DNA from: Thaumasiovibrio occultus
Lineage (GTDB): Bacteria > Pseudomonadota > Gammaproteobacteria > Enterobacterales > Vibrionaceae
Assembly: GCA_019703815.1 (NCBI GenBank)
Contig: AP023053.1
Coordinates: 46,995 to 110,994 of the forward strand
DNA: 64,000 nucleotides
Direction: 5' to 3'
The notes under the pieces were generated by a model. The model was not told the DNA's origin and ran no database searches. It worked only from the letters and a program-made list of their open reading frames with translations. The position numbers and the translations under genes are program-made. Below, one piece after another: positions 1 to 64,000 of the stretch; within the stretch, counting starts at the first letter, position 1; each line of letters opens with the position of its first letter.

Positions 1-864
1 GCCACACACATCGTATTGTCGATAAGGGGCGCAAACCGCCGGACGTTCAATTACTTCATAATCAGCCAGATCGCTAAGCGATAATAGGCCGGGGTTATCA
101 CTTGCCCCTTGCACTGCATCGATGATCGCCGCACCAATCTCGCCTTGGTAAAACGCAGCTTCACCTTCTTTCGCTAACTGCGATAAGGTGGCGGCGTAGG
201 CAGGATTTTTCAGTACGTCCCCCGCTTGCAGTGGCTCGCCTTGCGCGTCAAAAAAGTACTCGCGGGTATCGGGATAGTGGTGCAGTCGCTCCACATCGGC
301 TTCGATCGCGCCGGCAAGGCGTGGCGAAACCACAAAGCCCCCTTCAGCTTGGGTGATCGCTGGAGCGAGTAAGTTTTCCCATGTTTGATTGCCGTATCGC
401 TGATGCAGGGAAGCCATCAATTTGACGGTACCGGGGGTGCCAACCGAGCGCCCGCCGACGACAGCACTGAAAAAGGCCAGCGGCTCGCCGTTGTCATCAA
501 GAAACAGCTCAGAAGTGGCAGCTTGTGGCGCGGTTTCGCGGCCATCAAACGTGGTGAGCTTGCCGGTTTTGGCGTCGTAGTAAATCACAAAGCCACCGCC
601 GCCGAGGCCAGACGATTGCGGCTCGGTAAGCCCTAGCATGGTTTGCGCTGCGACCATCGCATCAATCGCATGACCACCATTCTCCAGCACTGCAAAACCA
701 GCATCTGTGGCGTAAGGGTTGGCGGTGGCAATCATAAATTCAGTGGCGGTGACTTCGGTTTTGTTGGTGAGTCCGCTGGCACTTTCTGGGGCTATCTCGT
801 CAGTCACTTGTTCGGCCTGCGCGCTTCCTACCGCTAGGCCCAACACGATTAAATATTTTTTCAT
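1..864 (-). CDS. ggt: gamma-glutamyltranspeptidase (partial; C-terminal part lies beyond window start)
   Basis: Reverse-strand translation from 864 begins MKKYLIVLGLAVGSAQA with signal peptide, then GGT family blocks (ATANPYATDAG, MVAAQTMLGLTEPQSSGLGGGGF, TFDGRETAP). The ORF runs off position 1. Confidence 0.85.
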   Translation of the reverse strand, partial: MKKYLIVLGLAVGSAQAEQVTDEIAPESASGLTNKTEVTATEFMIATANPYATDAGFAVLENGGHAIDAMVAAQTMLGLTEPQSSGLGGGGFVIYYDAKTGKLTTFDGRETAPQAATSELFLDDNGEPLAFFSAVVGGRSVGTPGTVKLMASLHQRYGNQTWENLLAPAITQAEGGFVVSPRLAGAIEADVERLHHYPDTREYFFDAQGEPLQAGDVLKNPAYAATLSQLAKEGEAAFYQGEIGAAIIDAVQGASDNPGLLSLSDLADYEVIERPAVCAPYRQYDVCG

Positions 865-1184
865 GAATAGATTTCCTTTCTCTGCCTGATCATCAGCTTA
901 GCGCGGTTTTGAGTGATCGCTAAAAAAAGGAGTGGAGCTAGATCGCAAACTTTGGCCTTTTGACTGGCTGCCGACAAAGGCTGATATATCTTCGACCGAT
1001 ATAAAAAGAAGGCCAATCTGCGAACCGTGCTGACTGTAGCTGTTCTGTTTTTGGCGGATGGTTTTTGGTCAGCGCATTTTCGTTTGTTATCAGTAGATGT
1101 AGCACCGTGTGGCGATAGCCGTTTTCTGTAGTCGCTAAATTTTCTGTAATGGCGATGTTCCCTGTAAATGTAAGGCATCAAACA

Positions 1185-2201
1185 ATGTTGAAGATGATCA
1201 AATCGGCAGGTCTTTGCTTAATCGCTTTTACTCCTTTTGCCAGTGCGCTTGAAGGCGTGGCCTTTTCCCATGGTGACTGGGAGTTGGCGTGTGATAACAC
1301 CGGTACTTGCCGCGCGGTGGGCTACCACAAAGGGTATGAAGGCAATACGTTATCTGTGCTGTTTGAGCGCGAGGCTGGCGTTAATTCGCCCGTTCAGGGG
1401 TACGTTTTGTTTGGGGTGCAACAAGAGCCTGTTGGCCCGACGACTTTGTCTATCAATGGACGCGATTATCCGACGATGGCACAGATTGACGCGGCAACTG
1501 GCGCGTATCCGTTAACGCCAGTGCAAGTTTATGCACTGTTGGACGCGCTAACCGGCACCAGTGTGATTGAATGGCGTGATGGCCAATCGGTATGGACGTT
1601 ATCCGATGCGGGGTCGACGGCGGTACTGCTGAAAATGGATGAGTTTCAGCAGCGTGTCGGTACGCCAACTGCGTTAGTTAAAGCGGGCGCGAATTCGACA
1701 ACCGGCATTTTAGCGCCTCAGCCATTGCCGGTTGTCGAGATCCCGCTGTATCCGCCGACATCAGAGGCGGATCGCCAAATACTGGCTCAGCCTGATCTTA
1801 TCGAAGCACTTTATGCTAGCGCGGATTATTGCGATCTGTTACTCAATGAAACGCCAGAGCTCGAACTTTGGCGGGTGAGCGAAACCAAAGTGGCGATTTC
1901 AGCGCAATGTTGGATGGCCGCTTATAACTGGGGCGCGGGTGTCTGGTTGCGTGATGATAAGAGCGGCGAGATTGAGTTTGTCACTGATGCAGCGACCGAC
2001 ATGGCCGATGGCATGATCTTTTCTGTGCAGAAAGGACGCGGGATCGGCGATTGTTTTGGCGCAAAAGAGTGGGCTTGGGATGGTGAGCAATTCGTGCCAA
2101 CGGCAGTGTTCACCACCGGTCAATGCCGCAGTGTGGTTTGGGGCGGTGCATGGCGATTGCCGACGCTAACCAGTCAAACGATTCCGCCAAGCAACAACTA
2201 G
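1185..2201 (+). CDS. secreted Cys-containing hypothetical protein (DUF1176-like)
   Basis: 350 aa ORF. Internal start MLKMIKSAGLCLIAFTPFASA gives a signal peptide. Conserved Cys pairs. No enzymatic motif recognised. Confidence 0.55.
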   Translation: MLKMIKSAGLCLIAFTPFASALEGVAFSHGDWELACDNTGTCRAVGYHKGYEGNTLSVLFEREAGVNSPVQGYVLFGVQQEPVGPTTLSINGRDYPTMAQIDAATGAYPLTPVQVYALLDALTGTSVIEWRDGQSVWTLSDAGSTAVLLKMDEFQQRVGTPTALVKAGANSTTGILAPQPLPVVEIPLYPPTSEADRQILAQPDLIEALYASADYCDLLLNETPELELWRVSETKVAISAQCWMAAYNWGAGVWLRDDKSGEIEFVTDAATDMADGMIFSVQKGRGIGDCFGAKEWAWDGEQFVPTAVFTTGQCRSVVWGGAWRLPTLTSQTIPPSNN

Positions 2202-2250
2202 AAATCGGGGTCATACCCGCAAGGATTAGTCGAAACAAAGGGAGCAGGGA

Positions 2251-2937
2251 ATGGAAACCGTATTGATCACAGGAGCAAATCGTGGCATTGGACTGGCGTT
2301 GACCGAGGTCTTTTTAGCACAGGGAAAACGGGTGATAGCGACCTGTCGTCAGCCTGAAGCCGCGAGCGCCTTACAGGCGCTACATTCGCAAGGTGAGCTG
2401 ACTATTTTACCGCTCGAAGTCACCGCGGCGGCCTCCATCAGTGAGTTAGCCACATCGTTGCAAGGACAAGCGATTGATATTGTCTTTAATAACGCGGGCG
2501 TGCTCGGCGGTGAGCAGCAATCGGTTGACGAGATGGATATTGCCGATTGGGCAAACGTGCTGGCTATCAATACCATTGCGCCGTTTCAACTGAGTGTGGC
2601 GCTAAAGCCCAACTTACTCCTATCCAAACGGCCTCGTTTGATCACCATTTCGAGTTCAATGGGATCGCTGGCAGGCACCTCGACCAACATGTATAGCTAT
2701 CGTAGCTCGAAAGCGGCGGTCAACAAGGTGATGCAAGTGTTGTCGAATGAATGGGCAGCAGACGGGATCATCGTGTGTCCAGTGCACCCGGGCTGGGTTC
2801 GCACGGATATGGGTGGGGCCGACGCTGATATTTCCGTGGAGGAATCGACCTCAGGACTCGTGGCGTTGGCAAACAACTTAACCGCCGCACAGTCGGGTCG
2901 GTTTTGGTCGTACGACGGCGAAGAATTGCCATGGTAA
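2251..2937 (+). CDS. short-chain dehydrogenase/reductase (SDR) family oxidoreductase
   Basis: N-terminal TGANRGIGLAL Rossmann motif, NNAG, catalytic YRSSK (YxxxK). Length 228 aa. Confidence 0.85.
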   Translation: METVLITGANRGIGLALTEVFLAQGKRVIATCRQPEAASALQALHSQGELTILPLEVTAAASISELATSLQGQAIDIVFNNAGVLGGEQQSVDEMDIADWANVLAINTIAPFQLSVALKPNLLLSKRPRLITISSSMGSLAGTSTNMYSYRSSKAAVNKVMQVLSNEWAADGIIVCPVHPGWVRTDMGGADADISVEESTSGLVALANNLTAAQSGRFWSYDGEELPW

Positions 2938-3089
2938 TGCCGGTAAAAACAGGGTGACTTGGGCTGTGTTTTGCCGGGTTAATTCCAATTATTGCTATCT
3001 ATATTGTTGAAAGTAATGCAAAAATTTGGATCTTTCGTTTTTCGGGTTCTACGCTTGTTAGGTGTGGTGATCAATAGCAAGGAGACAAC

Positions 3090-3833
3090 ATGATTTCGGT
3101 AAATGAACATTCTCAAACGGTGACGCGCCCTGCCTCAGAGAGCACAGCAACGCTTCACGAGTTTCTTCGCCTATTGCGCCTCAATCACTTTAACGCCGCG
3201 CCGATGCCAATCGCGCTTGATGAGGAGCACGAAACCTTAAGTTTAGTCGCAGGTAAGACGTTCGATTCTGTGCTAGACGCAGAGATGGGCAGTGAACAAG
3301 CGCTGATCTCAGCGGCAAGATTACTGCGTCAGTTCCATGATGCCAGCGCGAAAACGCTAAAATACTTGCCAGCAGTGCAGCATTGGTCGCTACCCGTTCG
3401 CCAGCCGGTGGAAGTGATCTGTCATGGTGATTTTGCGCCGTACAACGTGGCGTTAGCAGGCGGTGAAGTGAAGGGGGTGTATGACTTTGATACAGCGCAC
3501 CCTGCACCAAGAGTCTGGGATCTGGCATACGCTTTGTATTGCTGGTGCCCGTTTAAAACCGCCGACGGCGATCGCATGGGCGATATTGAATCGCAAATTG
3601 CTCGTGCTGTGCTGTTTTGTCAGCACTACGGCGCTGATGCTGCGCAACGTGAAGCTTTGGTGGAAACCATGATCGCTCGCCTTGATGCGTTGATCTCTTT
3701 TATGGAAGAGCAAGCGAAGCATAACCCTAAATTTGCGCAGAACATCGCAGACGGCCATCATTTGGCATATCAGCAGGACATGGCCTATCTCAAAGCGCAT
3801 CGCGATAAAATCACGACCGCGTTAGTGAAGTAA
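3090..3833 (+). CDS. phosphotransferase enzyme family protein (APH/homoserine-kinase-II-like)
   Basis: HGDFAPYNV (HGDxxxxN catalytic loop) and downstream DFD motif. 247 aa. Confidence 0.75.
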   Translation: MISVNEHSQTVTRPASESTATLHEFLRLLRLNHFNAAPMPIALDEEHETLSLVAGKTFDSVLDAEMGSEQALISAARLLRQFHDASAKTLKYLPAVQHWSLPVRQPVEVICHGDFAPYNVALAGGEVKGVYDFDTAHPAPRVWDLAYALYCWCPFKTADGDRMGDIESQIARAVLFCQHYGADAAQREALVETMIARLDALISFMEEQAKHNPKFAQNIADGHHLAYQQDMAYLKAHRDKITTALVK

Positions 3834-3860
3834 TTCAGTAAGTTCACAATCAGGTATTGT

Positions 3861-3875
3861 AGTGGTGCGGAAACA
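3861..3875. terminator. bidirectional rho-independent terminator
   Basis: GGGGCGTGACGCCCC hairpin flanked by AAAAAA upstream and TCTTGGTTT downstream. Lies between convergent genes. Confidence 0.7.
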
Positions 3876-3965
3876 AAAAAGGGGCGTGACGCCCCTCTTG
3901 GTTTCAAAGCGGATCAGTGAACTGATTGCTAGCTCATTATTGAGCGTATCAGCGACGTGCTCGAT

Positions 3966-4292
3966 TTAGCCTTCGCTGCTTTCTTCTGTCGTGTCATCTA
4001 CCGCTGCCTGCGGCTCAGCTGCGTTTTCCGCTGTTGCTGGCTCGTCAGGGGTGTGGTTTTGGCGGAAGTATTCCCATTGCTCGACAGACTCACCATTAGG
4101 CAAGTCGCAATAGGTCATTCGGACATCCTCTTCAGTCACAGTGCGCAAAGCGCCATCTTGTTCGACACAAAAAACTGCCGCTGGGTTGGCAAGCGTGGTG
4201 CGCGTGACAACTTCTTGGCGATCGCCGCCTGTAAGATAACAACCTGAAAGTAGGGCTGCTGGGATCAAAAATGCCAGGGGTAATTTGCGCAT
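3966..4292 (-). CDS. DUF333-like lipoprotein (putative hemolysin family)
   Basis: MRKLPLAFLIPAALLSGC lipobox. ANPAAVFC...G and YCDLPNGESVEQWEYFRQ motifs typical of DUF333. Confidence 0.65.
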   Translation of the reverse strand: MRKLPLAFLIPAALLSGCYLTGGDRQEVVTRTTLANPAAVFCVEQDGALRTVTEEDVRMTYCDLPNGESVEQWEYFRQNHTPDEPATAENAAEPQAAVDDTTEESSEG

Positions 4293-4826
4293 AAGAGGTT
4301 CTGCTCCTTTGAATATAGAAAAAGCCAGACAGGAGTCTGGCTCATAACTCCGTCAGATTACATAGTAAGCGGCCAAGACGGAGAGCGCAAAACACAAGCG
4401 AGTTCGAATGGTCTTTTATGCTTTGGGTCACACTCTAACGTGTGATTGTTGCGAAAACATTAAATTGATCACGCTTTATAAAGACGCGAGTGTCTTTTTG
4501 TTTGTCAATTCGTGACTGGTTTTAATTAAAACTGCAGGGGTGACGAAGAAACAAACAAATCTACGCTTCGTTTTTCAACTTGTGCTACTGCGTCGGCGTT
4601 GGCTAACTTTTGGTTCTGCGAGTGAACCGAAATTATCGGCGGAATAAAGCGATGCGTGGCTGTCTCTGCCTTAAGCTCTCGCCCCTTAGCGGCGACTACT
4701 TGAGCGCTCAATAATTTACGTGATAGAGGTCGCGGCGTGAGCAAATCCTCTGGGTATCTCGATCTTTTCCTTTAATATTAATAGGGGATAGGGTAAGTTC
4801 GGACGCGATGTCATAGGGGACGATAC

Positions 4827-5306
4827 ATGGATAAACATGATGAAGTGCTGATTGCACTGCGGCAAATCATCCGAGCGATCGATCTGCATTCTCGTAAGTT
4901 GAGTAAAGAGACGGGGCTGACGGGGCCACAATTGTTGTTAATGCGTGAGATCCGCTCTGCTGGGGAAGTCACCATTCGCCAACTGTCGAAAAACACCAAC
5001 ATGAGTCAAGCTACCGCGACCACCATCCTTGATCGCCTTGAAAGCCGTAATCTAGTGACCCGCCAACGAAGCTCACTCGATAAGCGTAAAGTGCATGCCT
5101 ACCTCACCGAGCAAGGCGCGAAAGCGCTGGAAGGTTCACCCGAGCCCCTGCAAGAGCATTTTATTCAGCAATTTAATAATCTCGAAGTGTGGGAGCAGTC
5201 GCTGCTGTTATCCTCGGTGCAACGTATTTCGCGCATGATGAACGCCGAGCACCTTGATGTGGTGCCTATGATGTGGGCCGGCAGCATGACCGAGCACGAG
5301 CATTGA
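4827..5306 (+). CDS. MarR family transcriptional regulator
   Basis: 159 aa. Winged-HTH region LTGPQLLLMREIRSAGEVTIRQLSKNTNMSQATATTILDRLESRNLVTRQRSSLDKRKV. Confidence 0.8.
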   Translation: MDKHDEVLIALRQIIRAIDLHSRKLSKETGLTGPQLLLMREIRSAGEVTIRQLSKNTNMSQATATTILDRLESRNLVTRQRSSLDKRKVHAYLTEQGAKALEGSPEPLQEHFIQQFNNLEVWEQSLLLSSVQRISRMMNAEHLDVVPMMWAGSMTEHEH

Positions 5307-5462
5307 TTTCTTGAATAATGATCAGTGTTAGTTATCTCTTGCATAGCACGGTTCTGGTTGAGGTTACGCCATAACGGATTCGAAGCGAGTAGGGAAAAGT
5401 GGCTAAGCTGAAGTACCTAAGTTGAAATGACTGAGCCGAAATAACTAAGAAAGAGATAAAAA

Positions 5463-5485
5463 GAACCCCGCTGAGTGCGGGGTTC
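5463..5485. terminator. bidirectional rho-independent terminator
   Basis: GAACCCCGC-TGAGT-GCGGGGTTC hairpin with A-run upstream and T-rich downstream. Between convergent marR-like and yjf-like operons. Confidence 0.65.
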
Positions 5486-5536
5486 GTTGTTTCTGGCTGT
5501 TTGAAGCGTCTGCTCATTTCAAAAGCAATTAAGGTG

Positions 5537-6232
5537 TTAACCACCCCAACCGCGAGACGAAGAACGACTGCTGCTCCAGCTACTGCGGCTAGAAGAGCGG
5601 CTGTTCGACGCGCTAGAGCGGTTGCTGCTACTCCACGATGAACGAGCTTGCGCTGTTGAACCAAAGCCACCACGAGAGATGGTACGTGCCACGGTCGGTT
5701 TTGGCTCTAGGTCACGGCTTGTCACGGTGACAGTGCGAGCTGAACCTTTGCTAGAGCCGTAGCGATGGCCGTCGGCACTCGACCACGTATCGTAGTAACG
5801 GCTCGATGGCACTGAGCTGTAGTACATTGGCTGCGAGTAGTAACGACGATCGTTTAGCATTCGCGCAAACATGAAGCCGGCCATTGCTGGCATAAACCAT
5901 GACTGATTCGACGATGCGCTTGCCTGTGGCAAACCGGCATTGGCCATGCTGACGCAAGCTTCTTTACCGAAATCGGCTTCACAATCTTCAATCGATGCGT
6001 ATTTAGGCGCGGTACGTTGCGCTTCCAATAATGCATTCACGTAGGCGATTTCACACTGCTCAGCGCGGGTTGGGTTTTCTGACTGACAGTCATCAAGAGA
6101 CTTGTAAATCACCGCTTTGGTCTCAGGATCGCCACTACAACCTGCCAATACAGCGGCGGTGATTGGTGCAATCGAGAAATAGCGCCAGCTCTTGCGGTAA
6201 CGGGCTAAATTGACTTGGGTACTGCGTTTCAT
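5537..6232 (-). CDS. DUF1190 (YjfM-like) protein with Ser/Arg-rich low-complexity C-terminus
   Basis: Lipoprotein-like N-terminus (LAGCSGD). Position as last gene of yjfI-yjfM-like cluster. C-terminal SSSRSS repeats. Confidence 0.6.
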   Translation of the reverse strand: MKRSTQVNLARYRKSWRYFSIAPITAAVLAGCSGDPETKAVIYKSLDDCQSENPTRAEQCEIAYVNALLEAQRTAPKYASIEDCEADFGKEACVSMANAGLPQASASSNQSWFMPAMAGFMFARMLNDRRYYSQPMYYSSVPSSRYYDTWSSADGHRYGSSKGSARTVTVTSRDLEPKPTVARTISRGGFGSTAQARSSWSSSNRSSASNSRSSSRSSWSSSRSSSRGWGG

Positions 6233-6241
6233 TTTACCCCC

Positions 6242-6655
6242 TTAGAAGCTCATGCTCGCTGCATTGAGCATACCGACCGCGATAGACGTCGCTGCCAAGA
6301 CAATGGCCGCCGGAACTTCATCATTGGTAATGCGTTCAATCAACTTTGGCATAAAGACAAAGCGGACCATAAAGAAGGTTAAGATCTGTGCGATCAGCGC
6401 AACAAGACCCCAAACAGCGTAGTCAACCCAGTCGATAGAGGCCGAAGCGGCGCCCGCAATCGCGATGCTGTAACCGACAAATGCACCGGCGTAGGCGACG
6501 GCGGCAGCCGTATTCTTTTCTTTGATCAGCTTCCACTCATCGTGTGGGGTGATGAAGGTGTAAACCAGCTTGAAAATCATCAAGAAGACCAGAGACAGGC
6601 CAAAGTACAATAGAAAGCCCGGTAGTCCGGTTAACGAGTCTAAAATTAACATCAT
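6242..6655 (-). CDS. DUF350 (YjfL-like) small membrane protein
   Basis: 137 aa, four hydrophobic helices. Conserved cluster position. Confidence 0.6.
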   Translation of the reverse strand: MMLILDSLTGLPGFLLYFGLSLVFLMIFKLVYTFITPHDEWKLIKEKNTAAAVAYAGAFVGYSIAIAGAASASIDWVDYAVWGLVALIAQILTFFMVRFVFMPKLIERITNDEVPAAIVLAATSIAVGMLNAASMSF

Positions 6656-6663
6656 AAATCCTT

Positions 6664-7299
6664 TTAACCGATAATCTTAAAATCGGTGGGGGTGAGATCA
6701 AAGCCAGTGCTAAGAGCGACACAACGCTCTGCGCGGTTATTGAGGATCTGCTCTTCGGCAGAAACCAAAAGGTATTCATCGTGATCAGCGTTCGCTTCAC
6801 GCGCATACAACATGATGAACTGATCGGTTTCGCTGGTCACCGTTTCGCTCGTCCACGTTTTTTCGGTCATCGCCACTGGTGCGGTGTTGTCCCAGCTTTT
6901 GTGGAAGGTTTGTCCATCCAATTCGCTGGTCGCTTGCACTACCTTGTGATTGAGCCATTCATCCCACGCGGTATTGCCATCGACTGGCAACGTTTCATAG
7001 AAGTAGAACAGCTTTACCTCAGCAACGTCAGCATCGTCCACGCCACCGTCTTGCAGCACTTGAATGAAGCCGTCGTCATCGGTGTAGAAACGGAGAATAC
7101 GGGTGTTGTTGTCCAATTGAACAAGGCCTACGGCTTTGATCAGTTGCGTTGTTGCCGCGCCTTCGATAGTTAGATCAGGCTCTAGCAGGCGCATTTTTAG
7201 CGCGTCGAGTTCAATCGCGCCGCCAAGCTTTAAACCCAGCACTTGGGGTGGTGGATCGAGTGGCGTTTCCGGTTTTTTCTTTTTAAACCAATCGAACAT
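6664..7299 (-). CDS. DUF2491 (YjfK-like) protein
   Basis: 211 aa acidic soluble protein in conserved position next to PspA-like gene. Confidence 0.6.
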   Translation of the reverse strand: MFDWFKKKKPETPLDPPPQVLGLKLGGAIELDALKMRLLEPDLTIEGAATTQLIKAVGLVQLDNNTRILRFYTDDDGFIQVLQDGGVDDADVAEVKLFYFYETLPVDGNTAWDEWLNHKVVQATSELDGQTFHKSWDNTAPVAMTEKTWTSETVTSETDQFIMLYAREANADHDEYLLVSAEEQILNNRAERCVALSTGFDLTPTDFKIIG

Positions 7300-7305
7300 G
7301 TGAGA

Positions 7306-8349
7306 TCACCATTGAATATTTGTGATTCGGTCATCGGCGATATAAAACAATCGCGCGCCTGATTCTACCTGAGTTTCCAACGTAGGGTTAAGTTGAGTTG
7401 GTCCGTTGGGATTGATCAAACCAATAATGGTCGCGTTGTAGTCAGATTTGAACTTGTCGAACAGATCGCGCACCAAGCAGCCGTCAAGATCCGTTGGGTA
7501 TTGCAGCGCATACTGGGTCATGCCCTTGTCAGTACTCAACAGTTCATGGTGCAGTGAGCTTGAGCCTGGATCGATTGCCGCTTTGGCCATCATTTCCGCT
7601 GACACAGAAGGAATACATTCGACGTTCGGACAGTGCTGCTTGGCTAATCCCACTAAAGCTTCATCATGGAAGTAAGCCAGAATATGGGCGTTAGTGTTAA
7701 GGCCGGAGCAATACAGCGTGGCAGATAAAGTGATGTCGTCTTCTGGGTTATCGACAAGGATAGTTTTCGCGTGGCGCAGATTGAGCTTTTCTGCGGTTGC
7801 TGGGTTGGTGAAGGTCTCGGTTCGCACAAACCCGATCTCACTTGGGAGAGGGTTCTCCATTTCCGGGCGAACGCACAACACAATCGATTGTGAGGGCTCT
7901 TTCCCGTGTTGGATCATGCGAATAAGGTCGAGAGTACGCTGGCCATTCCAGCCTAAAATAACAATGTGATCTTTCACATTTACCCCTCGCTTCCCTGTAA
8001 TGCCGGCGCGCCAGATGCTCGCAGCAAAGCCAGCAAGCTGACCAATCACAATTGCAAACAACCCTAAACCGGCGGGGATAACATATAGCAAGGTTACCCA
8101 TTTCCCCGCGACCGTTTCTGGTGACATATCACCGTAGCCGACGGTTGATGTGGTAACGATAAGAAAATAGATGAAGTCAGTGGCGGAAGCGTAGATCGCC
8201 TCTTCCCCCGCTGCCCAGTAACAAAGCCAAGCAAAAGCGGCGTAGGCCGCGAATAAGATCGCGAGACTACGCCCTGTAAGATTGACTAATTGTTGAATGA
8301 TCCACGGGCGGAAACGCGTCCACGCGTAGACCTCAGTCCACATTGCCAC
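7306..8349 (-). CDS. two-TM potassium channel with cytoplasmic RCK/TrkA-N domain
   Basis: Selectivity filter TTSTVGYGD between two TM helices. HIVILGWNGQ Rossmann-like RCK start. Confidence 0.8.
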   Translation of the reverse strand: MAMWTEVYAWTRFRPWIIQQLVNLTGRSLAILFAAYAAFAWLCYWAAGEEAIYASATDFIYFLIVTTSTVGYGDMSPETVAGKWVTLLYVIPAGLGLFAIVIGQLAGFAASIWRAGITGKRGVNVKDHIVILGWNGQRTLDLIRMIQHGKEPSQSIVLCVRPEMENPLPSEIGFVRTETFTNPATAEKLNLRHAKTILVDNPEDDITLSATLYCSGLNTNAHILAYFHDEALVGLAKQHCPNVECIPSVSAEMMAKAAIDPGSSSLHHELLSTDKGMTQYALQYPTDLDGCLVRDLFDKFKSDYNATIIGLINPNGPTQLNPTLETQVESGARLFYIADDRITNIQW

Positions 8350-8352
8350 CGG

Positions 8353-9039
8353 TTATTTGCCGAGGATGCGAGCCAGTTCGTCTTCGGCTGAAGTGCTACC
8401 TGAACCGGTAATACCTGCTTCAGCCAGTTTCTTATCCAAGCTGCTGCCGGTTGCTTCTTCATCGAGTTCAGCCGCTGCTGAAAGCTCAGCTGCGCGCAAT
8501 TCTTGACGGTTTTTGATGCGCTCTAGCGACTCGACTGCTGTCGACATCTTCGCATTGGCACCCACGCTGGTTGCAGAAACCGCCGCTTGCGCTTTTTGCA
8601 CTGCTTCGTTGGCTTTAACGACATCAACTTGTTGCTCTAGTTGACGCAGTTTGTCTTTCGCTTTGGCAACGTTGGTACGCATGCTGGTTTCTGATGATTG
8701 GAATTGATCCAAGTACGTTTGTTCAACGTCTTTTTCACCGCGTAGTTGGCTCACTTTCTGAGCACACTCTAGTGCCAACTCTTGCTGGCCTTTCTCCATC
8801 GCGTTACGCGCATGGCCTTCGTATTCTTCAATGCTGCTTTGTAGCGCATTGACTTTTTGCTCGGCGACTTTACGCTTTGCTACGATGCCAACCAAGGCTC
8901 TGTCAGAGCGCTCTAGTTCCGCTTTTGCTTCACGGATTTCTTGGTCAAGAATGCGAATTGCTTGGTTGTCAGCAATCGCTTCTGCCGCTTCGTTGGCACC
9001 GCCTTTTAGTGCGGTTACTAATTTAGTCCAGACACCCAT
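8353..9039 (-). CDS. PspA/IM30 family protein (YjfJ-like)
   Basis: 228 aa all-helical coiled-coil protein. Register and length match PspA/IM30. 3 nt after the channel gene stop. Confidence 0.8.
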   Translation of the reverse strand: MGVWTKLVTALKGGANEAAEAIADNQAIRILDQEIREAKAELERSDRALVGIVAKRKVAEQKVNALQSSIEEYEGHARNAMEKGQQELALECAQKVSQLRGEKDVEQTYLDQFQSSETSMRTNVAKAKDKLRQLEQQVDVVKANEAVQKAQAAVSATSVGANAKMSTAVESLERIKNRQELRAAELSAAAELDEEATGSSLDKKLAEAGITGSGSTSAEDELARILGK

Positions 9040-9040
9040 G

Positions 9041-9436
9041 TTACTTTCCTCCCTTTAGGTGGTCTTGATACAGCTCGAGGATTTCCTCGATATTCGCAAA
9101 TTGTGTTCCGATTTCTATCATTATGCTCTCTGCTTTTGACTGCGAAGAGAGGGAACCAAATGCAATGTAGTAGCTAATATTATTAATATTATTAATGCCC
9201 ACTGATGTTAGTGGAAACATTTTGTGTGTACGCAAGATATCTTCGTTAAATGCGTTAGGATCTTTTACCATATCCTTTTCAAATAACAGAGTTTCAACAA
9301 GAATCTGCTCGCCAGAAACTGCAACAAACGCCGTCAGGCCGTCTTCGTTGGTTACAACCAGGCTCTCACCTTGTGCTTCCACTGTCCAGCCATCGTGTTT
9401 GGCAATAATTTCTTGCAATTGTTCAGTTTGCCACAT
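9041..9436 (-). CDS. DUF2170 (YjfI-like) protein
   Basis: 131 aa. First gene of the cluster. Stop 1 nt from PspA-like start. Confidence 0.6.
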   Translation of the reverse strand: MWQTEQLQEIIAKHDGWTVEAQGESLVVTNEDGLTAFVAVSGEQILVETLLFEKDMVKDPNAFNEDILRTHKMFPLTSVGINNINNISYYIAFGSLSSQSKAESIMIEIGTQFANIEEILELYQDHLKGGK

Positions 9437-10190
9437 AATTCTCTTACCTGTATTTGGGTTGAAATGACGAACCTAAGTCGTCAGACGGTACACTTTTTAT
9501 ATGCGCTGTGTTTAACACTAAACGCGGCAACAAAGGTATCGCCTTCACGCTGAAAACGCGAGGGCAGCACAACATTATCCGTCTAACTTCACGTTGTTTC
9601 CTACCATCCCCATCATTCTTTTCAGCACTTTGTGACTGATCTCTACCTGAGTTTCACGTCGGGCAAACAGAAGGGTTTCATTACGGGGTTAGGGTGCTAA
9701 TGCGCGCTGACCACAGTGTAGCGTTTTTCCGGCAAACTGGCGCTGAATACGCTACCCACTGCCCAATTTTTTGCTGTTAAAGTAGGTTATATCAGCCTGA
9801 TTTCGTTGCTATTTGCAATAAAATCGGCACTTTTACGTATCAACAGCGGCGGTCGATTAGGACACGCTGACTTAGTTCTTTCTGGCCGCAAAAGCGATGA
9901 ATAATCTATTAAATATTTGTTTAAGGTATCTTTTCTGGTTTTTTTGTACGGGGAAATAACCTTGTCAGCAGGGGTGATTCATGTGCTTGAAAGCGGCATG
10001 TAACGTAAAAAACCATGATGCCTTGCTAGTACAGGGGAAAGATTTCACGTTCGTTACATTGGTTTTATGACTCAAGTTCATAGTATCGCTTCACGCATTA
10101 TGCATCTCAAAAAAACATCAGCCAGTATCAACTTCGACTCGATATACCGCGCATGTCGGGTTACGTGATTTGTTAAAACTGGAGAGACAA

Positions 10191-12575
10191 ATGAAACTAG
10201 GAATGAAAAGGACTGCCCTTGCTGTTGCTATGGCAACAACAATGACTGCAGGCATGGTTGCCACTGCACACGCTGCTCCGACACACGATAAGCAAGTGAT
10301 CGGTTACTTGACGCAGTGGGAAGCATGGAAAGGACCAGCTGAGGGTTTCTCAGTAAAAGGCGAAGCAACCCACCTCAATGTGGATATGAGCATCTACTCT
10401 ATCCTTAACTTCTCTTTTTTCGGGGTTGCTAAAGACGGTTCTATGCACTCTGGTGATTTGCGTAACAAGAGCATTTACCAACCGAATGCTGTGCAAGAGC
10501 CAGGTCCTCTACTTCACCCAGACGTATACTCTAGCTGGGACTTCCACATCCTTTGGGGTGAGCTAGAGTACATCCACCAGTTCCCTGGCACCGAACCATG
10601 GCAGGCAGAAGCACGCGCTAAAATTGAAGCAGCGGGCTTTGTAGAAGATGGTCGTGGCTGGAAACACGTACCGACTGGTCTAACTGGCCAAATGCCGATC
10701 CCATTGCCAAAAGCGGGCGGTGCTCCAGGTCTTATCGATCTTGCACACCAAAATGGCGTGAAAGTAATGGCATCGATCGGTGGTTGGTCTATGTCTAAGC
10801 ACTTCCCAGAAATGGCAGCGGATCCTGTTAAGAAAGAGCGTTTCTTGCAAGACGTTGACCGTTTGATGGCAATGGGCTTTGACGGTATTGACATCGACTG
10901 GGAATACCCAGGTTCAGGCGGTATGAACTTCACTGGTACGCCAGAAGATTACGCGAACTTTGAGCAGTTGATGGAAGATATCCGTAAGCGTATCGGTCCA
11001 GACAAACTGATCACTGCAGCATTTAAAGCAGTTCCAGCTGCGCTAGATGGCTTTAACTGGCCACGCCTAGTTGCATCAATGGACTACTTCAACATGATGA
11101 CTTACGACCTGAACGGTGGTTGGTCTAACGTTGCGGGTCACAACTCACCGTTGTACCCATACCCAGAAGAAGAGTTCCCAGGTCTGACGCTTGACGATCT
11201 ACGCAAGTGGATGATCGCTGAAGGTATCCCTTCTGAGAAAATCAACTTCGGTGCTGCGTTCTACGGCCGTGGTGTTCAAACGACTGAAGCAACAGCTTAC
11301 CTAGGCGCGCCAACGGACAAGCGTAACGTTAACTTCTCTGTTGATGGTCCTGCGACTTCTGCAGTTGACTTGACTAACTGGAGCAAGTTCGAAGGTCAGC
11401 CTAACTACAACTTCCTGACTAAGCAGCCAGGTTGGACGCACAGCTACGATGCAACTGCAGACGTACCATACGCGGTGAAAGATCAGTTCTTCTTGAGCTA
11501 CGATGATGAGCGTTCAATGGAGAGCAAGGCACAGTACATCGTTGATCACAACCTTGGTGGTATCATCGTATGGCAAGTGCACGGTGACATCGAGTGTAAA
11601 GGTGAGTTCATCCAGTACGGCACTAAGCTGTCTCAGTGTACTAACCTAAGCTCGCCACTGGCTGAGTCTATTGACCGTGTATTCTCTGCGAACACTGTTC
11701 CAAACAATGCACCAGTTCTGACTGTACCAGCAGCACAAACTGCAGCAGCAGGCGCAACCATCACCTTTACCGTTTCTGCAACTGACGCTGACGGCGATCT
11801 ACTGAAGATCACGGCAAGCGGCGCGCAAGTTACTGACAACGGTGACGGTACTGCACTGATCACTTACACTGCGCCAGTAACCGGTGTTGACGTACAAGAA
11901 ACTATCTCTGTAACGGTTTCTGACGGCCGCACTTCAGACATGGCGAACGTGGTAGTTAACGTAACTGGTAACGGTCTAAACACTGCACCAGTAGCGACGG
12001 CTCCAGCGTCTGTAGACGTAAACAGCGGCGCTGACGCGACTATCGTTGTTGAAGCTTCAGATGCAGACGGCGACGCGCTAACCATAACTGCATCGAAAGG
12101 TACTGTGACGCAAACGGCTTCAGGTGCGAACGTGGTTGTTACTGCAGCAGCGTCTGATGTTGATACAGCAGAAACTGTTGTTATCACAGTAGCTGACGGT
12201 ACTGACGCGGTTGAGCTAACTGTTACCTTGAACGTTAAAGGTGCAGCGAACGTGTCTACTTGGGATGCGTCTGCAGTTTACGTAGGCGGTGACAGTGTTG
12301 AGCACGCAGGTAAGACTTGGGTTGCTAAGTGGTGGACTCAAGGTAATGAGCCAGGCACTAACGCAGTTTGGGAAGACCAAAGCGGCGGTAAAGACAACAA
12401 CACAGGTAACGGCAACACTGGCGGCGATACTGGTAACACAGGTAGCAGCTGGGATGCAGGTAAAGTTTACACCGGTGGTGACACTGCGGTATTTAACGGT
12501 GTGACTTACAAAGCGAAGTGGTGGACTAAAGGTGATACTCCAGGAAACCAATACGGTCCTTGGGAAGCACTATAA
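10191..12575 (+). CDS. modular GH18 chitinase (signal peptide, GH18 catalytic domain, Ig-like repeats, two CBM5/12 chitin-binding domains)
   Basis: GGAG SD before ATG 10191. DGIDIDWEYPG catalytic DxxDxDxE motif. Repeated TA/DADGD Ig-like segments. Two C-terminal W...AKWWT.G..PG chitin-binding modules. Confidence 0.9.
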   Translation: MKLGMKRTALAVAMATTMTAGMVATAHAAPTHDKQVIGYLTQWEAWKGPAEGFSVKGEATHLNVDMSIYSILNFSFFGVAKDGSMHSGDLRNKSIYQPNAVQEPGPLLHPDVYSSWDFHILWGELEYIHQFPGTEPWQAEARAKIEAAGFVEDGRGWKHVPTGLTGQMPIPLPKAGGAPGLIDLAHQNGVKVMASIGGWSMSKHFPEMAADPVKKERFLQDVDRLMAMGFDGIDIDWEYPGSGGMNFTGTPEDYANFEQLMEDIRKRIGPDKLITAAFKAVPAALDGFNWPRLVASMDYFNMMTYDLNGGWSNVAGHNSPLYPYPEEEFPGLTLDDLRKWMIAEGIPSEKINFGAAFYGRGVQTTEATAYLGAPTDKRNVNFSVDGPATSAVDLTNWSKFEGQPNYNFLTKQPGWTHSYDATADVPYAVKDQFFLSYDDERSMESKAQYIVDHNLGGIIVWQVHGDIECKGEFIQYGTKLSQCTNLSSPLAESIDRVFSANTVPNNAPVLTVPAAQTAAAGATITFTVSATDADGDLLKITASGAQVTDNGDGTALITYTAPVTGVDVQETISVTVSDGRTSDMANVVVNVTGNGLNTAPVATAPASVDVNSGADATIVVEASDADGDALTITASKGTVTQTASGANVVVTAAASDVDTAETVVITVADGTDAVELTVTLNVKGAANVSTWDASAVYVGGDSVEHAGKTWVAKWWTQGNEPGTNAVWEDQSGGKDNNTGNGNTGGDTGNTGSSWDAGKVYTGGDTAVFNGVTYKAKWWTKGDTPGNQYGPWEAL

Positions 12576-12617
12576 TCCTCAGTTAATATCTCGTTTTACA
12601 CTGTAAATACGAACAAA

Positions 12618-12638
12618 GGCTGCTCATGGTGAGCAGCC
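12618..12638 (+). terminator. rho-independent terminator of chitinase gene
   Basis: GGCTGCTCA-TGG-TGAGCAGCC hairpin followed by TTTTTTGTTTGT. Confidence 0.8.
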
Positions 12639-12933
12639 TTTTTTGTTTGTCGGTGAGAGTAAAACGGATTGATGGCGTTCACTGCCTTCTGTACTTTGCT
12701 CCTAGCTTCTTTTTCTAACCCACAGCAACCGAGCCAGCAGCCATAAACGTGATAAGTAACTAACGCGATAAGCAACAAGCGCAATAGATGGGATCTGCAT
12801 CGAAAGGGTAAGGGCTCACGCTTAACCGCCATGCGGATTAGCGTTACAAACAGAATGGCATGAAATGTTTAGCCACAAAGCGCTTTTGCTTTTTATTAGC
12901 AATACACTCGACACGATTTTAGGAGCCTTAGCC

Positions 12934-13836
12934 ATGACAGCTTTTGCCATTGCGCTGGTAGTGATTTCCGCACTTTTGCACGCCGGTTGGAATCTGGTGG
13001 GAAAAAGCAGTAGCAGCGCGGGTATGGCATTTTCGTTGTCGGTGAGTGTGATCGCCTCTGTGGTACTTGCACCTTATATTTTGTGGTTTCTCTCTACATT
13101 AGGTTGGCATACGCTGCCAATGGCGTTTTGGGGGTTAGTGGTGGCAAGTGGCGCGTGCCAAATGGTGTATATGGCGGGGTTGATGTTTGCCTATCGTCAC
13201 GCCGATATTGGTGTGGTGTACCCGATAGCGCGGGGCGTGCCGATATTGTTGGTTGGGGCTGGTGCGTTTGCGTTGGGGCAAGCGACAACGGGCCTGCAAT
13301 GGCTGGGATTTTCTGCGATCACTTTGGGTTGTCTGCTGGTGCCACTGAAACACTTTCGGGAGTTTAACCTCAGCGCTTACGCCAATTTAGGGATCGTTTG
13401 GGCAGTGGTGGCCGCGTTGGGAACCGCCGGGTATTCCATCATTGATAATCAAGCCCTGATTGTGATGGGTGATGTTGCTGACCCAACATATTCAGTGAAG
13501 CAACAAGTGCTGTTTTATATCGGCATTCAATTCTGGGCGATGGCGCTGCCAGGATTGATCTATTTTCTACTCACGGGGCAAATCGCCAAGCTTAAAGTGG
13601 CGTGGCAATGTCGCTACAAAGCGGGATTAACGGCGCTGATGATGGCCTCGACGTATAGCCTCGTATTAGTGGCAATGACGATGACTGACAACGTGAGCTT
13701 AGTGGTCGCGCTGCGCCAGATCAGCATTGTGTTTGGCTTACTTCTCGGCCATTGGTTTCTAAAAGAGCCGTGGTTTCACACCCGCTCAGTAGGCGTTGCT
13801 GTGATCCTCGCCGGTTTAATTCTCGCGCTAGTATAA
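12934..13836 (+). CDS. EamA/DMT family transporter
   Basis: AGGAG SD before ATG. About 10 TM helices. Duplicated EamA-like halves. Confidence 0.75.
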   Translation: MTAFAIALVVISALLHAGWNLVGKSSSSAGMAFSLSVSVIASVVLAPYILWFLSTLGWHTLPMAFWGLVVASGACQMVYMAGLMFAYRHADIGVVYPIARGVPILLVGAGAFALGQATTGLQWLGFSAITLGCLLVPLKHFREFNLSAYANLGIVWAVVAALGTAGYSIIDNQALIVMGDVADPTYSVKQQVLFYIGIQFWAMALPGLIYFLLTGQIAKLKVAWQCRYKAGLTALMMASTYSLVLVAMTMTDNVSLVVALRQISIVFGLLLGHWFLKEPWFHTRSVGVAVILAGLILALV

Positions 13837-13981
13837 AGTCCGCATTTACTCACTCACATTGACCGTGCAGCGAATTATCGCCGCACTGTTTGTACTGCCT
13901 TTACCAATCTCACTAATGCTACTAGGTTTATATCTAGTGAGATGTTGTATCAACACTGATGCATAGAGTGAGGTAGGGCGA

Positions 13982-15058
13982 ATGGGGCAACGACGGCAGG
14001 GAGTAATCGTAGGCTATTGCCTTGCGGCGCTGCTTTCGCTGTTGTTACTGTTCGTTTTTCTACCCTCACATCCGCATGAACCTTCTTATCATGATCATGC
14101 CTCTGCAACCGGTGTCGAGAAAAATGCGGTTAGTGACGCGGCAAGCGCTGATCCGAGCGATATATCGTACCACCCGCTTGTCTCGCCGATCCCTGTGCAA
14201 GAACGTCTCAATAAAGCCCAAGCACTCCTCGGTTGGGTGTTGTTCAACGATGCCAATCTTTCTTCCAATAACAGCGTGAGCTGTGAAAGCTGCCATCATC
14301 TCGATGGAAATGGCGCGGAGCGCTCTGCGGTATCGGTGGGTGTTCATGGTCAAGGGATCCGCAATTCACTCACGGTGTATAACACCGCTTACAACTACCG
14401 ATTTTTCTGGGATGGTCGCGTTAACAGTTTACACGATCAAATTGATGGGCCTATCCACAGCGATGTCGAGATGGACTCAAACTGGAACAACATCGAAGCC
14501 TATTTAACGGCATCTAACAGCTATGCGGCATTGTTTGAAGCAGCAAATTTAACGGTGTCAGAGCAAAGCGTAAAAACGGCATTGGTGGAGTTTATGCGAG
14601 GTTTAAACACGCCCAATGCGCCGTTTGATCGTTATTTAAAAGGGGATGCATCAGCACTTACCGCTCAGCAAGTACGCGGCTGGGAGACGTTTCAACAAGA
14701 AGGCTGCATTCGCTGTCATCGCGGTACCAATATTGGCGGCGGTATGGTGATGCGGTTTGGTTTCTTTGGTGAAAATACCCGCGGCGCAGAACGCTCAACC
14801 GATACCGGACGTCATCTCGAAACCGAAAAGCCCGAAGACATGTATTTGTTCCGCGTCGCCAGCCTGCGCAATGTGGCGGAAACCGCGCCCTATTTTCATG
14901 ATGGCCGCACCCAAACCCTAGAGCAAGCGATTCAAATTATGGGAGAAAGCCAACTGGGTAAAACGTTCGATCCCAATACCATTGCTGATCTGAGCGCTTT
15001 TCTAACGTCGTTATCGGGGGATCGCCCCGCTATTTTGGAAGAGTTTGAGAATGAATAA
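13982..15058 (+). CDS. di-haem cytochrome c peroxidase (CCP/MauG family), periplasmic
   Basis: N-terminal hydrophobic signal. Two CxxCH haem motifs (CESCHH, CIRCHRG). GEN...ER and FRV..LRNVA..APYFHDG blocks typical of bacterial CCP. Confidence 0.85.
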   Translation: MGQRRQGVIVGYCLAALLSLLLLFVFLPSHPHEPSYHDHASATGVEKNAVSDAASADPSDISYHPLVSPIPVQERLNKAQALLGWVLFNDANLSSNNSVSCESCHHLDGNGAERSAVSVGVHGQGIRNSLTVYNTAYNYRFFWDGRVNSLHDQIDGPIHSDVEMDSNWNNIEAYLTASNSYAALFEAANLTVSEQSVKTALVEFMRGLNTPNAPFDRYLKGDASALTAQQVRGWETFQQEGCIRCHRGTNIGGGMVMRFGFFGENTRGAERSTDTGRHLETEKPEDMYLFRVASLRNVAETAPYFHDGRTQTLEQAIQIMGESQLGKTFDPNTIADLSAFLTSLSGDRPAILEEFENE

Positions 15059-17459
15059 AACCAAGAGCTTATTTGTCGTTGCCGTCTTCATCCTTGCGGG
15101 GCTTTTAGGGGCGGTGACTGCCCTGTATTTGGAGTATCGTCAGATCACACAGTACCGCGGGCAAGTAAGCGAATTGGGCCATGAGATAATTGAAGCCCGT
15201 GACGCCGTAACGCAGCATGTATTGAATGCCAACTCTGATCCTTACTATTTAACGCAAGTGTTGGTAGATATAGAACGCGAAACCCAATATATCGTTGAAA
15301 GTTATCATCAAAGTACCGGGGTATGGTTCTACAAACGTGAGACTTATGCGCAGTTAACTGGCTTTACACAGTCGTTAGAAACCATAACTGATGCGTTAGA
15401 TCATGTCATTGGCATTATCATTATGGAGCACTCACTTCTTAACTCCATTTCACAGCACTACGGCGGCCAATTAGGAGAAAATAGTACTGATCTGCTCCAT
15501 ATCCTGATAGGTAGTGAGGATCACACCAACTCAACTGATTTCGCGCAATTAGTGACCACCTATCGCAATGTTGAAGCGCAAAAACAGCAGTTATTTGCGG
15601 TGTTGTTGTCCCATGAAAACATGGCGTTTGTGGAATCGTCTGAACAAGCGATGGGGAAAATTAGCGATAACGTTAGGGCTTTGATTATTAAGCTGTTGAT
15701 CTTGTCAGCGCTGGTCGTAACGTCGTTGATTTTGTTTGTGTATGTTTTGCGGATCAAAGAGCTACGTCGCAACAATGCCGCGTACCAAGCGGCGATTGCC
15801 CAAATTGAAAAAGCCAACCACGCAAAATCTATCTTTTTAGCCACCATGAGCCATGAGCTCAGAACGCCAATGAACGGCGTGTTGGGTATTGCACAAATTA
15901 TTCAAGAAGATGCCAGCGAGCAGCACATTAAAGATCAGGCAAAAATCATTATCGACTCTGGCCAGCACTTGGTCACGTTACTGAACGACATCTTGGACTT
16001 TTCCAAAGTGGAGCAAGGCAAGATGGTGCTGGAGAGTAAGCCGTTTACCATGGATGAAGTGGTAATGCCGCTGCAACAATCACTCAAACCGCTAGCCAAA
16101 GATAAAGCGATCGGTTTTGAGATCAGTAATATCATGCCTCAAAATACGCGCTTGGTTGGCGATCCTTCTCGCCTTCGTCAGATGCTATTCAACCTTGCAG
16201 GCAATGCGATTAAGTTTACTCAGCAAGGGACAGTGGATGTGCGAATTGCGCTATTGGGCGATGAGAAAGAGGGGTTGCACATCACGGTAAAAGATACGGG
16301 GATTGGGATCGCTGCTGACAAACTCGAATCGATATTTACCCCGTTTGAGCAGGCGGAATTGTCGACCACCCGCAAGTTTGGTGGCACCGGGCTCGGGCTT
16401 TCTATCGTCAAACAGATTGCGGATTTGATGGGCGGTGACGTTGAGATCAGCAGCGAATTAGGGCAAGGGACTCAGTTCGTGCTACGCCTACCTTTACACC
16501 TTGAATTTGCGGCGCAAGAGCAAACGCCACTCGCGCCGACAGAAATAGTGCCACAAACGGCGACGGAGCAATCGATGCAGGAGTCGCCGCCAGTAGCGAG
16601 TGAAAGTGTCTCTGGTGCCGCCACAACAGCGCCAACATTGCCAGCGCAGTCGATTAACATTTTGTTAGTTGAAGATAATAAAGTGAATGCGATGGTAGCG
16701 CGCCGCTTCTTGGAAACTTGTGGCTACAGCTCCGATTTGGCCCCGGATGGCTTGGAAGCATTAAAAATGCTGAGAGAAAAGCGCTATGACTTGATTATCA
16801 TGGACAACCATATGCCGAATTTGAGCGGCATCGATACTATTAAGCGCTTGCGCCAAGAGCTGAAACTCAACACTGTGGTGTTCGCCTACACCGCCGACGT
16901 GTTCAAAGATGTGCACGATGAGTTTATCGCGGCAGGGGCCAACTTTGTTCTTACTAAACCGCTACAAAAAAACAGTCTAGAGCAAGCATTGCGACAGTTT
17001 CATCGCGAGATCTTTCAAGCCGCCTCAACAGCTGAAACGAATGTGATCCCCTTGGTGCGCTATCCGGCAAGTCAGTTGCCGATGACCGAAGAAGAAGTGA
17101 CTCACAGCCGTTTATGGCAACAAAAGGAACTGCCGCCAGAAGAAAAGCGTGCGCAGTTGATTGGTTTAAATCTGGCGTTAAATGAGGCGAGCGATCGTTT
17201 ATGTGATGCCTATGCTGATGCAAATAGCGAGCAATTAGCGCGGGTACTAGACACTGTCACCACTTTGGCGCTGAAATTTAGTCTGTCAGATTTGAACTCG
17301 TTGGCTCATGAGTCAGCCGAGTTGGTTAAAACGCAGCAATTGCCGGATGTTGAGGAGCTACAAAAATTGCTAAATCGAATGCAGGTCAATCGTCATCAAA
17401 TTGATCGCCTTTTAGAACAGAGCGCCGCTTTGCCATCACAGAAAAACCACGCTCAGTAA
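15051..17459 (+). CDS. hybrid sensor histidine kinase/response regulator (periplasmic sensor domain, HisKA, HATPase, REC, C-terminal HPt-like)
   Basis: ATG 15051 overlaps the CCP stop (ATGAATAA). Two TM helices flank a periplasmic domain of about 190 aa. H-box MSHELRTPMNGVLG. N/G-boxes. Receiver LLVEDNKVN...DLIIMDNHMP. Confidence 0.85.
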   Translation: MNKTKSLFVVAVFILAGLLGAVTALYLEYRQITQYRGQVSELGHEIIEARDAVTQHVLNANSDPYYLTQVLVDIERETQYIVESYHQSTGVWFYKRETYAQLTGFTQSLETITDALDHVIGIIIMEHSLLNSISQHYGGQLGENSTDLLHILIGSEDHTNSTDFAQLVTTYRNVEAQKQQLFAVLLSHENMAFVESSEQAMGKISDNVRALIIKLLILSALVVTSLILFVYVLRIKELRRNNAAYQAAIAQIEKANHAKSIFLATMSHELRTPMNGVLGIAQIIQEDASEQHIKDQAKIIIDSGQHLVTLLNDILDFSKVEQGKMVLESKPFTMDEVVMPLQQSLKPLAKDKAIGFEISNIMPQNTRLVGDPSRLRQMLFNLAGNAIKFTQQGTVDVRIALLGDEKEGLHITVKDTGIGIAADKLESIFTPFEQAELSTTRKFGGTGLGLSIVKQIADLMGGDVEISSELGQGTQFVLRLPLHLEFAAQEQTPLAPTEIVPQTATEQSMQESPPVASESVSGAATTAPTLPAQSINILLVEDNKVNAMVARRFLETCGYSSDLAPDGLEALKMLREKRYDLIIMDNHMPNLSGIDTIKRLRQELKLNTVVFAYTADVFKDVHDEFIAAGANFVLTKPLQKNSLEQALRQFHREIFQAASTAETNVIPLVRYPASQLPMTEEEVTHSRLWQQKELPPEEKRAQLIGLNLALNEASDRLCDAYADANSEQLARVLDTVTTLALKFSLSDLNSLAHESAELVKTQQLPDVEELQKLLNRMQVNRHQIDRLLEQSAALPSQKNHAQ

Positions 17460-17482
17460 ATCTGCCACATTGAACCTAGCGT

Positions 17483-17526
17483 GTCAGGCTTGCTGGGCGT
17501 GACAAACCAACTTTAAGCAGCCTGAC
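17483..17526 (+). terminator. probable terminator after sensor kinase gene
   Basis: GTCAGGCT(T)GCT...AGCAGCCTGAC long imperfect hairpin followed by CTCACCTTTTAAAAA. Confidence 0.5.
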
Positions 17527-17804
17527 CTCACCTTTTAAAAACGAAAGCCATTGTTTGAGAAGCGATTGGCCGTTGTGCCGCCAGTGCGGCTTTACCTTCC
17601 CCCAATGTTCCTGTCGATAGTGCGGCAACGCGTTATTGCATGGATAGAGCGGACTGACTCGCAAATGACAAGTTTCACATTGAGAAGATTGTCAGCTTTG
17701 CTATCTTGTGCCTCATTAACAAGTGGCGGCGCGGTTGACACCAGGTACCTCGCCATCATGCGCCTCACCACTAAGGGAAGGGCTTGCGGGCATGGAGAGC
17801 AGAG

Positions 17805-18299
17805 ATGAAAAAGTGGATAGTCGTTGGGTTGATTGCCGTGGGCGTGATGTATCACTCAACCCTGTTGCGCGTGCCGCTGATCTTTCAATCAGCGGAAGCG
17901 GCGCTGGCAGATTTTTATGACTCAACCGATCAAGCGGAAGATATGCTTATGGATCCGCTAATCCTCGCAGGGCCACGGGTTGTGCCATTGGTGTTAGAAG
18001 AGGTGACCTCATCGACCATGCCGCATCGCCGCTATGCAATTCACTTTTTAGGTCGCTATCCTGCGGCTATCCCGACGCTGAAAACGATTTTGGCCGATGA
18101 ATATGAAGTGGAGTACATCCGCCGCGATGCGCTGGCAAGTCTCTTCAATGTCGATCCCACACTAGGGCAAGATCTCGCAAAACGGTATGTGTCTAGAGGC
18201 GGTGTATTAGGTGAAACCGCAACGAATATTGCCGCCGGCCACAATCCCCATTGGTTTGAGCGCACCTATTGGCAAGCGCTGACCAATGTACATCATTAA
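17805..18299 (+). CDS. hypothetical exported/membrane-anchored protein with HEAT-like repeats
   Basis: MKKWIVVGLIAVGVMY hydrophobic N-terminus. Helical repeat region (RRYAIHFLGRYPAAIPTLKTIL..., RRDALASLFNV). Confidence 0.5.
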   Translation: MKKWIVVGLIAVGVMYHSTLLRVPLIFQSAEAALADFYDSTDQAEDMLMDPLILAGPRVVPLVLEEVTSSTMPHRRYAIHFLGRYPAAIPTLKTILADEYEVEYIRRDALASLFNVDPTLGQDLAKRYVSRGGVLGETATNIAAGHNPHWFERTYWQALTNVHH

Positions 18300-18309
18300 G
18301 GAGCGGCAA

Positions 18310-18633
18310 ATGGAATTTATCGGCAACCCTAGCTGGGATCCTGTGAAAAGCGGCAGCCTGTTGTGTGATGAGCTCACCGCCTTATTTGAGCAGCACCAAG
18401 AGGCATTAGCACAAGCACTTGCCAATGATTTGCCACCAGAGCATGTCGGCAAGCGTTATCAAACATCCGATTTCACCATTGAGGATGTGACCTATATTGA
18501 CATGCATACTTACCTGCTACGTTATTCCTACGCTTGGCAAACTTGGGGCGGCGAGAACAGTGGGCGAACCCAACACGAGATGCACTTTGGCATTTTGGAT
18601 GGCGGTGTGGTGAAACTGTTCTTCTTGGAATAG
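18310..18633 (+). CDS. hypothetical small cytoplasmic protein
   Basis: AAGGAG SD, 7 nt, then ATG 18310. Starts 11 nt after the upstream gene stop (operon pair). Confidence 0.5.
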   Translation: MEFIGNPSWDPVKSGSLLCDELTALFEQHQEALAQALANDLPPEHVGKRYQTSDFTIEDVTYIDMHTYLLRYSYAWQTWGGENSGRTQHEMHFGILDGGVVKLFFLE

Positions 18634-18644
18634 GGTGTGGGGTA

Positions 18645-18670
18645 AAAGAGCTAACTTGTGTTAGCTCTTT
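18645..18670. terminator. bidirectional rho-independent terminator
   Basis: AAAGAGCTAAC-TTGTG-TTAGCTCTTT hairpin with A-run left and TTTTTAGG right. Between convergent genes. Confidence 0.8.
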
Positions 18671-18733
18671 TTTTAGGTTTGTCGTTACTTGAAAGGGGCG
18701 AGGCAGATAACCGCCCTACGTTTTGAATGCTGT

Positions 18734-21061
18734 TTAGGCGGTATGGTAGCGGTAGAACACGGTCGCTAAAGGCGGTAAGGTCAATGTCACCGAATGCGCT
18801 AAACCATGACTTGGCACGTCTGCGACGTCTAACTCAGCCTCGACGGGCGCATCACTGCCCCAGTAAGTGCTGCTGTCTGTGTTCAGTAGCAGTCTGTATT
18901 GCCCTTCTGTCACTGGCACTCCCAAGCGGTAGTTTTCCCGTGGCGTGGGCGTAAAGTTACTGACCACTAAAATCCGCTCGCCGTTGTCGGACAAGCGCTC
19001 GTGGGCAATAACGCTTTGCTCGGCATCACTGTGTTCGCGCCATTCAAATCCACTCGGTTCACAATCTTTTTGGTGCAGTGCTGGCTCACTGCGATAGAGA
19101 TGATTAAGGGCTTTCACCAAATGTTGCATGCCTTGATGTTTGTCGTATTGCAGCCAATGCCACTCTAACTGCGCATCGTGATTCCACTCCGCGGTTTGTG
19201 CGATTTCAGTTCCCATAAAGTTGAGCTTTTTCCCCGGCTGACCATACATGTAGCCAAGATAGGCACGTAAGTTTGCCGCCTGCTGCCACTCATCCCCCGG
19301 CATCTTGTACATCATTGAGCACTTACCATGCACGACTTCATCGTGCGAAAGGGAAAGGACATAGTTCTCACTAAAGGCGTAGCTTAGTGGCAGCGCCAAG
19401 GTGGCATGGTGATACTGACGATGGATAGGTTGTTCGCGAATATAGGCGAGGCTATCGTGCATCCAGCCCATGTTCCATTTCAATCCGAAGCCCAATCCGC
19501 CGTCGCGAGTGGGCGCTGTGACACCGGGAAACGCGGTAGACTCTTCTGCAATGGTGAGCGCATTGGGGTAACGGGCGTAGATCTCTTCGTTCATCCATCG
19601 GAGCAAGCTCACCGCATCATAGTTGATGTTGCCGCCTTCACAGTTCGGGATCCACTCATCGTGTTGACGTGAGTAATCGAGGTACAACATGGAGGCCACC
19701 GCATCCACACGCAAGCCATCGATATGGAAGTGCTCGAACCAAAACAGGGCGTTGGAAACCAACAAGCGACGCACATGATCGCGGCCATAATCGTAAATGT
19801 AGCTGTTCCAATCGTTGTGCCAGCCGCGACGTGGATCCGGATCGTGGTAAAGCGCCGTACCATCGAAGTGGGCGAGGCCATGCTCATCCGCCGGATAGTG
19901 CGCGGGCACCCAATCCAGGATCACCCCGATGCCGGCTTGGTGGCATTGATCGACGAAGAATTTGAACTCATCCGGTGAGCCATAACGACTGGTCGGGGCG
20001 AAGAGTCCGATCGGCTGATAGCCCCAAGAGCCAAAGAACGGATGCTCGCTAACAGGCAGTAGCTCAACATGGCTATAGCCCATCTCGACCAGATAAGGGA
20101 TCAGTTCGGCTGCCAACTCACGATAGGTCAGGAAATCCCCGTTGGCATGGCGTTTCCAAGAGCCTGCATGCAACTCGTAAAATGACAGAGCTTCTTTATG
20201 CTTGGCCGTGACTGGACGTTGCTGCCACGCGCTGTCTTGCCAGTGGTATTGGTTTTGATCGTAGACAATCGACGAAAACGACGGATATTGCTCGGCGTGA
20301 TAGCCCCATGGATCTTGCTTGTGGGGTAGTGCGTTTCCTTGGCTGTCTTTTAAGGCATATTTATAGCAATCGCCACCGTTAAGGCCCGGAATAAACAACA
20401 GCCAGCAGCCATGATCAATACGCTGCATTGGATGGCGGCGCTCATCCCAGTGGTTGAAATCGCCAATGACGCTGACTGCGCTGGCGTTGGGCGCAAACAC
20501 AATAAAGCGAACGCCCTCTACTTGTTGGTCGCCTCGGGTTGCGGTGTGCAATTGTGCGCCCATTTCACTGTGCGCCAACGCCGGCGTATGCAATGCCTCA
20601 AGTGCAGGCGCTGCGTCGTGAAATTGGTAAGGGTCAATCACGGTTTGGGTCTGACCTTGCCAATCAATGGTGAGGGAGTAGAGCTGATCGCGCAGATCCA
20701 GATCGCAATGCAGCACAAAACTGCTGGTCTCGGCGTCCCGTCTTGGTTGAGTGGTTTTGTGGGTTGATTGGGTTAGGGGATCAGAGGTACGTAGTGCTTT
20801 GTGATCAGAGGAGCTTAGGGCCTCGAGAGCAGAAGTACAAAGGGCAGCGGTTGTCTCTGCCGCCGAATGGACAGTTTCGCGAGTTAGCTTGAGCGTTTGT
20901 CCTGTGAACGTATTGACACTGACAGCGCTCGCGCCAGGCATAAATACACGTAGGGCCACATCTTGCGCGTACGGCCCTAGCGTTGAAAACGGGTTGTTAT
21001 AGGCTGCTTTGTCGAGTTGCGATAAAGCGTGTTGAAGTGTGTTAACCGATTCTGATTTCAT
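18734..21061 (-). CDS. glgB: 1,4-alpha-glucan branching enzyme
   Basis: GH13 blocks ([44 protein letters not shown]). CBM48 N-domain. Start chosen at MKSESV with AGGA SD. ORF extends to 21241 with a TTG/ATG-less leader. Confidence 0.85.
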
Positions 21062-21380
21062 TGTGATCCTGTGTCTCTGCATCTGCGCGAGTGAACACGT
21101 CAGTGCAGTATTTTCATTATTATGCAGGTGGTCTCCATAACCACGAGGCGAGCGGGCCTTAGGGCGATGTCGCGCGGTTATTATCGGCAGAGGGCATAGC
21201 GGGGCAAGTTTTGGATGCGAGAGATGAGTGATTACGCACATATCTCCCTATCCGGTTGGACTTAAAACGATCACTTTGTATATTGTTTTCCCGCCAGACT
21301 ATTAGTCTGACGAATAATAAATAATCAAAACATCATATCAACATCACACAGAAACACTTCTACTCAGGAAAACCAACACA

Positions 21381-23318
21381 ATGGAATGGAAGATGACGTT
21401 AGGGGATCCCACGTTATTGGGGGCCTCATTATCGGCTTCTGGCTGCAATTTCTCCGTTTATGCTCCGCACGTCGACGACGCTAAATTGGCGCTGTTTAAT
21501 GCGGATGATTCTTACCTTGTGATCCCTATGCATCGCCATGGCGATGGCACGTACACGGTGGCGGTGGAGAATGTACACGCTGGCACGCGTTACGGTTACT
21601 TCTGCCAAAAAGGGGCCCAATTTCAGTGGATTTTAGACCCGTATGCGGGGGAGATCTGCGACAGTCTTTTTACGAGATCGGTGGCGGAGCCGACCTTGTT
21701 GGCTAAGGTGGTCGATCATCGCTTTGATTGGCAACAGAGCGTCGCGCCCAACACCGCGATGAGCCACACTGCGCTATTTGAGCTGCACGTTAAAGGTTTT
21801 ACCCAACAACACCTTGGGATCGCCGAAGCCTTTCGCGGGACCTACCTTGGTTTGTGTCAGCCCGAAGCGATTGCGTTTTTTCAGCAAGCTGGGATCACTG
21901 CTCTACAGTTGTTGCCTGTGGCAGCCAAGCAAGATGAGCCCCATTTACTCGATAAAGCACTAACCAATTACTGGGGTTACAATCCGGTGGCATTTTTCGC
22001 GCCGGATGCACGCTTTGCGATCCGCGATCCGGTCAATGAATTCAAACAGATGGTGCGTGAGTTGCATCGTCATGGTATTGAAGTGATTCTGGATGTGGTG
22101 TTTAACCATACCGCTGAGGGCGGTTCCGGTGGTCCGGTTTTCCATCAAAAATGGCTCGATCCCGAATTTTATCTGCGTAATAAGCAAGGTTCGCTGCACA
22201 ATTACACCGGTTGTGGAAACACCGTGGATCTTTCTCATCCTCCGGCGATGCGGATGGTAATGGATGCACTGCGTCACTGGGTGAGCGAATACCATATTGA
22301 TGGTTTTCGTTTTGATCTGGCGGCAACGTTAGGGCGACACCGTGAGAATTTTTGTGCCAGCGCGGCGTTTTTCCAAGCGGTGTATCAAGACCCGATTTTG
22401 CGCCGCTGTAAATTGATCGCTGAACCCTGGGATATCGGGCCGAATGGCTATCAATTGGGCCAGTTTCCGTTGGGTTGGCATGAATGTAATGACAAGTTTC
22501 GCGATAACATGCGCAGCTTTTGGCATGGTACGGGCGCGACGGTAGCGGATTTCGCGACCCGTTTGATGGGCTCGCGCGATCTGTTTAGCGCCGCCAACTG
22601 GCCGCAAAAGTTGAGCGTGAACTACATTACCTACCACGATGGATTCACGTTGCAAGATCTGGTTTCTTACCAAGGCAGACATAACTGCGCCAATGGTGAA
22701 GGAGGGCGAGATGGCCATGGGGATAATCATTCAGACAATCATGGTGTTGAAGGCCCTACCGACGATCTCGCCATCCAAGGTTACCGAGAGCATCAAAAGC
22801 GCAATTTAATGGCGAGTTTGTTGTTTAGCTTTGGCGTGCCGCATTTATTGGCAGCCGATCATGTGTCGCACAGTCAGCAAGGCAACAATAATGCATATTG
22901 CCAAGATAATGCGCTCAGTTGGCTGGATTGGGCGGCTGCGCAAAATGATACCTTTGGACCTTGGTTGGCAGTGATGATGGACAAGCGCCACCGCTACATG
23001 GTGCCGATGATCGACGCGTTTTGTGGTGAAAATCGCAAGTGTCACCGCATCAACTGGACCACGTCAGCAGGGTTACCGTTGTCTGAACACGACTGGCATC
23101 AACGTAAGGCGATCCAACTGCATATGGGGTTGTTTGATGACGGCCAAGAGATGCTGTACTTGATTAACCCAACCCCGACAGACAAAACGTTTACTTTACC
23201 GGCGGGGAAAGCATGGACCTTGATCTGTGATACTAGCACTGCCGATCTCAGTGATAGCGTATTACCGCAGAGCCAGTTTGATTTAGCTCCTTACTCGATG
23301 GCGATAGGGGTACGTTAG
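21381..23318 (+). CDS. glgX: glycogen debranching enzyme
   Basis: 645 aa. GH13 subfamily 11 blocks (VILDVVFNHT, GFRFDLAATL, AEPWD, YITYHDGFTL). Confidence 0.85.
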   Translation: MEWKMTLGDPTLLGASLSASGCNFSVYAPHVDDAKLALFNADDSYLVIPMHRHGDGTYTVAVENVHAGTRYGYFCQKGAQFQWILDPYAGEICDSLFTRSVAEPTLLAKVVDHRFDWQQSVAPNTAMSHTALFELHVKGFTQQHLGIAEAFRGTYLGLCQPEAIAFFQQAGITALQLLPVAAKQDEPHLLDKALTNYWGYNPVAFFAPDARFAIRDPVNEFKQMVRELHRHGIEVILDVVFNHTAEGGSGGPVFHQKWLDPEFYLRNKQGSLHNYTGCGNTVDLSHPPAMRMVMDALRHWVSEYHIDGFRFDLAATLGRHRENFCASAAFFQAVYQDPILRRCKLIAEPWDIGPNGYQLGQFPLGWHECNDKFRDNMRSFWHGTGATVADFATRLMGSRDLFSAANWPQKLSVNYITYHDGFTLQDLVSYQGRHNCANGEGGRDGHGDNHSDNHGVEGPTDDLAIQGYREHQKRNLMASLLFSFGVPHLLAADHVSHSQQGNNNAYCQDNALSWLDWAAAQNDTFGPWLAVMMDKRHRYMVPMIDAFCGENRKCHRINWTTSAGLPLSEHDWHQRKAIQLHMGLFDDGQEMLYLINPTPTDKTFTLPAGKAWTLICDTSTADLSDSVLPQSQFDLAPYSMAIGVR

Positions 23319-23410
23319 ATCTTAAACCTCGCGCTTACCCATGGTTTCAGGCAATGGTTCCACTATCTAAAATAATCACCACCGCGCACGATTTAAGGAT
23401 CGCCAACGAA

Positions 23411-23434
23411 AAAGGGTCGCCATTGCGACCCTTT
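23411..23434. terminator. bidirectional rho-independent terminator
   Basis: AAAGGGTCGC-CATT-GCGACCCTTT hairpin followed by TGTCTTTTTC. Between convergent glgX and MCP genes. Confidence 0.8.
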
Positions 23435-23474
23435 TGTCTTTTTCAATCGTCACTGCTAACAGTAGCGATTTACC

Positions 23475-24875
23475 TTAGGCTTTCAACCCAGTAAGTAAAG
23501 ACTGCATCTCGTTACTTTGACGGCGCAGTTGCTCCACGTTCATCGAGGTGTTGTTGATCATCTCGCTCATGTTGCTGGCTTGCATGCGAATGTCTTCCAC
23601 GCTCGCGGCAATGCTGTCGGCCACTGTGCCTTGCTCTTCAGCGGCAATCGCAATTTGATTGCTACTGTCTGAAATGGTGAGGTTTTTATCTGCCAGTTCG
23701 CCAATCTCTTGGTTTACTTCGGACATCAACACTTGACCTTCGTTGGCGTTATTGACGGTCACTTCCATCAACTTGGTAAGCGATTGGCTGTTGCGCTGCA
23801 GCGCTTCAATCATCGCTTGGATTTCCACGGTCGCTTGCTGAGTGCGTCCCGCCAGCGCGCGGACTTCATCTGCTACCACCGCAAAACCACGGCCCTGTTC
23901 ACCGGCACGCGCCGCTTCAATTGCTGCGTTCAATGCCAATAGGTTGGTTTGCTCGGAAATACTGTTGATCGTGGTGACAACCGCATCGATCTTCGCCGCA
24001 TTGGCATCCAACTCTTCCACCGCTTTTGACGCGGACTGAATTTCAGTGGACAGATGTGAAATCGAACTTAAGGTGTTTTCCACTTTGGTTTGACCGGTTT
24101 GTGCAACACTGCGGGCTTCATCGGTTTGGCTGCGAGAATCGTGAGCGAAGTTCGCAACTTCACGGATCGTCGCCGCCATTTGTTCAGTGGCGCTGGCGAG
24201 ATTGTTCAAGTGGCTTTGCTGCGCCATGGAGATCTCGGCACTTTGACCGATGGACTGATTGAGCCCCAAGCTCATCTCTTGCATCAGTTCAACCGAGGCT
24301 TTCATCGCTTGCACCATTTTCTGCTCGCGATCGGCCACTTTATCGACGTTAATCGCAATCACACTGAATTCGTCACGTACAGGGAAGAAGTTCATGCGTG
24401 AGGTGAGATCGCCGTTGGCCAGATTGTTCAGCGCACGGTTCATGGTAAACATCGCGCCACCAATGAAGGTCATGATGTAGTAAACCGTCATGGCAATCAC
24501 AAATAGCGTGACCGCAATAACGCCCAGTTGGCCGCTACTCATCGCGCTCCACAGTGAAGGCACATCGTTGGCAACAAGGCTAAATGCGCCATTCATCACT
24601 TGCACTGCGTTGTCACCGCCGCCGATTGAGACGTTGGAGTTCGCCAGCAGCGACGCAACTTGCGATTGGCTTAGATCGCCGGCTTCAATCAAGTCTTTCA
24701 TCACATACAGCTCATCTTGGTAAAGATGGGCAATGAGCGATTTCGCCGCGCTATTTAAGACTAAAGCAACGGTTAATACCGCGAAAAAAGGAAGGAAAAA
24801 CAGTAGGTAGAATTTTTCTTGAATGTTGATGTGGAGGAGGTACTTATCAATCCAGCGAAAAGCGATTTCTTTCAT
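23475..24875 (-). CDS. methyl-accepting chemotaxis protein
   Basis: Two TM helices, HAMP, and highly conserved MA signalling domain ([33 protein letters not shown]). Confidence 0.9.
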
Positions 24876-25315
24876 TCTCTAATGCAACCGTGTTATTGAG
24901 TTGTAAGTCAGTAGTTGGTGCACTATAGCACTATGGATTCAAAACAAACCCTTTTTGCGGTCACGATTCGAGATGAATGCGTACAATTTGTCCTGATTGG
25001 TGAACTCACCGCCATAAAATTATCTTTGTCCTTGAAATTTAGGAAAAAAATAGCTTTCGATGCATGCTTAAATCTTGAACTATTCACTTTACTACGCCAA
25101 AACACGCGGATGGCTGAATGAAATTCCGCTTGCGTATTGATCGTCGTGTCGCTATATTCCGCAAAAAAACCGACCGTCCGGTCTGTTTGTCGTTATTCGC
25201 TCAGCATCCGACATGATGAATCGCGATGGCCGCGCCGATCAGGTGTGGCATCTGCGCGCGATAACAACGACGGCAGTGATAGCAGATGGCGGTTAGGGGA
25301 TTAGAGGGGAAGTGA

Positions 25316-25915
25316 ATGAATGAGAACAACGCACGTCAGGGCGATAAAAAAGAACAAACCCTGCAGGCGGCGATTGAGCTATTTGCCACGCTGGGTTACG
25401 AAAATACCTCGATAGCGGCGATCTGCACGCACGCTAATGTCTCAAAAGGCCTGGTTTTCCATCACTTTAAAAACAAAGAAGATTTGCTTAGAGCGGTGTT
25501 CTTGCGCATGGCCCAGCTCATTAATGAAGTGAGTGTTGATGCTAACGCAAAAGCGAGCGCGGCTGTGGTGACGCCCAAAGAGCGGTTTATTCATTTGGTT
25601 GAGCAAATTTTCACGTCGATGGCGAATGCAGAGCAAAAACGCTATTACCAACTGGATTATCAAATCAAGTGCCAGCCTGCGATGCGGGAAATATTGAAAG
25701 ACTTACTGGATGCGCGCTATCAGCTAATGATGGCGTCGTTTGAGCCCATTTTAGCGATGGTGCCTGCTGCCGATGTGTTGGTGGATAGCCACTCACTAAT
25801 TGCCGAAATCGATGGGATCGCGCTGAACTATTTGTTTGCCGATGACACCTACCCATTGGCCGCGATCAAAGCACGCTTTATTAAAAAACAGTTATTGCTG
25901 TTGGGCTTAGCGTAA
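25316..25915 (+). CDS. TetR/AcrR family transcriptional regulator
   Basis: N-terminal HTH TLQAAIELFATLGYENTSIAAICTHANVSKGLVFHHFKNKEDLL. Confidence 0.85.
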   Translation: MNENNARQGDKKEQTLQAAIELFATLGYENTSIAAICTHANVSKGLVFHHFKNKEDLLRAVFLRMAQLINEVSVDANAKASAAVVTPKERFIHLVEQIFTSMANAEQKRYYQLDYQIKCQPAMREILKDLLDARYQLMMASFEPILAMVPAADVLVDSHSLIAEIDGIALNYLFADDTYPLAAIKARFIKKQLLLLGLA

Positions 25916-25956
25916 AGCCGGCAGCAAGGTTAGAGAATGAGTTAGGACAGTTTGCA

Positions 25957-26463
25957 ATGAAGGCCCCATACCAGATCCAATATGAGGCATTTGCCGCCGC
26001 AGGTGGTATTTACACTGAACGACACGCGCAAGCGTATGCACAATTTGCTGTTGATTTGATTGAAGAAGGTAGCTTTTCAATCGTGTACGAAGGGGTTGCC
26101 CATGCGTGTTACACCCCAATCACCATTGATGCTGCGCCGCATCTGAAGTGTTATGTGCTTGCGCCAATGGCGGTGCTGCCGGAATATCAAGGCAAAGGTT
26201 ACGCCACCCGATTGATGGAAGAAGCGGAAAAACAGTTAGGGGCGGATGTGATTTTTGTTCTTGGCGATCCGTGTCATTACGCGACGCGTTACAACGCGGT
26301 TCACCAAGTGGGCTTTCCGGTGGAAACCCAAGCGCCGGCAGAGTGCTGGTTTGCGCGTGAGCTAACACCAGGTGTTTTGCAAGAAGCCGGCAAGTCGACG
26401 TCCAGTATTCGCGGAGTGTTTGCTAACCCGAAAATGTGGGCAGAGCCAAGCGACGATATCTAA
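25957..26463 (+). CDS. GNAT family N-acetyltransferase
   Basis: Motif A VLPEYQGKGYATRLMEEAE. 168 aa. Confidence 0.7.
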   Translation: MKAPYQIQYEAFAAAGGIYTERHAQAYAQFAVDLIEEGSFSIVYEGVAHACYTPITIDAAPHLKCYVLAPMAVLPEYQGKGYATRLMEEAEKQLGADVIFVLGDPCHYATRYNAVHQVGFPVETQAPAECWFARELTPGVLQEAGKSTSSIRGVFANPKMWAEPSDDI

Positions 26464-26468
26464 ACCGC

Positions 26469-26488
26469 AGGGGCAGTCAATTGCCCCT
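26469..26488 (+). terminator. rho-independent terminator
   Basis: AGGGGCA-GTCAAT-TGCCCCT hairpin followed by TTTTC. Confidence 0.75.
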
Positions 26489-26651
26489 TTTTCATGCGTG
26501 TTGTTCGCCGGTTCAATTGCCGTGTTGCTTGTCATGCTGTGATAGTGCTTAGGTTTTTCTCACGTTTTTTATCAGTAATTGATACCGATAGACCGATCCC
26601 GGTTATCCTTCTGCTCAGTGAACTTTGCAGAGCGCAGTGGTGGGAGACGAG

Positions 26652-27260
26652 ATGAAGAGTGGAATAGAACAAGATGTAGATGAGCTGCAATTGGCGATAG
26701 TCTGCCCGGCAATGGAGTTGGTATCGGCATCAGCGTCTGTGGAAAATGGACGTTTGCTCTCGACGACAGAATTATCGGCAGCGCTCGCGGCCGGTGTCTA
26801 TTTTGATGGCGTGTTGACGACAAACGCAGAGCCTGAACACACGCAGGCGTTAGCGCAATGCTGTGAGCAATTTGATGTCAACCTCGCGGTGTTTGATAGC
26901 CCAACCCAAGATTTCGTTGCGGCTTACGACGTGCTCGTCAATCTTGCTGATAAGCTGTTCTCGCGCGAGATCCCCAACAACATCGATTTTGCCGATATTC
27001 GTCACTTAAGCCTCTCGTGCGATCACCTGTTTGCGTTCAACAATAAAGAAGCCGCGTTGGCGTTTTTAGCATCTTCACATCGTGACAAGGTGGTTGGCGG
27101 CATCTATCTTGCCCACGGTGCGACGGGGCTGGATGAATACCAAGCAACCAACAACGCCCTATTGCAACATTTTCCTGACTACGGCTACCTTTGCGCCAGC
27201 TTTCACTCCTTAGGGCGTGGAGAGTGCACCATCGTGCTCGGCGTGAAAAAGTCATCGTAG
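26652..27260 (+). CDS. hypothetical protein (no family recognised)
   Basis: GGGAGA SD before ATG 26652. About 200 aa soluble alpha/beta-looking protein (GGIYLAHGATGLDEY). Convergent with rtcR. Confidence 0.5.
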   Translation: MKSGIEQDVDELQLAIVCPAMELVSASASVENGRLLSTTELSAALAAGVYFDGVLTTNAEPEHTQALAQCCEQFDVNLAVFDSPTQDFVAAYDVLVNLADKLFSREIPNNIDFADIRHLSLSCDHLFAFNNKEAALAFLASSHRDKVVGGIYLAHGATGLDEYQATNNALLQHFPDYGYLCASFHSLGRGECTIVLGVKKSS

Positions 27261-27290
27261 TGAGTACATAGAAAAACCGCGCTGTTTGCG

Positions 27291-28877
27291 CTACTGACGT
27301 TTAATGTCCTTCCATGCCAAGCCAAATTTGGCCAAATATTTTTGCAATCGGCTCGAATCGTTCGATGAAGACTTACTCAGCCGACTGACGTTAAACAGCT
27401 CGCGCCCGGCGCTGGCGAGGGTATTCGCGCTCTGACATACCGACAACACATAGTTAAGTTGTTGCTGATCGAAATTATCGAGCTGGCTCGGATCTGCGAG
27501 ATGATCTGCCAGCACGAGCGAGCTTTCACGGGGCGCTGTCCATGAGGCTTTGAGGCGTTCAATTTCGGCGTGCACGTCATCCAGCGCGATGCGCGATTGA
27601 TCGGCGAGCGTGCATAAACGGGTGATCGCCGCGCCTAAATCACGAAAGTTACCGAGCCACAACGCCTCCGGTGATTGGGCGAAACGCAAAAAGGCGGTTT
27701 TGGCTTCTTTGTTAAACTGCACTCGGTGGTTGTTCTTTTCCATAAAGCGCGTCAGCTCAAACTCGACGTTGGCGGGAATATCTTCGCGGCGATCACGCAG
27801 CGCAGGCAGTTGGTAGTGCCATAGGTTGATCCGCGCGAGTAAGTCTTCACGAAACTGACCTTGCGCCACCATCTGTTTTAAATCGCGATTGGTGCCGGCG
27901 ATCAGCTGGAAATCACTGCATAACGCTTTATCGCTGCCGACAGGATAAAACTGTTTATTTTCGATGGCATGGAGCAACATGGCTTGCTCTTCAAGGCCCA
28001 ACTCGCCTACTTCATCCAAAAATAATACGCCGTGATGGGCGGTGAGTAAAAATCCGTCCCGCGCTTTTAATGCGCCAGTAAACGCCCCCTTGGTATGACC
28101 AAACAGCGCGGCCATCGCATTTTCGCCGCGCAGTGTGGCACAGTTGACCGCAACAAATTCCCCTTTGACCATGGCGCGGCGCTTTTTAAGCTGGAAGATC
28201 CGCGAAGCGAGTTGCGATTTTCCCGCGCCCGTCGCGCCTGTGAGCAAAATCGGCTCACACGAGCGGATCGCCACTTTTTCGATTTCACTGATCAAGCGGT
28301 TGAACGCCGCATTTTGGGTGTTGATCCCGCCTTTTAAAAACGCGCTACCTTCTTGGTGTTCGATATCAAAACGGTTAGCTAGTTGATCGTATTTCGAGAG
28401 ATCAAGATCGATGATTTGTACTTGCCCCACCGAAGGGCTAGCGGCATCTCTATCTGGGGAGGACTGGATCAAGCGACCCGGGAAATGACGGCTTTCAGTC
28501 AGCAGATACGAGCAGATCTGCACCACGTGGGTGCCAGTCGTAATATGAAACAGGAGATCTTGCTGTTCGGGATCAAACGATTGCTCTTTGCACCAGTCGA
28601 ACAACTTGGCATAGACTTCGCCAAAATCCCATGGATCGATAAAGTGAGTGGTTTCCAGTATCACTTTGGTGTCAGGCGAGACGCTGTAGATGTCTTCCGT
28701 GATTTGGTTGGCAAGTCGACTGTGGCGCTCATCATGCAACAAATACAGCTCATTTATTTGTAAGTCTTCTTGGCTACATAAACTGACATTGGGTCGCCAT
28801 CGCGCCCAACGATTGCCGCGTTTGCCGACAAAATCGAGTTGCGTACCGAGTAAACTGACCGCTACCGTTTTCTTCAT
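27291..28877 (-). CDS. rtcR: sigma-54-dependent transcriptional activator RtcR (N-terminal CARF-like domain, AAA+ sigma54-interaction domain)
   Basis: Walker A LLTGATGAGKS. GAFTGA motif (HTKGAFTGA). RtcR-specific N-terminal domain. 528 aa. Confidence 0.85.
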   Translation of the reverse strand: MKKTVAVSLLGTQLDFVGKRGNRWARWRPNVSLCSQEDLQINELYLLHDERHSRLANQITEDIYSVSPDTKVILETTHFIDPWDFGEVYAKLFDWCKEQSFDPEQQDLLFHITTGTHVVQICSYLLTESRHFPGRLIQSSPDRDAASPSVGQVQIIDLDLSKYDQLANRFDIEHQEGSAFLKGGINTQNAAFNRLISEIEKVAIRSCEPILLTGATGAGKSQLASRIFQLKKRRAMVKGEFVAVNCATLRGENAMAALFGHTKGAFTGALKARDGFLLTAHHGVLFLDEVGELGLEEQAMLLHAIENKQFYPVGSDKALCSDFQLIAGTNRDLKQMVAQGQFREDLLARINLWHYQLPALRDRREDIPANVEFELTRFMEKNNHRVQFNKEAKTAFLRFAQSPEALWLGNFRDLGAAITRLCTLADQSRIALDDVHAEIERLKASWTAPRESSLVLADHLADPSQLDNFDQQQLNYVLSVCQSANTLASAGRELFNVSRLSKSSSNDSSRLQKYLAKFGLAWKDIKRQ

Positions 28878-29257
28878 TTCATCCTATCCATGTAGATAAA
28901 ACCGTATCGGATGAGCTTAAAGTGGTTGCGGTATAAACACCAGCGAGCAGAGATGAAAAGGGTAGAAAACAAAGCCGTATCAGTGAGCTAAAGTCAAACT
29001 CAGGGAGATGTGTCGCAGAGAATGCGTGTTGTGCGATCTTATAATGGCCCGCAGTTGTCGGTGGCAAGGAATGTTATATGTGGAGACGAATGGGCTAGGC
29101 GATTTGGCGATGGAAAAAGGGATGAGATGGCAGAACGTTTCGTGACCATCCTTATTATCCGGCGGATTTGGTGCATGCCGCTGTTTAGCTATCATTTTTG
29201 CCAACAAAACGCCGCTAAGATCAGCGGCGTTTTTTATGATGCGAAGTTGGGCGGTAG

Positions 29258-29782
29258 TTATATCCAACCGGCCGCCACCAGTATTTTCAGACCGGCGGTT
29301 TTCATTTGCAGTAACAGCACGATAAAGCCTATAACCGTCGCGACCTGTCGCATCCGCTGCAATATTTTAGGTGAGCTTGCCATTACATTAAGAATAACAA
29401 AGCCAATGATCGCGAATATGCCTGCGGCAATCTTCGAGGTTTCTAATGACGGACCAAACAGACCGCTATCGTGAAGAGAAGGAATGGAAAGATAAGCGAT
29501 GACAGCGGGATAAGCGAAGCGCACCAGAATATCATCTAAGGTCAGCGCGCTAGATAGCGTTACGAGAAGGAAGACAAAACACAGAACAAGAGCTAAAGGT
29601 ACGATCAGAAACGAGAGTATGCCAACGTCGCCTTCTAGCAGGAGAACCGCAAGCCAGGTCGTGGTTGCGAATAGCATATAATTAAGAATACCCAAACCTA
29701 AGTGGGTGGTCGTAAGGAATTTGGCGGTGTCATCAGCTGCGCGACTCATTATGAAGATAGTCCTATTGGGAATGAAAGCCAT
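29258..29782 (-). CDS. small multi-TM membrane protein of unknown function
   Basis: 4-5 hydrophobic helices. Start uncertain: the ORF opens with TTG at 29815, and in-frame ATGs lie at 29782 and 29749. Confidence 0.5.
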   Translation of the reverse strand: MAFIPNRTIFIMSRAADDTAKFLTTTHLGLGILNYMLFATTTWLAVLLLEGDVGILSFLIVPLALVLCFVFLLVTLSSALTLDDILVRFAYPAVIAYLSIPSLHDSGLFGPSLETSKIAAGIFAIIGFVILNVMASSPKILQRMRQVATVIGFIVLLLQMKTAGLKILVAAGWI

Positions 29783-29895
29783 AGGATTGTAATGTCTTAT
29801 TGATTTTTCGCTCAATATATTTTGTGTGAATTTACTGTCAAATCAGAGATCTATGACACATATTATGCGCTTTAGTATCTCAACGCGGTGGCTGC

Positions 29896-30693
29896 TTAAA
29901 ATACGCACGGGCTACTGCCATGGAAAGCTTGGCCTGTGGCGGGGTGAGTAAACTGGATCTCGCTGGCATGAAGCATCAGATGTTGCGCGTTACATTGAGC
30001 GGCGAGGTTGATAGATTCGGCCGTGTTATAAAGATCGCAACCTAAAATGGGGTGGCCAAATTCCAAGCTATGAATCCGCAGTTGATGGGTACGACCGGTT
30101 ATTGGGGTGTATTGCACCAATGTTCTTTTAGGGTTATCCAAACGGCGTATCACTTGGTAATGACTGACCGCATTTTTCCCTTCGGTGTGGCAAATTTTCA
30201 CACGGGGAAAGAGCGCTTTATCTTTCGCAATGGGAGCAGAGATCTGGCCGCTGTCTGCTTCAACCCAGCCAGCAAGCATAGCGAGATAACGCTTTTGCAC
30301 CGTTCGGGCTTGAAACTGCTTATTGAGGCTTGTCGATGCCGCGCTGTTGAGCGCCACCACCATAATGCCGGACGTCCATAGATCTAATCGATGCGGCAAT
30401 TTGGCATTCTCAAAGGCTCCAGTTGCTTCTTTATTTTCAGCTGCTTCGTTCGTTTCGTTTGTCGAAACGCTATTTGGCGAATCTGCGCGACCTGTTGCGT
30501 TCGTACATTGGCCGCGCACCAGACGGTAATGAACGGAATCCCAATTGAGTGGGTTTTTACCCGATAGGCTGAGCAAACCGCTCGGTTTATTGATCAGCAA
30601 GATATCGTCATCTTGATACAGGATCTCGACCTCTGCCAGACACTCAGGTGCGACAAAATTATCAACGATTTCACTAGAAACTGAGTTAGACAT
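29896..30693 (-). CDS. RluA-family pseudouridine synthase with an internal low-complexity insertion
   Basis: ILYQDDDILLINKPSGLLS...HRLDLWTSGIMVVA (catalytic Asp in HRLD). QLRIH and HA motifs. About 45 aa Ser/Thr/Asn/Glu-rich insert before HRLD. Longer ORF to 30798 possible. Confidence 0.75.
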   Translation of the reverse strand: MSNSVSSEIVDNFVAPECLAEVEILYQDDDILLINKPSGLLSLSGKNPLNWDSVHYRLVRGQCTNATGRADSPNSVSTNETNEAAENKEATGAFENAKLPHRLDLWTSGIMVVALNSAASTSLNKQFQARTVQKRYLAMLAGWVEADSGQISAPIAKDKALFPRVKICHTEGKNAVSHYQVIRRLDNPKRTLVQYTPITGRTHQLRIHSLEFGHPILGCDLYNTAESINLAAQCNAQHLMLHASEIQFTHPATGQAFHGSSPCVF

Positions 30694-30821
30694 AAAAAGT
30701 GCTTGATGGAAAAAGATCAGATGGAATACAGAGGGCCGAATTATAATGCTGCCGGCACCGCGAGCTAGCACTTTTTTATCAATACTCGGATTGGTCATCG
30801 CAGAGCATGTCGGTATGTTTT

Positions 30822-30870
30822 GCTTCCTGCTTCCTGCTTCCTGCTTCCTGCTTCCTGCTTCCTGCTTCCT
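30822..30870. repeat. heptanucleotide tandem repeat (GCTTCCT)x7
   Basis: Seven perfect contiguous copies, seen directly. Lies in the leader/promoter region of the RluA-like gene. Confidence 0.95.
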
Positions 30871-31052
30871 TAACCCATTTTATTTCGTTCTACATCGCTA
30901 CTCACTTTGATTGTCTGGATAAGTGTGTATCTATATGGATAGCTTGTTTGTGTTTCAGGTTTTCAGGCCACAACCTGTGATAAAAGCATCTGAGTTTTTA
31001 ATTCATTTAAAATCAACTACATAAAAAATATTTCTCCTCACTTAGCACAGGT

Positions 31053-31068
31053 TGGCACGCGACTTGGA
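31053..31068 (+). promoter_or_regulatory. candidate sigma-54 (-24/-12) promoter
   Basis: TGGCACG-CGAC-TTGGA: perfect -24 element and spacing, -12 element with TTGG instead of TTGC. Sits about 130 nt upstream of the tRNA-like element on the rtcBA strand. RtcR is a sigma54 activator. Confidence 0.45.
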
Positions 31069-31186
31069 ATAACTCAGTCGTGATTGATGGTGACTCTGGG
31101 TTCACCACGGTGCGCTAAGCGATGCGACTGCGTATGCCGTCTGTCACACGGTAAAGCCCTTTCACGGCTTGGGTTCAACTCCCAAA

Positions 31187-31259
31187 CATAAGATAGCTCA
31201 ATAGGTAGAGCGCCAAACGGCAACGTTGGATGTCGCGGGTTCGATTCCCGCTCTTAATG
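31187..31259 (+). ncRNA. tRNA-like element (degenerate tRNA or Y-RNA/YrlA-like RNA)
   Basis: Perfect D-arm GCTC-AATAGGTA-GAGC. Perfect T-arm GCGGG-TTCGATT-CCCGC. 5-nt variable loop ATGTC. Anticodon arm with 4 bp plus mismatch and loop CGGCAAC (G at position 33). Acceptor stem pairs only 5 of 7. No CCA. Confidence 0.5.
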
Positions 31260-31421
31260 ACCATATATGTGCAACACGCCAACAACGTGAGTTGCCAATG
31301 GATGAACAGCGCCCCTGATTTAGGGGAAGTGGCAAGCATACGCTCCCTGCTTCCTACACCTTAGACGGCCCTGCTCACTACGCAATTTTACTTTGTTGGT
31401 TATCAACACGAGGAAGTGACG

Positions 31422-32579
31422 ATGAAAAAATATCAAAAAAATATCACGGTAACGGAAGGCCAACGCGCGTTGCTATTTAAAAACGAACAATTTCAAACAG
31501 TGTTGCCAGTCGGGCAGCACAAATTTTGGGACTTTTCCGATAAGGTGCGGTTTAAGCTGATCAGCCTCAATACGGTTTTTGTGACCGATGCAGATGTGAT
31601 CCGCTTATACCGCGAAGGGGCACTGCAAGACGACATCTTGCACTGGAAACTGTCGCCAACCGAAACCGGTTTGCTCTATTTCAACGATGTGTTGCTGGGG
31701 ATTGTCGCGCCGAACGAGCACGTTTATGTCTGGCAAGCGGCGGGGGAATATCGCTTAGAAAAAGTCGACTTAGAGAGTGATGTTGAAGTAAAAGGCGCAA
31801 TGCTGCGCGATATTGAACGCTCGAATAAGAACACCGCGAGCAAGTTGATCCACAGTGCCAGCACTCATGCGATCCAACCGGTGAAATCTATCCGTGTGGA
31901 TAAACAACAAGTAGCGTTGCTGTTCTTTAACGGTCGTTATCAAACCGCATTGCAACCGGGCAATTACGGTTACTGGCAGTTTATGCACGATATTGATGTC
32001 CGCCAATACGATTTGCGTACTCGGACGTTTGAGGTCACCGGCCAAGAGATCTTAAGCAAAGATCGGGTGAGCCTGCGGATCAACCTGAGCGCTAACATTC
32101 GCATTAGCGATCCCATGTTGGCTGCGACCACGGTGGAGAGTGTGGATGATTTCATCTACCAGCGTTTGCAGCTGGCTTTGCGTGAAGCGGTCGGCACCAA
32201 AACCTTGGATGATATCTTGCAAGACAAGCTCTACATCAACCACACCGTGCGCGAGTTGGTAGCGGAGCAGTTGGCACGTGTTGGCGTGGTGCTAGAAAGT
32301 GTCGGGGTGAAAGACATCATCTTGCCGGGCGAAATGAAAGCGATTTTGAATCAGGTGGTGGAAGCGCAGAAAGCCGCAGAAGCGAACGTGATCAAGCGCC
32401 GTGAAGAAACCGCTGCCACCCGCAGCTTGCACAATACCGCCAAAGTGATGGAGAACAACCCGACGCTAATGCGCTTGAAAGAGTTGGAAGCGCTAGAGAA
32501 GGTGTCGGAGAAGATCAGCAACTTGACGGTGTATGGCGGCTTGGAAGGCTTGATGCAAGGTGTGGTAAAGCTGACTTAA
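31422..32579 (+). CDS. cytosolic SPFH/band-7 (stomatin/slipin-like) domain protein
   Basis: C-terminal two thirds match SPFH core and coiled-coil (ILPGEMKAILNQVVEAQKAAEANVIKRREETAA). No TM segment. N-terminal beta-rich domain of about 150 aa. GAGGAAG SD. Confidence 0.75.
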   Translation: MKKYQKNITVTEGQRALLFKNEQFQTVLPVGQHKFWDFSDKVRFKLISLNTVFVTDADVIRLYREGALQDDILHWKLSPTETGLLYFNDVLLGIVAPNEHVYVWQAAGEYRLEKVDLESDVEVKGAMLRDIERSNKNTASKLIHSASTHAIQPVKSIRVDKQQVALLFFNGRYQTALQPGNYGYWQFMHDIDVRQYDLRTRTFEVTGQEILSKDRVSLRINLSANIRISDPMLAATTVESVDDFIYQRLQLALREAVGTKTLDDILQDKLYINHTVRELVAEQLARVGVVLESVGVKDIILPGEMKAILNQVVEAQKAAEANVIKRREETAATRSLHNTAKVMENNPTLMRLKELEALEKVSEKISNLTVYGGLEGLMQGVVKLT

Positions 32580-32733
32580 TCGGTCTAAAAACCTAGCGGT
32601 AATAAACCTAGCGGTAAGAAACGCAGAGCAAATAAACCGAAAGCAAATCAACTTGAAGCAAGAGAGCCGCCTGGTAGGTTTAGGCGAGGCGGCTCAGCTA
32701 TCCAAAATAGAATCAAAAATGAAGGAGCATAGT

Positions 32734-33960
32734 ATGTGTCAGAAATTTAATCTTTATGAATCAGAAGGCAAGGCCGCCATCAAAGCATGGACCCAAGGGG
32801 TGCCTTTTGAAGACGAGGCGCGTGCCCAGCTTGATAACATTGCCGCGATGCCAATTATTCACTCCCATATTGCGGTGATGCCGGATGTGCATTTAGGCAA
32901 AGGGGCGACGATTGGTAGCGTTATTCCATCGGTGGATGCGGTGATCCCCGCTGCTGTCGGGGTCGATATTGGTTGCGGTATGGTAGCGGCGAAAACCAGC
33001 CTGCGCGCGAAAGATCTGCCGGATAACTTGCGCGGTGTGCGCTCGGCGTTTGAAGCGGCGGTGCCGCACGGACGAACGGTGTCGCGCCACCACAAGCGTG
33101 ATAAAGGCGCGTGGGGAAATATTCCCGCGTTAGTGGCGCAGGAGTGGCTAACACTGCAAGCGCGTTTTGAACGCATTTGTGAAAAACACCCAACGATCAA
33201 AAAGTCCAACAACGTCAACCATTTGGGTACCATGGGAACCGGCAACCATTTTCTTGAGCTGTGTATTGATGAGAACGATGCAGTGTGGATCATGCTTCAT
33301 TCCGGTAGCCGCGGCGTGGGGAATTTGATTGGCACCTACTTTATAGAGCTGGCCAAAAAAGAGATGGAGCGTCATCAAATTCAGTTACCGGATGTGAATT
33401 TGGCCTACCTAAAAGAAGGTAGCGAGTATTTTGATGACTACGTTGAAGCGGTGGAGTGGGCGCAAGATTTTGCCCGTAAAAACCGCGAGATCATGATGCT
33501 TAATGCGATTGCCGCGCTGCGTACTGCGCTTGGGGTGAATTTCAGTGCCAGCGAAATGGCGGTGAACTGCCACCATAACTACATTTCCCGCGAGCATCAC
33601 TTTGGTAAGGACTGTTATGTCACCCGTAAAGGGGCGGTGCGCGCGCAGCAGGGTGAGATGGGGATCATTCCAAGCAACATGGGAGAGCGTTCGTTTATCG
33701 TGCGTGGCTTGGGAAATCCTGACAGCTTTAACAGTTGCAGCCACGGTGCGGGGCGTGTGATGTCGCGAACCAAAGCCAAAAAGGTCTACACCATCAAAGA
33801 TCAAGAAGCGATGACCCAAGGGGTCGAGTGCCGCAAAGACAAAGAGGTGATTGATGAGATCCCTGCGGCATACAAAAACATCGACGATGTGATGGCGGCG
33901 CAAAGCGATTTAGTGGAAGTGGTGCATACCCTAAAACAAGTGGTGTGTGTGAAAGGCTAA
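32734..33960 (+). CDS. rtcB: RNA-splicing ligase RtcB
   Basis: AAGGAG SD before ATG 32734. Near-identical blocks to RtcB (HIAVMPDVHLGKG, GTGNHFLE, HSGSRG, CHHNY, SHGAGR). Confidence 0.9.
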   Translation: MCQKFNLYESEGKAAIKAWTQGVPFEDEARAQLDNIAAMPIIHSHIAVMPDVHLGKGATIGSVIPSVDAVIPAAVGVDIGCGMVAAKTSLRAKDLPDNLRGVRSAFEAAVPHGRTVSRHHKRDKGAWGNIPALVAQEWLTLQARFERICEKHPTIKKSNNVNHLGTMGTGNHFLELCIDENDAVWIMLHSGSRGVGNLIGTYFIELAKKEMERHQIQLPDVNLAYLKEGSEYFDDYVEAVEWAQDFARKNREIMMLNAIAALRTALGVNFSASEMAVNCHHNYISREHHFGKDCYVTRKGAVRAQQGEMGIIPSNMGERSFIVRGLGNPDSFNSCSHGAGRVMSRTKAKKVYTIKDQEAMTQGVECRKDKEVIDEIPAAYKNIDDVMAAQSDLVEVVHTLKQVVCVKG

Positions 33961-34034
33961 AACAAAACAGCCAGACGCAAAAAAACAGTTACCAAAAGCC
34001 AGATATAAAAAAACAGCGAATAGGAAAGCAACGG

Positions 34035-35093
34035 ATGCGATATATCCAAATCGACGGCAGCATGGGCGAAGGCGGCGGGCAGGTACTGCGTACGTCGTTA
34101 ACGTTATCGATGCTGTATCAAATGCCGATTGAAATTAGCAATATCCGCGCAGGACGCAATAAGCCGGGCCTGCTGCGCCAGCACTTAACGTGCGTGTTGG
34201 CGGCGGCAGAGATTTCATCTGCGCAGGTGGAAGGCGCCGAGCTTGGCGCTACTCGGTTAAGGTTTGCGCCGGGCAGCGTCAAAGCGGGGGAGTATCACTT
34301 TGCGGTGGGCTCGGCAGGCAGCACCGCATTGGTATGCCAAACGGTTTTACTGCCATTAGCGCTTACCGGGCAAGGTTCGCGCGTAATCTTCGAAGGTGGC
34401 ACCCACAATATGGCAGCCCCTTCGTTAACCTTTTTAACACAGAGCTTTCTGCCGCTACTGGCACAGCAAGGGTTGAACACTAAGGTCACGCTTGATCGGG
34501 TGGGGTTTTACCCAGCGGGTGGCGGGCGTTGGCAGTTAGATATCGATGGTGTCGCATCACTCGCGCCGCTGCGTGTTGCGCCTGAGAAAGAAACCGAAAA
34601 TTCTACGCTGACGGCTGTTGCGATGATCAGCAAGTTGGCAAACAAGATAGGTGAGCGGGAAATTACTCAGCTAGAGAAATCCCTGCGCCGCTCCCCGCTT
34701 GGTGATGTGAACGTTAGCGGACGGGTTGAGTCCGTTGAGTCTATCGGGCCGGGTAACATGTTATTGCTGACAGCAAAGAGCTACCACCATGCGCATGTCT
34801 TTGAAATGGCGGGAAGTTACGGCGTAAAAGCGGAAGCAGTTGCCAAGCGAGTTGCGGGGCGTTATTGCGAGTTTTATGAAGCAGAGGCAGAGGTTGAACA
34901 TTACTTGGCCGATCAACTATTGCTGCCTTTGCTGGTGGGCGGCGCTGGCGCGTTTATCACTTCTGTGCCGAGTGGCCATTTGCAAACCAATGTGGCGCTC
35001 ATTCGCCAACTGACCGGAAAACCGCTGACACTAACACCACATGGTGAAAGCCGCTTCGGCGCACCACGCTGGCAGGTGGCGCTCAGTCGTTAG
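34035..35093 (+). CDS. rtcA: RNA 3'-terminal phosphate cyclase RtcA
   Basis: IDGSMGEGGGQVLRTSLTLS and IRAGRNKPGLLRQHL blocks. Catalytic His region. AGGAAA SD. Confidence 0.85.
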   Translation: MRYIQIDGSMGEGGGQVLRTSLTLSMLYQMPIEISNIRAGRNKPGLLRQHLTCVLAAAEISSAQVEGAELGATRLRFAPGSVKAGEYHFAVGSAGSTALVCQTVLLPLALTGQGSRVIFEGGTHNMAAPSLTFLTQSFLPLLAQQGLNTKVTLDRVGFYPAGGGRWQLDIDGVASLAPLRVAPEKETENSTLTAVAMISKLANKIGEREITQLEKSLRRSPLGDVNVSGRVESVESIGPGNMLLLTAKSYHHAHVFEMAGSYGVKAEAVAKRVAGRYCEFYEAEAEVEHYLADQLLLPLLVGGAGAFITSVPSGHLQTNVALIRQLTGKPLTLTPHGESRFGAPRWQVALSR

Positions 35094-35164
35094 CACTCAA
35101 CACTGGGAGCGCTGCAATTGGCCGGTGGTAATTGGCATCTGATAACTTGCCCGAGTTAACTAGA

Positions 35165-35213
35165 CTGTTGTCTGTTGTCTGTTGTCTGTTGTCTGTTGTC
35201 TGTTGTCTGTTGC
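35165..35213. repeat. heptanucleotide tandem repeat (CTGTTGT)x6 plus one imperfect copy
   Basis: Seen directly. Located 70 nt downstream of the rtcA stop. Confidence 0.95.
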
Positions 35214-35385
35214 TTTGGCGAATATTGCGTGCCGTTGATATCTTGGTGGTTGTCGCTTTCTCATAGAGTGAGAAATCCTCCGTCCGCTTTATGATCAAGA
35301 TGATATTCCTTTGCTTTATTGATGTTTAGCTAAAATAGGCTTTCGTAGAATACAGCCAGTTTTTCTATGGAAGTGATGTATATCT

Positions 35386-35991
35386 ATGAAACAAAAAAGC
35401 ATTTTGATCGAATGTGCGGTCATCGTGGCGTTTTTTTGGGGATTGAGTAAGCTGTTACCGGTTGGCCTGTGGTTTGGCGGGATCGTGCTAATGTCTTTAG
35501 TGTTTAGCTGGTGGAGTTGCGGCGCGGTAGGCTTTTTAGCGTGGCGTCGCGAGTTCTCCCCGCTCAAAACCTACCTTTTCCTCGCTGTCGATATGGCGAT
35601 CAGCTCAGTGTTACTGTTGATCGCACTACCACTGTTCAAACTGGCATTGGGCGATCTTGGCTTGTCTGGCAGTTTTTTCCATGTGGCGATCTGCTTGAGC
35701 TGTTTTTGGTTTGGCCACAAAGCGCTACCTTTTACCTTATCTAACCTTGATAAGCTACCCGCCGAAACTCACGCTCGTCTGCATAAGGCTTCAAGTCTCG
35801 TCGGACGTTTGCTTACCTTTTGCATCGTCGCGGCACTGGTGGCGGCAATGGCATTTCTGACTTATCAGCAAGACGGGGTAGTGGCGCGTTATTTGGCGGG
35901 GCTTGTTTGCGTTGCGCTGTTTAGCATTGGTTACTTTTTCCTGCACTATTTTTCCGTTTACCGAGAAGCGATGGGCTATTCGCAGTCATAA
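35386..35991 (+). CDS. hypothetical polytopic inner-membrane protein
   Basis: 201 aa, 5-6 hydrophobic helices. Confidence 0.55.
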   Translation: MKQKSILIECAVIVAFFWGLSKLLPVGLWFGGIVLMSLVFSWWSCGAVGFLAWRREFSPLKTYLFLAVDMAISSVLLLIALPLFKLALGDLGLSGSFFHVAICLSCFWFGHKALPFTLSNLDKLPAETHARLHKASSLVGRLLTFCIVAALVAAMAFLTYQQDGVVARYLAGLVCVALFSIGYFFLHYFSVYREAMGYSQS

Positions 35992-36336
35992 GTGAATTTA
36001 GGGAGGGCATCGACGTTTGCGAGATGCCCAACCAACCCCTCACACCAAAGTGAGACAAGTTTGTTTCGCATCATCAATTATTCCTCGCGGTACTGACAAG
36101 TTCTCCGTACCGAAATACCTTGAGGTTACTCGGTGATATTCCTCTGTCATTCCACTTACCCCACCTTTTTATTTGCCCATCGCTGCAATTAAGCCGTTAT
36201 CTTTCTGAGTGAATAATTCCCTTTTTAGAATATTCATGAAGTCCATTAGCACCATAGGGACTATAAACAATCTTCGTTGTGCGCTATTTCTCGTTAAACG
36301 AATGCGTCGTTTATTTCGTGGTACGGTTTCTATATA

Positions 36337-36726
36337 TTGGCGTTAATCGAACAAGGCCAAGGAGATAAGGTGTCGATTGAACAAATAGAGGTAATTGACG
36401 CCATCGGCATTGATAATTCAACAGGTCATGTTGTGCTATCGATCATTGATTCACTGCCGTGGGATAACGCGCACTTATTGCGATTGCAAGATAAGCTCAA
36501 TACCTATCTTGGCTTTATTGAAAGCGGAGAATTAGAAGTGGCTTATCCCGCCACGAAAGGACGCCAAGTGCAAATACATCTGCATAGTCGATATTGCCCA
36601 GATGAAGACGCCATTAGTTTTCTAGAGCAGATCACTAGGTTAATCAGCAGCGCGGGAGTTGTGTTTACTCATGATGCCGTGTCTGAAACCGGAAAACTGC
36701 CAACTAGTACTGTTGCTACACGTTAG
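36337..36726 (+). CDS. hypothetical protein (AT-rich islet)
   Basis: 129 aa ORF with AAGGAG SD. Low GC relative to flanks. Confidence 0.45.
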   Translation: MALIEQGQGDKVSIEQIEVIDAIGIDNSTGHVVLSIIDSLPWDNAHLLRLQDKLNTYLGFIESGELEVAYPATKGRQVQIHLHSRYCPDEDAISFLEQITRLISSAGVVFTHDAVSETGKLPTSTVATR

Positions 36727-36736
36727 GGGGGCTTTG

Positions 36737-37249
36737 ATGTATCTAGAAGTGCACTCAGCGAGGGACGTTGCATTAGATTCACTGAAATTTAGGTTGTTTA
36801 TTTCTTCATTTGTCGGTTTTACATTGTTCGTGTTCACTTACTATAAATACGCTGTGGGATTAACTGAAGGCGAATTATTCCATATGCGAATTCTTTGGAC
36901 TGTCTGTTCGTTGAGTTTTTTGATTTATATGTTTAACGCTTTTAAATTTCTAACGTCGGCTATAAAGGAAGGCGGCGATTGGATATTTGAAGTTAGTAAC
37001 GGTGTTGTGAAAATTGATGTCCCTTTGCCTGGTCATAATGAAAACCTGAGAATTCCCGTGGAGAATATTTCATGCATGCGTAAGGTTGTGATTGAAATTG
37101 ATAGCACGGATCATAAGTATTGGTATATTGGTTGTGTCGATGGCAAGGACATTGATATTAATTATCAGCAGGTTCCATTCGACTATCGTGCTATTTCTGA
37201 GTATTTACTAGCTAATTATGGTGTTGAGTGTCAAACCGAGAATCGATAG
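36737..37249 (+). CDS. hypothetical membrane-anchored protein (AT-rich islet)
   Basis: Start 11 nt after previous stop. Two N-terminal TM helices then a soluble domain. Confidence 0.45.
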   Translation: MYLEVHSARDVALDSLKFRLFISSFVGFTLFVFTYYKYAVGLTEGELFHMRILWTVCSLSFLIYMFNAFKFLTSAIKEGGDWIFEVSNGVVKIDVPLPGHNENLRIPVENISCMRKVVIEIDSTDHKYWYIGCVDGKDIDINYQQVPFDYRAISEYLLANYGVECQTENR

Positions 37250-37412
37250 TTTTCTGCGCGCTCTACTTCTTGCTATGTTATTTCATTATGTTTATTGAGG
37301 CACTCCAATATTTATTCATGAATGTACTAAAGAAAAGCAGGCTGTGGTGTGACGATTGCCTCTTAAATCAAAAAAGCGTTGGCAGAAAACGCAGTGCTTC
37401 AAGGACGCAATT

Positions 37413-37955
37413 ATGATCCTCGCAATTGATGTGCAATATACAGAGACCGCCGCGTATGTCGCAGGCGTGTTATTTGAATGCTGGGATGCAGACTCGCCGA
37501 TAGGGGAGTTTGTCACCCGCGTAGAAGAGGTTGCACCGTATCAACCGGGGCAATTTTACAAACGCGAATTGCCGTGCATTTTGGCGTTATTAAACGAGCA
37601 TAGTTTGGCACCAATCACCTTTGTGATTGATGGCTACGTCTATTTAGATGGCGCTAGCAAAGCCGGCCTTGGTAAGCATCTATTCGATGCGCTGCAACAA
37701 AAAGCCGCTAAAGCCAATGGTGGTGTTAGTGACCAAGGTAGACCGGTTGAGGTGATTGGTGTGGCAAAAAAAGCGTTCGTTGATATTTCAACCGACTGTG
37801 AGTTATTTCGAGGTACCAGCCAGAAACCTCTGTACGTCACCACCACCGGTGATGTCAGCACGGCCAAATCGGCAATTGCCCTAATGGCTGGTAAACATCG
37901 CATCCCCACGTTATTGAAACGCGCCGATCAATTATGCCGTGAAGCGGCTAAGTAG
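37413..37955 (+). CDS. endonuclease V-family protein (short form)
   Basis: AIDVQY (catalytic Asp), PYQPGQFYKRELP (PY.PG..FRE block), FVIDGYVY (DG), IGVAKK block. All EndoV catalytic positions present. 181 aa. Confidence 0.65.
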   Translation: MILAIDVQYTETAAYVAGVLFECWDADSPIGEFVTRVEEVAPYQPGQFYKRELPCILALLNEHSLAPITFVIDGYVYLDGASKAGLGKHLFDALQQKAAKANGGVSDQGRPVEVIGVAKKAFVDISTDCELFRGTSQKPLYVTTTGDVSTAKSAIALMAGKHRIPTLLKRADQLCREAAK

Positions 37956-38025
37956 TTATCGCATGAGTTCTTTGCAATATTGAGCTCGCTATATGCGGAG
38001 TGCTGCAGTTATTTAAGGAGAGGGA

Positions 38026-38277
38026 ATGAATCAAAAATCGATTGGAACGCCAGTACCAAGAAGTGCTAAAGCTGATTATGAAGATAGGGAAATATTACTG
38101 TTGGCAAAATGTTCTGCTGAGTTACGAGCGACATATCAAATAAAGATGTTGGCTTACTTAGCAAAAACGAGGGGGAAGAAACTCGTTCTTGCATTGACAC
38201 AAGAAACGAAACTTCATAGTTCGTTGTCGTCATTGATAAGCAGTTTTCCAGAGTTAATTGAAATAGAAAGGACCTGA
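38026..38277 (+). CDS. hypothetical small protein
   Basis: 83 aa. GGAGAGGGAATG SD. AT-rich. Confidence 0.4.
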   Translation: MNQKSIGTPVPRSAKADYEDREILLLAKCSAELRATYQIKMLAYLAKTRGKKLVLALTQETKLHSSLSSLISSFPELIEIERT

Positions 38278-38278
38278 G

Positions 38279-38692
38279 ATGAGTGTATATTTATGTATTT
38301 TTGATGGCGACGAAGAGCTCGATGGCATTGATGTTGGACAATATGCCGATTTTGCGTTTTTCCGTGAAGGCGTGGCAGCTGTGGTTGAAAACGGGGTAGT
38401 CGGCTCTGTTTGTCCAACGCTCATGCTGCATTCGGATTGTGATGGTGAATGGACGCCCGCAGAATGTGTGAGACTGATTGAAGAGCTTAATACAATCGAA
38501 AAAGCGTTTCTGTTGTTGCCTCCTGTTGAATACAACTCTGATTGGAAGGCGTCAGTCGCTGAGTCTTGCGGCATCGAACCTGAGTCTTTTTACGATTGTT
38601 TTTTTGATATTGATGGCGAGCCGTTAATTGAACGTATTCGTGATTTGGCGAAGATGAGTGTAGAAACTCTGCAGCCTATCCTGTTCCAGTAA
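38279..38692 (+). CDS. hypothetical acidic protein (immunity-protein-like)
   Basis: 137 aa. Start 1 nt after previous stop. Acidic, Cys-containing. Confidence 0.45.
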   Translation: MSVYLCIFDGDEELDGIDVGQYADFAFFREGVAAVVENGVVGSVCPTLMLHSDCDGEWTPAECVRLIEELNTIEKAFLLLPPVEYNSDWKASVAESCGIEPESFYDCFFDIDGEPLIERIRDLAKMSVETLQPILFQ

Positions 38693-39141
38693 TTGGCACT
38701 GGGGTGGGTCCGAAACTGGAAAACTGGGAGTTACCTAACCGTATTACACTGAATCAGTGTGATGCACCTACCGAGGTAACTCCTGCCTTGCAGTAAAATT
38801 CGTGTGTTTGTCTTCCTGCTTTGTGCTGGGTTCTCTCCTTACAACGTCGGGCCTATTTTCCTTTCCCGCAATCTCGCAGAAATTTGCCTTCTTCTTGCTG
38901 TATTGATAAATATTTTGCGAAACAGATCTAAATGCCGTTTTTGAGCTTCGTCTGTTGGTGAACAAGCTCATTACTCTAATGCCCTAGTAAATTAGCGAAT
39001 TCTCAATAGTTCTAATTGTGATCTGGTTCTGCCTGCTTATCTTAGTGACAGTGTCACTTGGTGGGTGGTTTTACACGATGAGAATCGCCACATCTTCCGA
39101 GTCGGGGATGGAAAAATATAACAATAAAGGAGTCATTGGCT

Positions 39142-39714
39142 ATGAAATATCAATCGTTGTTGGCTTTAGCGATACTAGGTGGGGTGGCACAGGCGCAAGA
39201 TCTGATCTTAACGCCGACCAGTTTGGGCGAGCTCACCTTGTCTTCATCGACCCAAGTCTCGCAAACTGGGCTTACCGAGCTATTTCCAGACTATCAAATC
39301 ACCCATGAAATAGGACAAGGCGACTCGCCAGATTTTCATCTGCTGAAGGTCAGTGATGGCGACGAGATGTTGTTCTATATCCTTTCCTACATCGAAGACG
39401 ACGTCACCCATCAGAGCGAAAGCTATGATATTGATTTATTGGTGGTGACCAGTGACAACATTGCCGATGGTTACGGCGTTCGGGTCGGCGATCGGGCAGA
39501 AAAATTGTTTCAGAGCCTGCCGGGCAATATCGATGTGTACGCTAACCACTATGATAATGCGCTCGGCCATGAAGGCTTGTTTTATCAGTTCTATATCGAG
39601 CCGAACGACGAAGGTAACGACGGCGCAAACCCGTTAGATGTCGATATTGAAACTATCTTAGAACATAATCCAGAGATCTCAGAGTTGTCGTGGCCGACGC
39701 CGCGTTGGGGTTAG
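39142..39714 (+). CDS. secreted hypothetical protein
   Basis: AAAGGAG SD. MKYQSLLALAILGGVAQAQ signal peptide. Acidic. Confidence 0.55.
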   Translation: MKYQSLLALAILGGVAQAQDLILTPTSLGELTLSSSTQVSQTGLTELFPDYQITHEIGQGDSPDFHLLKVSDGDEMLFYILSYIEDDVTHQSESYDIDLLVVTSDNIADGYGVRVGDRAEKLFQSLPGNIDVYANHYDNALGHEGLFYQFYIEPNDEGNDGANPLDVDIETILEHNPEISELSWPTPRWG

Positions 39715-39753
39715 TCGTTACAGCGACGTCGCCCGTTTTTAGCAGGAGGTAGT

Positions 39754-40740
39754 ATGTATCTGCAGTTTTTAGGGACGTCTGCGGGTGTGCCGACCAAGCA
39801 GCGCAATGTGTCAGCACTTGCGCTGCAAGAGAGTAAAGGCAGTGACTGGTATTTAATTGATTGTGGCGAAGGCACGCAGCACCAGTTGCTGCACACCAGT
39901 TTGTCGATCAATACCTTAAAAGCGATCTTCATTACCCATGTGCATGGCGATCACTGCTATGGCTTGCTCGGTTTGCTGGCGAGCGCGGCCATGAACGGTC
40001 GTAAAGCCCCGTTGCAAGTAATCGCTCCTTCCGGCATTGCTGAGTGGTTTGCCGCGACGCAGCGCTATACCGCCTTGTATATCCCATACCCGTTGGAGTT
40101 TGTGTTGGCTGACGATCTGCCCACGCTTACGTTCGGCAATACCCAAGTGTCAATAACGCCGCTGTCGCATCGCGTGCCTTCTTACGCGTATAGCTTTTGT
40201 GAACAGCAGGTTGAGTCGCCATTAGATATCGCCAAACTGCAACGTGATGGCATCGCGAAAGGCCCGCTGTGGGGGCAGATCAAGCAAGGTAAAGACGTCA
40301 CCATTGGCGATACAACCGTTGCTGCAAGTGAGTACCTACTAGCAAGTAGACTGCCGCGAAAGGTGGTGATCGCCGGTGATAACGATAGCCCGGAGTTACT
40401 GCGTACTGCTTGTCAAAACGCGCAGCTGTTAGTGCATGAAGCAACTTATACCCAAGACGTTGCTGAGAAAGTGGGCGACAGCGTGGGCCATGCTTATGCT
40501 GGGCAGGTGGGGCAATTTGCACAAGAATGTGGCTTACCGAATTTGCTGCTGACTCACTTTAGCCCGCGCTATCAAGCTCAAGCCGAGGTGTCGCCGTCAG
40601 TGTGTGATATTGGCGCGGAAGCGCAGCAGAGTTATCAAGGTCAATTGTGGTTGGCGCAAGATTTTGCGCGTTTTCAACTGAGCCCGGAAGGGGAGTTACG
40701 CTTGTTAAGCGATGGCAGCGGTGCAAAGAGTGCAAACTAA
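39754..40740 (+). CDS. rnz: ribonuclease Z/BN (MBL-fold tRNA 3'-processing endoribonuclease)
   Basis: MYLQFLGTSAGVPTKQRNVSALAL...IDCGEGTQHQLL...HVHGDHCYGLLGLL (HxHxDH). Closely tracks E. coli RNase BN over whole length. AGGAGG SD. Confidence 0.85.
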   Translation: MYLQFLGTSAGVPTKQRNVSALALQESKGSDWYLIDCGEGTQHQLLHTSLSINTLKAIFITHVHGDHCYGLLGLLASAAMNGRKAPLQVIAPSGIAEWFAATQRYTALYIPYPLEFVLADDLPTLTFGNTQVSITPLSHRVPSYAYSFCEQQVESPLDIAKLQRDGIAKGPLWGQIKQGKDVTIGDTTVAASEYLLASRLPRKVVIAGDNDSPELLRTACQNAQLLVHEATYTQDVAEKVGDSVGHAYAGQVGQFAQECGLPNLLLTHFSPRYQAQAEVSPSVCDIGAEAQQSYQGQLWLAQDFARFQLSPEGELRLLSDGSGAKSAN

Positions 40741-40809
40741 AGCAGCCTGATCAAACAAGCGGTATTGGGTGAGGTTGAACAGGGAAAGCTCTTTGCTAAG
40801 AAAGAGACA

Positions 40810-41310
40810 ATGGTGAGGAAGATGCGATGTCGAGGAAGAGGCAATGTTGAGGAAGAGACAGTGCTGACAAAAATCATCAGTGGCGGCCAATCCGGTGCCG
40901 ATATTGCGGCGCTGGATGCGGCATTGGCGTCTAGCATTGAAATTGGCGGATTTTGCCCGAAAGATCGTCAATCTGAGGTCGATCTGTCGCGTTATCCTTT
41001 GATAGAGATCGAAGGTGGTTATCGTCAACGTACCAAAGAGAACATCAAAGCAGCAGATGGCACGGTGATCTTCTATCACGCCGATGTGCAGGGCGGCACC
41101 GAGCTGACGCTGTTTCTTTGTATCAAGAGCAAATCCCCGTACAAGCTGATCGACACACAAATGGTCAGCCCAAGTGAGGCGGCGAAAGTCATTGCGCAGT
41201 TTATCGAGCAACACAATATCACCACGCTCAACGTGGCAGGGCCGAGCGCCTCGCGTGTACCGTCGATTTACGCCAGCGTGAAAGCCACGTTAATTGCCCT
41301 GTTTCAGTAA
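40810..41310 (+). CDS. SLOG-superfamily protein (putative molybdenum-carrier / YpsA-like)
   Basis: KIISGGQSGADIAALDAALASSIEIGGFCPKDR matches the GGQTGxDraALdaA...GGwcPkGR signature of the Mo-carrier-like LOG-related family. Confidence 0.55.
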   Translation: MVRKMRCRGRGNVEEETVLTKIISGGQSGADIAALDAALASSIEIGGFCPKDRQSEVDLSRYPLIEIEGGYRQRTKENIKAADGTVIFYHADVQGGTELTLFLCIKSKSPYKLIDTQMVSPSEAAKVIAQFIEQHNITTLNVAGPSASRVPSIYASVKATLIALFQ

Positions 41311-41415
41311 ACTTTAAGGTTGTGCTTAACCAAAACATAAGCAAAGCGCCAGTGTGACCAACGATTAGAGCGCCCGATTTAAAATAACAAGTGCGGCAAA
41401 AAAGGTGGGATAACC

Positions 41416-41781
41416 ATGAGTGATAAAACGCAACGATTACCGATTTGGCGCGCGCTGTCGGCGCTGTTTTTAGACACCGAAATCGATGAGGCGACGCTAA
41501 GCCATATCGCCGATACTCTTTATCGCTGCGATGTGTCGCCTGACGATGCGGAGCACATTTTGTGGCACGAAGTGTATCCGGTGTTAGCGCCCAATTTACG
41601 CGCGGTGGCTGGGGTGTGGGATGGTTGGTCAGATGAATGGCTGCTGGAGAATCTCACTGTCAGTTCGGCGAGTGCAGGTTTGCTGGCAAAGCTGACGCGG
41701 AGCAAGGCGATTGCCCAGCATTGGCAGCACATCGTTGCGGTAATGGACGCGCTTGAAAATCCATCGACGCAGCCAAAGTAA
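41416..41781 (+). CDS. hypothetical protein
   Basis: 121 aa. AAAGGTGGGA SD. Confidence 0.5.
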   Translation: MSDKTQRLPIWRALSALFLDTEIDEATLSHIADTLYRCDVSPDDAEHILWHEVYPVLAPNLRAVAGVWDGWSDEWLLENLTVSSASAGLLAKLTRSKAIAQHWQHIVAVMDALENPSTQPK

Positions 41782-41799
41782 ACCCAAGGAGAAGCAAGG

Positions 41800-42081
41800 A
41801 TGCCAACCATTCATGTGCAATCATCGCGCGCGACTGCTGATTTTACGGTGTGCGAAGTAACATCGCGGGCGTTTGCTGATCTTCTGGTGTATGTCACTGA
41901 CTCTCGTGCGGTGGTACGCGGCAACGAAGCGTTGTGGTTTTATGTTGATCACCGCGCGGTGGCCGATGTGAAAATTTGCCATGTCGACTCGCCAAGTGTG
42001 GCGGATCTGAAGATCTTTTTTGTTCACTCACGCGCGTTAGCGGGGTGGCAAAAAGCCCATCCTTTACAAGGCCACTTGTAG
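41800..42081 (+). CDS. small protein built from internal approximately 15-aa repeats
   Basis: 93 aa. Repeats of [hydrophobic]x[V/T]xSRAxAD (ATADFTVCEVTSRAFADLLVYVTDSRAVV...VDHRAVADVKICHVDSPSVADLKIFFVHSRALAG). Strong SD. Confidence 0.5.
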   Translation: MPTIHVQSSRATADFTVCEVTSRAFADLLVYVTDSRAVVRGNEALWFYVDHRAVADVKICHVDSPSVADLKIFFVHSRALAGWQKAHPLQGHL

Positions 42082-42239
42082 GGGGATTTGCAAGAAAGAG
42101 TGGCAAAATAACGTCGGCGGCGCTGGTTTTTCGCCTGTAAAAAAGCGCGTCATCAATGGGTTGAAGCGTGTCTTGGAACCTGCTTCGCCACATGTTTGAA
42201 ACGCGCTTTTTTGGTATTGATGACGCTAACGAGAGCGAC

Positions 42240-42587
42240 TTACTTTGTCGCGGCTACGAACGCCATTTCAACCAAGTAAGAGGGTTTGGCTAGCTCGGCT
42301 TTCACACACGCACGGCTTGGCGCGCTGCCTGCTGGGAACCAGTTGATCCACGCTTGGTTTAGCGCGTCCATGTTGGCAAAGTCGGTGATGTAAATGGTCA
42401 CTGACAAAATGCGTGATTTGTCGCTGTTGACGCTGGCTAGCATTTCTTCCGCTTGAGCGAAAATTTGCTCGACTTGGCCTGTCATATCGGTGCTGTCATC
42501 TTCTGGCACTTCGACAAAATGCGCCATCTTGTTGAAGACCACGACATCAGACCATTTCTCGGTAGGGTTAATACGTTGAATATCCAT
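42240..42587 (-). CDS. RidA/YjgF family protein
   Basis: 115 aa. SRILSVTIYITDF and PSRACVKAELA...VEMAFVA blocks. Confidence 0.8.
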   Translation of the reverse strand: MDIQRINPTEKWSDVVVFNKMAHFVEVPEDDSTDMTGQVEQIFAQAEEMLASVNSDKSRILSVTIYITDFANMDALNQAWINWFPAGSAPSRACVKAELAKPSYLVEMAFVAATK

Positions 42588-42675
42588 TTTTCACTTTTGA
42601 ATCACGAGTTAAACATGGCGCGATAGTAGCAAAATTCGAGCGAAATGCCTCGGTTAATTCAAACTGGCTGGTTCT

Positions 42676-42756
42676 TGCTTTCTTCTTTCTTCTTTCTTCT
42701 TTCTTCTTTCTCGTTTTCTCGTTTTCTCGTTTTCTCGTTTTCTCGTTTTCTCGCTT
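42676..42756. repeat. compound tandem repeat (TTTCTTC)x5 followed by (TCGTTTTC)x5
   Basis: Seen directly in the divergent intergenic region between the RidA-like and xseA-like genes. Confidence 0.95.
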
Positions 42757-42997
42757 TGCGCTGCCTTGCTTTGATCTGCGGTGAGTTAAATTGAGTGCAG
42801 TTGAAGTATCGGCACTGAGATCATTGGGTAACTTGGTATAAAATAGCCGCCAGTGAAAGCAGGCATGACAAAACGCGCCGCTGCTGCGCTTTTAACCCCT
42901 GACGCGTTTCGATCACATTTATCACTTTGCGATCTGTATACGCTAACCACTTTATGCTGATATGCGCATCAACATGCGTTTGTGTGCAGGTAATGGA

Positions 42998-44620
42998 ATG
43001 CAAGATTTAGCCTCAAAAACCAGTGATTTACATGATAGCGGCACCATGACGCTCACTGAGTTGCTGACCGAAGTCGGCCAAGTGCTGCGGCGGGAAATGC
43101 AAAGCCGCTATTGGTTTACTGCCGAATTGACCAGCGTTAAACGTCATACCTCCGGCCATACTTACCTCGAACTCTCACACACGAACGACGGTGGGCAAAC
43201 CGCGAAAACCCAAGCCAACTTATGGGCGCAGAACGCGCAGATCATTCGCGATTTTGAACAACAAACCGGAATTCGTTTTGATAAGAACCTCGAAGTCATG
43301 CTGCTCGGCGAGGTGACGTTCAGTCCGCAGTATGGTTTCAAGCTCAATATTGTCGGGATCAACGCCAGCTTTAGTGTCGGGGCGTTTGAGCTTAAATTGC
43401 GAGAGATCCGCAAGCGCCTGCAAGATCTCGGCGAGTCAGAGCGCAACAAACAATTGCCCGTCCCGCTTGATTTTACCCGCGTGGCGGTGATTGCCCCAGC
43501 CAAGGCGGCTGGGTTAAGTGATTTCAAAACCAAAGCCGAGCGCTTACAGCAACACGGCTTGTGCCAATTCGACTATTTTGAAGCTACGTTCCAAGGGCCG
43601 CGTCGCGAAGATTCTATTGTGATGGCCTTTAGTGAAGTGGTGCAAAACGCCCACACGTATGACGCGGTCTGTTTTATTCGCGGCGGTGGTGACAGGGCGG
43701 GGCTAAATGAACTGGCCGAAGCAAAATTGGCGCGGGCGGTGTGTCGTTGTCCGTATCCGGTGTTCACGGGGATCGGCCATCAAACCGATCACAACTTGCT
43801 TGATGAATACGCCCACGCCTCGTTCAGTACCCCGTCGATGGTGGTTTCTTACATTAACGATACCATTGTGAATAACGCGAAAGCGGCAAAGGAAAACTTT
43901 GTCGCTATCCAGCATGTGGCGCGTCAAACCTGCAATTATGCCAAGCAAGATGTGGCGCACAAATGGAGCGGGATCTGTGAAGATAAAGCGATCATCCTGT
44001 CGACGTGGCGGCACAATGTATCAACGCTCACTGAGCGAGTGTTTACCAGCTCTAAACAAGCCGTGGCGGATAGCCGTTTTCAGGTGGCGCAACACTATAA
44101 CGTGATGATGGGGAGTACCCGTTACACGATCAGCCAGCAAAAAGAGGCAGTAAAAACGCTGCACGACGAGAATCGTCACCACAGCACGCGCCATGTGACT
44201 GCGGCGCGGCAGGCCAATCGTGATTTGGCCAATCTGATGTATACCTCGGCTAGCAAGCAGATCACCAAAAACCAATTCGAGCTGGAATACCGCTTCAAGC
44301 ACGTGCAGCAGCAGGCGAAAGCCCAATCTCATGCTGCCAAACAAGAGCTGGCACACGGCATGAAGTTGGCGCTCAATGGCGCGCAACGCTCGCTGAGTGC
44401 TCAGCGCGAGAGTGTCACCAACACCTTTAAATTGATTGATGCGGTCAACCCGCAGAACGTGTTAGCGCGCGGTTTTGCCCTGATCACAACGCCCAATGGC
44501 GAAGTAGTGAAGGGCGTTTCGCAGCTCAACCCGAATGAAACCGTAACGGTGCAGCTGAAAGATGGCAGCTTCACCGCAACCCCGAACAATATTGACGTTA
44601 AAGGAAATTCCAATGAGTAA
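42998..44620 (+). CDS. xseA: exodeoxyribonuclease VII large subunit-like protein (XseA paralogue with extended coiled-coil C-terminus)
   Basis: N-terminal OB-fold region (WFTAELTSVKRHTSGHTYLELSH). Catalytic core IRGGGDRAGLNELAEAKLARAV...PVFTGIGHQTDHNLLDEYAHASFSTPS. Start uncertain (42962/42998/43046). Confidence 0.7.
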   Translation: MQDLASKTSDLHDSGTMTLTELLTEVGQVLRREMQSRYWFTAELTSVKRHTSGHTYLELSHTNDGGQTAKTQANLWAQNAQIIRDFEQQTGIRFDKNLEVMLLGEVTFSPQYGFKLNIVGINASFSVGAFELKLREIRKRLQDLGESERNKQLPVPLDFTRVAVIAPAKAAGLSDFKTKAERLQQHGLCQFDYFEATFQGPRREDSIVMAFSEVVQNAHTYDAVCFIRGGGDRAGLNELAEAKLARAVCRCPYPVFTGIGHQTDHNLLDEYAHASFSTPSMVVSYINDTIVNNAKAAKENFVAIQHVARQTCNYAKQDVAHKWSGICEDKAIILSTWRHNVSTLTERVFTSSKQAVADSRFQVAQHYNVMMGSTRYTISQQKEAVKTLHDENRHHSTRHVTAARQANRDLANLMYTSASKQITKNQFELEYRFKHVQQQAKAQSHAAKQELAHGMKLALNGAQRSLSAQRESVTNTFKLIDAVNPQNVLARGFALITTPNGEVVKGVSQLNPNETVTVQLKDGSFTATPNNIDVKGNSNE

Positions 44621-44822
44621 CGAAACTAGCACCTACATGGAAAACTACAATAAGCTGCAGCAAGCCGCGAACGAGTTATCCCAACAAAGTGTGCCTGATG
44701 TCGATAAGATCATTCCTCTGGTAAAGCAAGGCAGCGAAGCGTATACCCATTGCATGAGCCGGATTGCCGAAGTGGAGCGCATGCTCGAAGAGATCGAAAA
44801 GAAAACCAACTCTGCCAACTAG
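44613..44822 (+). CDS. xseB: exodeoxyribonuclease VII small subunit-like protein
   Basis: 69 aa helical protein with XseB-like pattern (YMENYNKLQQAANELSQQSVPDVDKIIPLVKQGSEAYTHCMSRIAEVERMLEEIE). ATG overlaps the xseA-like stop (ATGAGTAA). AAAGGAAA SD. Confidence 0.6.
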   Translation: MSNETSTYMENYNKLQQAANELSQQSVPDVDKIIPLVKQGSEAYTHCMSRIAEVERMLEEIEKKTNSAN

Positions 44823-45192
44823 CCATACGCGGTGTCGGCGAGCATCGCCTCGCCTACGTGTTCACACGTTACTCAATATCATCGCGACATACTGCTGTTA
44901 ATGCGCTTGTTGCGAACCTGCCGCCAACGTATCTCGCCAACTTGCTGATTGCCAATGCCGCTATCACGTTGGCAGCGTTGGCGCTGTTCTTTTGGTTGAC
45001 GTTGCTCTTTTGGCTGGCGTTTAGTTTGTGCGCTGCGGCCGTTATTACACGCTCTTGCTCACTTCGCTCCTTACCCCTGTTTTCTTACCGCACGGCTTTA
45101 AGATCTGTTTACTGCCGCTCTGCGCTCGACTCATGCGCTGAAATAACGCGAGATCTATCACTAACTACGCCAGTATTTCGCCAATAGTGTGA

Positions 45193-45239
45193 CGGTATTC
45201 GACATTTACATTTTTATTAATTGTCGGTATTCGACATTT
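45193..45239 (+). promoter_or_regulatory. two 15-bp direct repeats CGGTATTCGACATTT spaced 32 bp, upstream of murQ
   Basis: Perfect direct repeat seen in sequence, 50-100 nt upstream of murQ ATG. Confidence 0.3.
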
Positions 45240-45290
45240 GATTGATTATCTCCGTGTCGAGTTTCAACGACGCTTTAACGGAGAGAGTTG

Positions 45291-46196
45291 ATGAACGCGT
45301 TATCGCAAACCATCAATAGCGAAAAAAACGAGGAGACAGGGCAGTTATCGGAATTGCCTTTGCTGGAAATCCTCACCTTGCTTAACGAACACGACGCCAA
45401 AGCGCCGGCGGCGATCCATGCGGTGTTGCCGCAAGTTGCCGACGCGGTCTGCGTGATCGTTGAACAAATGAAAAAAGGCGGTCGCTTATTCTATGTGGGC
45501 GCAGGCACCAGCGGGCGTTTAGGTGTGCTCGATTCTGCCGAGTGTCCGCCGACGTTTGGTACCGATCCTTCTTTGGTGCAATCGATTATCGCGGGTGGTT
45601 TAGACGCCATGTTAGCGGCGGTCGAGAACATTGAAGATTGCACCGAAGCTGCGCCTGCGGAGCTAAAGCAGCGTGGCTTAACGGCTAATGATGTGGTGCT
45701 CGGCATCGCTGCTAGCGGACGCACCCCGTTCGTTGCTGCCGGTCTTGATTACGCCCGTGAAGTGGGCGCAAAAACGATTGCGTTGTCGACCCGCGGTGTC
45801 GGTTTGATTTCAGCTCAAGCAGACGTGGCGATCACCCCGGATGTTGGTCCTGAAGTGCTCGCTGGCTCGACGCGGATGAAAAGCGGCTCAGCGCAGAAAA
45901 TGCTGCTCGGTATGATCAGTACCAGCGTGATGATCTGCCTTGGCAAAGTTCACGGCAACCTTATGGTGGATGTGAAAGCTTCTAACGAAAAACTGCGCAT
46001 CCGTGCCCTACACATGGTGTGCGACATTTGTGAAATAGACGCAGACACTGCGCAATCACTCCTGACTCAAGTTAATTACAACGTGCGTGCCGCCGTTCTG
46101 ATGAACATGCTCGACATCACCGCCTCTGAGGCCCTGTCGCGCTGTGCTACGCAACCTTTTCAAACGTTGAACCATCAGTTATCTGAAGGAAAATAA
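45291..46196 (+). CDS. murQ: N-acetylmuramic acid 6-phosphate etherase
   Basis: SIS-domain blocks GGRLFYVGAGTSGRLGVLDSAECPPTFG and GSTRMKSG. 301 aa. Confidence 0.85.
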   Translation: MNALSQTINSEKNEETGQLSELPLLEILTLLNEHDAKAPAAIHAVLPQVADAVCVIVEQMKKGGRLFYVGAGTSGRLGVLDSAECPPTFGTDPSLVQSIIAGGLDAMLAAVENIEDCTEAAPAELKQRGLTANDVVLGIAASGRTPFVAAGLDYAREVGAKTIALSTRGVGLISAQADVAITPDVGPEVLAGSTRMKSGSAQKMLLGMISTSVMICLGKVHGNLMVDVKASNEKLRIRALHMVCDICEIDADTAQSLLTQVNYNVRAAVLMNMLDITASEALSRCATQPFQTLNHQLSEGK

Positions 46197-46197
46197 C

Positions 46198-47562
46198 ATG
46201 TCGAATCAAATAGAACATCTAGAGCTGATCGCTGATCACATCGAACAACATATTGGTGGCCTGGACAACGTGGCGACCTTGACCAACTGTATGACTCGCG
46301 TGCGTTTGGTGGTCAAAAACCGCTCGTTGTTTGATATGGAAGCGCTGCGTGGCTACGACGAAATCAAAGGCGTGGTTGATGCTGGCGAGCAGTTCCAAAT
46401 CATCGTTGGTATGGGCACCGCAGCCAAAGTGGCGGGCGTGCTGAACAAGCGAATGAAAAAAGGCAATATGGCAACGGACGCGCCTGTTACAACGGAAAAA
46501 CAACCTTTCTCTGTCCGTAAAATGTTTAATACTTTAGCGGCGATTTTTGTCCCGACGATCCCGGCGTTGATCGGCTGTGGCTTGGTGCTGGGCTTGGTGA
46601 ATATCTTCAACTTGGTGTCGCCAGATCTGGTCAAAGCCAATCCAGAAATCTTCAACCTGTTCGGCGTTGTTGGTAAAGCGGTCTTTGCGGTGTTGTCGAT
46701 CATGATCGGCATGAACACGGCGAAAGAGTTGCAAGCCTCGCCAGCGATTGGTGCGGTGATGGCGGCCATTTTGGCATCGCCTGCCTTGGCCGGCATTGAG
46801 CTGTTTGGCAACAAATTGGTCCCTGGCGGCGGCGGTATGTTCGCGGTGCTGTTAGTGTGTGTGTTCTCGTCGAAATTCGAGTTGTGGTTCCGCAGCATCT
46901 GTAAAGAGAGCCTTGATCTGATCTTGACCCCAACGGTGACCATTTTGGTTTCGGCATCGGTCGCGCTGTTTATCATTCAACCTATCGCGCACACCGTGAA
47001 TATGTGGCTAGGCAACTTAGTCTCGATGGCATTGCTTAATGAGTCAGCAGGCTCTGTGGCGGTGGGCGGCGTACTTGGCGGTGGCTTCTTGTTCTTGCTA
47101 CTGACCGGTTTGCACCAAGGCTTGATCCCTATTCACGCCCAAATTTTGGAAACCTTTGGCTTGAACTACCTGTTCCCAATCCTTGCGATGGGCGGTATGG
47201 GCCAAGTAGGCGCGGCAGCGTACGTGTACTTGAAAACCAAGAATGAGCGCTTGAAGAAAACCATCACCGGGGCATTGCCGGTCGGTATCTTGGGTGTGGG
47301 TGAGCCGTTACTGTTTGGTGTGTCACTGCCGTTGGGTAAAACCTTCGTTGCGGGCTGTTGCGGTGGCTTTGTTGGTGGTGCGATGATGGCGGCGTTCAAA
47401 GTGGGTATCATTATCCCATTCGGTACGGCGGGCTTGTCATTGATCCCATTGGTGGGGCCGGGCCAAATCATGCCATTTTTGATGTCGGTGGCCGGCGCGT
47501 GGATCGCAGGCTTTATCGCTTCAATGCTGTTGGGCTTTACAGACCCAGTAGAAAAAGCGTAA
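46198..47562 (+). CDS. murP: PTS N-acetylmuramic acid-specific EIIBC component
   Basis: N-terminal EIIB Cys motif NCMTRVRL. C-terminal glucose-family EIIC membrane domain. 2 nt after murQ. Confidence 0.8.
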   Translation: MSNQIEHLELIADHIEQHIGGLDNVATLTNCMTRVRLVVKNRSLFDMEALRGYDEIKGVVDAGEQFQIIVGMGTAAKVAGVLNKRMKKGNMATDAPVTTEKQPFSVRKMFNTLAAIFVPTIPALIGCGLVLGLVNIFNLVSPDLVKANPEIFNLFGVVGKAVFAVLSIMIGMNTAKELQASPAIGAVMAAILASPALAGIELFGNKLVPGGGGMFAVLLVCVFSSKFELWFRSICKESLDLILTPTVTILVSASVALFIIQPIAHTVNMWLGNLVSMALLNESAGSVAVGGVLGGGFLFLLLTGLHQGLIPIHAQILETFGLNYLFPILAMGGMGQVGAAAYVYLKTKNERLKKTITGALPVGILGVGEPLLFGVSLPLGKTFVAGCCGGFVGGAMMAAFKVGIIIPFGTAGLSLIPLVGPGQIMPFLMSVAGAWIAGFIASMLLGFTDPVEKA

Positions 47563-47641
47563 TAAGTAACTAGCGATAACAACAACCTTCGCCTCGGTTA
47601 TCCGGGGCGAAGTCGTACAAGGAAAGAGGTTCATACTGTCG

Positions 47642-48487
47642 ATGAGCGGTATTGTTAATAAAATCAAAGCCCTTTTGCAAAATGGCAACCCAAACGAGCA
47701 AAAGATCTCGCAGTATGTGATTGACCATCACTTTGATCTGTCGAAGTTAAGTGCCACCAAATTGGGCGCGGAGCTGGGCATGAGTGATTCATCGGTGATC
47801 CGCTATGCCAAGTTATTGGGCTGTAGTGGCTTTCCCGATCTCAAACTGCAGTTGGCCGCACAAGCCGCGCAATTGCCTGAAAACGATGAAAAAGAGATCT
47901 ACCACGGCATCGCTGCCAGCGATTCCACTGCGCAAATCATTGAAAAGTCGAAAGCGCTGTTTACCAGCAAAATCGAGCAGTCTATTAGCTTGATTGATGC
48001 CGACACCATTGAGCAGTGCGCGACCTTGTTGTTGGCGGCCAATAAAGTGGTGCTAACTGGTATTGGCGCATCGGCGCTGGTGGCATCCGATATTAACCAC
48101 AAGCTGATCCGCGCCGGTTTGAACATTCATTTTAACCCGGATTATCACACCCAGATCGTGCAGGCCTCGCTGTTAGCGCCTGGCGATGTGTTGATTGTGG
48201 TGTCTGCCCGCGGTAACACCCCAGAAGTGCTGTTCGCAATGGAAAAAGCCCGTGACGCTGGCGCAAAGGTGATGGCAATCACCCGCTTTGGCAAAGACAA
48301 AGTCGCGCAGTTGGCGGACTTTGTGATCCCTTATAGTAACAGTGAAGAGCATGCCCAGCTTGGTATGGTGACATCTCAGCTGTTGATGATGATTTCGTTT
48401 GACGTATTGTTTTTCAAGCTCAACACCTTGATTGATTCGAGCAGTATGAGCAAAGCGCTCAATTCGATTCGTACTATCCAAAACTGA
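47642..48487 (+). CDS. murR: RpiR/MurR family transcriptional regulator (HTH plus SIS domain)
   Basis: N-terminal HTH_6 (SATKLGAELGMSDSSVIRYAKLLGCSGF). C-terminal SIS fold. Adjacent to murQP. Confidence 0.75.
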   Translation: MSGIVNKIKALLQNGNPNEQKISQYVIDHHFDLSKLSATKLGAELGMSDSSVIRYAKLLGCSGFPDLKLQLAAQAAQLPENDEKEIYHGIAASDSTAQIIEKSKALFTSKIEQSISLIDADTIEQCATLLLAANKVVLTGIGASALVASDINHKLIRAGLNIHFNPDYHTQIVQASLLAPGDVLIVVSARGNTPEVLFAMEKARDAGAKVMAITRFGKDKVAQLADFVIPYSNSEEHAQLGMVTSQLLMMISFDVLFFKLNTLIDSSSMSKALNSIRTIQN

Positions 48488-48820
48488 TCTCTTCTGCACT
48501 GACGTTATTCTGCGTTGTCTTTATTGCGTACATTCACTTGAGGTTTTTCGCCCTTGAGTGAGTGTCATTTTTGGCACTTTTTACTGGCGAGATCGCTTCT
48601 CGCAGAGCTATTTTCAACGTCGAATGAAAACGCATTATTTCTATTGCATCGATGTTGTGACATGGGTTTAAAACGGCGGATGTTTTGTCTGGATCTCGGT
48701 TATTCGCGGCTTTTTATCAAAGCATTCGCTGCCCATTGGCTTACAATCTAGCCTCAACTGGAAAACGCCTGTAGTTTCTGGAATACTTCTCCGAGTTGCA
48801 TATTCAAAAGGATAGGAATA

Positions 48821-49282
48821 GTGATCAAACGTGTGCTTGCCGGCTTATTGCTTTGTACCTCTGGTACAGTTGTCGCGGAACAATACCAAGTGTTAGGGAT
48901 TTACCCTTGGTCTGATGGCGGTGCATTGTCAATGTATCAAGACGGGCAAGGTCAGTTGATCAGCATGGAAGTCTCTTTCAATCTGCGCGAGAACGAGCGC
49001 GGCAACACCACCATGTTGTTTAACTACATGCATCCTCAATTTTCGGAATCGGATCGCTGTGGGTTTGGTCAAGGCGCGTATCCTAAAACCGCGTTAATTG
49101 ACGGCCAAACCGTTAACGGCAACTCGTACTGTGTCTCGGGTAACGCGATGACGTTTGTGCCGACGCAAGACGATATCGGCTATGTGGTGGAGCGTTTCAG
49201 CCTGCCAAATCACCGTGTGTACGTGAACTTTGCCGGCGCCGCATTCCAGATCACCACTGAAGGCTTTGAGCAGCAAGGCTAA
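48821..49282 (+). CDS. secreted hypothetical protein
   Basis: MIKRVLAGLLLCTSGTVVA signal peptide. 153 aa. Confidence 0.5.
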   Translation: MIKRVLAGLLLCTSGTVVAEQYQVLGIYPWSDGGALSMYQDGQGQLISMEVSFNLRENERGNTTMLFNYMHPQFSESDRCGFGQGAYPKTALIDGQTVNGNSYCVSGNAMTFVPTQDDIGYVVERFSLPNHRVYVNFAGAAFQITTEGFEQQG

Positions 49283-49316
49283 TTGCTATTAAGCAAGAAT
49301 TTCTGTTAGGCCATCT

Positions 49317-49817
49317 TTGTCGATGGCCTTTTGTTTTTCTGACGCTTTGGCAGGATGTTGGAAGCTACGACGCAGTGCGGTGTCGCTGATCTGTTTTATT
49401 ATGGCGATGGGTGATGGGCGATTTACCGCGTGCAATGTGCAAAGGGCTTCTCGGTTTAGCAGAGACAGTGAATTTATGAATAACGCAATGACACCAAACG
49501 ATCTCCTGCGCCGCTGGGCGCCACTATTAGCGCACCACCTTCAGCGCGATGAAGCGAGTATTCGCGACAACGGACTGAGTAGCAGCGACTTTGATGGCGC
49601 GGCGATTGAGATGAAGTTCGAAGACGGCTCCTATTGCCGATTCCAATATGCCTTTGCGGTGGTGAATGAAACCACGTTTGAAGTCGCGGTGTTTACCGAG
49701 CACTGTGGCTATCACGTCTTTTCGAGTGATGGCGTCAGCGTGTATCGCTGTGAAGAGAGTGCAAGCAACGCAGGCATTGAGAAAACAGTTATTTTAGCGT
49801 GCGAATGGGTCGATTAG
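49317..49817 (+). CDS. hypothetical protein (start uncertain)
   Basis: ORF of 166 codons. Likely shorter product from internal ATG 49401 or 49476. No motif. Confidence 0.35.
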   Translation: MSMAFCFSDALAGCWKLRRSAVSLICFIMAMGDGRFTACNVQRASRFSRDSEFMNNAMTPNDLLRRWAPLLAHHLQRDEASIRDNGLSSSDFDGAAIEMKFEDGSYCRFQYAFAVVNETTFEVAVFTEHCGYHVFSSDGVSVYRCEESASNAGIEKTVILACEWVD

Positions 49818-49872
49818 CGCACGTTGTTGGCGCTAGGGTTTAGAGTTCCAAAAAAGAGATGGAAGGACACCA

Positions 49873-50253
49873 ATGAGAGTGGCAATTTGGCTATGTGGAC
49901 TGGCGTTACCCGCAACGCTATGGGCAGGAGAAAGCCTTGTATTACCGCAAGCCGCGCTAGGGCGCTGGTCGCCCACACTGGAGCAGTGTGCGGTGCCGTT
50001 TGGCGAAAGCCGAGGCGGGATCTCAACCGAAGACAATATGAACCTCACCCCTGAGGAGATTGAATTTTGGGAAAGCGCGGGGCAATACCGCGTGATGAAT
50101 ATTGAAGATCGCACCTTTGCCTTATTACTGCGGATGACCGGTGAAGGGCAAAGCTGGACAGAGCATCAAGTCTTAGTGCTGAGCGAGGATGGTCAGCAAC
50201 TCACTCGCCGCTCCGGTAGCATTGAAGTTGATTATTTGCGTTGTGGTGAGTAA
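49873..50253 (+). CDS. secreted hypothetical protein
   Basis: MRVAIWLCGLALPATLWAG signal peptide. 126 aa. Confidence 0.45.
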   Translation: MRVAIWLCGLALPATLWAGESLVLPQAALGRWSPTLEQCAVPFGESRGGISTEDNMNLTPEEIEFWESAGQYRVMNIEDRTFALLLRMTGEGQSWTEHQVLVLSEDGQQLTRRSGSIEVDYLRCGE

Positions 50254-50285
50254 CAGCGAATTGACACACTTGGCCGTCATAAAAA

Positions 50286-50310
50286 AAGAGTGGTGAAGAA
50301 CACCACTCTT
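50286..50310. terminator. bidirectional rho-independent terminator
   Basis: GAGTGGTG-AAGAA-CACCACTC hairpin flanked by AAAAAAA and TTTTTTGTTGG. Between convergent genes. Confidence 0.8.
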
Positions 50311-50353
50311 TTTTGTTGGCCGGAATTCGCCGCGCTTAGCGGCGATGATGGGG

Positions 50354-51757
50354 CTAGTAAGCGAATATCTTTTCGATGTTCGGATACGCGGCGTATTGGA
50401 TTTTTTGGATCATTTTAAACCGCATCGTTGACAGGGTATCGCTGTATTCAGTCTTGCCAATGACATTGGTGATCTCATTGGGATCGGCATTGAGATCGAA
50501 CAGCATTTCTTTTCCAGCGCTATCGCAGTAGTAACGATAGTTTTCATCCCTGATCGAGATTTGGCGCAGACCATGCGGTTCAAATTGCTCGGTGAGGATC
50601 ACGCTCTTGTGCTCTGTGGTTTGATCAAGCATCAAAGGAAGCAGTGATGTTCCTTGCACGTCGCGAGGTAGCGGAATGCCTGCCAGATCGAGCATGGTCG
50701 GCAACCAGTCGACACTTTCCACCAACTGCGGGTACGCTTGGCTACGCAGTTTTTTCGGATAGTGGATGATAAACGGCACATTAGTGATCACATCTTCGCC
50801 CGGCATGCCCTTTTGAACACGACCATGATCCCCGATGTATTCACCGTGATCAGAGACGTACACAATGATGGTATCGTCATACTTGCCGGTTTCTTTCAGC
50901 GTCGTAATGAGCTGACCCACACAGTCATCAACATGGCTGACCAAGGCCATGTAGTAGCGACGGATCTCTTGCCATTGTGGATCTGAAATTCCTTTGAGCT
51001 TTTCCATGACTTGCTCGTCGTCACCCACGACAGGAATCGTCATATCTTCGGCTTTGTACAAGTCGAGGAATCGCTGCGGAGGATTGACCGGAGCATGAGG
51101 CGCATAGTAGCCCGCAATACAGAAAAACGGGTTGCTGTCATTCTGATGGCGCTCAAGAAAGTCTTTGGTTAACTCTGTCACGTAGCCTGAGTGGGTCAGG
51201 TGCTCCTCGGCTTCGAAGATAAACGGCGTTTCAGGATCGCGTTTGCGATCACTGTACTCGGGTTTACCAAAGCGCTTGGCCTGCGAAGGCAAGCCAGTAC
51301 GCACTTCATTCAAGCTCTCAGGGGCAACGCTCTCGACCCACTTAGAATACGGGTCATCATAGCAACCCGGCTCATCTGAGATCACGCGCTCGTCAAAGCC
51401 GTAGTCTGGGTGGTGCTCGCAGTGATCACGAAACGAATGCGGCAGAAAATGGAGCTTACCAAAGTTCGCTGTTTTATAACCATACGGTTTCAAGCGATGC
51501 TGAATGGTGAGCAAATCTTCCGGCACGACAGGGCCATTGGTGCCAACGCCGTGGGAGCTACAGTAACGCCCAGTCAGTAATGAAACGCGGCTCGGCGTAC
51601 AGATAGGGCTTTGGGTAAAGAACTTGTCGAACTTCGCCCCTTGGTTAGCCAGCATATCAATGTTTGGGGTTACGGCAATATTATTGCCGTAACAACCTAA
51701 GGAGTCTTTACGTTGCTGATCGGTAAAGATGAGCAAGATATTAGGACGGTTAATCAT
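50354..51757 (-). CDS. cytoplasmic Cys-type (formylglycine) sulfatase
   Basis: LLIFTDQQR start with no signal peptide. Signature SPICTPSRVSLLTGRY (C-x-P-x-R). GxxKxH region (NFGKLH). 467 aa. Confidence 0.85.
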   Translation of the reverse strand: MINRPNILLIFTDQQRKDSLGCYGNNIAVTPNIDMLANQGAKFDKFFTQSPICTPSRVSLLTGRYCSSHGVGTNGPVVPEDLLTIQHRLKPYGYKTANFGKLHFLPHSFRDHCEHHPDYGFDERVISDEPGCYDDPYSKWVESVAPESLNEVRTGLPSQAKRFGKPEYSDRKRDPETPFIFEAEEHLTHSGYVTELTKDFLERHQNDSNPFFCIAGYYAPHAPVNPPQRFLDLYKAEDMTIPVVGDDEQVMEKLKGISDPQWQEIRRYYMALVSHVDDCVGQLITTLKETGKYDDTIIVYVSDHGEYIGDHGRVQKGMPGEDVITNVPFIIHYPKKLRSQAYPQLVESVDWLPTMLDLAGIPLPRDVQGTSLLPLMLDQTTEHKSVILTEQFEPHGLRQISIRDENYRYYCDSAGKEMLFDLNADPNEITNVIGKTEYSDTLSTMRFKMIQKIQYAAYPNIEKIFAY

Positions 51758-51766
51758 GATATCTCC

Positions 51767-53098
51767 CTACGCTTTACTTTCAGATGCCGCGATATTGGCG
51801 TTCAGCGTTGGTGCTTCTTCTTTTGCATCAATTAGTTCACCCGGCTCTGCCACTTTGTTGGCGTAGCGGATGAAGGGTAGATACACCATCACACCAATCG
51901 CGAGTCCGCCAAGTGCTACCAGGCCAGCTTGCCATGAGCCACCTGACGCTAAGAATGCACCAAAGCCTACCGGTGTCGTCCAAGGAACCACAATGCCCAG
52001 CGGCGGCACGAAGCCAATAAATGTCATGAATGCGGCAAAGCCCAGCATTAATGTCGGTGCCAGGACGAAGGGAATCGCGAGCAGCGGGTTAAGAATGATT
52101 GGAAGGCCAAATACCGCCGTTTCACAAATGTTGAAAATACATGGGACAATCGCAATCTTCGCCACTGTGCGGTAGTGAGCACGACGTGATGCAATCAAGA
52201 TAGCAATCACTAGCGCAAGAGATGCACCAGCACCACCGACGTTGGCGTACAAGTCGTACGATAGCCACGTGACATCATGCGGGAGATCCCACATCGACAT
52301 GCCTTCAGCAACACCACGCAGGTTGTCATCTTGCATTGGGCCAAACAATAGCGAACGCACGCCGCCAAGGACCGCGCCACCGTGGATCCCGAATAGCCAT
52401 AGCGTGTTCTGGATGATGTCGAGGGTTAAAATGCCCCAAACGTTGCCTGCCACATTCGATAGCGGCGCTTGGATCAGCAGGGTGATCATATCTGGCATTG
52501 AGGTGCTGAACATTGAGAATGCACCAGAGAGCGCGGCAAACGAGGATAAGGTTAACGTTGCAGGCAATAGCTCTGCGAATGATTTGGCGACCGCCGGGGG
52601 TACTTGGTCCGGCATTTTAATTTTGAGTTTTTCGCTGTCCGTCAAGGCGTTGAAAAGGCGTGTCGCCATGATAGCAATGAGCACCGCTGAAAACAGACCG
52701 CGTGAACTGGTGTAGTTCATTGAAAAGTCTGGCGTCATGATGAAGAAAGCGGCCAATGAAACCAGTCCGGTACCGACAGGATCTTTGCCTTCTTTCATGG
52801 AAATCAATGAGGCCAATTTAAAGCAAGCAAACAGGGCGAACATGTTTAATGTGCCCTTTACCAACACTTGAGAGACGTCGTTGAGATAGGTCACCATCGC
52901 ATGCTCTTTACCGAGGAAAGCCGGTAAACCGAACATGTTATTGAGTGCCAATTGCGTAAACAGGATGAAAAACGATGCCGGCATAATGATAGGCAACGTA
53001 CTGATGAAGGTATCTCTGACAGAAGAGACGTATTTGTTATTGGCAAAGGCGTTGATCTTAGCGCCATGTTTATTGAACAGGTTTTCTAATATTTTCAT
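51767..53098 (-). CDS. PTS lactose/cellobiose-family EIIC permease
   Basis: 443 aa, about 10 TM. Family-typical N-terminus and conserved mid-protein segments. Ends 9 nt before sulfatase start (same operon). Confidence 0.85.
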   Translation of the reverse strand: MKILENLFNKHGAKINAFANNKYVSSVRDTFISTLPIIMPASFFILFTQLALNNMFGLPAFLGKEHAMVTYLNDVSQVLVKGTLNMFALFACFKLASLISMKEGKDPVGTGLVSLAAFFIMTPDFSMNYTSSRGLFSAVLIAIMATRLFNALTDSEKLKIKMPDQVPPAVAKSFAELLPATLTLSSFAALSGAFSMFSTSMPDMITLLIQAPLSNVAGNVWGILTLDIIQNTLWLFGIHGGAVLGGVRSLLFGPMQDDNLRGVAEGMSMWDLPHDVTWLSYDLYANVGGAGASLALVIAILIASRRAHYRTVAKIAIVPCIFNICETAVFGLPIILNPLLAIPFVLAPTLMLGFAAFMTFIGFVPPLGIVVPWTTPVGFGAFLASGGSWQAGLVALGGLAIGVMVYLPFIRYANKVAEPGELIDAKEEAPTLNANIAASESKA

Positions 53099-53312
53099 AG
53101 TTTCACTTCACGCTAAAAGAATGTGAGATACAGCAGGGAGGATGTTAGATCATCGAAATGAAAACAATGAAACACTTTTTCATTGAGTTTCATTAAATGT
53201 GATCCAATACAGAAACTGGGACGGTTTTGGGTATTATTCCCGCGTGATGGCGATGATTAAAAAGAAGCGCTTCGCCGCTCGCGCGGCGAAAAGACAGAGA
53301 AAGATGAAAGGG

Positions 53313-54377
53313 TTAGTTCTTACGATGCAGGCTGCGTGGCAACACGTCGTTGTCGGTGTGCGGGCAGTATTTTGCGACTGATTCACGGATCACCAACTTA
53401 CCCGTTAGGCGTTTTACTTCGGAGTCATGCGTTTCATCAGCCGACTCTGCGCGGGTAATACAGATATCAATGATTTCCTCAACCATTGAGGAGAGCGGCA
53501 TTTCAACCGTGGTAAGGCGTGGGAAGGTGTACTGGGCAAGCTCAGAGCCTTCTAAGCTGATCACCGAGACATTTTTAGGAATTTCATAGCCAAATTGACG
53601 CAAGGTTGCCATGACCTCTGCGGCCATTTGATCTGTCGCGGTGATCACCGCGCTAAAGTCACCAATAAACCCGGACAACTCCGTGGCGGCTGCGGCCCCA
53701 TCTTCAATATTCTCGATAATCAACTGCGCATTGAATGGCATGGAGCGTCGCTGGTGGCCGTGTTTAAAGCCTTCGATGTAAGAAATTGATTGTGAGCCCG
53801 AGCCGGAGATCAGTGCAATCTCGGTATGCTTGTGCGCCATTAGAAAATTGCACGCTGACGCACACGCCGCAGCATGATCATAGCCGAAGGCGAATTGGCT
53901 CAACTCTTCTTTCGCACTGAACGAGAGAATACGTTGGCTGTCGACGTCAAAATCTTGGATGTCACTGGCTTTCAGCATGGGATCAATCAGCACAATGGTT
54001 TCACAACCGCTGCCTAAAAGCACTGAAAGATAAGACTTTTCCTGAAATGCGTTATTGCAACTGTTGAACAGTTGTAGCTGTAGCCCTTTGGAGTGGGCGT
54101 ATTGCTGCGCCGTGTTGTAAAACTGGCCAAAGCTGAGTGACGACATCTGAGAAACAATCATCCCGAGGGTTCCCGGTTTGACGGCGGCCGTGCTGGTGGC
54201 ATGTGCCCGATCAGATAGCAATGCACTGGTTTGCTCAGGGTTATAGCCAAGTGAACGCGCCGCTTTTAGGACGGCTTGGCGTGTTTCTTCTTTCACTTTG
54301 GCATTGCCACTGAATACGCGCGATACCGTCGCTTTCGAGACGTTTGCTAACGAAGAGACATCATTGATCGTGGTCAT
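53313..54377 (-). CDS. LacI family transcriptional regulator
   Basis: MTTINDVSSLANVSKATVSRVFSG HTH from ATG 54377 (AGGAAA SD). Periplasmic-binding-fold effector domain. Confidence 0.8.
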   Translation of the reverse strand: MTTINDVSSLANVSKATVSRVFSGNAKVKEETRQAVLKAARSLGYNPEQTSALLSDRAHATSTAAVKPGTLGMIVSQMSSLSFGQFYNTAQQYAHSKGLQLQLFNSCNNAFQEKSYLSVLLGSGCETIVLIDPMLKASDIQDFDVDSQRILSFSAKEELSQFAFGYDHAAACASACNFLMAHKHTEIALISGSGSQSISYIEGFKHGHQRRSMPFNAQLIIENIEDGAAAATELSGFIGDFSAVITATDQMAAEVMATLRQFGYEIPKNVSVISLEGSELAQYTFPRLTTVEMPLSSMVEEIIDICITRAESADETHDSEVKRLTGKLVIRESVAKYCPHTDNDVLPRSLHRKN

Positions 54378-54687
54378 ACTTTTCCTGTCATTAACCCGTT
54401 GATTGGCGCTGGGAGAGTTTCCTTCAGTGACCGTCTCTGAGGTTTCATGTTTTCGTGTTTGGTTTTTCATTAGTATATCAAATAAAGGAAACTAAGGAGA
54501 AGTCAATAATATGTAAAATAACAATAACATATAGTTCAACAGCTTGTATATGACACGGCTCATCACCGACTTGAACGCATAAATAGTGTGCCTAACATCT
54601 CAAATTACACCAAAACCGCTCATTGTTTTCAAATGTTTTCACTATCCTGAAATTAATGAAACAAACATTCAAGCCATAGGAAACGTT

Positions 54688-54984
54688 ATGTACAAGATTA
54701 TGCTGTGCTGCTCTGCAGGTATGTCGACCAGTATGTTGGTTCGTAAGATGGAACAAGCGGCTGAAGCCAATAATATTTCAGCAACGATTGAGGCGCATGG
54801 CGCGGATCTGTTTGATCAAAAGCAAGGTGAATACGATGTCATTCTTCTGGGGCCGCAAGTGGGCTACATGAAGGAAAGCTTGGCGGCGCGTGCAGAAGGT
54901 AAACCGGTAGAGGTCATCAACCCGATGGATTACGGCATGCAAAACGGTGAAAAAGTGCTGAACTGGGCGATCTCCCTGATCTAA
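54688..54984 (+). CDS. PTS lactose/cellobiose-family EIIB
   Basis: MYKIMLCCSAGMSTSMLV with phosphorylated Cys motif. 98 aa. AGGAAA SD. Confidence 0.8.
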   Translation: MYKIMLCCSAGMSTSMLVRKMEQAAEANNISATIEAHGADLFDQKQGEYDVILLGPQVGYMKESLAARAEGKPVEVINPMDYGMQNGEKVLNWAISLI

Positions 54985-54997
54985 CGAGGCGAACATT

Positions 54998-55312
54998 ATG
55001 AATCAAGTAGATCTCGAAGAATTGGTGATGGGCATCATCGTGAATGCTGGTATGGCACGCAGCCTGAGCATGGAAGCCCTTCACGCGGCCAAGAAAGGTA
55101 ACTTTGTTGAGGCGCAAGAAAAGCTGGATTTTGCACGCAGCGCAGCTAATGAAGCGCACGCGGTGCAAACAACGTTGATCGAACAAGATCAAGGCGAAGG
55201 CAAAGTCAAAATGACCTTGGTGCTAGTGCACGCGCAAGATCATCTGATGACGTCCATGCTATGCCGAGAATTGGTTGAGGAAATGATCCAGCTTTATAAG
55301 CGATTAGCGTAA
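54998..55312 (+). CDS. PTS lactose/cellobiose-family EIIA
   Basis: 104 aa helical protein. IVNAGMARSLSMEALHAAKKG...AHAVQTTLI (conserved His) typical of EIIA-Lac. Confidence 0.8.
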   Translation: MNQVDLEELVMGIIVNAGMARSLSMEALHAAKKGNFVEAQEKLDFARSAANEAHAVQTTLIEQDQGEGKVKMTLVLVHAQDHLMTSMLCRELVEEMIQLYKRLA

Positions 55313-55376
55313 CGAAATATCGGGGGCGCTGGCCCCTTTTCAACCTCTTCCATTTTCACCACTCGAGTAATCCAAC

Positions 55377-56297
55377 ATGAGAATCGGTTTTGATATCGGC
55401 GGCACAAAGATTGAAACACGTGTGCTGAACCAACAGGGTGCGGAAATGTTCCGAGCCCGCGTCGCGACGCCTCACGACTACGACACCTTTATTCAAACTA
55501 TCGCTGCACAAGTTAAAGAAGCAGAGCAAGCGGTGGGGGTGTCTTGCTCAATCGGGATCGGTTTACCGGGGGCGGTATGTCCTCATACGCAATTAATGAA
55601 AAACGCGAACTGTACGTTTCTCAACGGTCACGACTTACTGGCCGATCTGGCGCGTGAATTAGGTAAGGCGGTTTACATTGATAACGACGCCAATTGTTTT
55701 GCGTTATCTGAAGCGCGGGATGGTGCTGGCAAAGGTGGCAACGTGGTGTTTGGTGCCGTGCTCGGTACCGGGTGTGGTGGCGCATTGGTGGTCAATCAGC
55801 AGCTGATCACGGGTCGCAATGCGATTGCCGGGGAGTGGGGACACAATCCGTTGCCGGGTTATACACCGGAGATCGACGGACCGGCGCGCGCTTGCTACTG
55901 CGGCCGTGAAAACTGTATTGAAACGTTTATTTCCGGCACTGGGTTTAGCAAAGGCTTTAACCAACGTTTTGGTACCAGTTTGACGACGCCGCAGTTAATT
56001 GCGCAGGCCGAGGAAGGACAAATCAATGCCGTCCACGCCTATCGGTTGTTAGTCGATCAAGTAGCGCGCAGTGTGGCGAGCATTATCAACGTGGTGGATC
56101 CCGATACGTTCGTGATTGGCGGCGGGCTTTCCAACATCCCAGGGTTAATTGAGGCCGTTGAGAAAGAGACATATCGATACGTGTTCTCACCAGAAGCCAA
56201 AATTAGCGTGAAACAAGCGCAGTACGGTGATGCCAGTGGGGTGCGTGGTGCGGCGTGGTTAGCACCCTCGCCACAACCCTCAACCGAGACACGCTGA
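55377..56297 (+). CDS. ROK family sugar kinase, N-acetylglucosamine-kinase (NagK)-like
   Basis: MRIGFDIGGTKIE, DNDANCFALSEA, GEWGH, zinc motif CYCGRENCIE. Collinear with E. coli NagK. Confidence 0.75.
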   Translation: MRIGFDIGGTKIETRVLNQQGAEMFRARVATPHDYDTFIQTIAAQVKEAEQAVGVSCSIGIGLPGAVCPHTQLMKNANCTFLNGHDLLADLARELGKAVYIDNDANCFALSEARDGAGKGGNVVFGAVLGTGCGGALVVNQQLITGRNAIAGEWGHNPLPGYTPEIDGPARACYCGRENCIETFISGTGFSKGFNQRFGTSLTTPQLIAQAEEGQINAVHAYRLLVDQVARSVASIINVVDPDTFVIGGGLSNIPGLIEAVEKETYRYVFSPEAKISVKQAQYGDASGVRGAAWLAPSPQPSTETR

Positions 56298-57202
56298 TGT
56301 TTCTGTGTATCGATATCGGTGGTTCTGCTATCAAACTCGCGGTGCTAGATGCGCAGGCCAACATACTGGAAAAGGGCAGTATTGTTAGTCCGCGCTCTAG
56401 CATTGACGAGTTTTTTGAGGCGATCACCCCGTTTGTAATGACGCAAATCAAAGCCTATCCCATCGAGGGGATTGCGGTGAGTACGTGCGGCGCGGTGGAT
56501 TGTGAAACCGGCATCATTCATGGCTCTAGCGCACTGCCTTATCTTCACGGCCCCGCTATTAACGATATGTTTTCTGAGCGGTTCGGGTTGCCTTGCGAAC
56601 TTGAAAATGATGCCAATTGTGCCGCGCTGGGTGAGTTATGGCGTGGAGAAGCCGCGCAAGTTAGCGATTGCTGTCTTGTCGTTATTGGTTCTGGTATTGG
56701 CGGCTCGGTGGTGCTCAATCGTGCGGTGACGCAGGGCAGTCAGTTACATCGTGGTGAGTTCGGCTACATGATCGCCAGCTATGACAACGGCGAACCACTG
56801 ACATTCAGTGATGTGGCCTCTACACGGGGCTTGATTGAAGCGGCGGCGAAGGCGATTAATGCGCCCAAAGAAAACCTCACGGGTTTGCGGGTGTTTGAGA
56901 TGGCCGATCAAGGAAGTCAGGCGCTGCAAGCGGTGATTGAACGCTGGTATCAGCACCTCGCGACGGGCCTGTTCAATATCCAATATTGCTTAGATCCTGA
57001 AGTGATATTACTGGGCGGCGCGATCAGTGCCCGGCCTGATCTGATTTCCCATTTAGATCGGCATATTGACGTGATTTTGCAAAAGCAGCCGGTGTGTAAA
57101 ATCCGCCCCACATTGAAAGTGTGCTCTGCCGGCAATGATGCCAACCTGATTGGCGCGCTTCATCATTTCTTAACTCGTCGCGCCTTAACTCGCCGTGCTT
57201 AG
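56297..57202 (+). CDS. second ROK family protein (kinase or regulator-less ROK)
   Basis: MFLCIDIGGSAIKLAVLD, ENDANCAALGE, GEFGYM. ATGA overlap with upstream stop. Confidence 0.7.
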   Translation: MFLCIDIGGSAIKLAVLDAQANILEKGSIVSPRSSIDEFFEAITPFVMTQIKAYPIEGIAVSTCGAVDCETGIIHGSSALPYLHGPAINDMFSERFGLPCELENDANCAALGELWRGEAAQVSDCCLVVIGSGIGGSVVLNRAVTQGSQLHRGEFGYMIASYDNGEPLTFSDVASTRGLIEAAAKAINAPKENLTGLRVFEMADQGSQALQAVIERWYQHLATGLFNIQYCLDPEVILLGGAISARPDLISHLDRHIDVILQKQPVCKIRPTLKVCSAGNDANLIGALHHFLTRRALTRRA

Positions 57203-57249
57203 GCAAGTAACGACGCACTTGAGAAAATAATTAATAGTATAGAGGTCTT

Positions 57250-58647
57250 ATGACAACGTATTCATTCCCTGAAGGGTTCCTTTGGGGCGCTGCGGCTTCG
57301 GGTATTCAAACTGAAGGCACAAAAAACAAAATTCACGAATCGATTTGGGATCTGTGGCACCGTGAGCAACCGGAGCGATTCTTTCGTGAAATAGGTCCAG
57401 AGACTGTCTGTGAGACCTATGACCGCTATAAAGACGACGTGCAGTTGATGAAGCAGGTGGGCTTCAACTCCTTCCGTACCTCGATTCAATGGTCACGCTT
57501 GATCAAAGATCTTGAAACGGGAGAGCCTTGCGAAGATGCGCTTGCGTTTTATACCGCGTACTTTGAGGAGATGATCGCTAACGGCATTACGCCGATGATC
57601 AACTTGTACCATTTCGATATGCCAGCAACGCTGCAGACCCAATATGGCGGTTTTGAATCCAAGCATGTTGTTGAACTGTTCGTAAAATTTGCTCGAACGG
57701 CCTTCAAACACTTTGCACACTTGGTGAAGCATTGGATCACCTTCAACGAGCCGATTGTGCCAGTGGAAGGCGGTTATCTTTACGACTTCCATTATCCGTG
57801 TAAGAAAGACAGTAAACTCGCGGTACAGGTCGGCTTCAATATCACTGTCGCACACGCAAAAACCGTGTTGGCGTTTCGCGAGATGGGCTGTGATGGGCAA
57901 ATCGGTACAGTGCTCAATCTCACGCCAAGTTATACCCGCGACGATCGTGCGGAAGACCAACAAGCCGCGTACTACGCAGATCTGCTCTTTAACCGCAGCT
58001 TTTTAGACCCAATGGTGCTAAATGAGTACCCGAAAGAGCTGTGCGAGCTGCTTGATAAACACGGATTGCTTCCAGAGTTCAATGCAGATGAGATGGCCGC
58101 CATTCGCACAGCGAAAGTTGATTTCTTGGGCGTGAATTACTATGTACCGCGCCGCGTTAAAGCGCGTGAAGCCGAATACGAGCTGGACTATTTTACTCCG
58201 GAGTATTACTTCGAAAATTACCTCAACCCAACCGGTCGATTTAACCCTTACCGCGATAATAACGAGATCTTGCCGACGGCGATTTACGATATCGCGCAGA
58301 ACATTCAGCACAATTACGGCAATATCCCATGGTTCTTAGCGGAAATTGGTATTGCGATGGATGAGGGCTCGGAAGGGAACGCGCTTGAAGATGGCATGAT
58401 TGATGACAGCTTCCGTACAGAACTGATGGTTGAACACCTAGTACAGTTGCATCATGCGATTGATGCCGGCGCTAACTGTTTCGGTGTACATCAATGGACC
58501 TTCATTGATAACTGGTCGTGGATCAATTCATTTAAACGCCGTTACGGATTTTATCGTTTAGATCTAGCGACCGGCCAACGTATTCCAAAACGCCATGGTC
58601 AATGGTTTAAAGCGCTGGCTGAAACGAATGCGTTTGTCGCCCCTTAA
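57250..58647 (+). CDS. GH1 family 6-phospho-beta-glycosidase
   Basis: FLWGAAASGIQTEG N-terminus. Acid/base ITFNEP. Nucleophile region present as FLAEIGIA (E-I-G instead of E-N-G). 465 aa. Confidence 0.85.
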   Translation: MTTYSFPEGFLWGAAASGIQTEGTKNKIHESIWDLWHREQPERFFREIGPETVCETYDRYKDDVQLMKQVGFNSFRTSIQWSRLIKDLETGEPCEDALAFYTAYFEEMIANGITPMINLYHFDMPATLQTQYGGFESKHVVELFVKFARTAFKHFAHLVKHWITFNEPIVPVEGGYLYDFHYPCKKDSKLAVQVGFNITVAHAKTVLAFREMGCDGQIGTVLNLTPSYTRDDRAEDQQAAYYADLLFNRSFLDPMVLNEYPKELCELLDKHGLLPEFNADEMAAIRTAKVDFLGVNYYVPRRVKAREAEYELDYFTPEYYFENYLNPTGRFNPYRDNNEILPTAIYDIAQNIQHNYGNIPWFLAEIGIAMDEGSEGNALEDGMIDDSFRTELMVEHLVQLHHAIDAGANCFGVHQWTFIDNWSWINSFKRRYGFYRLDLATGQRIPKRHGQWFKALAETNAFVAP

Positions 58648-58857
58648 TTGATCGTCTGTTGTATCGAAGCCATTTAACGTAGGTTAAATGGCTTTTCTCG
58701 TTTAGGCGCCGCAATGGCAATGGCAATGGTACTGGAAGTCGTCACGTTGCGGTGATCACAAAGTGTCAGGGTCAAAAAGAAAATCTAACAACGCGGTAGC
58801 CTTTAAAGCTATCATGCGGCTTGTTGATAAAGCGATGAATTAAGAGGGATTATCGCA

Positions 58858-59328
58858 ATGACAAAGACGCAGATGGTACTGGGTTGTTTAATTTTTTCTA
58901 TTGCGGTGCTGGGCTTTACCTTGCAACCGACGTATCAAGCCAACTTTTGGAAAATTAGCCCCAACGGTGTCGGCTATATTCGGTTAGACCCTTATGTCTC
59001 GTTTAAGATTGAGGGGATCGCTCGGCCAGATAAGCAGCATTTCGTTTTGAGTTATATGGATAAGCGACGTGTTTGCTTGTACGACGAAAATAGCCGAGAG
59101 CACACCCTGACGACCATGCAGTTGAATCGCACATCCAGTGAAGCCGTCGTATTGTGTTCGCCGCAGGGCTATCAGGAAAAAGGGATCTGGTTTGATGTCG
59201 ACACGCTAGCCAGTTTCATTGGCCCTGAGTCTTTGGTGATTGATGGCTATACCGTGCCGATGAGTCGGTTTGAAGACATTGCGCGACGCTCGTTTGCGCA
59301 AAGCCAAAGCCGGTTCGAGAGATCATAA
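58858..59328 (+). CDS. hypothetical exported protein
   Basis: MTKTQMVLGCLIFSIAVLGFTL hydrophobic N-terminus. 156 aa. Confidence 0.5.
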   Translation: MTKTQMVLGCLIFSIAVLGFTLQPTYQANFWKISPNGVGYIRLDPYVSFKIEGIARPDKQHFVLSYMDKRRVCLYDENSREHTLTTMQLNRTSSEAVVLCSPQGYQEKGIWFDVDTLASFIGPESLVIDGYTVPMSRFEDIARRSFAQSQSRFERS

Positions 59329-59370
59329 AAGGTAGATAGCCTTATAGTAACGATGACGTTACTGATAGAA

Positions 59371-59395
59371 AAATGCCCTCACATGAGGGCATTTT
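59371..59395. terminator. bidirectional rho-independent terminator
   Basis: ATGCCCTC-ACAT-GAGGGCAT hairpin with AAA upstream and TTTTTTTTA downstream. Between convergent genes. Confidence 0.8.
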
Positions 59396-59428
59396 TTTTA
59401 CCTGGCTAGTTGCGATGCTGCATCGCCA

Positions 59429-61909
59429 TTATTGGTGGCTTTTCGCCAGATGATAGACCCGCAACTGTTGCTCGAACGCCTCTAGTGTTATATCTCCGGT
59501 AAAGGTTAACGTGCGCGGCGCATCAGGCAGCAAGGTAAAGCTGGCATCGCTAAAGCGGCCAAGGCCATCAACTTCCGGCTGGACAAAGAAGGCCGGCTTG
59601 TCGGTGGTCAAGGTCAGCGCGATCTCGCCCTTGTCATTGTGTGCGCACGCGATCTCAATATTGGCCTGTGGCAACGGGAGACGTTTATACAGATCGCCAA
59701 ACCAGTTATTGGTGATTGTGCCGTGGGCGCTGTTGAGTTTGACGTAGAAGAAGCCTCGCTCAGCGACGATATCGTCAAGCGGGTAAGCCCATGCGATGTC
59801 ATTGCCATCATCGGCTACTGTGTGGGCGATCTCCCAACGCTGGATCGTGTTGCCGTCCCAATCGAGCCACACCACTTCGCCATTAAATTCACGGGCTTGG
59901 TGTTCATCGTTGATCAGGTGCAAGGTTAGCGCGTTATCGGTGGTGACAAACGCAGCCAGTTGCGGCGCAAAAAAATGTTTTGCATGGTAGTGCAGCTGTT
60001 TCCAGCGCCCGTTGTGCTCGATGCTCGACCATGAGCTGACCGGCCAGCAGTCATTGAGCTGCCAGTACAAGATCCCGCGACAGACCGGTTTATTGGCGCG
60101 CCAATATTCACTCGCGGTTTTGATCGCCAGCGCTTGCTGTACTTGGCTCAGATACAGCATGTTGTCAAAGCTCGACGGAAAGCGGAAATAGCGGGTAAAC
60201 ATCTCAGTCATGATACTGTTGCCGCGGCCATTTTTCTGGTGTTGCTCGAACGTTGGCGAGGTAACGTTCCAGTCTTGTGGCTCGGCAAAGGTTTTGACGG
60301 TTGGCAGCGACGGCCAAGACTGGTAACCGAACTCACTGCAAAAACGCGGCTTAATGCTGTGGTACGCATCGAACGATTTGCCAGAATGCCACACATCCCA
60401 AAAGTGCATGTCGCCTTTGTTGTCATCGTGCCATGCGTCGCCAAAATCCAGCTCGCCATTGCACGGTGAGCTCGCCCAAAAACGGCGCGTTGGATCTTCG
60501 CGCTCAACCACCTCTTGCAACACGCGATTGAGTCGGTCGTAATTCACCACGTATTTTTCGCGATTGGTGCGAGATTCAGGATACCAGCCAATCGCGCCAA
60601 TCACTTCGTTATCACCACACCACAGAGCAAGGGAGGGGTGATCGCTCAGGCGACGAACTTGCTCTTCGACTTCTTGCGCCACATCGGCCAAAAACTCCGG
60701 CGTGGACGGATAAAGTGCACAAGCAAACATCAAATCTTGCCATACCAACAGGCCGAGCTCGTCGCACAAGCGGTAGAACACATCGCGCTCGTACATGCCG
60801 CCGCCCCACACGCGGATCATATTCATGTTGGCCGCTTTCGCATCGTCTAACAGTTGGCGGTAGCGCTCTGGGGTGTGCTGACTTGGCATCGCATCGAGCG
60901 GGATCCAGTTAGCACCTTTCGCCATGATCGCTTTGCCGTTGACCACAAACGTCATCGCCGAACCGGCGTCATCGACTTGCGTGTTGAGCGCTAATTCGCG
61001 CAGACCGATCCGTTTTTCGATACTGTGTTGTTCATGGTGATCTTCCGCGCTAGTGGACTCATAGGTGCCGCCATCAAACAGGGTCACGCTCAGGCTGTAC
61101 AGCGGTTGCTCACCATAACCGGCAGGCCACCAACGTTGTGGCTCGAAGATCGGCAGCTGCCAGCGTACTTGTTGGCTAACCGGGCTTTCGGTTTGATGGA
61201 TCACTTGACCGCTAGGATCGCGCAGCTCAAGCACCAACAGGGCGTCGTGCTCAACGTCAATCAGATCGCACTTGGCGTTGACCGTCAAAATACACAGCTC
61301 GTCTTGCCATGTTTGCTCGGTACGCACTTCGGTTAAGCGCACATGGTGGATAGGGGTGAGCACAATCGAGTCATAAATCCCGCTTACCAACAAGCAAATG
61401 CCCCAGTCCCACCCCGCATGACATTGGGTTTTACGCAGGGTGTTCATGTGCGGAATTTGGTTGTTCCCTACCGCCCAAGGCACCGGGAAGGGCAGTTTTT
61501 CCGCGCGCTGTTTGGCTTCGATGTCGGCACGTTGCAGTTCAATCGTAATGGTGTTTTCGCCTTCTACCAAGTAAGGGCGAATATCAACGCGATAGCGACG
61601 GAACATGTTGCTGCACCCCATCACCCATTGACCGTTAATCGAGATCTTGGCGACGGTATCGACCATGCTCAAGGTGAGATCGACCTGTTTGGCGTCTAAC
61701 AAGGCGCTATCGGCATTGAACGTGCGATTGAGTGTCCAATTTTTCTCGCCCACCCACTGCACGTCACGTTCGTTACAGCCGTGGTAAGGATCGGGGATCA
61801 GCGCTGCCGCGAGTAGGGCGGAGTGCACATCGCCGGGCAAGGTAATAGGAATGTTGATGTGATCATTATCGGGAGAGCTTAACTGCCATTGGCCGTCGAG
61901 TGTCATCAT
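59429..61909 (-). CDS. GH2 family glycosidase, beta-mannosidase-like
   Basis: 826 aa. N-terminal PGDVHSALLAAALIPDPYHGCNERDVQWVGEKNWTLNRTF, typical of GH2 beta-mannosidases. GWDWG motif. TIM-barrel acid/base and nucleophile regions. Confidence 0.7.
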   Translation of the reverse strand: MMTLDGQWQLSSPDNDHINIPITLPGDVHSALLAAALIPDPYHGCNERDVQWVGEKNWTLNRTFNADSALLDAKQVDLTLSMVDTVAKISINGQWVMGCSNMFRRYRVDIRPYLVEGENTITIELQRADIEAKQRAEKLPFPVPWAVGNNQIPHMNTLRKTQCHAGWDWGICLLVSGIYDSIVLTPIHHVRLTEVRTEQTWQDELCILTVNAKCDLIDVEHDALLVLELRDPSGQVIHQTESPVSQQVRWQLPIFEPQRWWPAGYGEQPLYSLSVTLFDGGTYESTSAEDHHEQHSIEKRIGLRELALNTQVDDAGSAMTFVVNGKAIMAKGANWIPLDAMPSQHTPERYRQLLDDAKAANMNMIRVWGGGMYERDVFYRLCDELGLLVWQDLMFACALYPSTPEFLADVAQEVEEQVRRLSDHPSLALWCGDNEVIGAIGWYPESRTNREKYVVNYDRLNRVLQEVVEREDPTRRFWASSPCNGELDFGDAWHDDNKGDMHFWDVWHSGKSFDAYHSIKPRFCSEFGYQSWPSLPTVKTFAEPQDWNVTSPTFEQHQKNGRGNSIMTEMFTRYFRFPSSFDNMLYLSQVQQALAIKTASEYWRANKPVCRGILYWQLNDCWPVSSWSSIEHNGRWKQLHYHAKHFFAPQLAAFVTTDNALTLHLINDEHQAREFNGEVVWLDWDGNTIQRWEIAHTVADDGNDIAWAYPLDDIVAERGFFYVKLNSAHGTITNNWFGDLYKRLPLPQANIEIACAHNDKGEIALTLTTDKPAFFVQPEVDGLGRFSDASFTLLPDAPRTLTFTGDITLEAFEQQLRVYHLAKSHQ

Positions 61910-62255
61910 TGTTCTTATCTCTCAGTCCATCCATGACGAGCAAATCATCGGTGTTGCGCCCACTCGCTGCTCGTTGCTGAAGGCAACTTAGTAGGGAGGA
62001 GCGGTGGGTTTTCGCTGTCATACCTGACGGGCGATAGCGTCTGACCGTGTTGGCGAAAAATGGATGGTGTGTCGGGTTGGATTATTGGTTGCTGAAATCA
62101 TCATACAAATGACTCAAACCTGATAGCGATTTTGGAGTCATTTGAAAAGGAGATGTAAAAAAGCAGAACTTGATCACTTTTCATCCGCAGAGGGCGTTTT
62201 GGCCGCAGAAATAAGGTCTATTTTCCTTGGCGTTTTCGCCCTCTTTTTCTCAGTA

Positions 62256-62753
62256 TTAGGCTGGCGTATTGTCGTCACTCTTTTTGGCGTTGTTGCTAAA
62301 CCAATAACTTAATATTTGACCGACACCTGCAGTGAGCACGCCGAATAAGATCTGAATTTGTCCCATTAACGAGTTCTCGCCAACCGCCATGTTCAAGGTA
62401 TCGCTCACTTCAATCGCAATAATGGTGGCGAGCAAGATGAAATACGCGGTAAGAAAGATTGCGCTGATCAACAACTGGGGTTTGACGCTCGTTTTAGCCG
62501 GTGCGGAGAGGGCGCTGGGGTCGATGCCAAGTTGCTGCATTTCGGCTTTAAAGCTGCCTTCGAGTTCGCGCAGTACCAGTAAGTTATCAGGATTACTGAG
62601 CTCTTCACGTAGCTTGGTTTTGGCGTTGGCCTCATCGGGATCGATGGCCAAGCTGCTGTAGAGAGAGCGTTTGACCATGTCGGATAACGGGCCGTGCATG
62701 GCGCGCGACAACGTGGGGGCAACGTGAGTAAGAACCGGACTATCAACAGACAT
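62256..62753 (-). CDS. hypothetical protein with C-terminal TM helices
   Basis: 165 aa. Soluble N-terminal half then two hydrophobic helices. Confidence 0.5.
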   Translation of the reverse strand: MSVDSPVLTHVAPTLSRAMHGPLSDMVKRSLYSSLAIDPDEANAKTKLREELSNPDNLLVLRELEGSFKAEMQQLGIDPSALSAPAKTSVKPQLLISAIFLTAYFILLATIIAIEVSDTLNMAVGENSLMGQIQILFGVLTAGVGQILSYWFSNNAKKSDDNTPA

Positions 62754-63259
62754 GGTAAATTCCTTTTTACGTAGAGTTTGTCTGTAAATATAGGCAATTG
62801 GCAGCAGCTAGCCATCAATGAGAGAAAAACCGTGGCGAGCGCAAAGGCGCAGCAAGCCGGACACGCGCTGATGACGGGGAAGAAGAAAGGATAAGCGCCA
62901 CGGTCAATAAATGAGGTATCAGTACAATATCTCGCCATTGAAGAACTTAACAGAGTGATCTTTATCAAGTTATCGTTTTTGTCTATCTAAGTAATAGAAA
63001 ATTTCAATTTCTTTTACACCGAATTCACTGTTACATTCTTGCCATCACCCAATGTAATGAGTGATGTATTAGTATGTTGCCAAGATGGCGAAAAGTTGTG
63101 TTGATGTCCCTTCCCACATCGCCTCCCACTCTCTGTGCCGCACTGTTCATCACTTATCGATTACCTCAAGACGTCACTGAAGAACTGACTACACTCTCTA
63201 AAGAGCCGTCCATCAAGAAGTCGTTGGGACTGTTAATTTCTGCCTTGTGATTTAAGGAA

Positions 63260-64000
63260 TGATGATGGTGTTACCCGAAAATAGCAGTATCGTTATCTTT
63301 GGTGCTTCTGGCGATCTTACTTACCGTAAGTTGATCCCCGCGCTGTACCATTTATACGCTAACCAGCAATTGCCTGAGTCGTTTGTTGTGGTTGGCGCAA
63401 GCCGTACTGAATACAGTGACGATGCTTACCGTGAAAAGCTCGCGCATTCGCTACGTGAACTCGAGCAAACCGAGCCGGACACCTTAGCTGCTTTCATGCA
63501 GCATGTTCACTACCAAACCGTGAACACCGCCGATCAAGCCGATTACGCTAATCTGGCGCAACGTTTAGAGGCGCTGGCCGTCGAGCGCGGTTTTACTCAG
63601 CGCAATACCCTGTTTTACCTTGCCACGCCGCCGAGCCTGTATGGGGTGATCCCCGCAAACCTGGCCGCGCATGGGTTGAATAACGAAGACAATGGCTGGA
63701 AACGCCTGATCGTTGAAAAGCCGTTCGGTTATGATCTTGCCTCCGCCAGAGCGCTGGATAAAGAGATCCACCAACATTTCCAAGAGCATCAGATCTACCG
63801 CATTGACCATTACTTGGGCAAAGAAACCGTGCAAAACCTGCTGGTGTTCCGTTTCTCCAATGCGATGTTTGAGCCGCTGTGGAACCGCAACTTTATCGAC
63901 TACGTCGAAATCACTGGGGCTGAGTTCTTAGGCGTAGAAGAGCGCGGTGGCTACTATGATGGCTCTGGCGCCGTGCGTGACATGTTCCAAAACCACCTGC
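63260..64000 (+). CDS. zwf: glucose-6-phosphate 1-dehydrogenase (partial, N-terminal 247 aa)
   Basis: [18 protein letters not shown] (NADP site) and RIDHYLGKE active-site motif. Runs off window end. AAGGAA SD. Confidence 0.9.

Follow-up and report, generated by a model that had tools for sequence, protein, structure and literature searches.

Probable orphan toxin-immunity genes in a small AT-rich islet of Thaumasiovibrio occultus

Introduction

Orphan immunity arrays and islets are well established, with examples described by Zhang et al. 2012 (PMC3482391), in V. cholerae (PMC5361080) and in S. Typhi, where an islet of 14 genes was reported (PMC7400221). Imm70 has been predicted, by gene neighbourhood, to confer immunity to REase-fold toxins, and in that work it was paired with Tox-REase-10, not with the Tox-REase-7-like domain found here (Zhang et al. 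2012, PMC3482391). In S. suis, the C-terminal region of T7SS immunity proteins corresponds to DUF6572 (PMC12558993).

In this work, we analysed a stretch of 64,000 nucleotides of the T. occultus genome (the window), in which an AT-rich segment of about 3 kb contains the following features:

35992..36369, no strand: AT-rich intergenic stretch forming the left edge of the islet (378 nt, GC 0.426), in which no gene, repeat or RNA family was detected
36370..36726, plus strand: standalone DUF6572 protein of 118 aa (WP_192867646; Pfam PF20212, 108 bits, E 2.9e-31)
36737..37249, plus strand: ORFan of 170 aa with a hydrophobic N-terminal part (1-2 TM) and a soluble C-terminal part, according to hydropathy
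37413..37955, plus strand: compact nuclease of the endonuclease V (EndoV) family, 180 aa (WP_086938518; Pfam PF04493)
38026..38277, plus strand: protein of 83 aa from an unannotated family, related as a truncated paralogue (PD-(D/E)xK-like) to the C-terminal domain of RHS toxins
38279..38692, plus strand: Imm70 family immunity protein of 137 aa (WP_086938520; Pfam PF15601)
38693..39141, no strand: AT-rich intergenic stretch forming the right edge of the islet (449 nt, GC 0.437)

This stretch is best explained as a small, mosaic islet whose toxin-immunity genes are orphans, retained although the matching toxin is absent, a reading that we hold to be reasonably probable. The islet resembles heterogeneous polyimmunity loci and orphan islets in its closely spaced small genes, which lie on the same strand and belong to unrelated families (Imm70, DUF6572), in the absence of an active toxin and of a cognate toxin nearby, in its atypical composition and in the role proposed for it, pre-emptive protection against toxins of non-kin. 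However, the 'extended' loci of Zhang and coworkers have at least four immunity genes, whereas only two genes of recognised immunity families are present in the T. occultus islet, which moreover is not beside a T6SS or CDI cluster or a recombinase and is interrupted by a host-like EndoV gene. It also carries the toxin-derived gene of the 83-aa protein, whereas polyimmunity loci are said never to hold toxin genes.

A second comparison can be made with the Rhs modules that have REase-fold C-termini of the Tox-REase-7 type, such as C. jejuni CJ488_0980/0982 and the CdiA-CT of Pseudomonas and Acinetobacter. The loci homologous to the one described here share with these modules the RHS region and the PD-(D/E)xK domain (GxxxE / IxD / ExK / Q), followed by an immunity gene, but they always have a third gene, encoding the 83-aa degenerate paralogue, between the toxin and Imm70, and the T. 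occultus copy is without the toxin. No description of a small gene in this position was found in the literature searched. The orphan-immunity islet itself is already a known type, whereas the three-gene set of toxin, pseudo-toxin and Imm70 is new.

Composition and boundaries of the islet

Between positions 36000 and 39130 the GC content falls to 0.431, the window as a whole being at 0.499. A scan with sliding windows of 3131 nt (mean of all windows 0.498, sd 0.019) gave its lowest value, 0.428, at start position 36051, and outside the islet every stretch of this length in the 64 kb stays at or above 0.455; the drop from about 36000 to 39130 described in an earlier, sequence-only reading of this DNA is thus the lowest 3.1-kb stretch of the window. 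The dip is bipartite, with a GC content of 0.410 from 36000 to 37412 and of 0.428 from 37956 to 39141, and the EndoV gene between them is at 0.494. The left lobe comprises the DUF6572 gene and the 170-aa membrane ORFan, and the right lobe the 83-aa ORF and the Imm70 gene. The five ORFs named in the sequence-only reading are all present on the plus strand, with successive gaps of 10, 163, 70 and 1 nt, and its coordinates were right save for the choice of start codon: the DUF6572 ORF begins with a GTG behind GGAG at 36370, the mechanical TTG start being at 36337. The two adjacent pairs that it recognised are also real, with gaps of 10 nt in the first and of 1 nt (TGAgATG) in the second, and the codon-usage scan that it had proposed as a check gave GC3 z scores of -2.7 to -4.5 in the four paired ORFs.

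These four ORFs have GC3 values of 0.32-0.41, against a background of 0.55 ± 0.05. Relative to the 49 other genes of the window, the z scores of the five ORFs from 5' to 3' are -3.1 (DUF6572, GC3 0.395), -3.6 (170-aa ORFan, GC3 0.368), -1.3 (EndoV), -4.5 (83-aa protein) and -2.7 (Imm70), so that GC3 is depressed in four of the five only and the EndoV gene is host-like (GC3 0.49). The flanking genes (35386-35991 and 39142-42587) are host-like in composition as well; the right edge of the islet precedes the genes for a secreted 190-aa protein and RNase Z.

It could be argued that the five genes are ordinary lineage-specific residents, vertically inherited in Thaumasiovibrio, whose low GC reflects AT-rich regulatory spacers and the weak codon selection that acts on genes of small size and low expression. 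The edges without mobility genes, tRNA or direct repeats would fit such residents, as would the host-like composition of EndoV and of all flanking small genes. Nevertheless, we consider this explanation quite unlikely, as the GC3 of the paired ORFs is 2.7-4.5 sd below that of the 49 window genes, while that of the nearby small genes DUF7079, DUF6150 and cpYpsA is not depressed. Moreover, the small protein shares at most ~52% identity with its nearest relatives, which belong to unrelated phyla (Verrucomicrobia and Myxococcota, besides soil and peat metagenomes), and both Imm70 and DUF6572 are families of conflict systems.

The low GC3 of four of the five ORFs, the presence of one ORFan and the origin of the small-protein homologues in distant phyla suggest that the islet may have been acquired horizontally, as far as can be judged from composition and patchy distribution only. 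In agreement with what the sequence-only reading had stated about integrase, transposase and attC, the ORFs between 29.9 and 47.6 kb contained neither integrase nor transposase domains, and a repeat search detected no attC-like or flanking direct repeats, the spacers containing no family of repeats or imperfect palindromes. An integron gene-cassette array was rejected since there is no attC family, two junctions are of 10 nt or less and no integrase lies between 29.9 and 47.6 kb. At the islet no tRNA, IS element or insertion scar was found; its search against Rfam (sRNAs, riboswitches) gave zero matches, and no excess of promoters or terminators was found in it. A plasmid origin was discarded because the PLSDB search returned neither DNA nor protein matches to the islet. 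Singleton status at 90% identity was not taken as evidence of strain specificity, being uninformative on the islet because the host-like flanking genes are also singletons. Synteny through RNase Z was likewise abandoned, as its best relatives in genome contigs are only ~60% identical (Thiothrix, Halomonas; none above 61%) and do not share the neighbours.

The 83-aa protein and Imm70

The Imm70 assignment is based on a match to PF15601 of 52.1 bits (cutoff 26.7, E 6.9e-14) over profile positions 6-122 of 131, and the gene starts 1 nt past the stop of the 83-aa gene. The latter belongs to a family without annotation that comprises about 670 small proteins, almost all of them standalone and of ~83-87 aa (longest representative 133 aa); in the single exception (P0261, 166 aa), the protein is joined in frame to the tail of the toxin domain encoded upstream. 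Imm70 directly follows the small-protein gene in all 76 loci with room downstream, and the gap between the stop of the small gene and the start of Imm70 is -4 to +4 nt in 79 of 80 loci; in the RHS-linked loci L083-L087, Imm70 has the same 137-aa length and occupies the same position. The 83-aa protein is an obligate upstream partner of Imm70.

RHS-repeat proteins, the largest exceeding 1650 aa, are encoded upstream of this module in other genomes. These RHS or other polymorphic toxins have in their C-terminal 120 aa an intact PD-(D/E)xK nuclease, whose consensus shows the complete E / D / ExK / Q active site. The domain fits the motif list of Zhang's Tox-REase-7 (GxxxE, IxD, ExK, Q); it was not accepted as a member of the Pfam family of that name, since its comparison with Pfam gave no significant match, all scores being below threshold, and the agreement is in the motif pattern alone. 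It precedes the small-protein gene in 51 of the 68 loci with room upstream, and the gap from toxin stop to small-gene start is -4 nt in 26 of 60 loci and at most 30 nt in 58 of them. Elsewhere, then, the small gene separates the RHS toxin from Imm70, and in T. occultus Imm70 is not directly downstream of a REase-fold toxin.

The small protein is itself related to the toxin C-terminal domain (hhalign E 2.8e-6, with HMM matches to 13 upstream C-termini), and its core has the beta-beta-beta-alpha-beta topology of solved REases of the PD-(D/E)xK fold. It starts after helix 1, so the helix-1 Glu is absent, and the Glu of ExK is replaced (LxK, with L26 at least 90% conserved), which leaves it without two of the four canonical catalytic residues. 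D17, K28 and Q38 are kept, and D17, K28, T36, Y37 and the TYQ motif are invariant in the family. Its score against Tox-REase-7 (PF15649) is 13.9 bits, below the cutoff of 25, and with weak matches in 9 of 39 family members it does not belong to that family. Judging from these alignments, the unannotated family is derived from the toxin domain. That the 83-aa ORF might be a gene fragment, or a C-terminal toxin cassette moved from its place, was rejected, as its homologues are almost all standalone and residues are invariant across phyla. The invariance of D17, K28 and TYQ also leaves room for the small protein being a toxin in its own right, with Imm70 as its neutraliser.

A related proposal is that both gene pairs are selfish addiction modules of the toxin-antitoxin type, with the 83-aa REase-fold protein (and the membrane ORFan, perhaps) as a toxin that inhibits growth from within the cell and Imm70, or DUF6572, as the antitoxin, the pairs persisting through the harm caused by their loss and not through protection against competitors. 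Both pairs are indeed small, tightly coupled, AT-rich and composed of two genes, no toxin-delivery gene lies nearby and the pair of small protein and Imm70 is found without an RHS gene in 17 of 68 loci; moreover, residual nucleic-acid binding or cleavage by the small protein is possible because D17, K28, T36 and Y37 are invariant. However, in the 51 loci with a toxin the pair follows the polymorphic toxin gene immediately on its 3' side, the stop and start codons overlapping, which is where immunity genes, and not autonomous TA modules, are found. The catalytic residues missing from the small protein, the absence of a DNA-binding antitoxin domain and the lack of TA-type matches in PADLOC and NCBIfam also argue against addiction, which we regard as unlikely.

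Both genes are intact although the toxin is missing in 17 of the 68 loci, among them one of Myxococcus (L086) and the T. occultus window. In the latter, neither the toxin C-terminal domain nor an RHS fragment is detectable in any frame, and the 64 kb show no secretion system and no toxin. The module is therefore an orphan within the 64-kb window. The canonical order of toxin, small protein and Imm70 would also be expected to leave such a pair if an RHS toxin had been deleted in situ from a decayed polymorphic-toxin locus, its downstream genes remaining in place and not being independently acquired, and immunity genes often outlive displaced effectors, as in the V. cholerae arrays (PMC5361080). 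This seems very improbable in T. occultus, where the small gene starts only 70 nt past the EndoV stop and no toxin remnant, IS or scar was detected. Carriage of the small-protein and Imm70 module by phages was also rejected, with zero relatives of the small protein among the 2.9 million viral contigs of IMG/VR.

The DUF6572 gene and the membrane ORFan

The profile match of the DUF6572 protein is of 108.3 bits against a cutoff of 27 (PF20212). The domain can be linked to immunity through its occurrence elsewhere: in Pedosphaera (L087) it is fused to a SUKH immunity domain, immediately downstream of a module of small protein and Imm70. In T. occultus DUF6572 is standalone and adjoins the 170-aa ORFan, whose gene starts 10 nt past its own. 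No match to the ORFan was found in Pfam, NCBIfam or PADLOC, and no homologues were detected among 5.8 billion proteins or, by tblastn, in plasmids. The left lobe (36370-37249) may thus constitute a second candidate immunity unit, composed of a standalone DUF6572 protein and a lineage-specific membrane ORFan.

The compact endonuclease V gene

The assignment of the middle gene to the endonuclease V family, already made in the sequence-only reading, was borne out by a PF04493 match of 31.6 bits, above the cutoff of 23.4. Residues D6, E52, D73 and K119 are invariant among 93 homologues, the AF2 model (pLDDT 94.9) aligns by Foldseek to E. coli EndoV 4XPU with a TM of 0.72, and residues 4-180 align to PDB 3GOC. 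Compared with endonuclease V (Nfi; PDB 4XPU, 2W35, 3GOC), the protein has the same fold and keeps the catalytic Asp-Glu-Asp, the GVAK lysine and the PYxP wedge motif, but the absence of the N-terminal segment and of an internal hairpin makes it shorter by ~40-45 residues, and the HPR motif after the third acid is missing too. It is not an orthologue according to the NCBIfam equivalog for deoxyribonuclease V (NF008629, 25.9 bits against a cutoff of 230). Instead, it belongs to a clade of its own, with more than 2200 proteins from marine gammaproteobacteria and relatives that are common in very large viral contigs. It is apparently an active member of the EndoV family, and a compact one.

In bacteria the contexts of its homologues are variable, with no conserved partner and no linkage to toxins. 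With its host-like composition (GC3 0.486), EndoV is probably a bystander outside the toxin-immunity units, and would be a nuclease of nucleic-acid repair, either resident or acquired on its own, that belongs to neither unit. A role as immunity or repair factor against deaminase toxins was rejected, being unsupported in Zhang 2012 and Iyer 2011 and by contexts without toxins, and so was its grouping with rtcBA and RNase Z in a neighbourhood for RNA repair, since just 2 of 80 viral loci show RNA ligase, RlaP and Thg1 neighbours.

The occurrence of EndoV relatives in very large viral contigs hints at a role in conflicts between phage and host and, together with the AT-rich small genes and the two nuclease-fold proteins, could speak for an anti-phage defence islet in which the EndoV-like and REase-fold proteins would be effectors and their small partners sensors or inhibitors. 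We find this extremely improbable: a search of ten proteins against PADLOC-DB 2.0 (E <= 0.1) gave zero matches to the islet proteins, with a chance-level match for RNase Z, EndoV has no conserved partner in bacteria, the pair of small protein and Imm70 goes with RHS toxins and not with defence islands, and no relatives of the small protein were found in the viral contigs. Thus, of the toxin/immunity or defence islet suggested by the sequence-only reading, the orphan toxin/immunity part is supported and anti-phage defence is not, since no islet protein matches any defence-system model. The search with immunity HMMs agrees with the supported part, placing one ORF in Imm70 (E 6.9e-14) and one in DUF6572 (E 2.9e-31), both of them families linked to immunity, although these are only two of the five.

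A possible three-component system

According to the data above, the orphan islet is a probable shield against nuclease toxins of competitors. The right lobe (38026-38692) would be an orphan copy of a conserved, translationally coupled module of 83-aa pseudo-toxin and Imm70, in which Imm70 would bind and block the nuclease domain injected by a competitor. The small protein, as a truncated and catalytically dead paralogue of the toxin domain, would be made in a fixed ratio with Imm70 and might serve as a co-immunity factor in one of two ways: it could pair with the toxin domain in dead heterodimers, or it could stabilise Imm70 or present it. More tentatively, the pseudo-toxin might be obligatorily co-translated with Imm70 and needed for protection, in a three-component system of toxin, decoy and immunity protein whose two-gene half may spread alone as an orphan shield; this is a possibility that we would not yet call probable.

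Orphan immunity genes help to decide which cells survive contact-dependent warfare, and they are poorly catalogued beyond a few pathogens; the islet is an example from Vibrionaceae that is not attached to any secretion-system cluster. The compact EndoV clade of marine bacteria and large phage contigs is a separate lead for the repair of inosine and deamination. If the small protein does serve as a decoy or in co-immunity, the picture of one toxin and one immunity protein would be incomplete for this class, and prediction tools that regard whichever gene comes first after the toxin as the immunity gene would mis-assign it. Should it also be required for protection, the pseudo-toxin would represent a new principle in interbacterial immunity.

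Composition and gene content of the islet

The sequence-only reading described an AT-rich islet of five small ORFs, including an endonuclease V (EndoV)-family nuclease, and a windowed scan of GC content and codon usage bears this out. From 36000 to 39130 the GC content is 0.431, as opposed to 0.499 for the whole 64 kb, and the lowest 3.1-kb sliding window falls there (0.428, about 3.7 standard deviations under the sliding-window mean). Outside the islet, no other 3.1-kb stretch of the window goes below 0.455. All five ORFs are present; their starts were refined by ribosome-binding sites, and GC3 is low in four of them relative to the 49 other genes of the window (0.552 ± 0.051).

Genes of the islet and at its borders
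35386-35991; 201-aa multi-pass membrane protein at the islet border, host-like, without family assignment
36370-36726, + strand; ORF1, DUF6572, 118 aa, GC3 0.395
36737-37249, + strand; ORF2, membrane ORFan, 170 aa, GC3 0.368
37413-37955, + strand; ORF3, endonuclease V family, 180 aa, GC3 0.486
38026-38277, + strand; ORF4, small protein, 83 aa, GC3 0.321
38279-38692, + strand; ORF5, Imm70, 137 aa, GC3 0.413
39142-39714; secreted 190-aa protein with a signal peptide at the islet border, host-like, without family assignment

The ten proteins of the islet region have accessions WP_086938516-524 and WP_192867646. The dip is two-lobed, with GC 0.410 at 36000-37412 (left lobe, ORF1 and ORF2) and 0.428 at 37956-39141 (right lobe, ORF4 and ORF5), the EndoV gene between them having 0.494. 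Neighbours on both sides are host-like in composition, namely the 201-aa membrane protein, the secreted 190-aa protein, RNase Z, cpYpsA, DUF7079, DUF6150 and RidA. As previously noticed, attC-like repeats are absent, and no ORF between 29.9 and 47.6 kb has an integrase or transposase domain. Flanking repeats and tRNA genes were likewise not found at the islet, no Rfam match was obtained at E ≤ 1, and promoter-like or terminator-like sites showed no excess.

Pfam assigned ORF1 to DUF6572 (E 2.9e-31), ORF3 to Endonuclease_5 (E 1.6e-7, N-terminal half only) and ORF5 to Imm70 (E 6.9e-14), with no significant family for ORF2 and ORF4. The sole NCBIfam match was that of ORF3 to deoxyribonuclease V, far below threshold. 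PADLOC gave no match for any islet protein, which leaves without support the suggestion of a defence system; the toxin/immunity alternative offered with it is largely right.

A small protein coupled to RHS toxins and Imm70

When 1.84 billion representatives were scanned in full with HMMER, 48 relatives of ORF4 came up, all small and aligned end to end, and a profile search extended the family to 669 members, none with a Pfam domain. Their sources are Myxococcus, Pedosphaera and other Verrucomicrobia, Hydrogenedentota, and numerous metagenomes of soil, peat and freshwater. Across the family the consensus reads PRGxRPDAE..YLxK..LRATYQIRLL..GKxLVI.VP, in which R12, D17, K28, T36, Y37, L42 and L67 are invariant.

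Gene contexts across the family are strikingly uniform. In the seven looked-up places the next gene is always Imm70, of 137-149 aa (137 aa in 6/7), and the preceding gene encodes a large RHS-repeat protein in all except Myxococcus (6/7). When these places (six loci) were combined with 80 metagenome loci and the window, Imm70 followed the small gene in 76/76 loci with at least 300 nt of downstream sequence, and an upstream ORF with a conserved C-terminal domain of about 120 aa was present in 51 of the 68 loci with at least 400 nt upstream. These upstream proteins are RHS-type, a class of polymorphic toxin, and reach more than 1650 aa. All three genes show translational coupling. Of 60 loci, 26 have a distance of -4 nt from the toxin stop to the small-gene start and 58 have one of at most 30 nt; from the small-gene stop to the Imm70 start, 79 of 80 loci have -4 to +4 nt. 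Further downstream lie more RHS genes, a filamentous-haemagglutinin repeat protein, Sel1, IS200 transposases and one SUKH-DUF6572 fusion.

The canonical order is toxin (RHS with a REase C-terminal domain), small protein and Imm70. No description of the small family or of this arrangement was found in the searchable literature; in papers on the C. jejuni T6SS, Tox-REase-7 genes share variable regions with Imm70 genes, and no such small partner is described.

Origin of the small protein

The upstream C-terminal domain, with consensus AGxxxEA..KNT..F.VIVG..YT.GG..GTIxDS...G.LEIKGGSS.L.SSYQLRLQTY, shows a complete PD-(D/E)xK active site. It shares the GxxxE, IxD, ExK and Q pattern listed by Zhang et al. 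for Tox-REase-7 and has no significant Pfam match; this nuclease domain, seen in upstream ORFs of the homologous loci L083-L168, appears to be an uncatalogued toxin-domain family.

Several comparisons show that this domain and the small protein are distant homologues. Profile-sequence alignment with hhalign gave a probability of 88% (E 2.8e-6), in which D17 falls opposite the toxin Asp, and LRATYQIRLL opposite L.STYQMRLQ. The small-family HMM matched the C-termini of 13 upstream ORFs (E 3e-6 to 4e-4), an iterated toxin-domain HMM absorbed all 87 small proteins, and 9/39 family members gave weak Tox-REase-7 matches. A 166-aa metagenome gene call, P0261, fuses the last ~80 residues of an RHS toxin nuclease domain in frame to a small REase-like protein; at least one organism thus carries the two homologues one after the other in a single polypeptide.

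Relative to the toxin, the small protein is without the first helix and its catalytic Glu, a Leu (at least 90% conserved) replaces the Glu of ExK, and the Glu two residues past D17 is conserved in only about half of the members. For these reasons it most likely derives from the toxin domain and has lost catalysis, yet stays under strong purifying selection. Two features, the fixed coupling to Imm70 and an ancestry in the toxin domain, suggest that this pseudo-toxin is a co-immunity or decoy factor, which would form inactive heterodimers with the toxin or stabilise Imm70. Alternatively, the pair could be TA-like, with Imm70 restraining a small protein that is weakly toxic.

The islet as a probable mosaic of orphan immunity genes

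The toxin is absent but both downstream genes are intact in 17/68 loci, including Myxococcus (L086) and the window. In T. occultus the small gene starts just 70 nt after the EndoV stop, and a search of every frame of the 64 kb found no toxin C-terminal domain; within this window the pair is therefore an orphan copy. On the most economical reading, it would protect against injected nucleases of the RHS REase C-terminal class.

In the left lobe, DUF6572 corresponds to a conserved C-terminal region of T7SS-toxin immunity proteins in Streptococcus suis (PMC12558993) and is also found downstream of LXG toxins in S. gallolyticus. In Pedosphaera parvula, the SUKH-DUF6572 fusion directly follows the small protein and Imm70 module behind an RHS gene, which ties both lobes to the same functional guild. 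ORF2 begins 10 nt after the DUF6572 gene; its N-terminal region is hydrophobic and its C-terminal part soluble. Searches of 5.8 billion proteins and of plasmids gave no homologue, and ORF2 is thus an ORFan. ORF1 and ORF2 together are a candidate second immunity unit, no more.

The clade that includes ORF3 has more than 2200 members, about 165-180 aa long and for the most part found in marine gammaproteobacteria (including Hahella, Marinobacter, Shewanella, Litoribrevibacter and Pleionea); the best identity to ORF3 is 62% by BLASTP (67% to the same protein in the homologue alignment). ORF3 aligns over its full length to the Streptomyces EndoV structure 3GOC; D6, E52, D73, K119 and the wedge-motif Tyr43 are invariant in 93 homologues, and its model (pLDDT 94.9) can be superposed on the EndoV of E. 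coli, Thermotoga and mouse with TM ~0.7. ORF3 is therefore an EndoV of compact form whose active site is intact. Its composition is host-like, and the bacterial neighbourhoods of its homologues are variable, with no toxin linkage; we take it to be either a bystander that two insertions flank or an older acquisition. In IMG/VR, relatives with 32-47% identity occur in 91 contig stretches, mostly of 100-536 kb, and a Metallophos_2 gene adjoins them in 43/80 viral loci (L169-L248). Such a gene also lies near the Hahella homologue (L080). In one phage type (L169, L172) the EndoV relative lies amid T4-type RNA ligases, RlaP and Thg1; the EndoV gene of the window has rtcBA on one side and RNase Z on the other.

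Flanking genes and possible acquisition

The rtcB and rtcA genes (31416-35093) overlap by 16 nt and are preceded by an SPFH/Band-7 gene, not the usual rtcR regulator. Short tandem repeats flank the broader region of small genes, with (CTGTTGT)x7 at 35165-35213 lying between rtcA and the gene for the 201-aa membrane protein, and (TTTCTCGT)x6 at 42707-42754 between ridA and xseA. A repeat of 17-nt period (x4) occupies 40794-40874, in the 5' part of the cpYpsA ORF. This gene (SLOG) and those for DUF7079 and DUF6150 are small, same-strand genes of uncharacterised families and host-like GC at 40765-42081, and could be an older conflict-related set. The best matches of RNase Z (39754-40740) are 60% identical (Thiothrix, Halomonas/Vreelandella), with no Vibrionaceae among the best 80 in 185,579 species genomes; despite its host-like GC, it may itself be an older acquisition. 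The same scan gave no closer relative and no shared neighbours. At 90% identity every protein of the region, also in the flanks, is a singleton, and no plasmid DNA matched.

A presumed horizontal acquisition, as first proposed, finds support in the deviating GC3 of the four paired ORFs, the patchy phyletic spread of the small protein and Imm70, and the ORFan. The region is a small, mosaic orphan-immunity islet, of a kind already known (Zhang 2012; V. cholerae orphan arrays, PMC5361080; an S. Typhi islet, PMC7400221). What is new here is a conserved, undescribed pseudo-toxin partner of Imm70 and the three-gene architecture that this partner defines.

What the first reader, a model, noticed from the sequence alone, without database searches (positions are those of the whole stretch)
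42998..44822. Translationally coupled xseA-like/xseB-like pair: a second exonuclease VII-type system
The large-subunit homologue has the OB-fold and the catalytic core but a C-terminal coiled-coil region of about 100 aa longer than XseA. Its stop overlaps the start of an XseB-like small subunit (ATGAGTAA). In gammaproteobacteria housekeeping xseA and xseB are unlinked, so a fused operon copy is most likely an accessory paralogue with a specialised role (for example processing of ssDNA intermediates or defence).
Basis: partly seen in the sequence, partly recalled or inferred. Interest (0 to 1): 0.6.

Follow-up and report, generated by a model that had tools for sequence, protein, structure and literature searches.

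The report
Acquired long-stalk exonuclease VII gene pair
This is a real, intact, two-gene exonuclease VII (XseA/XseB) operon in Thaumasiovibrio occultus. Its close relatives are carried by plasmids and integrative elements, so it is an ordinary though little-studied acquired DNA-repair nuclease, not a new kind of system.

Summary
Window 42998-44620 (+) encodes a 540-aa XseA and 44613-44822 (+) a 69-aa XseB, overlapping in ATGAGTAA.

- **Large protein:** it passes TIGR00237 and keeps all catalytic residues mapped in E. coli. Its model has the OB, catalytic, long-helix and C-terminal beta layout of E. coli ExoVII (PDB 8TXR).
- **Small protein:** it misses the classical XseB cut-offs but clearly passes NCBIfam NF045605, the Acinetobacter-variant XseB.
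- **Stalk:** it is 64-66 aa longer than in E. coli, not about 100. That is three 22-aa XseB-binding units, so about 9 XseB per XseA instead of 6. This kind of variation is already published.
- **Organism and relatives:** the organism is Thaumasiovibrio occultus. The closest relatives sit on a Photobacterium japonica plasmid-like contig and in rare ICE- or island-like elements of Vibrio. More distant copies are on IncP-7, Acinetobacter and other plasmids.
- **Sister species:** T. subtropicus lacks the pair, including at the conserved murQPR site.
- **Selection and context:** the pair is under purifying selection (dN/dS about 0.05). No defence-system signal was found.

"Acquired accessory paralogue" is therefore well supported, but indirectly. 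I could not search the T. occultus genome for the canonical xseA and xseB. Linked xseA-xseB is also the likely housekeeping arrangement in Acinetobacter and Sulfurivirga. Both genes are already annotated as ExoVII subunits.

The parts
42998..44620 (+). xseA-like gene: exonuclease VII large subunit, 540 aa
   Evidence: ORF. TIGR00237 226 bits, PF02601 and PF13742. 100% identical to the protein annotated 'exodeoxyribonuclease VII large subunit' of Thaumasiovibrio occultus. phmmer to PDB 8TXR chain A E=2e-20. Foldseek of the AF2 model to 8TXR E=8e-26.
43049..43363 (+). N-terminal OB-fold domain (aa 18-122)
   Evidence: PF13742 matches aa 18-119. Beta strands 37-122 in the AF2 model.
43376..43825 (+). 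Catalytic alpha/beta domain (aa 127-276) with D175, R228-G-G-G, H261, D264 and D269
   Evidence: These residues align with E. coli D155, R205, H238, D241 and D246 and are invariant in 72-76 homologues. The E. coli residues were shown to be essential in PMC3439923.
43832..44443 (+). Extended helical stalk (aa 279-482), predicted to carry about 9 XseB-binding units of 22 aa
   Evidence: AF2 helices 279-372 and 384-482. Anchor-to-anchor length is 205 aa against 141 in E. coli, and homologues differ in 22-aa steps. Hydropathy autocorrelation at lags 22 and 44 exceeds shuffles, p about 0.001 or less. Quantised stalks are described in PMC10835039.
44450..44578 (+). C-terminal beta domain (aa 485-527), the dimerisation element in E. 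coli XseA
   Evidence: Aligns to E. coli XseA residues 334-446. Strands 495-527 in the model. P485, L489, G492, D522 and G523 are conserved.
44613..44822 (+). xseB-like gene: variant exonuclease VII small subunit, 69 aa
   Evidence: NF045605 61.2 bits (cut-off 40), PF02609 23.9 bits, TIGR01280 28.4 bits. AF2 model is a helical hairpin, H3-23 and H30-68. 33% identical to the small ORF that follows xseA on an A. baumannii plasmid, E=8e-11. 62-70% identical to the small ORFs that follow the Vibrio homologues.
44601..44620 (+). Coupling junction: AAGGA ribosome-binding site inside the end of xseA, then ATGAGTAA (xseB start overlapping the xseA stop)
   Evidence: Read directly from the sequence. 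The same ATGAGTAA junction is present in Photobacterium japonica.
42677..42754 (.). Compound simple-sequence repeat, (CTTTCTT)n followed by (TTTCTCGT)x6, in the intergenic region upstream of xseA; relation to expression unknown

Best explanation
The two genes encode a functional exonuclease VII of a divergent subfamily in which xseA and xseB are linked. XseA has an OB fold, a catalytic domain, a long helix and a C-terminal beta domain. Its stalk is decorated by a variant XseB, predicted at about 9 copies per XseA instead of 6. By homology the complex degrades single-stranded DNA ends and processes DNA-protein adducts.

Thaumasiovibrio occultus acquired the pair horizontally as a two-gene unit, most likely from a plasmid or integrative element. 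It now sits in a variable region next to murQPR, probably on the small chromosome, as an accessory copy beside the canonical unlinked xseA and xseB.

Shown here: gene structure, family membership, conserved catalytic residues, stalk length, purifying selection, the mobile-element context of relatives, and absence from the sister species.

Inferred: enzymatic activity, the 1:9 stoichiometry, the presence of the canonical genes elsewhere in the genome, and the biological role.
For: - Family HMMs and structure.
- Catalytic residues D175, R228, H261, D264 and D269 are invariant, against the E. coli mutagenesis in PMC3439923.
- Stalk lengths of 95, 139-141, 205, 227, 249 and 271 aa fall in 22-aa steps, with 22-residue hydropathy periodicity.
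- dN/dS is about 0.05 against the P. japonica copy (dS is saturated, so this is approximate), and the ATGAGTAA junction is conserved.
- DNA similarity to P. japonica is confined to 43046-44807, that is, just the two genes.
- Relatives lie next to StbA/MobI/ParA/Rep3; in a conserved Vibrio backbone with umuDC, AbiEi and a relaxase, flanked by variable type I RM or GmrSD cargo; or beside integrases.
- 93 plasmid records carry XseA homologues, including IncP-7 pDK1 with StbA-mobI-...-xseB-xseA.
- In the XseA tree this clade groups with plasmid-borne and other linked copies, far from E. coli XseA at 21% identity.
- T. subtropicus has murQPR but no xseAB.
- The Vibrio clusters are each seen on only 1-6 contigs.
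Against: - The canonical xseA/xseB of T. occultus were not seen, because the genome is not in any searchable collection.
- No mobile-element gene lies within about 10 kb of the pair in T. occultus.
- Its GC (0.53) and GC3 (0.62) match its neighbours, so any acquisition is not recent or came from a donor of similar composition.
- The small subunit falls below the classical Pfam and TIGR cut-offs. It shows no BLASTP similarity to E. coli XseB, and hhalign gives only 16% probability.
Confidence: 0.75

Rival explanations
1. The pair is the only exonuclease VII of T. occultus. A horizontally acquired linked pair displaced the canonical unlinked xseA and xseB.
For: Linked pairs of this subfamily look like the resident housekeeping enzyme in Sulfurivirga (next to relA, gltX, dus, rpoN) and in Acinetobacter (next to proC, cspE, tRNA-Met). 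The pair is compositionally native, strongly constrained, and not inside a recognisable mobile element.
Against: Canonical xseA and xseB are separate, functional genes in Vibrio cholerae (PMC12004951). The Vibrio homologues of this pair are rare, strain-specific extras seen on 1-6 contigs each. The sister species lacks the pair altogether, so the genus does not depend on it.
Confidence: 0.08
2. The pair is a specialised mobile-element function and not general repair. It could process conjugative ssDNA or 5'-phosphotyrosyl relaxase-DNA intermediates. It could help an incoming element survive host nucleases, as the ssb-bet-exo 'hde' operon of IncC and SXT elements does. Or it could exclude competing ssDNA invaders. 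On this reading the T. occultus copy is a stranded remnant of such a module.
For: In the Vibrio ICE-like elements the pair is part of a conserved backbone, while the neighbouring defence cargo varies. In IncP-7 plasmids and the P. japonica contig it lies 2-5 kb from mobI/stbA. The paper on the E. coli enzyme structure (PMC10835039, citing earlier work) reports that ExoVII prefers 5'-phosphotyrosyl-linked ssDNA overhangs. Mobile-element recombination and nuclease operons that rescue incoming DNA have a precedent (PMC7498323).
Against: PADLOC gives no hit. No literature on mobile-element ExoVII was found. The conserved Vibrio neighbours give no informative family. In T. occultus the pair has no transfer genes nearby. 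The position relative to oriT and the leading strand was not determined.
Confidence: 0.13
3. The pair is a decaying, non-functional leftover of a lost mobile element.
For: It is isolated from any element backbone in T. occultus. No promoter-like or terminator-like signal exceeds chance.
Against: Both ORFs are intact, the catalytic residues are kept, dN/dS is about 0.05, the coupling junction and ribosome-binding site are conserved, and the protein model is confident, with mean pLDDT 82.7.
Confidence: 0.04

Closest known systems
Escherichia coli exonuclease VII (XseA4·XseB24; PDB 8TXR)
   Same: Same four-part XseA architecture (OB fold, catalytic domain, helical stalk, C-terminal beta domain). 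Same RGGG...GHxxDxxxxD motif plus the D155 equivalent. The small subunit is a helical hairpin.
   Different: Only 21% identical overall. The stalk is three 22-aa units longer, so about 9 predicted XseB sites against 6. The genes overlap instead of lying at guaB and ispA-dxs. The small subunit has no detectable pairwise similarity to E. coli XseB.
Acinetobacter-type ExoVII (xseA followed by an overlapping variant xseB, NCBIfam NF045605 'xseB_Acin_var'), chromosomal and plasmid-borne
   Same: The small subunit passes NF045605 at 61 bits and is 33% identical to the Acinetobacter plasmid XseB. The large subunit is 32% identical over its full length and about 40% over the N-terminal 290 aa. Same overlapping xseA-then-xseB order.
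   Different: The Acinetobacter stalk is short: 95 aa between anchors, about 4 units, in a 420-422 aa protein. The T. occultus stalk is 205 aa, about 9 units.
Vibrio ICE/island-borne 574-584 aa XseA with a 69-70 aa XseB, and the Photobacterium japonica plasmid-like copy
   Same: This is the same clade. Large subunits are 38-42% (Vibrio) and 67% (P. japonica) identical. Small subunits are 62-70% (Vibrio) and 84-86% (P. japonica) identical. The two genes overlap in the same order in all of them, and the ATGAGTAA junction itself is shared with P. japonica.
   Different: Those copies sit in recognisable mobile elements, and most have 11 stalk units. The T. occultus copy has 9 units and no element genes around it.
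IncP-7 and related MobI(A/C)-type plasmid ExoVII (pDK1, P. aeruginosa pPae-WC20-001-02)
   Same: Plasmid-borne linked pair of the same broad subfamily, about 40% identical over the N-terminal half. It lies close to stbA-mobI, as in P. japonica.
   Different: The gene order is reversed (xseB then xseA), and the stalk has 6 units.

Membership tests
Exonuclease VII large subunit (XseA; TIGR00237 / PF02601 + PF13742) | Whole-protein HMM score above the curated cut-off | tested here: met
   TIGR00237 226.1 bits against 180; PF02601 172 bits against 35.9; PF13742 48 bits against 27.
Exonuclease VII large subunit (XseA; TIGR00237 / PF02601 + PF13742) | Catalytic motif RGGG(x)nGHxxDxxxxD plus the D155 equivalent | tested here: met
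   D175, R228-GGG, H261, D264 and D269 align with E. coli D155, R205, H238, D241 and D246, and are invariant across 72-76 homologues (residues from PMC3439923).
Exonuclease VII large subunit (XseA; TIGR00237 / PF02601 + PF13742) | Four-domain architecture: OB fold, alpha/beta catalytic domain, extended helix, C-terminal beta domain | tested here: met
   AF2 model with pLDDT 82.7 shows these elements in order. The best PDB match is 8TXR at E=8e-26.
Exonuclease VII large subunit (XseA; TIGR00237 / PF02601 + PF13742) | Helical stalk built of about 22-aa XseB-binding units that vary in whole units | tested here: met
   Anchor-to-anchor lengths fall at 95, 139-141, 205, 227, 249 and 271 aa. Lag-22 and lag-44 hydropathy periodicity exceeds shuffles. 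The concept comes from PMC10835039.
Exonuclease VII large subunit (XseA; TIGR00237 / PF02601 + PF13742) | Mg-independent, bidirectional ssDNA exonuclease activity | not testable with these tools
   Needs biochemistry.
Exonuclease VII small subunit (XseB) | Score above the cut-off of the classical models (PF02609, TIGR01280) | tested here: not met
   PF02609 23.9 bits against 24.0 (E=4e-5). TIGR01280 28.4 bits against 35. No BLASTP alignment to E. coli XseB. hhalign probability 16%, though the alignment is in register.
Exonuclease VII small subunit (XseB) | Score above the cut-off of the variant model NF045605 (xseB_Acin_var) | tested here: met
   61.2 bits against 40, E=8e-17.
Exonuclease VII small subunit (XseB) | Alpha-helical hairpin of about 70-80 aa, encoded beside or coupled to xseA | tested here: met
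   AF2 model with helices H3-23 and H30-68, pLDDT 84.8. ATGAGTAA overlap with xseA. A small ORF in the same position follows the xseA-like gene at every locus of this clade examined, and in the more distant Sulfurivirga and Tundrisphaera loci.
Exonuclease VII small subunit (XseB) | Binds the XseA stalk in multiple copies | not testable with these tools
   Predicted at about 9 per XseA from the stalk length. Needs co-purification or mass photometry.
Housekeeping E. coli/Vibrio-type ExoVII | xseA next to guaB, xseB in an xseB-ispA-dxs operon, and high similarity to E. coli XseA/XseB | tested here: not met
   The neighbours are a RidA-like gene and murQ-murP-murR. Identity to E. coli XseA is 21%. 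The E. coli arrangement is shown.
Known anti-phage defence systems (PADLOC-DB v2) | Match of either protein, or of the neighbours, to a defence-system model | tested here: not met
   No hit for either protein. Among ten neighbours, only the RidA-like protein matches, to the C-terminal part of PD-T4-2_B.
Mobile-element cargo or backbone gene | Integrase, relaxase, replication or partition genes in the flanks | tested here: inconclusive
   Met for all close relatives. Not met within about 10 kb in T. occultus. The site is nevertheless variable between the two Thaumasiovibrio species.

The most novel reading that the evidence does not exclude
Long-stalk, linked XseA/XseB pairs may be a conserved backbone function of a set of conjugative and integrative elements: the Vibrio ICE-like islands, MobI/StbA-type plasmids including IncP-7, and Acinetobacter plasmids. 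On this reading they act on the element's own transfer intermediates. One option is removal of 5'-phosphotyrosyl relaxase adducts or trimming of ssDNA ends during establishment. Another is attack on competing ssDNA invaders. Stalk length (4 to 12 XseB units) would then tune substrate access. The T. occultus pair would be a domesticated copy of such a module.
Probability: 0.12. Interest if true: 0.65.

Novelty: new member of a known kind. Interest (0 to 1): 0.3.

Why it matters
For this genome the pair is a correctly annotatable extra DNA-repair nuclease and little more.

The wider pattern may deserve attention. ExoVII pairs with stalks of 4 to 12 XseB units recur on plasmids and integrative elements. 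I found 93 plasmid records with XseA homologues and a conserved backbone position in Vibrio elements, and no paper that discusses this.

ExoVII handles ssDNA ends and tyrosyl-DNA adducts and affects quinolone tolerance. Mobile copies could therefore influence conjugation, recombineering efficiency or drug tolerance. The natural series of stalk lengths is also a ready-made test of why the enzyme needs a rigid stalk, which the E. coli structure paper left open.

Tried and rejected
- **Canonical genes in the same genome.** The look-up of encoding contigs found no record of the exact protein. The genome is therefore not searchable here. The window itself holds no other xseA/xseB (tblastn).
- **Defence role.** PADLOC on the pair and on ten neighbours gave nothing relevant.
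- **Direct similarity of the small protein to solved XseB.** phmmer against PDB returned only coiled-coil noise. BLASTP to E. coli XseB gave nothing. hhalign was weak. Foldseek of the hairpin model returned nothing.
- **Function of the conserved Vibrio backbone neighbours.** NCBIfam and PHROGs gave only an ATPase/kinase-like protein and a NYN-domain protein.
- **Literature.** Six searches for plasmid-, ICE- or leading-region-associated ExoVII found nothing specific.
- **Signs of an insertion.** There are no convincing flanking direct repeats, no compositional anomaly, and no promoter or terminator signals above chance.
- **Rejected readings.** A pseudogene or remnant is rejected because the ORFs are intact and dN/dS is about 0.05. 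A chance small ORF is rejected because an overlapping small ORF follows xseA in every homologous locus examined.
Full report
**1. What is in the sequence.**
Window 42998-44620 (+) is an intact 540-codon ORF. Window 44613-44822 (+) is a 69-codon ORF. The two share ATGAGTAA at 44613-44620, which holds the start of the small gene and the stop of the large one. An AAGGA ribosome-binding site lies 7 nt upstream, inside the end of the large gene. The 540-aa start matches the database protein, which is 100% identical and named exodeoxyribonuclease VII large subunit of Thaumasiovibrio occultus. The small protein is likewise 100% identical to that species' annotated small subunit. So the organism is T. 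occultus (Vibrionaceae), and both genes already carry these names in public annotation.

**2. Family membership.**
The large protein matches Pfam Exonuc_VII_L (E=2e-50) and the OB-fold model tRNA_anti_2 (E=1e-12). It scores 226 bits on TIGR00237 xseA against a cut-off of 180.

It aligns to E. coli XseA (PDB 8TXR) in two blocks: residues 18-286 with 11-263, and 419-533 with 334-446. The residues shown by mutagenesis to be needed for E. coli activity are D155, R205, H238 and D241 (PMC3439923). Here they are D175, R228, H261 and D264. They are invariant in alignments of 15, 72 and 76 homologues, as is D269, the equivalent of D246.

An AlphaFold2 model (mean pLDDT 82.7) shows these elements in order: OB strands 37-122, an alpha/beta domain 127-276, helices 279-372 and 384-482, and C-terminal strands 495-527. 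Its best PDB match is E. coli ExoVII at E=8e-26.

The small protein is just under the Pfam Exonuc_VII_S cut-off (23.9 against 24.0 bits, E=4e-5) and below TIGR01280 (28.4 against 35). It clearly passes NCBIfam NF045605 'xseB_Acin_var' (61.2 against 40 bits). It is modelled as a helical hairpin. It is 33% identical to the small ORF that overlaps the end of xseA on an A. baumannii plasmid. Pairwise it shows nothing against E. coli XseB. The signal comes from the variant model.

**3. The longer stalk.**
I measured the distance between two conserved anchors, the TP(S) motif after the catalytic domain and the P of the C-terminal domain. The values are:

| Protein | Anchor-to-anchor length (aa) |
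|---|---|
| Acinetobacter plasmid XseA and V. parahaemolyticus megaplasmid XseA | 95 |
| E. coli, P. aeruginosa plasmid, Sulfurivirga, Thiomicrospira | 139-141 |
| T. occultus, P. japonica, Photobacterium ZSDE20 | 205 |
| V. tapetis | 227 |
| Vibrio 574-584 aa proteins | 249 |
| One metagenomic homologue | 271 |

These are steps of 22 aa. The T. occultus stalk also shows hydropathy periodicity at lags 22 and 44; 0.05% and 0.1% of shuffles reach the observed values.

The E. coli cryo-EM paper reports six XseB per XseA on residues 267-395. It also reports that XseA tails across about 340 species vary in quantised steps of one XseB site (PMC10835039). The T. occultus stalk is therefore 64-66 aa longer, which is three units and about 9 predicted XseB sites, not about 100 aa. 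This is a published kind of variation.

**4. Who else has it, and where.**
- **Closest relative.** It is from Photobacterium japonica (large subunit 67%, small subunit 84-86%). It lies on a 48-kb contig with Rep3, ParA, KfrA, a resolvase, MobI and StbA, so the contig is plasmid-like. DNA similarity between the two species covers only 43046-44807, that is, the two genes and nothing in the flanks.
- **Vibrio homologues.** Next come 574-584 aa proteins at 38-42% identity in single strains of V. parahaemolyticus, V. crassostreae, V. vulnificus, V. harveyi, V. natriegens and others. Each cluster was seen on only 1-6 contigs. In the five such loci examined, a 69-70 aa XseB-like ORF follows. The pair sits in a conserved block: xseA, xseB, a 133-aa ORF, a 212-aa ORF, an AAA_33 protein, a NYN/OST-HTH protein, then umuDC, AbiEi and a relaxase. 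This block is bordered by variable type I restriction or GmrSD cargo.
- **Other Vibrionaceae.** In Photobacterium ZSDE20 the neighbours are H-NS, ProQ and an integrase. In V. tapetis the pair lies in an island after the his operon, beside an integrase-like gene and IS21.
- **Plasmids.** A tblastn of the plasmid collection finds XseA homologues on 93 records: 39 Acinetobacter, 23 Pseudomonas, and also Variovorax, Aeromonas and Burkholderia. They include IncP-7 pDK1 and a P. aeruginosa plasmid, where the order is stbA, mobI, about 4 kb of small genes, then xseB-xseA.
- **Species representatives.** In the collection of 185,579 genomes, one per bacterial or archaeal species, the clade-specific peptide patterns recovered only about 9 Vibrionaceae species.
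- **Tree.** In a neighbour-joining tree T. occultus and P. japonica nest within the Vibrio element clade. The whole linked subfamily is separated from E. coli XseA by a very long branch.

**5. The T. occultus locus itself.**
Upstream lie rtcB-rtcA, several unknown ORFs (one of 39% GC), an MBL-fold protein, cpYpsA, DUF7079, DUF6150 and a RidA-like gene. Downstream lie murQ, murP and murR. There is no integrase, relaxase, replication gene or tRNA next to the pair. There are no convincing flanking repeats, and GC and GC3 equal those of the neighbours. PADLOC finds no defence system in the pair or around it.

The sister species T. subtropicus has murQ-murP-murR on its 1.9-Mb replicon. Upstream it carries a resolvase, an ankyrin protein and a PAAR/pyocin-type toxin, and no xseAB. 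DNA similarity with the window starts only inside murQ. No T. subtropicus protein appears among the relatives of the large subunit, although that genome is in the database. So the pair sits at the edge of a variable region and is not conserved within the genus. By inference the window comes from the small chromosome.

Against the P. japonica copy, dN/dS is about 0.05 (dS is saturated, so the ratio is approximate). The ATGAGTAA junction is conserved. The genes are therefore maintained by selection.

**6. Interpretation.**
The best reading is an active ExoVII of the linked subfamily, acquired as a two-gene unit from a plasmid or ICE and kept as an accessory nuclease. I put this at about 0.75.

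Unlinked xseA and xseB is the E. coli arrangement and, from the literature, the V. cholerae one, where xseA and xseB were mutated separately (PMC12004951). Overlapping pairs of this very subfamily lie in chromosomal, housekeeping-looking contexts in Sulfurivirga and Acinetobacter. Linkage alone therefore does not show accessory status. The mobile-element context, the sporadic distribution and the absence from the sister species do.

The decisive check, canonical genes elsewhere in T. occultus, could not be run. This leaves a small chance, about 0.08, that the pair replaced the canonical genes.

A specialised mobile-element role is possible but untested, at about 0.13. Candidates are processing of relaxase-DNA adducts or rescue of incoming DNA, by analogy with the ssb-bet-exo hde operon (PMC7498323) and with the reported preference of ExoVII for 5'-phosphotyrosyl ssDNA overhangs (PMC10835039). 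I found no paper on mobile-element ExoVII.

**7. Verdict.**
This is a new member of a known kind, already named correctly in public annotation, and of low to moderate interest. The recurring presence of variable-stalk ExoVII pairs on plasmids and integrative elements is the only aspect that might repay experiments.

Noticed in passing
window 31189-31256 (+): A tRNA-like element scores 44.7 bits on Rfam RF00005, matching model positions 3-68 only. ARAGORN does not call it as a tRNA. It lies about 160 nt upstream of an SPFH/Band-7 gene followed by rtcB and rtcA. It could be a tRNA-like module of a Y-RNA-like or other non-coding RNA linked to the RNA-repair operon.
   Followed up: partly
window 42677-42754: A compound simple-sequence repeat, about five copies of CTTTCTT running into six copies of TTTCTCGT. 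It lies in the 410-bp intergenic region between the divergent RidA-like gene and the xseA-like gene. Copy-number change could affect expression of either gene.
   Followed up: no
window 35386-39714: A run of ORFs with no family match, except one weak Endonuclease V-like N-terminal match at 37356-37955. It includes a low-GC ORF (36659-37249, GC 0.39 against a window mean of 0.50). It sits between rtcA and the MBL-fold gene and looks like foreign DNA.
   Followed up: partly
L002, L003, L004-L006, L036 (Vibrio loci): A conserved ICE/island backbone block (xseA, xseB, a 133-aa ORF, a 212-aa ORF, an AAA_33/polynucleotide-kinase-like protein, a 98-aa ORF, a NYN/OST-HTH protein, then umuDC, AbiEi and a relaxase). 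Different defence cargo is inserted next to it in different strains: type I RM with an inserted AAA ATPase in one, GmrSD in another. Most backbone genes have no known family.
   Followed up: partly
L008 (V. parahaemolyticus 882-kb plasmid), L038 (Sulfurivirga), L039 (Tundrisphaera): Some XseA homologues carry an extra N-terminal DUF5710 domain (PF18974). In the V. parahaemolyticus megaplasmid copy the same N-terminal extension is seen by alignment only and was not scanned against Pfam. That copy lies near ssb and a dihydrofolate reductase gene.
   Followed up: no
L040 (record CAKLQF020000006.1, labelled 'Acinetobacter phage MD-2021a'): This 207-kb 'phage' record carries proC, cspE, tRNA-Met, leuE, cueR and a P-type ATPase around xseA. 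It looks like bacterial chromosome and not phage.
   Followed up: no
L044 7249-9899 (T. subtropicus, upstream of murQ): At the position where T. occultus has the xseAB pair, T. subtropicus carries a PAAR/Pyocin_S/GH-E toxin, an ankyrin-repeat putative immunity protein and a resolvase. The region upstream of murQPR is therefore a swap site for accessory genes in this genus.
   Followed up: partly

Follow-up and report, generated by a model that had tools for sequence, protein, structure and literature searches.

A PTS locus with an intracellular sulfatase in Thaumasiovibrio occultus points to a possible undescribed route for sulfated algal mannan

Egan et al. reportedly described in 2016 the ats2 cluster of Bifidobacterium breve for GlcNAc-6-sulfate. 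To our knowledge, no lactose/cellobiose-family EIIC is known to carry a sulfated sugar. The glucomannan operon gmuBACDREFG of Bacillus subtilis has been reported by Sadaie et al. (2008, as excerpted in PMC10766802). In Streptococcus pneumoniae, the accessory island SPH1922-SPH1930 was described genetically (McAllister et al. 2012, PMC3283741; Bidossi et al. 2012, PMC3302838), and its authors assigned no substrate and explicitly left open a cooperation of PTS and sulfatase (PMC3283741, PMC3302838). Another beta-mannan pathway uses an ABC importer, a mannobiose 2-epimerase and a GH130 mannosyl-glucose phosphorylase (e.g. PMC12871903). The locus from T. occultus, a marine bacterium of the Vibrio family, was analysed within a window of 64 kb, the whole stretch of DNA under study. 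The analysis supports a cytoplasmic sulfatase that is co-transcribed with EIIC and linked in function to the uptake and breakdown of beta-glycosides through a PTS, and thus the catabolism of a sulfated beta-linked oligosaccharide. This had been the core idea of a preliminary description; it is backed by comparative evidence (linkage, maturase, TauE and a shared operator), and the proposal as a whole is partly supported.

All eight genes of that description were located as it had laid them out, with LacI, EIIC and sulfatase on the minus strand and the genes for EIIB, EIIA, GH1 and the two ROK proteins on the opposite one, and the profile scores uphold the family assignments. The sulfatase (50354-51757, minus strand, 467 aa) is a cytoplasmic Cys-type (formylglycine) S1 protein with matches to PF00884 (184 bits) and SGSH_C and the motif CTPSR (C53-T-P-S-R57). 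Its catalytic domain begins at residue 5 and an upstream extension of the ORF is impossible, so that it has no signal peptide, as had been claimed together with the Cys-type. The closest solved structure is 7oz8 with 216 bits over residues 4-453; this kinship is distant and tells little about the specificity of the enzyme. PDB 7OZ8 is probably BT1918, the S1_46 3-O-sulfo-GlcNAc sulfatase of Bacteroides thetaiotaomicron.

The PTS EIIC of the lactose/cellobiose family (51767-53098, minus strand) is the only EIIC of the locus and scored 290 bits on TIGR00410 (cutoff 236). When aligned to ChbC 3QNQ, the equivalents of H250/E334 are kept as H239/E326. It is separated from the sulfatase by exactly the 9 nt first reported (51758-51766, minus strand, GGAGATATC), with the Shine-Dalgarno motif GGAG inside; in relatives, gene tables give anything between an overlap of 8 nt and a gap of 15 nt. 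An intrinsic terminator follows the sulfatase at about 50281-50315 on the minus strand (−25.6 kcal/mol, z = −6.8; none of 200 shuffled sequences reached this value), and the A-run and T-run on its flanks may let it work in both directions. With this strong terminator at one end and the conserved operator at the other, EIIC and the sulfatase form a transcription unit of their own.

The LacI-family regulator (53313-54470, minus strand; PF00356 and PF13377) is presumed to repress both operons. It has its own intrinsic terminator at the 3' side (53270-53291, minus strand; 9-bp stem with six G-C pairs, then a T-run) and is therefore not co-transcribed with EIIC and the sulfatase. A search for LacI operators, as had been suggested, yielded a shared motif of four ATGAAA/TTTCAT half-sites in both promoters. 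The candidate operator of the EIIC promoter lies at 53158-53193 and that of the EIIB promoter, with the half-sites in reversed order and including ATGAAAC at 54656-54662, at 54625-54662; both are kept in the three species compared (window, L081 and L041). The tandem half-site pattern occurs three times in the window (0.09 expected), two of these in the operator of the EIIC promoter. A CRP-like site upstream of the EIIB operon (TGTGC-N6-TCTCA, 54587-54602, plus strand), which is a resemblance to the consensus only, is kept in the same three loci.

The EIIB (54688-54984, plus strand, 98 aa, lac/cellobiose type, PF02302) most likely starts at ATG 54688 rather than at the mechanically called GTG at 54586, because of the length of its ortholog (98 aa) and an upstream AGGAAAC. 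It is followed on the same strand by the EIIA of lac/cellobiose type (54998-55312; PF02255, 118 bits), which reached 142 bits on the ChbA-like model NF007768 (cutoff 148). Between EIIA and the first ROK gene, a GC hairpin (GGGGCGCTGGCCCC, then TTTT; 55322-55340, plus strand) is present essentially where it had been noted (55323-55340). Its proposed role as attenuator was not supported: with −13.3 kcal/mol (z = −1.83, rounded −1.8; 10 of 200 shuffles equally stable) it is barely more stable than shuffled sequence, it was not called by the terminator scan, and neither L081 (gap of 4 nt) nor L041, the orthologous loci closest to the window, has it. Its significance is doubtful.

ROK1 (55377-56297, plus strand, PF00480) is a sugar kinase of Mak/NagK type. 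It had been called NagK-like; the manno(fructo)kinase model PRK09557 (Mak) scored higher with 342 bits compared to 259 bits for NagK, both below the curated cutoffs. Its nearest PDB entries are of NagK type, and it is likely a hexose (mannose/glucose) kinase. ROK2 (56297-57202, plus strand) matched BglK best (NF042998, 183 bits) and Listeria beta-glucoside kinase 4htl with 137 bits, and is likely a beta-disaccharide 6'-kinase. According to the ORF translation, it most likely starts at ATG 56297 with a 1-nt overlap with the ROK1 stop. The GH1 enzyme (57250-58647, plus strand; PF00232, 353 bits) is closest to the SPy1599-type 6-phospho-beta-glycosidases 4b3k/5foo (443 bits) and has the invariant NEP, nucleophile E365 and WSW..K.RYG; by these features it is of the 6-phospho type. 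A terminator with a 13-bp stem (58666-58695, plus strand) closes the operon. Convergent to it, a GH2 beta-mannosidase homolog (59429-61909, minus strand) has Pfam mannosidase Ig domains, and its top PDB matches are all beta-mannosidases (459-479 bits, full length). No signal peptide is evident at its N-terminus, and it probably belongs to this pathway as well.

In nine out of ten Vibrionaceae ortholog loci, the gene immediately upstream of the sulfatase encodes EIIC (window, L081, L041, L001/L087, L002, L003, L020, L089 and L172). A LacI homolog adjoins the pair in L081, L041, L002, L003, L020, L089 (where it is split) and L172. In Erysipelotrichaceae, the order is EIIC, sulfatase, RpiR and a radical SAM/SPASM maturase candidate, a pairing that appears to be of independent origin. 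Among loci fetched through EIIC similarity, 0 of 80 had a sulfatase within 6 kb. Compared with these ordinary EIIC loci, the recurrence in both groups argues that the adjacency is more than chance. The Erysipelotrichaceae modules accompany alpha-glucosidase-type enzymes (TreC-like GH13 or GH31), and more distant members of the sulfatase family are found with GH30 and a second sulfatase or in URO-D/AraC contexts; thus, the family is not uniformly mannan-specific.

The relatives carry further genes. The radical-SAM protein of L081 passes the equivalog cutoff of TIGR03942 (495 bits, cutoff 349), so a bona fide anaerobic maturase, for which a check had been advised, is found in orthologous loci. 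A TauE anion exporter is present in L081, L041, L001/L087, L002, L089 and L172, phosphomannose isomerase (PMI) in L081, L041, L002, L020 and L089, GH26 in L081 and L020, GH5 with CBM10 in L089, a LamB porin in L081 and L041, and GH2 beta-mannosidase in the window and L088. GH26, GH5 and LamB have signal-peptide-like N-termini; sulfatase, GH1 and GH2 have none. The GH5 of L089 could be a cellulase. The sulfatase ortholog of V. algarum (69% identity) belongs to a cluster with ABC, cellobiose-2-epimerase-like, GH130 and PMM genes and is adjoined by a 59% homolog of the window's GH2. GH130 is also near sulfatase homologs in L006, L010, L014 and L018, of which L006, L014 and L018 have a 2-epimerase and an ABC SBP there as well. 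As this sulfatase occurs both with a PTS and with other importers, the feature it recognises on its substrate would be independent of phosphorylation. Some relatives also have CE4 and AKR genes, for which a mannan reading offers no explanation.

With moderate confidence, the locus is interpreted as a gmu-like PTS system for beta-mannan/glucomannan oligosaccharides with an extension that covers sulfated forms, for example Codium mannan. A natural candidate is the 4-linked beta-D-mannan of Codium, sulfated on C-2 and C-6 (PMC7550628). We infer the substrate and the order of steps as follows. Secreted GH26/GH5 and a LamB-type porin, encoded in relatives and absent from the window, would bring beta-manno-oligosaccharides to the periplasm, where EIIC, together with EIIB and EIIA from the divergent operon, would import them, sulfated ones included, and phosphorylate them at O-6 of the non-reducing residue. 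The sulfatase made from the same mRNA as EIIC would strip the sulfate esters (C-2 and C-6 in Codium beta-1,4-mannan), which otherwise would block 6-phosphorylation or GH1 catalysis. GH1 would then release hexose-6-phosphate, ROK2 would re-phosphorylate the shortened beta-disaccharide and ROK1 the free hexose, while the cytoplasmic GH2 could cut unphosphorylated beta-mannosides. Binding of LacI to the four-half-site operators would co-regulate the two operons.

It is unlikely that another sulfated beta-glycoside is imported and desulfated instead of a mannan fragment. Candidates would be sulfated chitobiose/GlcNAc-type sugars, GAG/mucin fragments, sulfated beta-glucans or, from marine plants, sulfated aryl/flavonoid beta-glucosides, and seagrasses do contain sulfated flavone glucosides. 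The NagK-like score and PDB neighbours of ROK1, the ChbA model as nearest to EIIA, the CE4 deacetylase in L089 and L002 and the GlcNAc-3S activity of the closest sulfatase structure would fit such a substrate; the combination of GH1 with a BglK-like kinase is common to many EIIC loci and typical of beta-glucosides in general, and PTS and sulfatase genes are known from putative GAG loci (PMC9067506). However, NagA/NagB, GH18/GH20, polysaccharide lyase, GH88 and Kdu genes were found in none of the ortholog loci, where PMI, GH26, GH2 beta-mannosidase and GH130/2-epimerase recur instead, and the Tyr by which BT1918 recognises (stacks on) the N-acetyl group seems to be replaced by Asn, as read from the 7oz8 alignment on an assumed offset in numbering; all family members share Asn74. 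Marine S1_46 sequences without N-acetyl-recognition residues have been reported (bioRxiv 10.1101/2021.07.23.453482). Within the range of substrates first suggested, beta-mannan/glucomannan is thus favoured by the genes of the relatives (PMI, GH26, GH5, GH2, GH130/2-epimerase), while chitobiose and GAG/mucin fragments are not.

Slightly more doubtful still is an inert or decaying sulfatase in T. occultus, with the maturase-TauE-PMI block lost and the single EIIC serving only unsulfated beta-manno-/gluco-oligosaccharides. The 64-kb window contains no anSME, FGE, TauE, PMI, mannanase or porin and no remnants of the first four; directly 3' of GH1, where L081 and L041 have anSME-TauE-PMI, it has the terminator and an unrelated ORF. 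No Thaumasiovibrio anSME was among the best 120 homologs listed, but these were all at least 53% identical and the gene may lie in another part of the genome. Nor is a maturase of its own strictly necessary for such a locus, given that Cys-type sulfatases are matured in E. coli even when the known anSME homologs are missing. We infer an active enzyme, as the ORF is intact with every family-invariant residue retained, the SD-coupled junction is kept, and dN to the P. rosenbergii ortholog (0.11, dS saturated) is on a par with the low values of EIIC and GH1, so that all three are equally well conserved. Sulfur scavenging or general sulfate-ester hydrolysis, or a formylglycine enzyme acting on a phosphate/phosphonate ester of the PTS product, is very improbable. 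Phosphonate monoester hydrolases have the sulfatase fold too, the protein gave sub-threshold matches to the PehA and PMH models, and the homologous pneumococcal arrangement was inactive on 4-methylumbelliferyl sulfate (PMC3283741). Against this stand the conserved EIIC pairing that apparently arose more than once, the operator shared with the sugar operon, the co-occurring TauE exporters and the link of the same ortholog to an ABC system, whose import yields no sugar phosphate.

The favoured reading, a PTS route for sulfated mannan oligosaccharides, can be set against the known systems. The ats2 cluster is likewise reported to have an intracellular sulfatase with an adjacent anSME, a dedicated transporter and growth on an imported sulfated sugar; it differs in its monosaccharide substrate, non-PTS transporter, host mucin context and lack of a glycoside-hydrolase pathway. 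BT1918 shares the S1 fold and fGly motif, but is Ser-type, belongs to a Bacteroides PUL and acts before cytoplasmic import. The epimerase/phosphorylase pathway has the same predicted substrate class, and the V. algarum ortholog sits in such a cluster; as published, it contains no sulfatase, and the window has the PTS/GH1 route without ABC importer, epimerase or GH130.

The gmu operon resembles this locus in its lac/cellobiose-family EIIB, EIIA and EIIC, GH1 6-phospho-beta-glycosidase and ROK kinase, and the closest relatives also in PMI and a secreted GH26 mannanase. The shared logic would be import and phosphorylation of manno/gluco-disaccharides, cleavage of the phospho-glycoside and conversion of mannose-6-P to fructose-6-P. 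The gmu operon is not known to include a sulfatase, anSME or TauE, whereas a sulfatase is co-transcribed with EIIC here and relatives add anSME and TauE. Furthermore, the regulator is LacI-type instead of the GntR-type GmuR, EIIC has its own divergent operon, a BglK-like kinase and GH2 beta-mannosidase are additional, and the bacterium is Gram-negative, its relatives having a LamB-type porin.

The claim that such a pathway is not described is only partly true, as the S. pneumoniae island with a lac-type PTS, EIIC followed by the sulfatase, a sulfatase-modifying enzyme, a TauE-family exporter and a ROK-family protein has been known since 2012. Its sulfatase was absent among homologs at least 44% identical to either PTS-linked sulfatase query. 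The island differs in that it contains a second EIIC, a ComA-like gene and a repressor of the ROK family but no GH1, GH2 or mannan genes, and it is discussed as a host-glycan/virulence island. Unlike the island, the present locus has a full downstream catabolic pathway, which makes a substrate prediction possible and, by comparative genomics, points to an undescribed route for sulfated algal mannan.

All genes of the PTS-dependent beta-glycoside locus at 50354-58647 were found as listed in the preliminary description, according to the ORF listing and Pfam/NCBIfam scans. On the minus strand, a LacI-family regulator (53313-54470) is followed by a lactose/cellobiose-family PTS permease EIIC (51767-53098; TIGR00410 with 290 bits at a cutoff of 236) and a PF00884 sulfatase of 467 amino acids (50354-51757). 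Genes for EIIB, EIIA, two ROK proteins (ROK1 and ROK2) and a GH1 enzyme are arranged divergently on the plus strand. EIIB most likely starts with the ATG at 54688 and ROK2 with the ATG at 56297, which overlaps the stop of ROK1. EIIB and EIIA both exceeded the Pfam cutoffs (PF02302 with 83 bits and PF02255 with 118 bits, respectively). The cognate partners of the permease are present and encoded divergently from it, with an operator motif common to both promoters.

The description of the sulfatase as a Cys-type enzyme without signal peptide was confirmed, the latter because, even in the longest ORF possible, the domain already begins at residue 5. The enzyme covers the entire PF00884 profile (184 bits, cutoff 25), contains an SGSH_C subdomain and carries the motif C53-T-P-S-R57. 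Among 23 family members, S56 and R57 of this motif are invariant and C53 and P55 are at least 90% conserved; the enzyme of the window retains all family-invariant residues. Compared to the ortholog locus of Photobacterium rosenbergii (L081), dN was 0.11 for the sulfatase, 0.07 for EIIC and 0.09 for GH1. Only dN is informative here, since synonymous sites were saturated (dS >2 or undefined). Of the solved sulfatases, 7oz8 comes closest but is distant (216 bits); it belongs to the B. thetaiotaomicron set that includes BT1918, an S1_46 3S-GlcNAc enzyme. Its N-acetyl-stacking Tyr appears to be replaced by Asn in the window sulfatase.

EIIC was aligned to ChbC (3QNQ) across residues 18-418. Its H239 and E326 are equivalent to H250 and E334 of ChbC, which adjoin the phosphorylated sugar hydroxyl, and neither varies among six sulfatase-linked EIICs. 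Among solved structures, GH1 is closest to the SPy1599-type 6-phospho-beta-glycosidases 4b3k and 5foo (443 bits); its scores lie below the cutoffs of the curated NCBIfam 6-phospho models. The catalytic N166-E167-P168 (NEP) and the nucleophile E365 are invariant in eight sequences, as are W422-S423-W424, K429 and R431-Y432-G433 (WSW...K.RYG), the phosphate-binding Ser/Lys/Tyr signature that replaces the NFEW Glu of non-phospho enzymes. The GH1 clade of this locus (window 57250-58647; L081 3152-4549; L020 18864-20258, a further Vibrionaceae locus) has Ile after the nucleophile (AEIG; EIG), where the common ENG (SENG) is seen in GH1 paralogs and in solved homologs; the other catalytic and phosphate-binding residues are invariant. 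The EIG variant may indicate a different glycone, e.g. mannose-6-P instead of glucose-6-P. ROK1 had been called NagK-like, and this holds in part: its nearest solved structures are of the NagK type, but the Mak-like model scored higher (342 vs 259 bits). ROK2 is BglK-like and would fit the re-phosphorylation of the disaccharide that remains after the first cut of a trisaccharide or longer substrate.

The gap of 9 nt between the EIIC stop and the sulfatase ATG was verified; it reads GGAGATATC and comes with a Shine-Dalgarno sequence. A terminator on the minus strand (53291-53270) separates lacI from the EIIC-sulfatase pair, which has its own upstream region beyond it. The pair is closed off at about 50315-50281 by a very strong hairpin and its T-run (-25.6 kcal/mol, z = -6.8, equalled by 0 of 200 shuffles), and the plus-strand operon by a terminator with a 13-bp stem (58666-58695). 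A half-site motif is common to both operon promoters. The candidate operators, one in the EIIC promoter (53158-53193) and one in the EIIB promoter (54625-54662), each consist of four ATGAAA/TTTCAT half-sites, and both clusters are kept in P. rosenbergii and Vibrio ishigakensis (L041). The tandem half-site pattern occurs three times in 64 kb (0.09 expected), twice at the EIIC promoter. We infer that one regulator controls both operons, most simply the LacI protein encoded between them. Additional ATGAAA/TTTCAT copies are located just past the lacI stop in the two relatives (L081 8393-8420, L041 8393-8425), with none there in the window, and could represent either one more operator or a relic.

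L081 and L041 also share with the window a CRP-like TGTGC-N6-TCTCA upstream of EIIB. A CRP site upstream of EIIC is not claimed, as the conserved GATCACA, read by eye, misfits the spacing of TGTGA-N6-TCACA. The hairpin between EIIA and ROK1 was found where it had been described, but its suggested role as attenuator was not upheld. With -13.3 kcal/mol and z = -1.83 it was matched in stability by 10 of 200 shuffles; it was not called by the terminator scan and is absent from L041 and from L081, where the gap measures 4 nt.

Several other features of the window were recorded. Just upstream of the sulfatase locus, a MurQ-like SIS etherase, a MurP-like PTS EIIBC and an RpiR/MurR-type regulator (45288-48487) form a probable N-acetylmuramic acid PTS recycling cluster. 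An RNA repair cluster (27291-35093) comprises the sigma-54 activator RtcR (27291-28877, minus strand), the ligase RtcB (32653-33960) and the cyclase RtcA (33945-35093), with an SPFH/Band-7 protein inside it (31416-32579). The stretch 36000-40000 has a low GC content (0.43-0.46 vs about 0.50 elsewhere) and short ORFs without family matches as well as an Endonuclease V-like fragment (37356-37955), and was possibly acquired horizontally as an island. A GH18 chitinase with CBM5/12 and GlgB branching and GlgX-like debranching enzymes (10170-12575 and 18734-23318) are unrelated to the sulfatase locus.

The pairing of EIIC and sulfatase was followed across genomes by a scan with a sulfatase alignment, one genome per species, which gave 80 loci; exact-protein lookups added Pfam-annotated contexts. 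EIIC lies directly upstream of the sulfatase in nine out of ten distinct Vibrionaceae ortholog loci (69-100% identity), the exception being V. algarum. The gaps, read from gene-call tables, were 9-15 nt where the genes had been called. Three Erysipelotrichaceae genomes and several gut metagenome contigs contain the order EIIC-sulfatase-RpiR-radical SAM/SPASM, the first two genes being 14 nt apart or overlapping by 8 nt. In the reverse direction, a metagenome scan seeded with sulfatase-linked EIICs gave 80 EIIC loci (30-37% identity), none of which had a sulfatase within 6 kb.

That one EIIC-sulfatase cassette had spread horizontally was rejected on the identities of both proteins. The Erysipelotrichaceae EIICs are 29-31% identical to the window EIIC, and the 80 ordinary EIICs with 30-37% are no farther from it. 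Similarly, identity between the two PTS-linked sulfatase clades is 45-47%, lower than the 50-56% that each shares with unlinked Clostridia sulfatases. The pairing appears to be rare and to have arisen more than once, which favours functional coupling over one inherited cassette. Two Erysipelotrichaceae modules from gut metagenomes, L082 (8664-15013) and L085 (6482-13489), comprise EIIC, sulfatase, RpiR and a radical SAM/SPASM maturase candidate and were apparently assembled independently. The former is followed by a TreC-like phospho-alpha-glucosidase (GH13, 571 bits) and the latter preceded by a GH31 alpha-glucosidase. From their gene content, gut Firmicutes may take up a sulfated alpha-glucoside through the PTS.

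Among the Vibrionaceae, the sulfatase-linked EIIC is the sole EIIC of the locus in the window, L081 and L041. L002, L003, L020 and L089 have another EIIC within the EIIB-EIIA-GH1-ROK operon, with 24-26% identity to the sulfatase-linked EIIC; the latter looks like an added permease in these loci. GntR genes accompany the second PTS in L089 and L172, and in L089 and L002 the operon of this second PTS includes a CE4 deacetylase. Beside the LacI/TauE/EIIC-sulfatase block, a GH1 paralog is consistently followed by an aldo-keto reductase (L089 5367-6356, L002, L003, L172).

Neither an anaerobic sulfatase maturase (anSME) or other formylglycine-generating maturase (FGE) nor TauE or phosphomannose isomerase (PMI), nor remnants of them, were found anywhere in the 64-kb window. 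In a homolog search for a maturase of T. occultus, the best 120 matches were taken up by anSMEs of Enterobacterales and Vibrio with at least 53% identity. In L081, GH1 is followed by a radical-SAM/SPASM protein identified as anSME (TIGR03942 with 495 bits, equivalog cutoff 349), a TauE-family anion exporter and a class I PMI. Maturase homologs are encoded in L081, L041, L002, L089 and L172, and TauE in L081, L041, L001/L087, L002, L089 and L172. Comparison of window 58648-59428 with L081 1-3093 showed that T. occultus lacks the anSME-TauE-PMI block which its closest relatives have after GH1. In its place are the terminator, an ORF of 156 amino acids whose N-terminus is hydrophobic and which matches no family, and a convergent GH2 beta-mannosidase.

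Neighbouring genes point to beta-mannan or glucomannan fragments as the probable substrate. PMI is found in five ortholog loci (L081, L041, L002, L020 and L089). In L081, the sulfatase is followed by a GH26 enzyme and a LamB-type porin; GH26 is also present in L020, LamB in L041 and GH5 with CBM10 in L089. Signal-peptide-like N-termini were seen for GH26 and LamB of L081 and GH5 of L089. The GH2 enzyme of the window is convergent with the GH1 operon and has no evident signal peptide; its best PDB matches are all beta-mannosidases (459-479 bits, full length).

The most telling case is V. algarum (L088), whose sulfatase ortholog (69% identical) comes after an ABC solute-binding protein. The cluster contains permeases, a cellobiose-2-epimerase-like protein (307 bits, under the curated cutoff of 800), MalK, LacI, a phosphomannomutase, GH130 and a 59% homolog of the window GH2, and its gene content is that of a predicted epimerase/phosphorylase pathway for beta-mannan. 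LacI beside the sulfatase is split into two called genes (L088 11596-15941), and gene calling passed over the GH2 homolog (L088 13273-15150), possibly a pseudogene or a calling gap. GH130 was also found near sulfatase homologs in MAGs of Clostridiaceae (L006), Christensenellales (L010) and Sphaerochaetaceae (L014 and L018), with a 2-epimerase and an ABC binding protein in L006, L014 and L018. GH2 beta-mannosidase-like genes flank the homolog in L007 and L034. As the same sulfatase occurs with either a PTS or an ABC importer, the feature it recognises cannot be the phosphate added by the PTS, and a sugar sulfate ester is thereby favoured. Links to mannan do not extend to the whole sulfatase family: GH30, an ABC transporter and another sulfatase accompany a 53% homolog, URO-D and AraC genes a 54% one, and the GH13 or GH31 enzymes the Erysipelotrichaceae modules.

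The central proposal of the preliminary description, catabolism of a sulfated beta-linked oligosaccharide, was supported by gene context and can be sharpened to sulfated beta-manno-oligosaccharides. Codium contains a 4-linked beta-D-mannan with sulfate on C-2 and, in smaller measure, on C-6 (PMC7550628), and this polymer is a natural candidate substrate. With a 6-O-sulfate in place, neither the PTS nor the BglK-like kinase could phosphorylate O-6, and a 2-O-sulfate would take away the 2-hydroxyl needed by retaining beta-glycosidases. Either one would stall the GH1 route until removed, which would explain a cytoplasmic sulfatase beside the permease. The sulfated oligosaccharide would be imported, phosphorylated in the case of this locus, and desulfated in the cytoplasm, and the freed sulfate would then be exported, in the relatives by TauE. 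Our tentative reading, to which we give somewhat less than an even chance, is that a dedicated PTS permease of the lac/cellobiose family brings sulfated beta-manno-oligosaccharides, e.g. from Codium-type sulfated beta-1,4-mannan, into marine Vibrionaceae, and that their sulfate is removed only once they have reached the cytoplasm. We know of no EIIC of this family that has been shown to carry a sulfated sugar.

If true, this would be the first catabolic route for sulfated beta-mannan, naming a bacterial pathway for this polymer of green algae, and also the first case of a sulfated sugar carried by a PTS. It would also provide a first substrate class, and with it a functional foothold, for the large family of signal-peptide-less cytoplasmic S1 sulfatases in Clostridia, Spirochaetes, Planctomycetes and others (4053 matches in the homolog search). 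The EIIC-sulfatase-maturase(-TauE) module would have been reached repeatedly in Vibrionaceae, Erysipelotrichaceae and pneumococci. The locus would then be a tractable model from a non-pathogen, with a complete downstream pathway, for the pneumococcal PTS-sulfatase island, and a handle on this virulence island.

The pneumococcal accessory island is the closest described architecture. It comprises EIIC, a ComA-like protein, EIIB, EIIA, EIIC, sulfatase, a sulfatase-modifying enzyme and TauE with a divergent ROK regulator (PMC3302838). The island contributes to fitness in mice and showed no sulfatase activity on 4-MUS; its substrate is unassigned, and its authors left a cooperation of PTS and sulfatase undecided (PMC3283741). 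The pneumococcal sulfatase was absent among the best 120 matches of either PTS-linked sulfatase query. Putative GAG loci with a Man-type PTS and sulfatase genes have been noted and are uncharacterised (PMC9067506). Beyond these loci and the island, literature searches on sulfatases with PTS, mannan and Vibrio found no locus of this type. The beta-mannan PULs of marine Flavobacteriia were classed as for non-sulfated mannan (PMC6298971), and sulfated mannan pathways so far concern diatom alpha-1,3-mannan (PMC13063451). The view that nothing similar had been described is to be narrowed: a PTS-sulfatase island was already published, but no published beta-mannan or gmu-type locus was found to include a sulfatase.

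As for the way in which the locus would work, the closest characterised system is gmu of B. subtilis, which is without a sulfatase. The locus resembles gmu in EIIBAC, a GH1 phospho-beta-glycosidase and a ROK kinase, and its relatives also in PMI and a GH26 mannanase (PMC10766802). The window contains neither PMI nor a secreted GH26 beta-mannanase, and its regulator belongs to the LacI family instead of the GntR family of GmuR. Research on carbohydrate sulfatases has dealt almost wholly with Bacteroidota enzymes of the periplasm or cell surface, which remove sulfate from glycans prior to import, and the terms cytoplasm, intracellular and Firmicutes are all absent from a 2023 review of the field. 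The locus of T. occultus and its relatives suggest that this usual order, desulfation before import, can be reversed.
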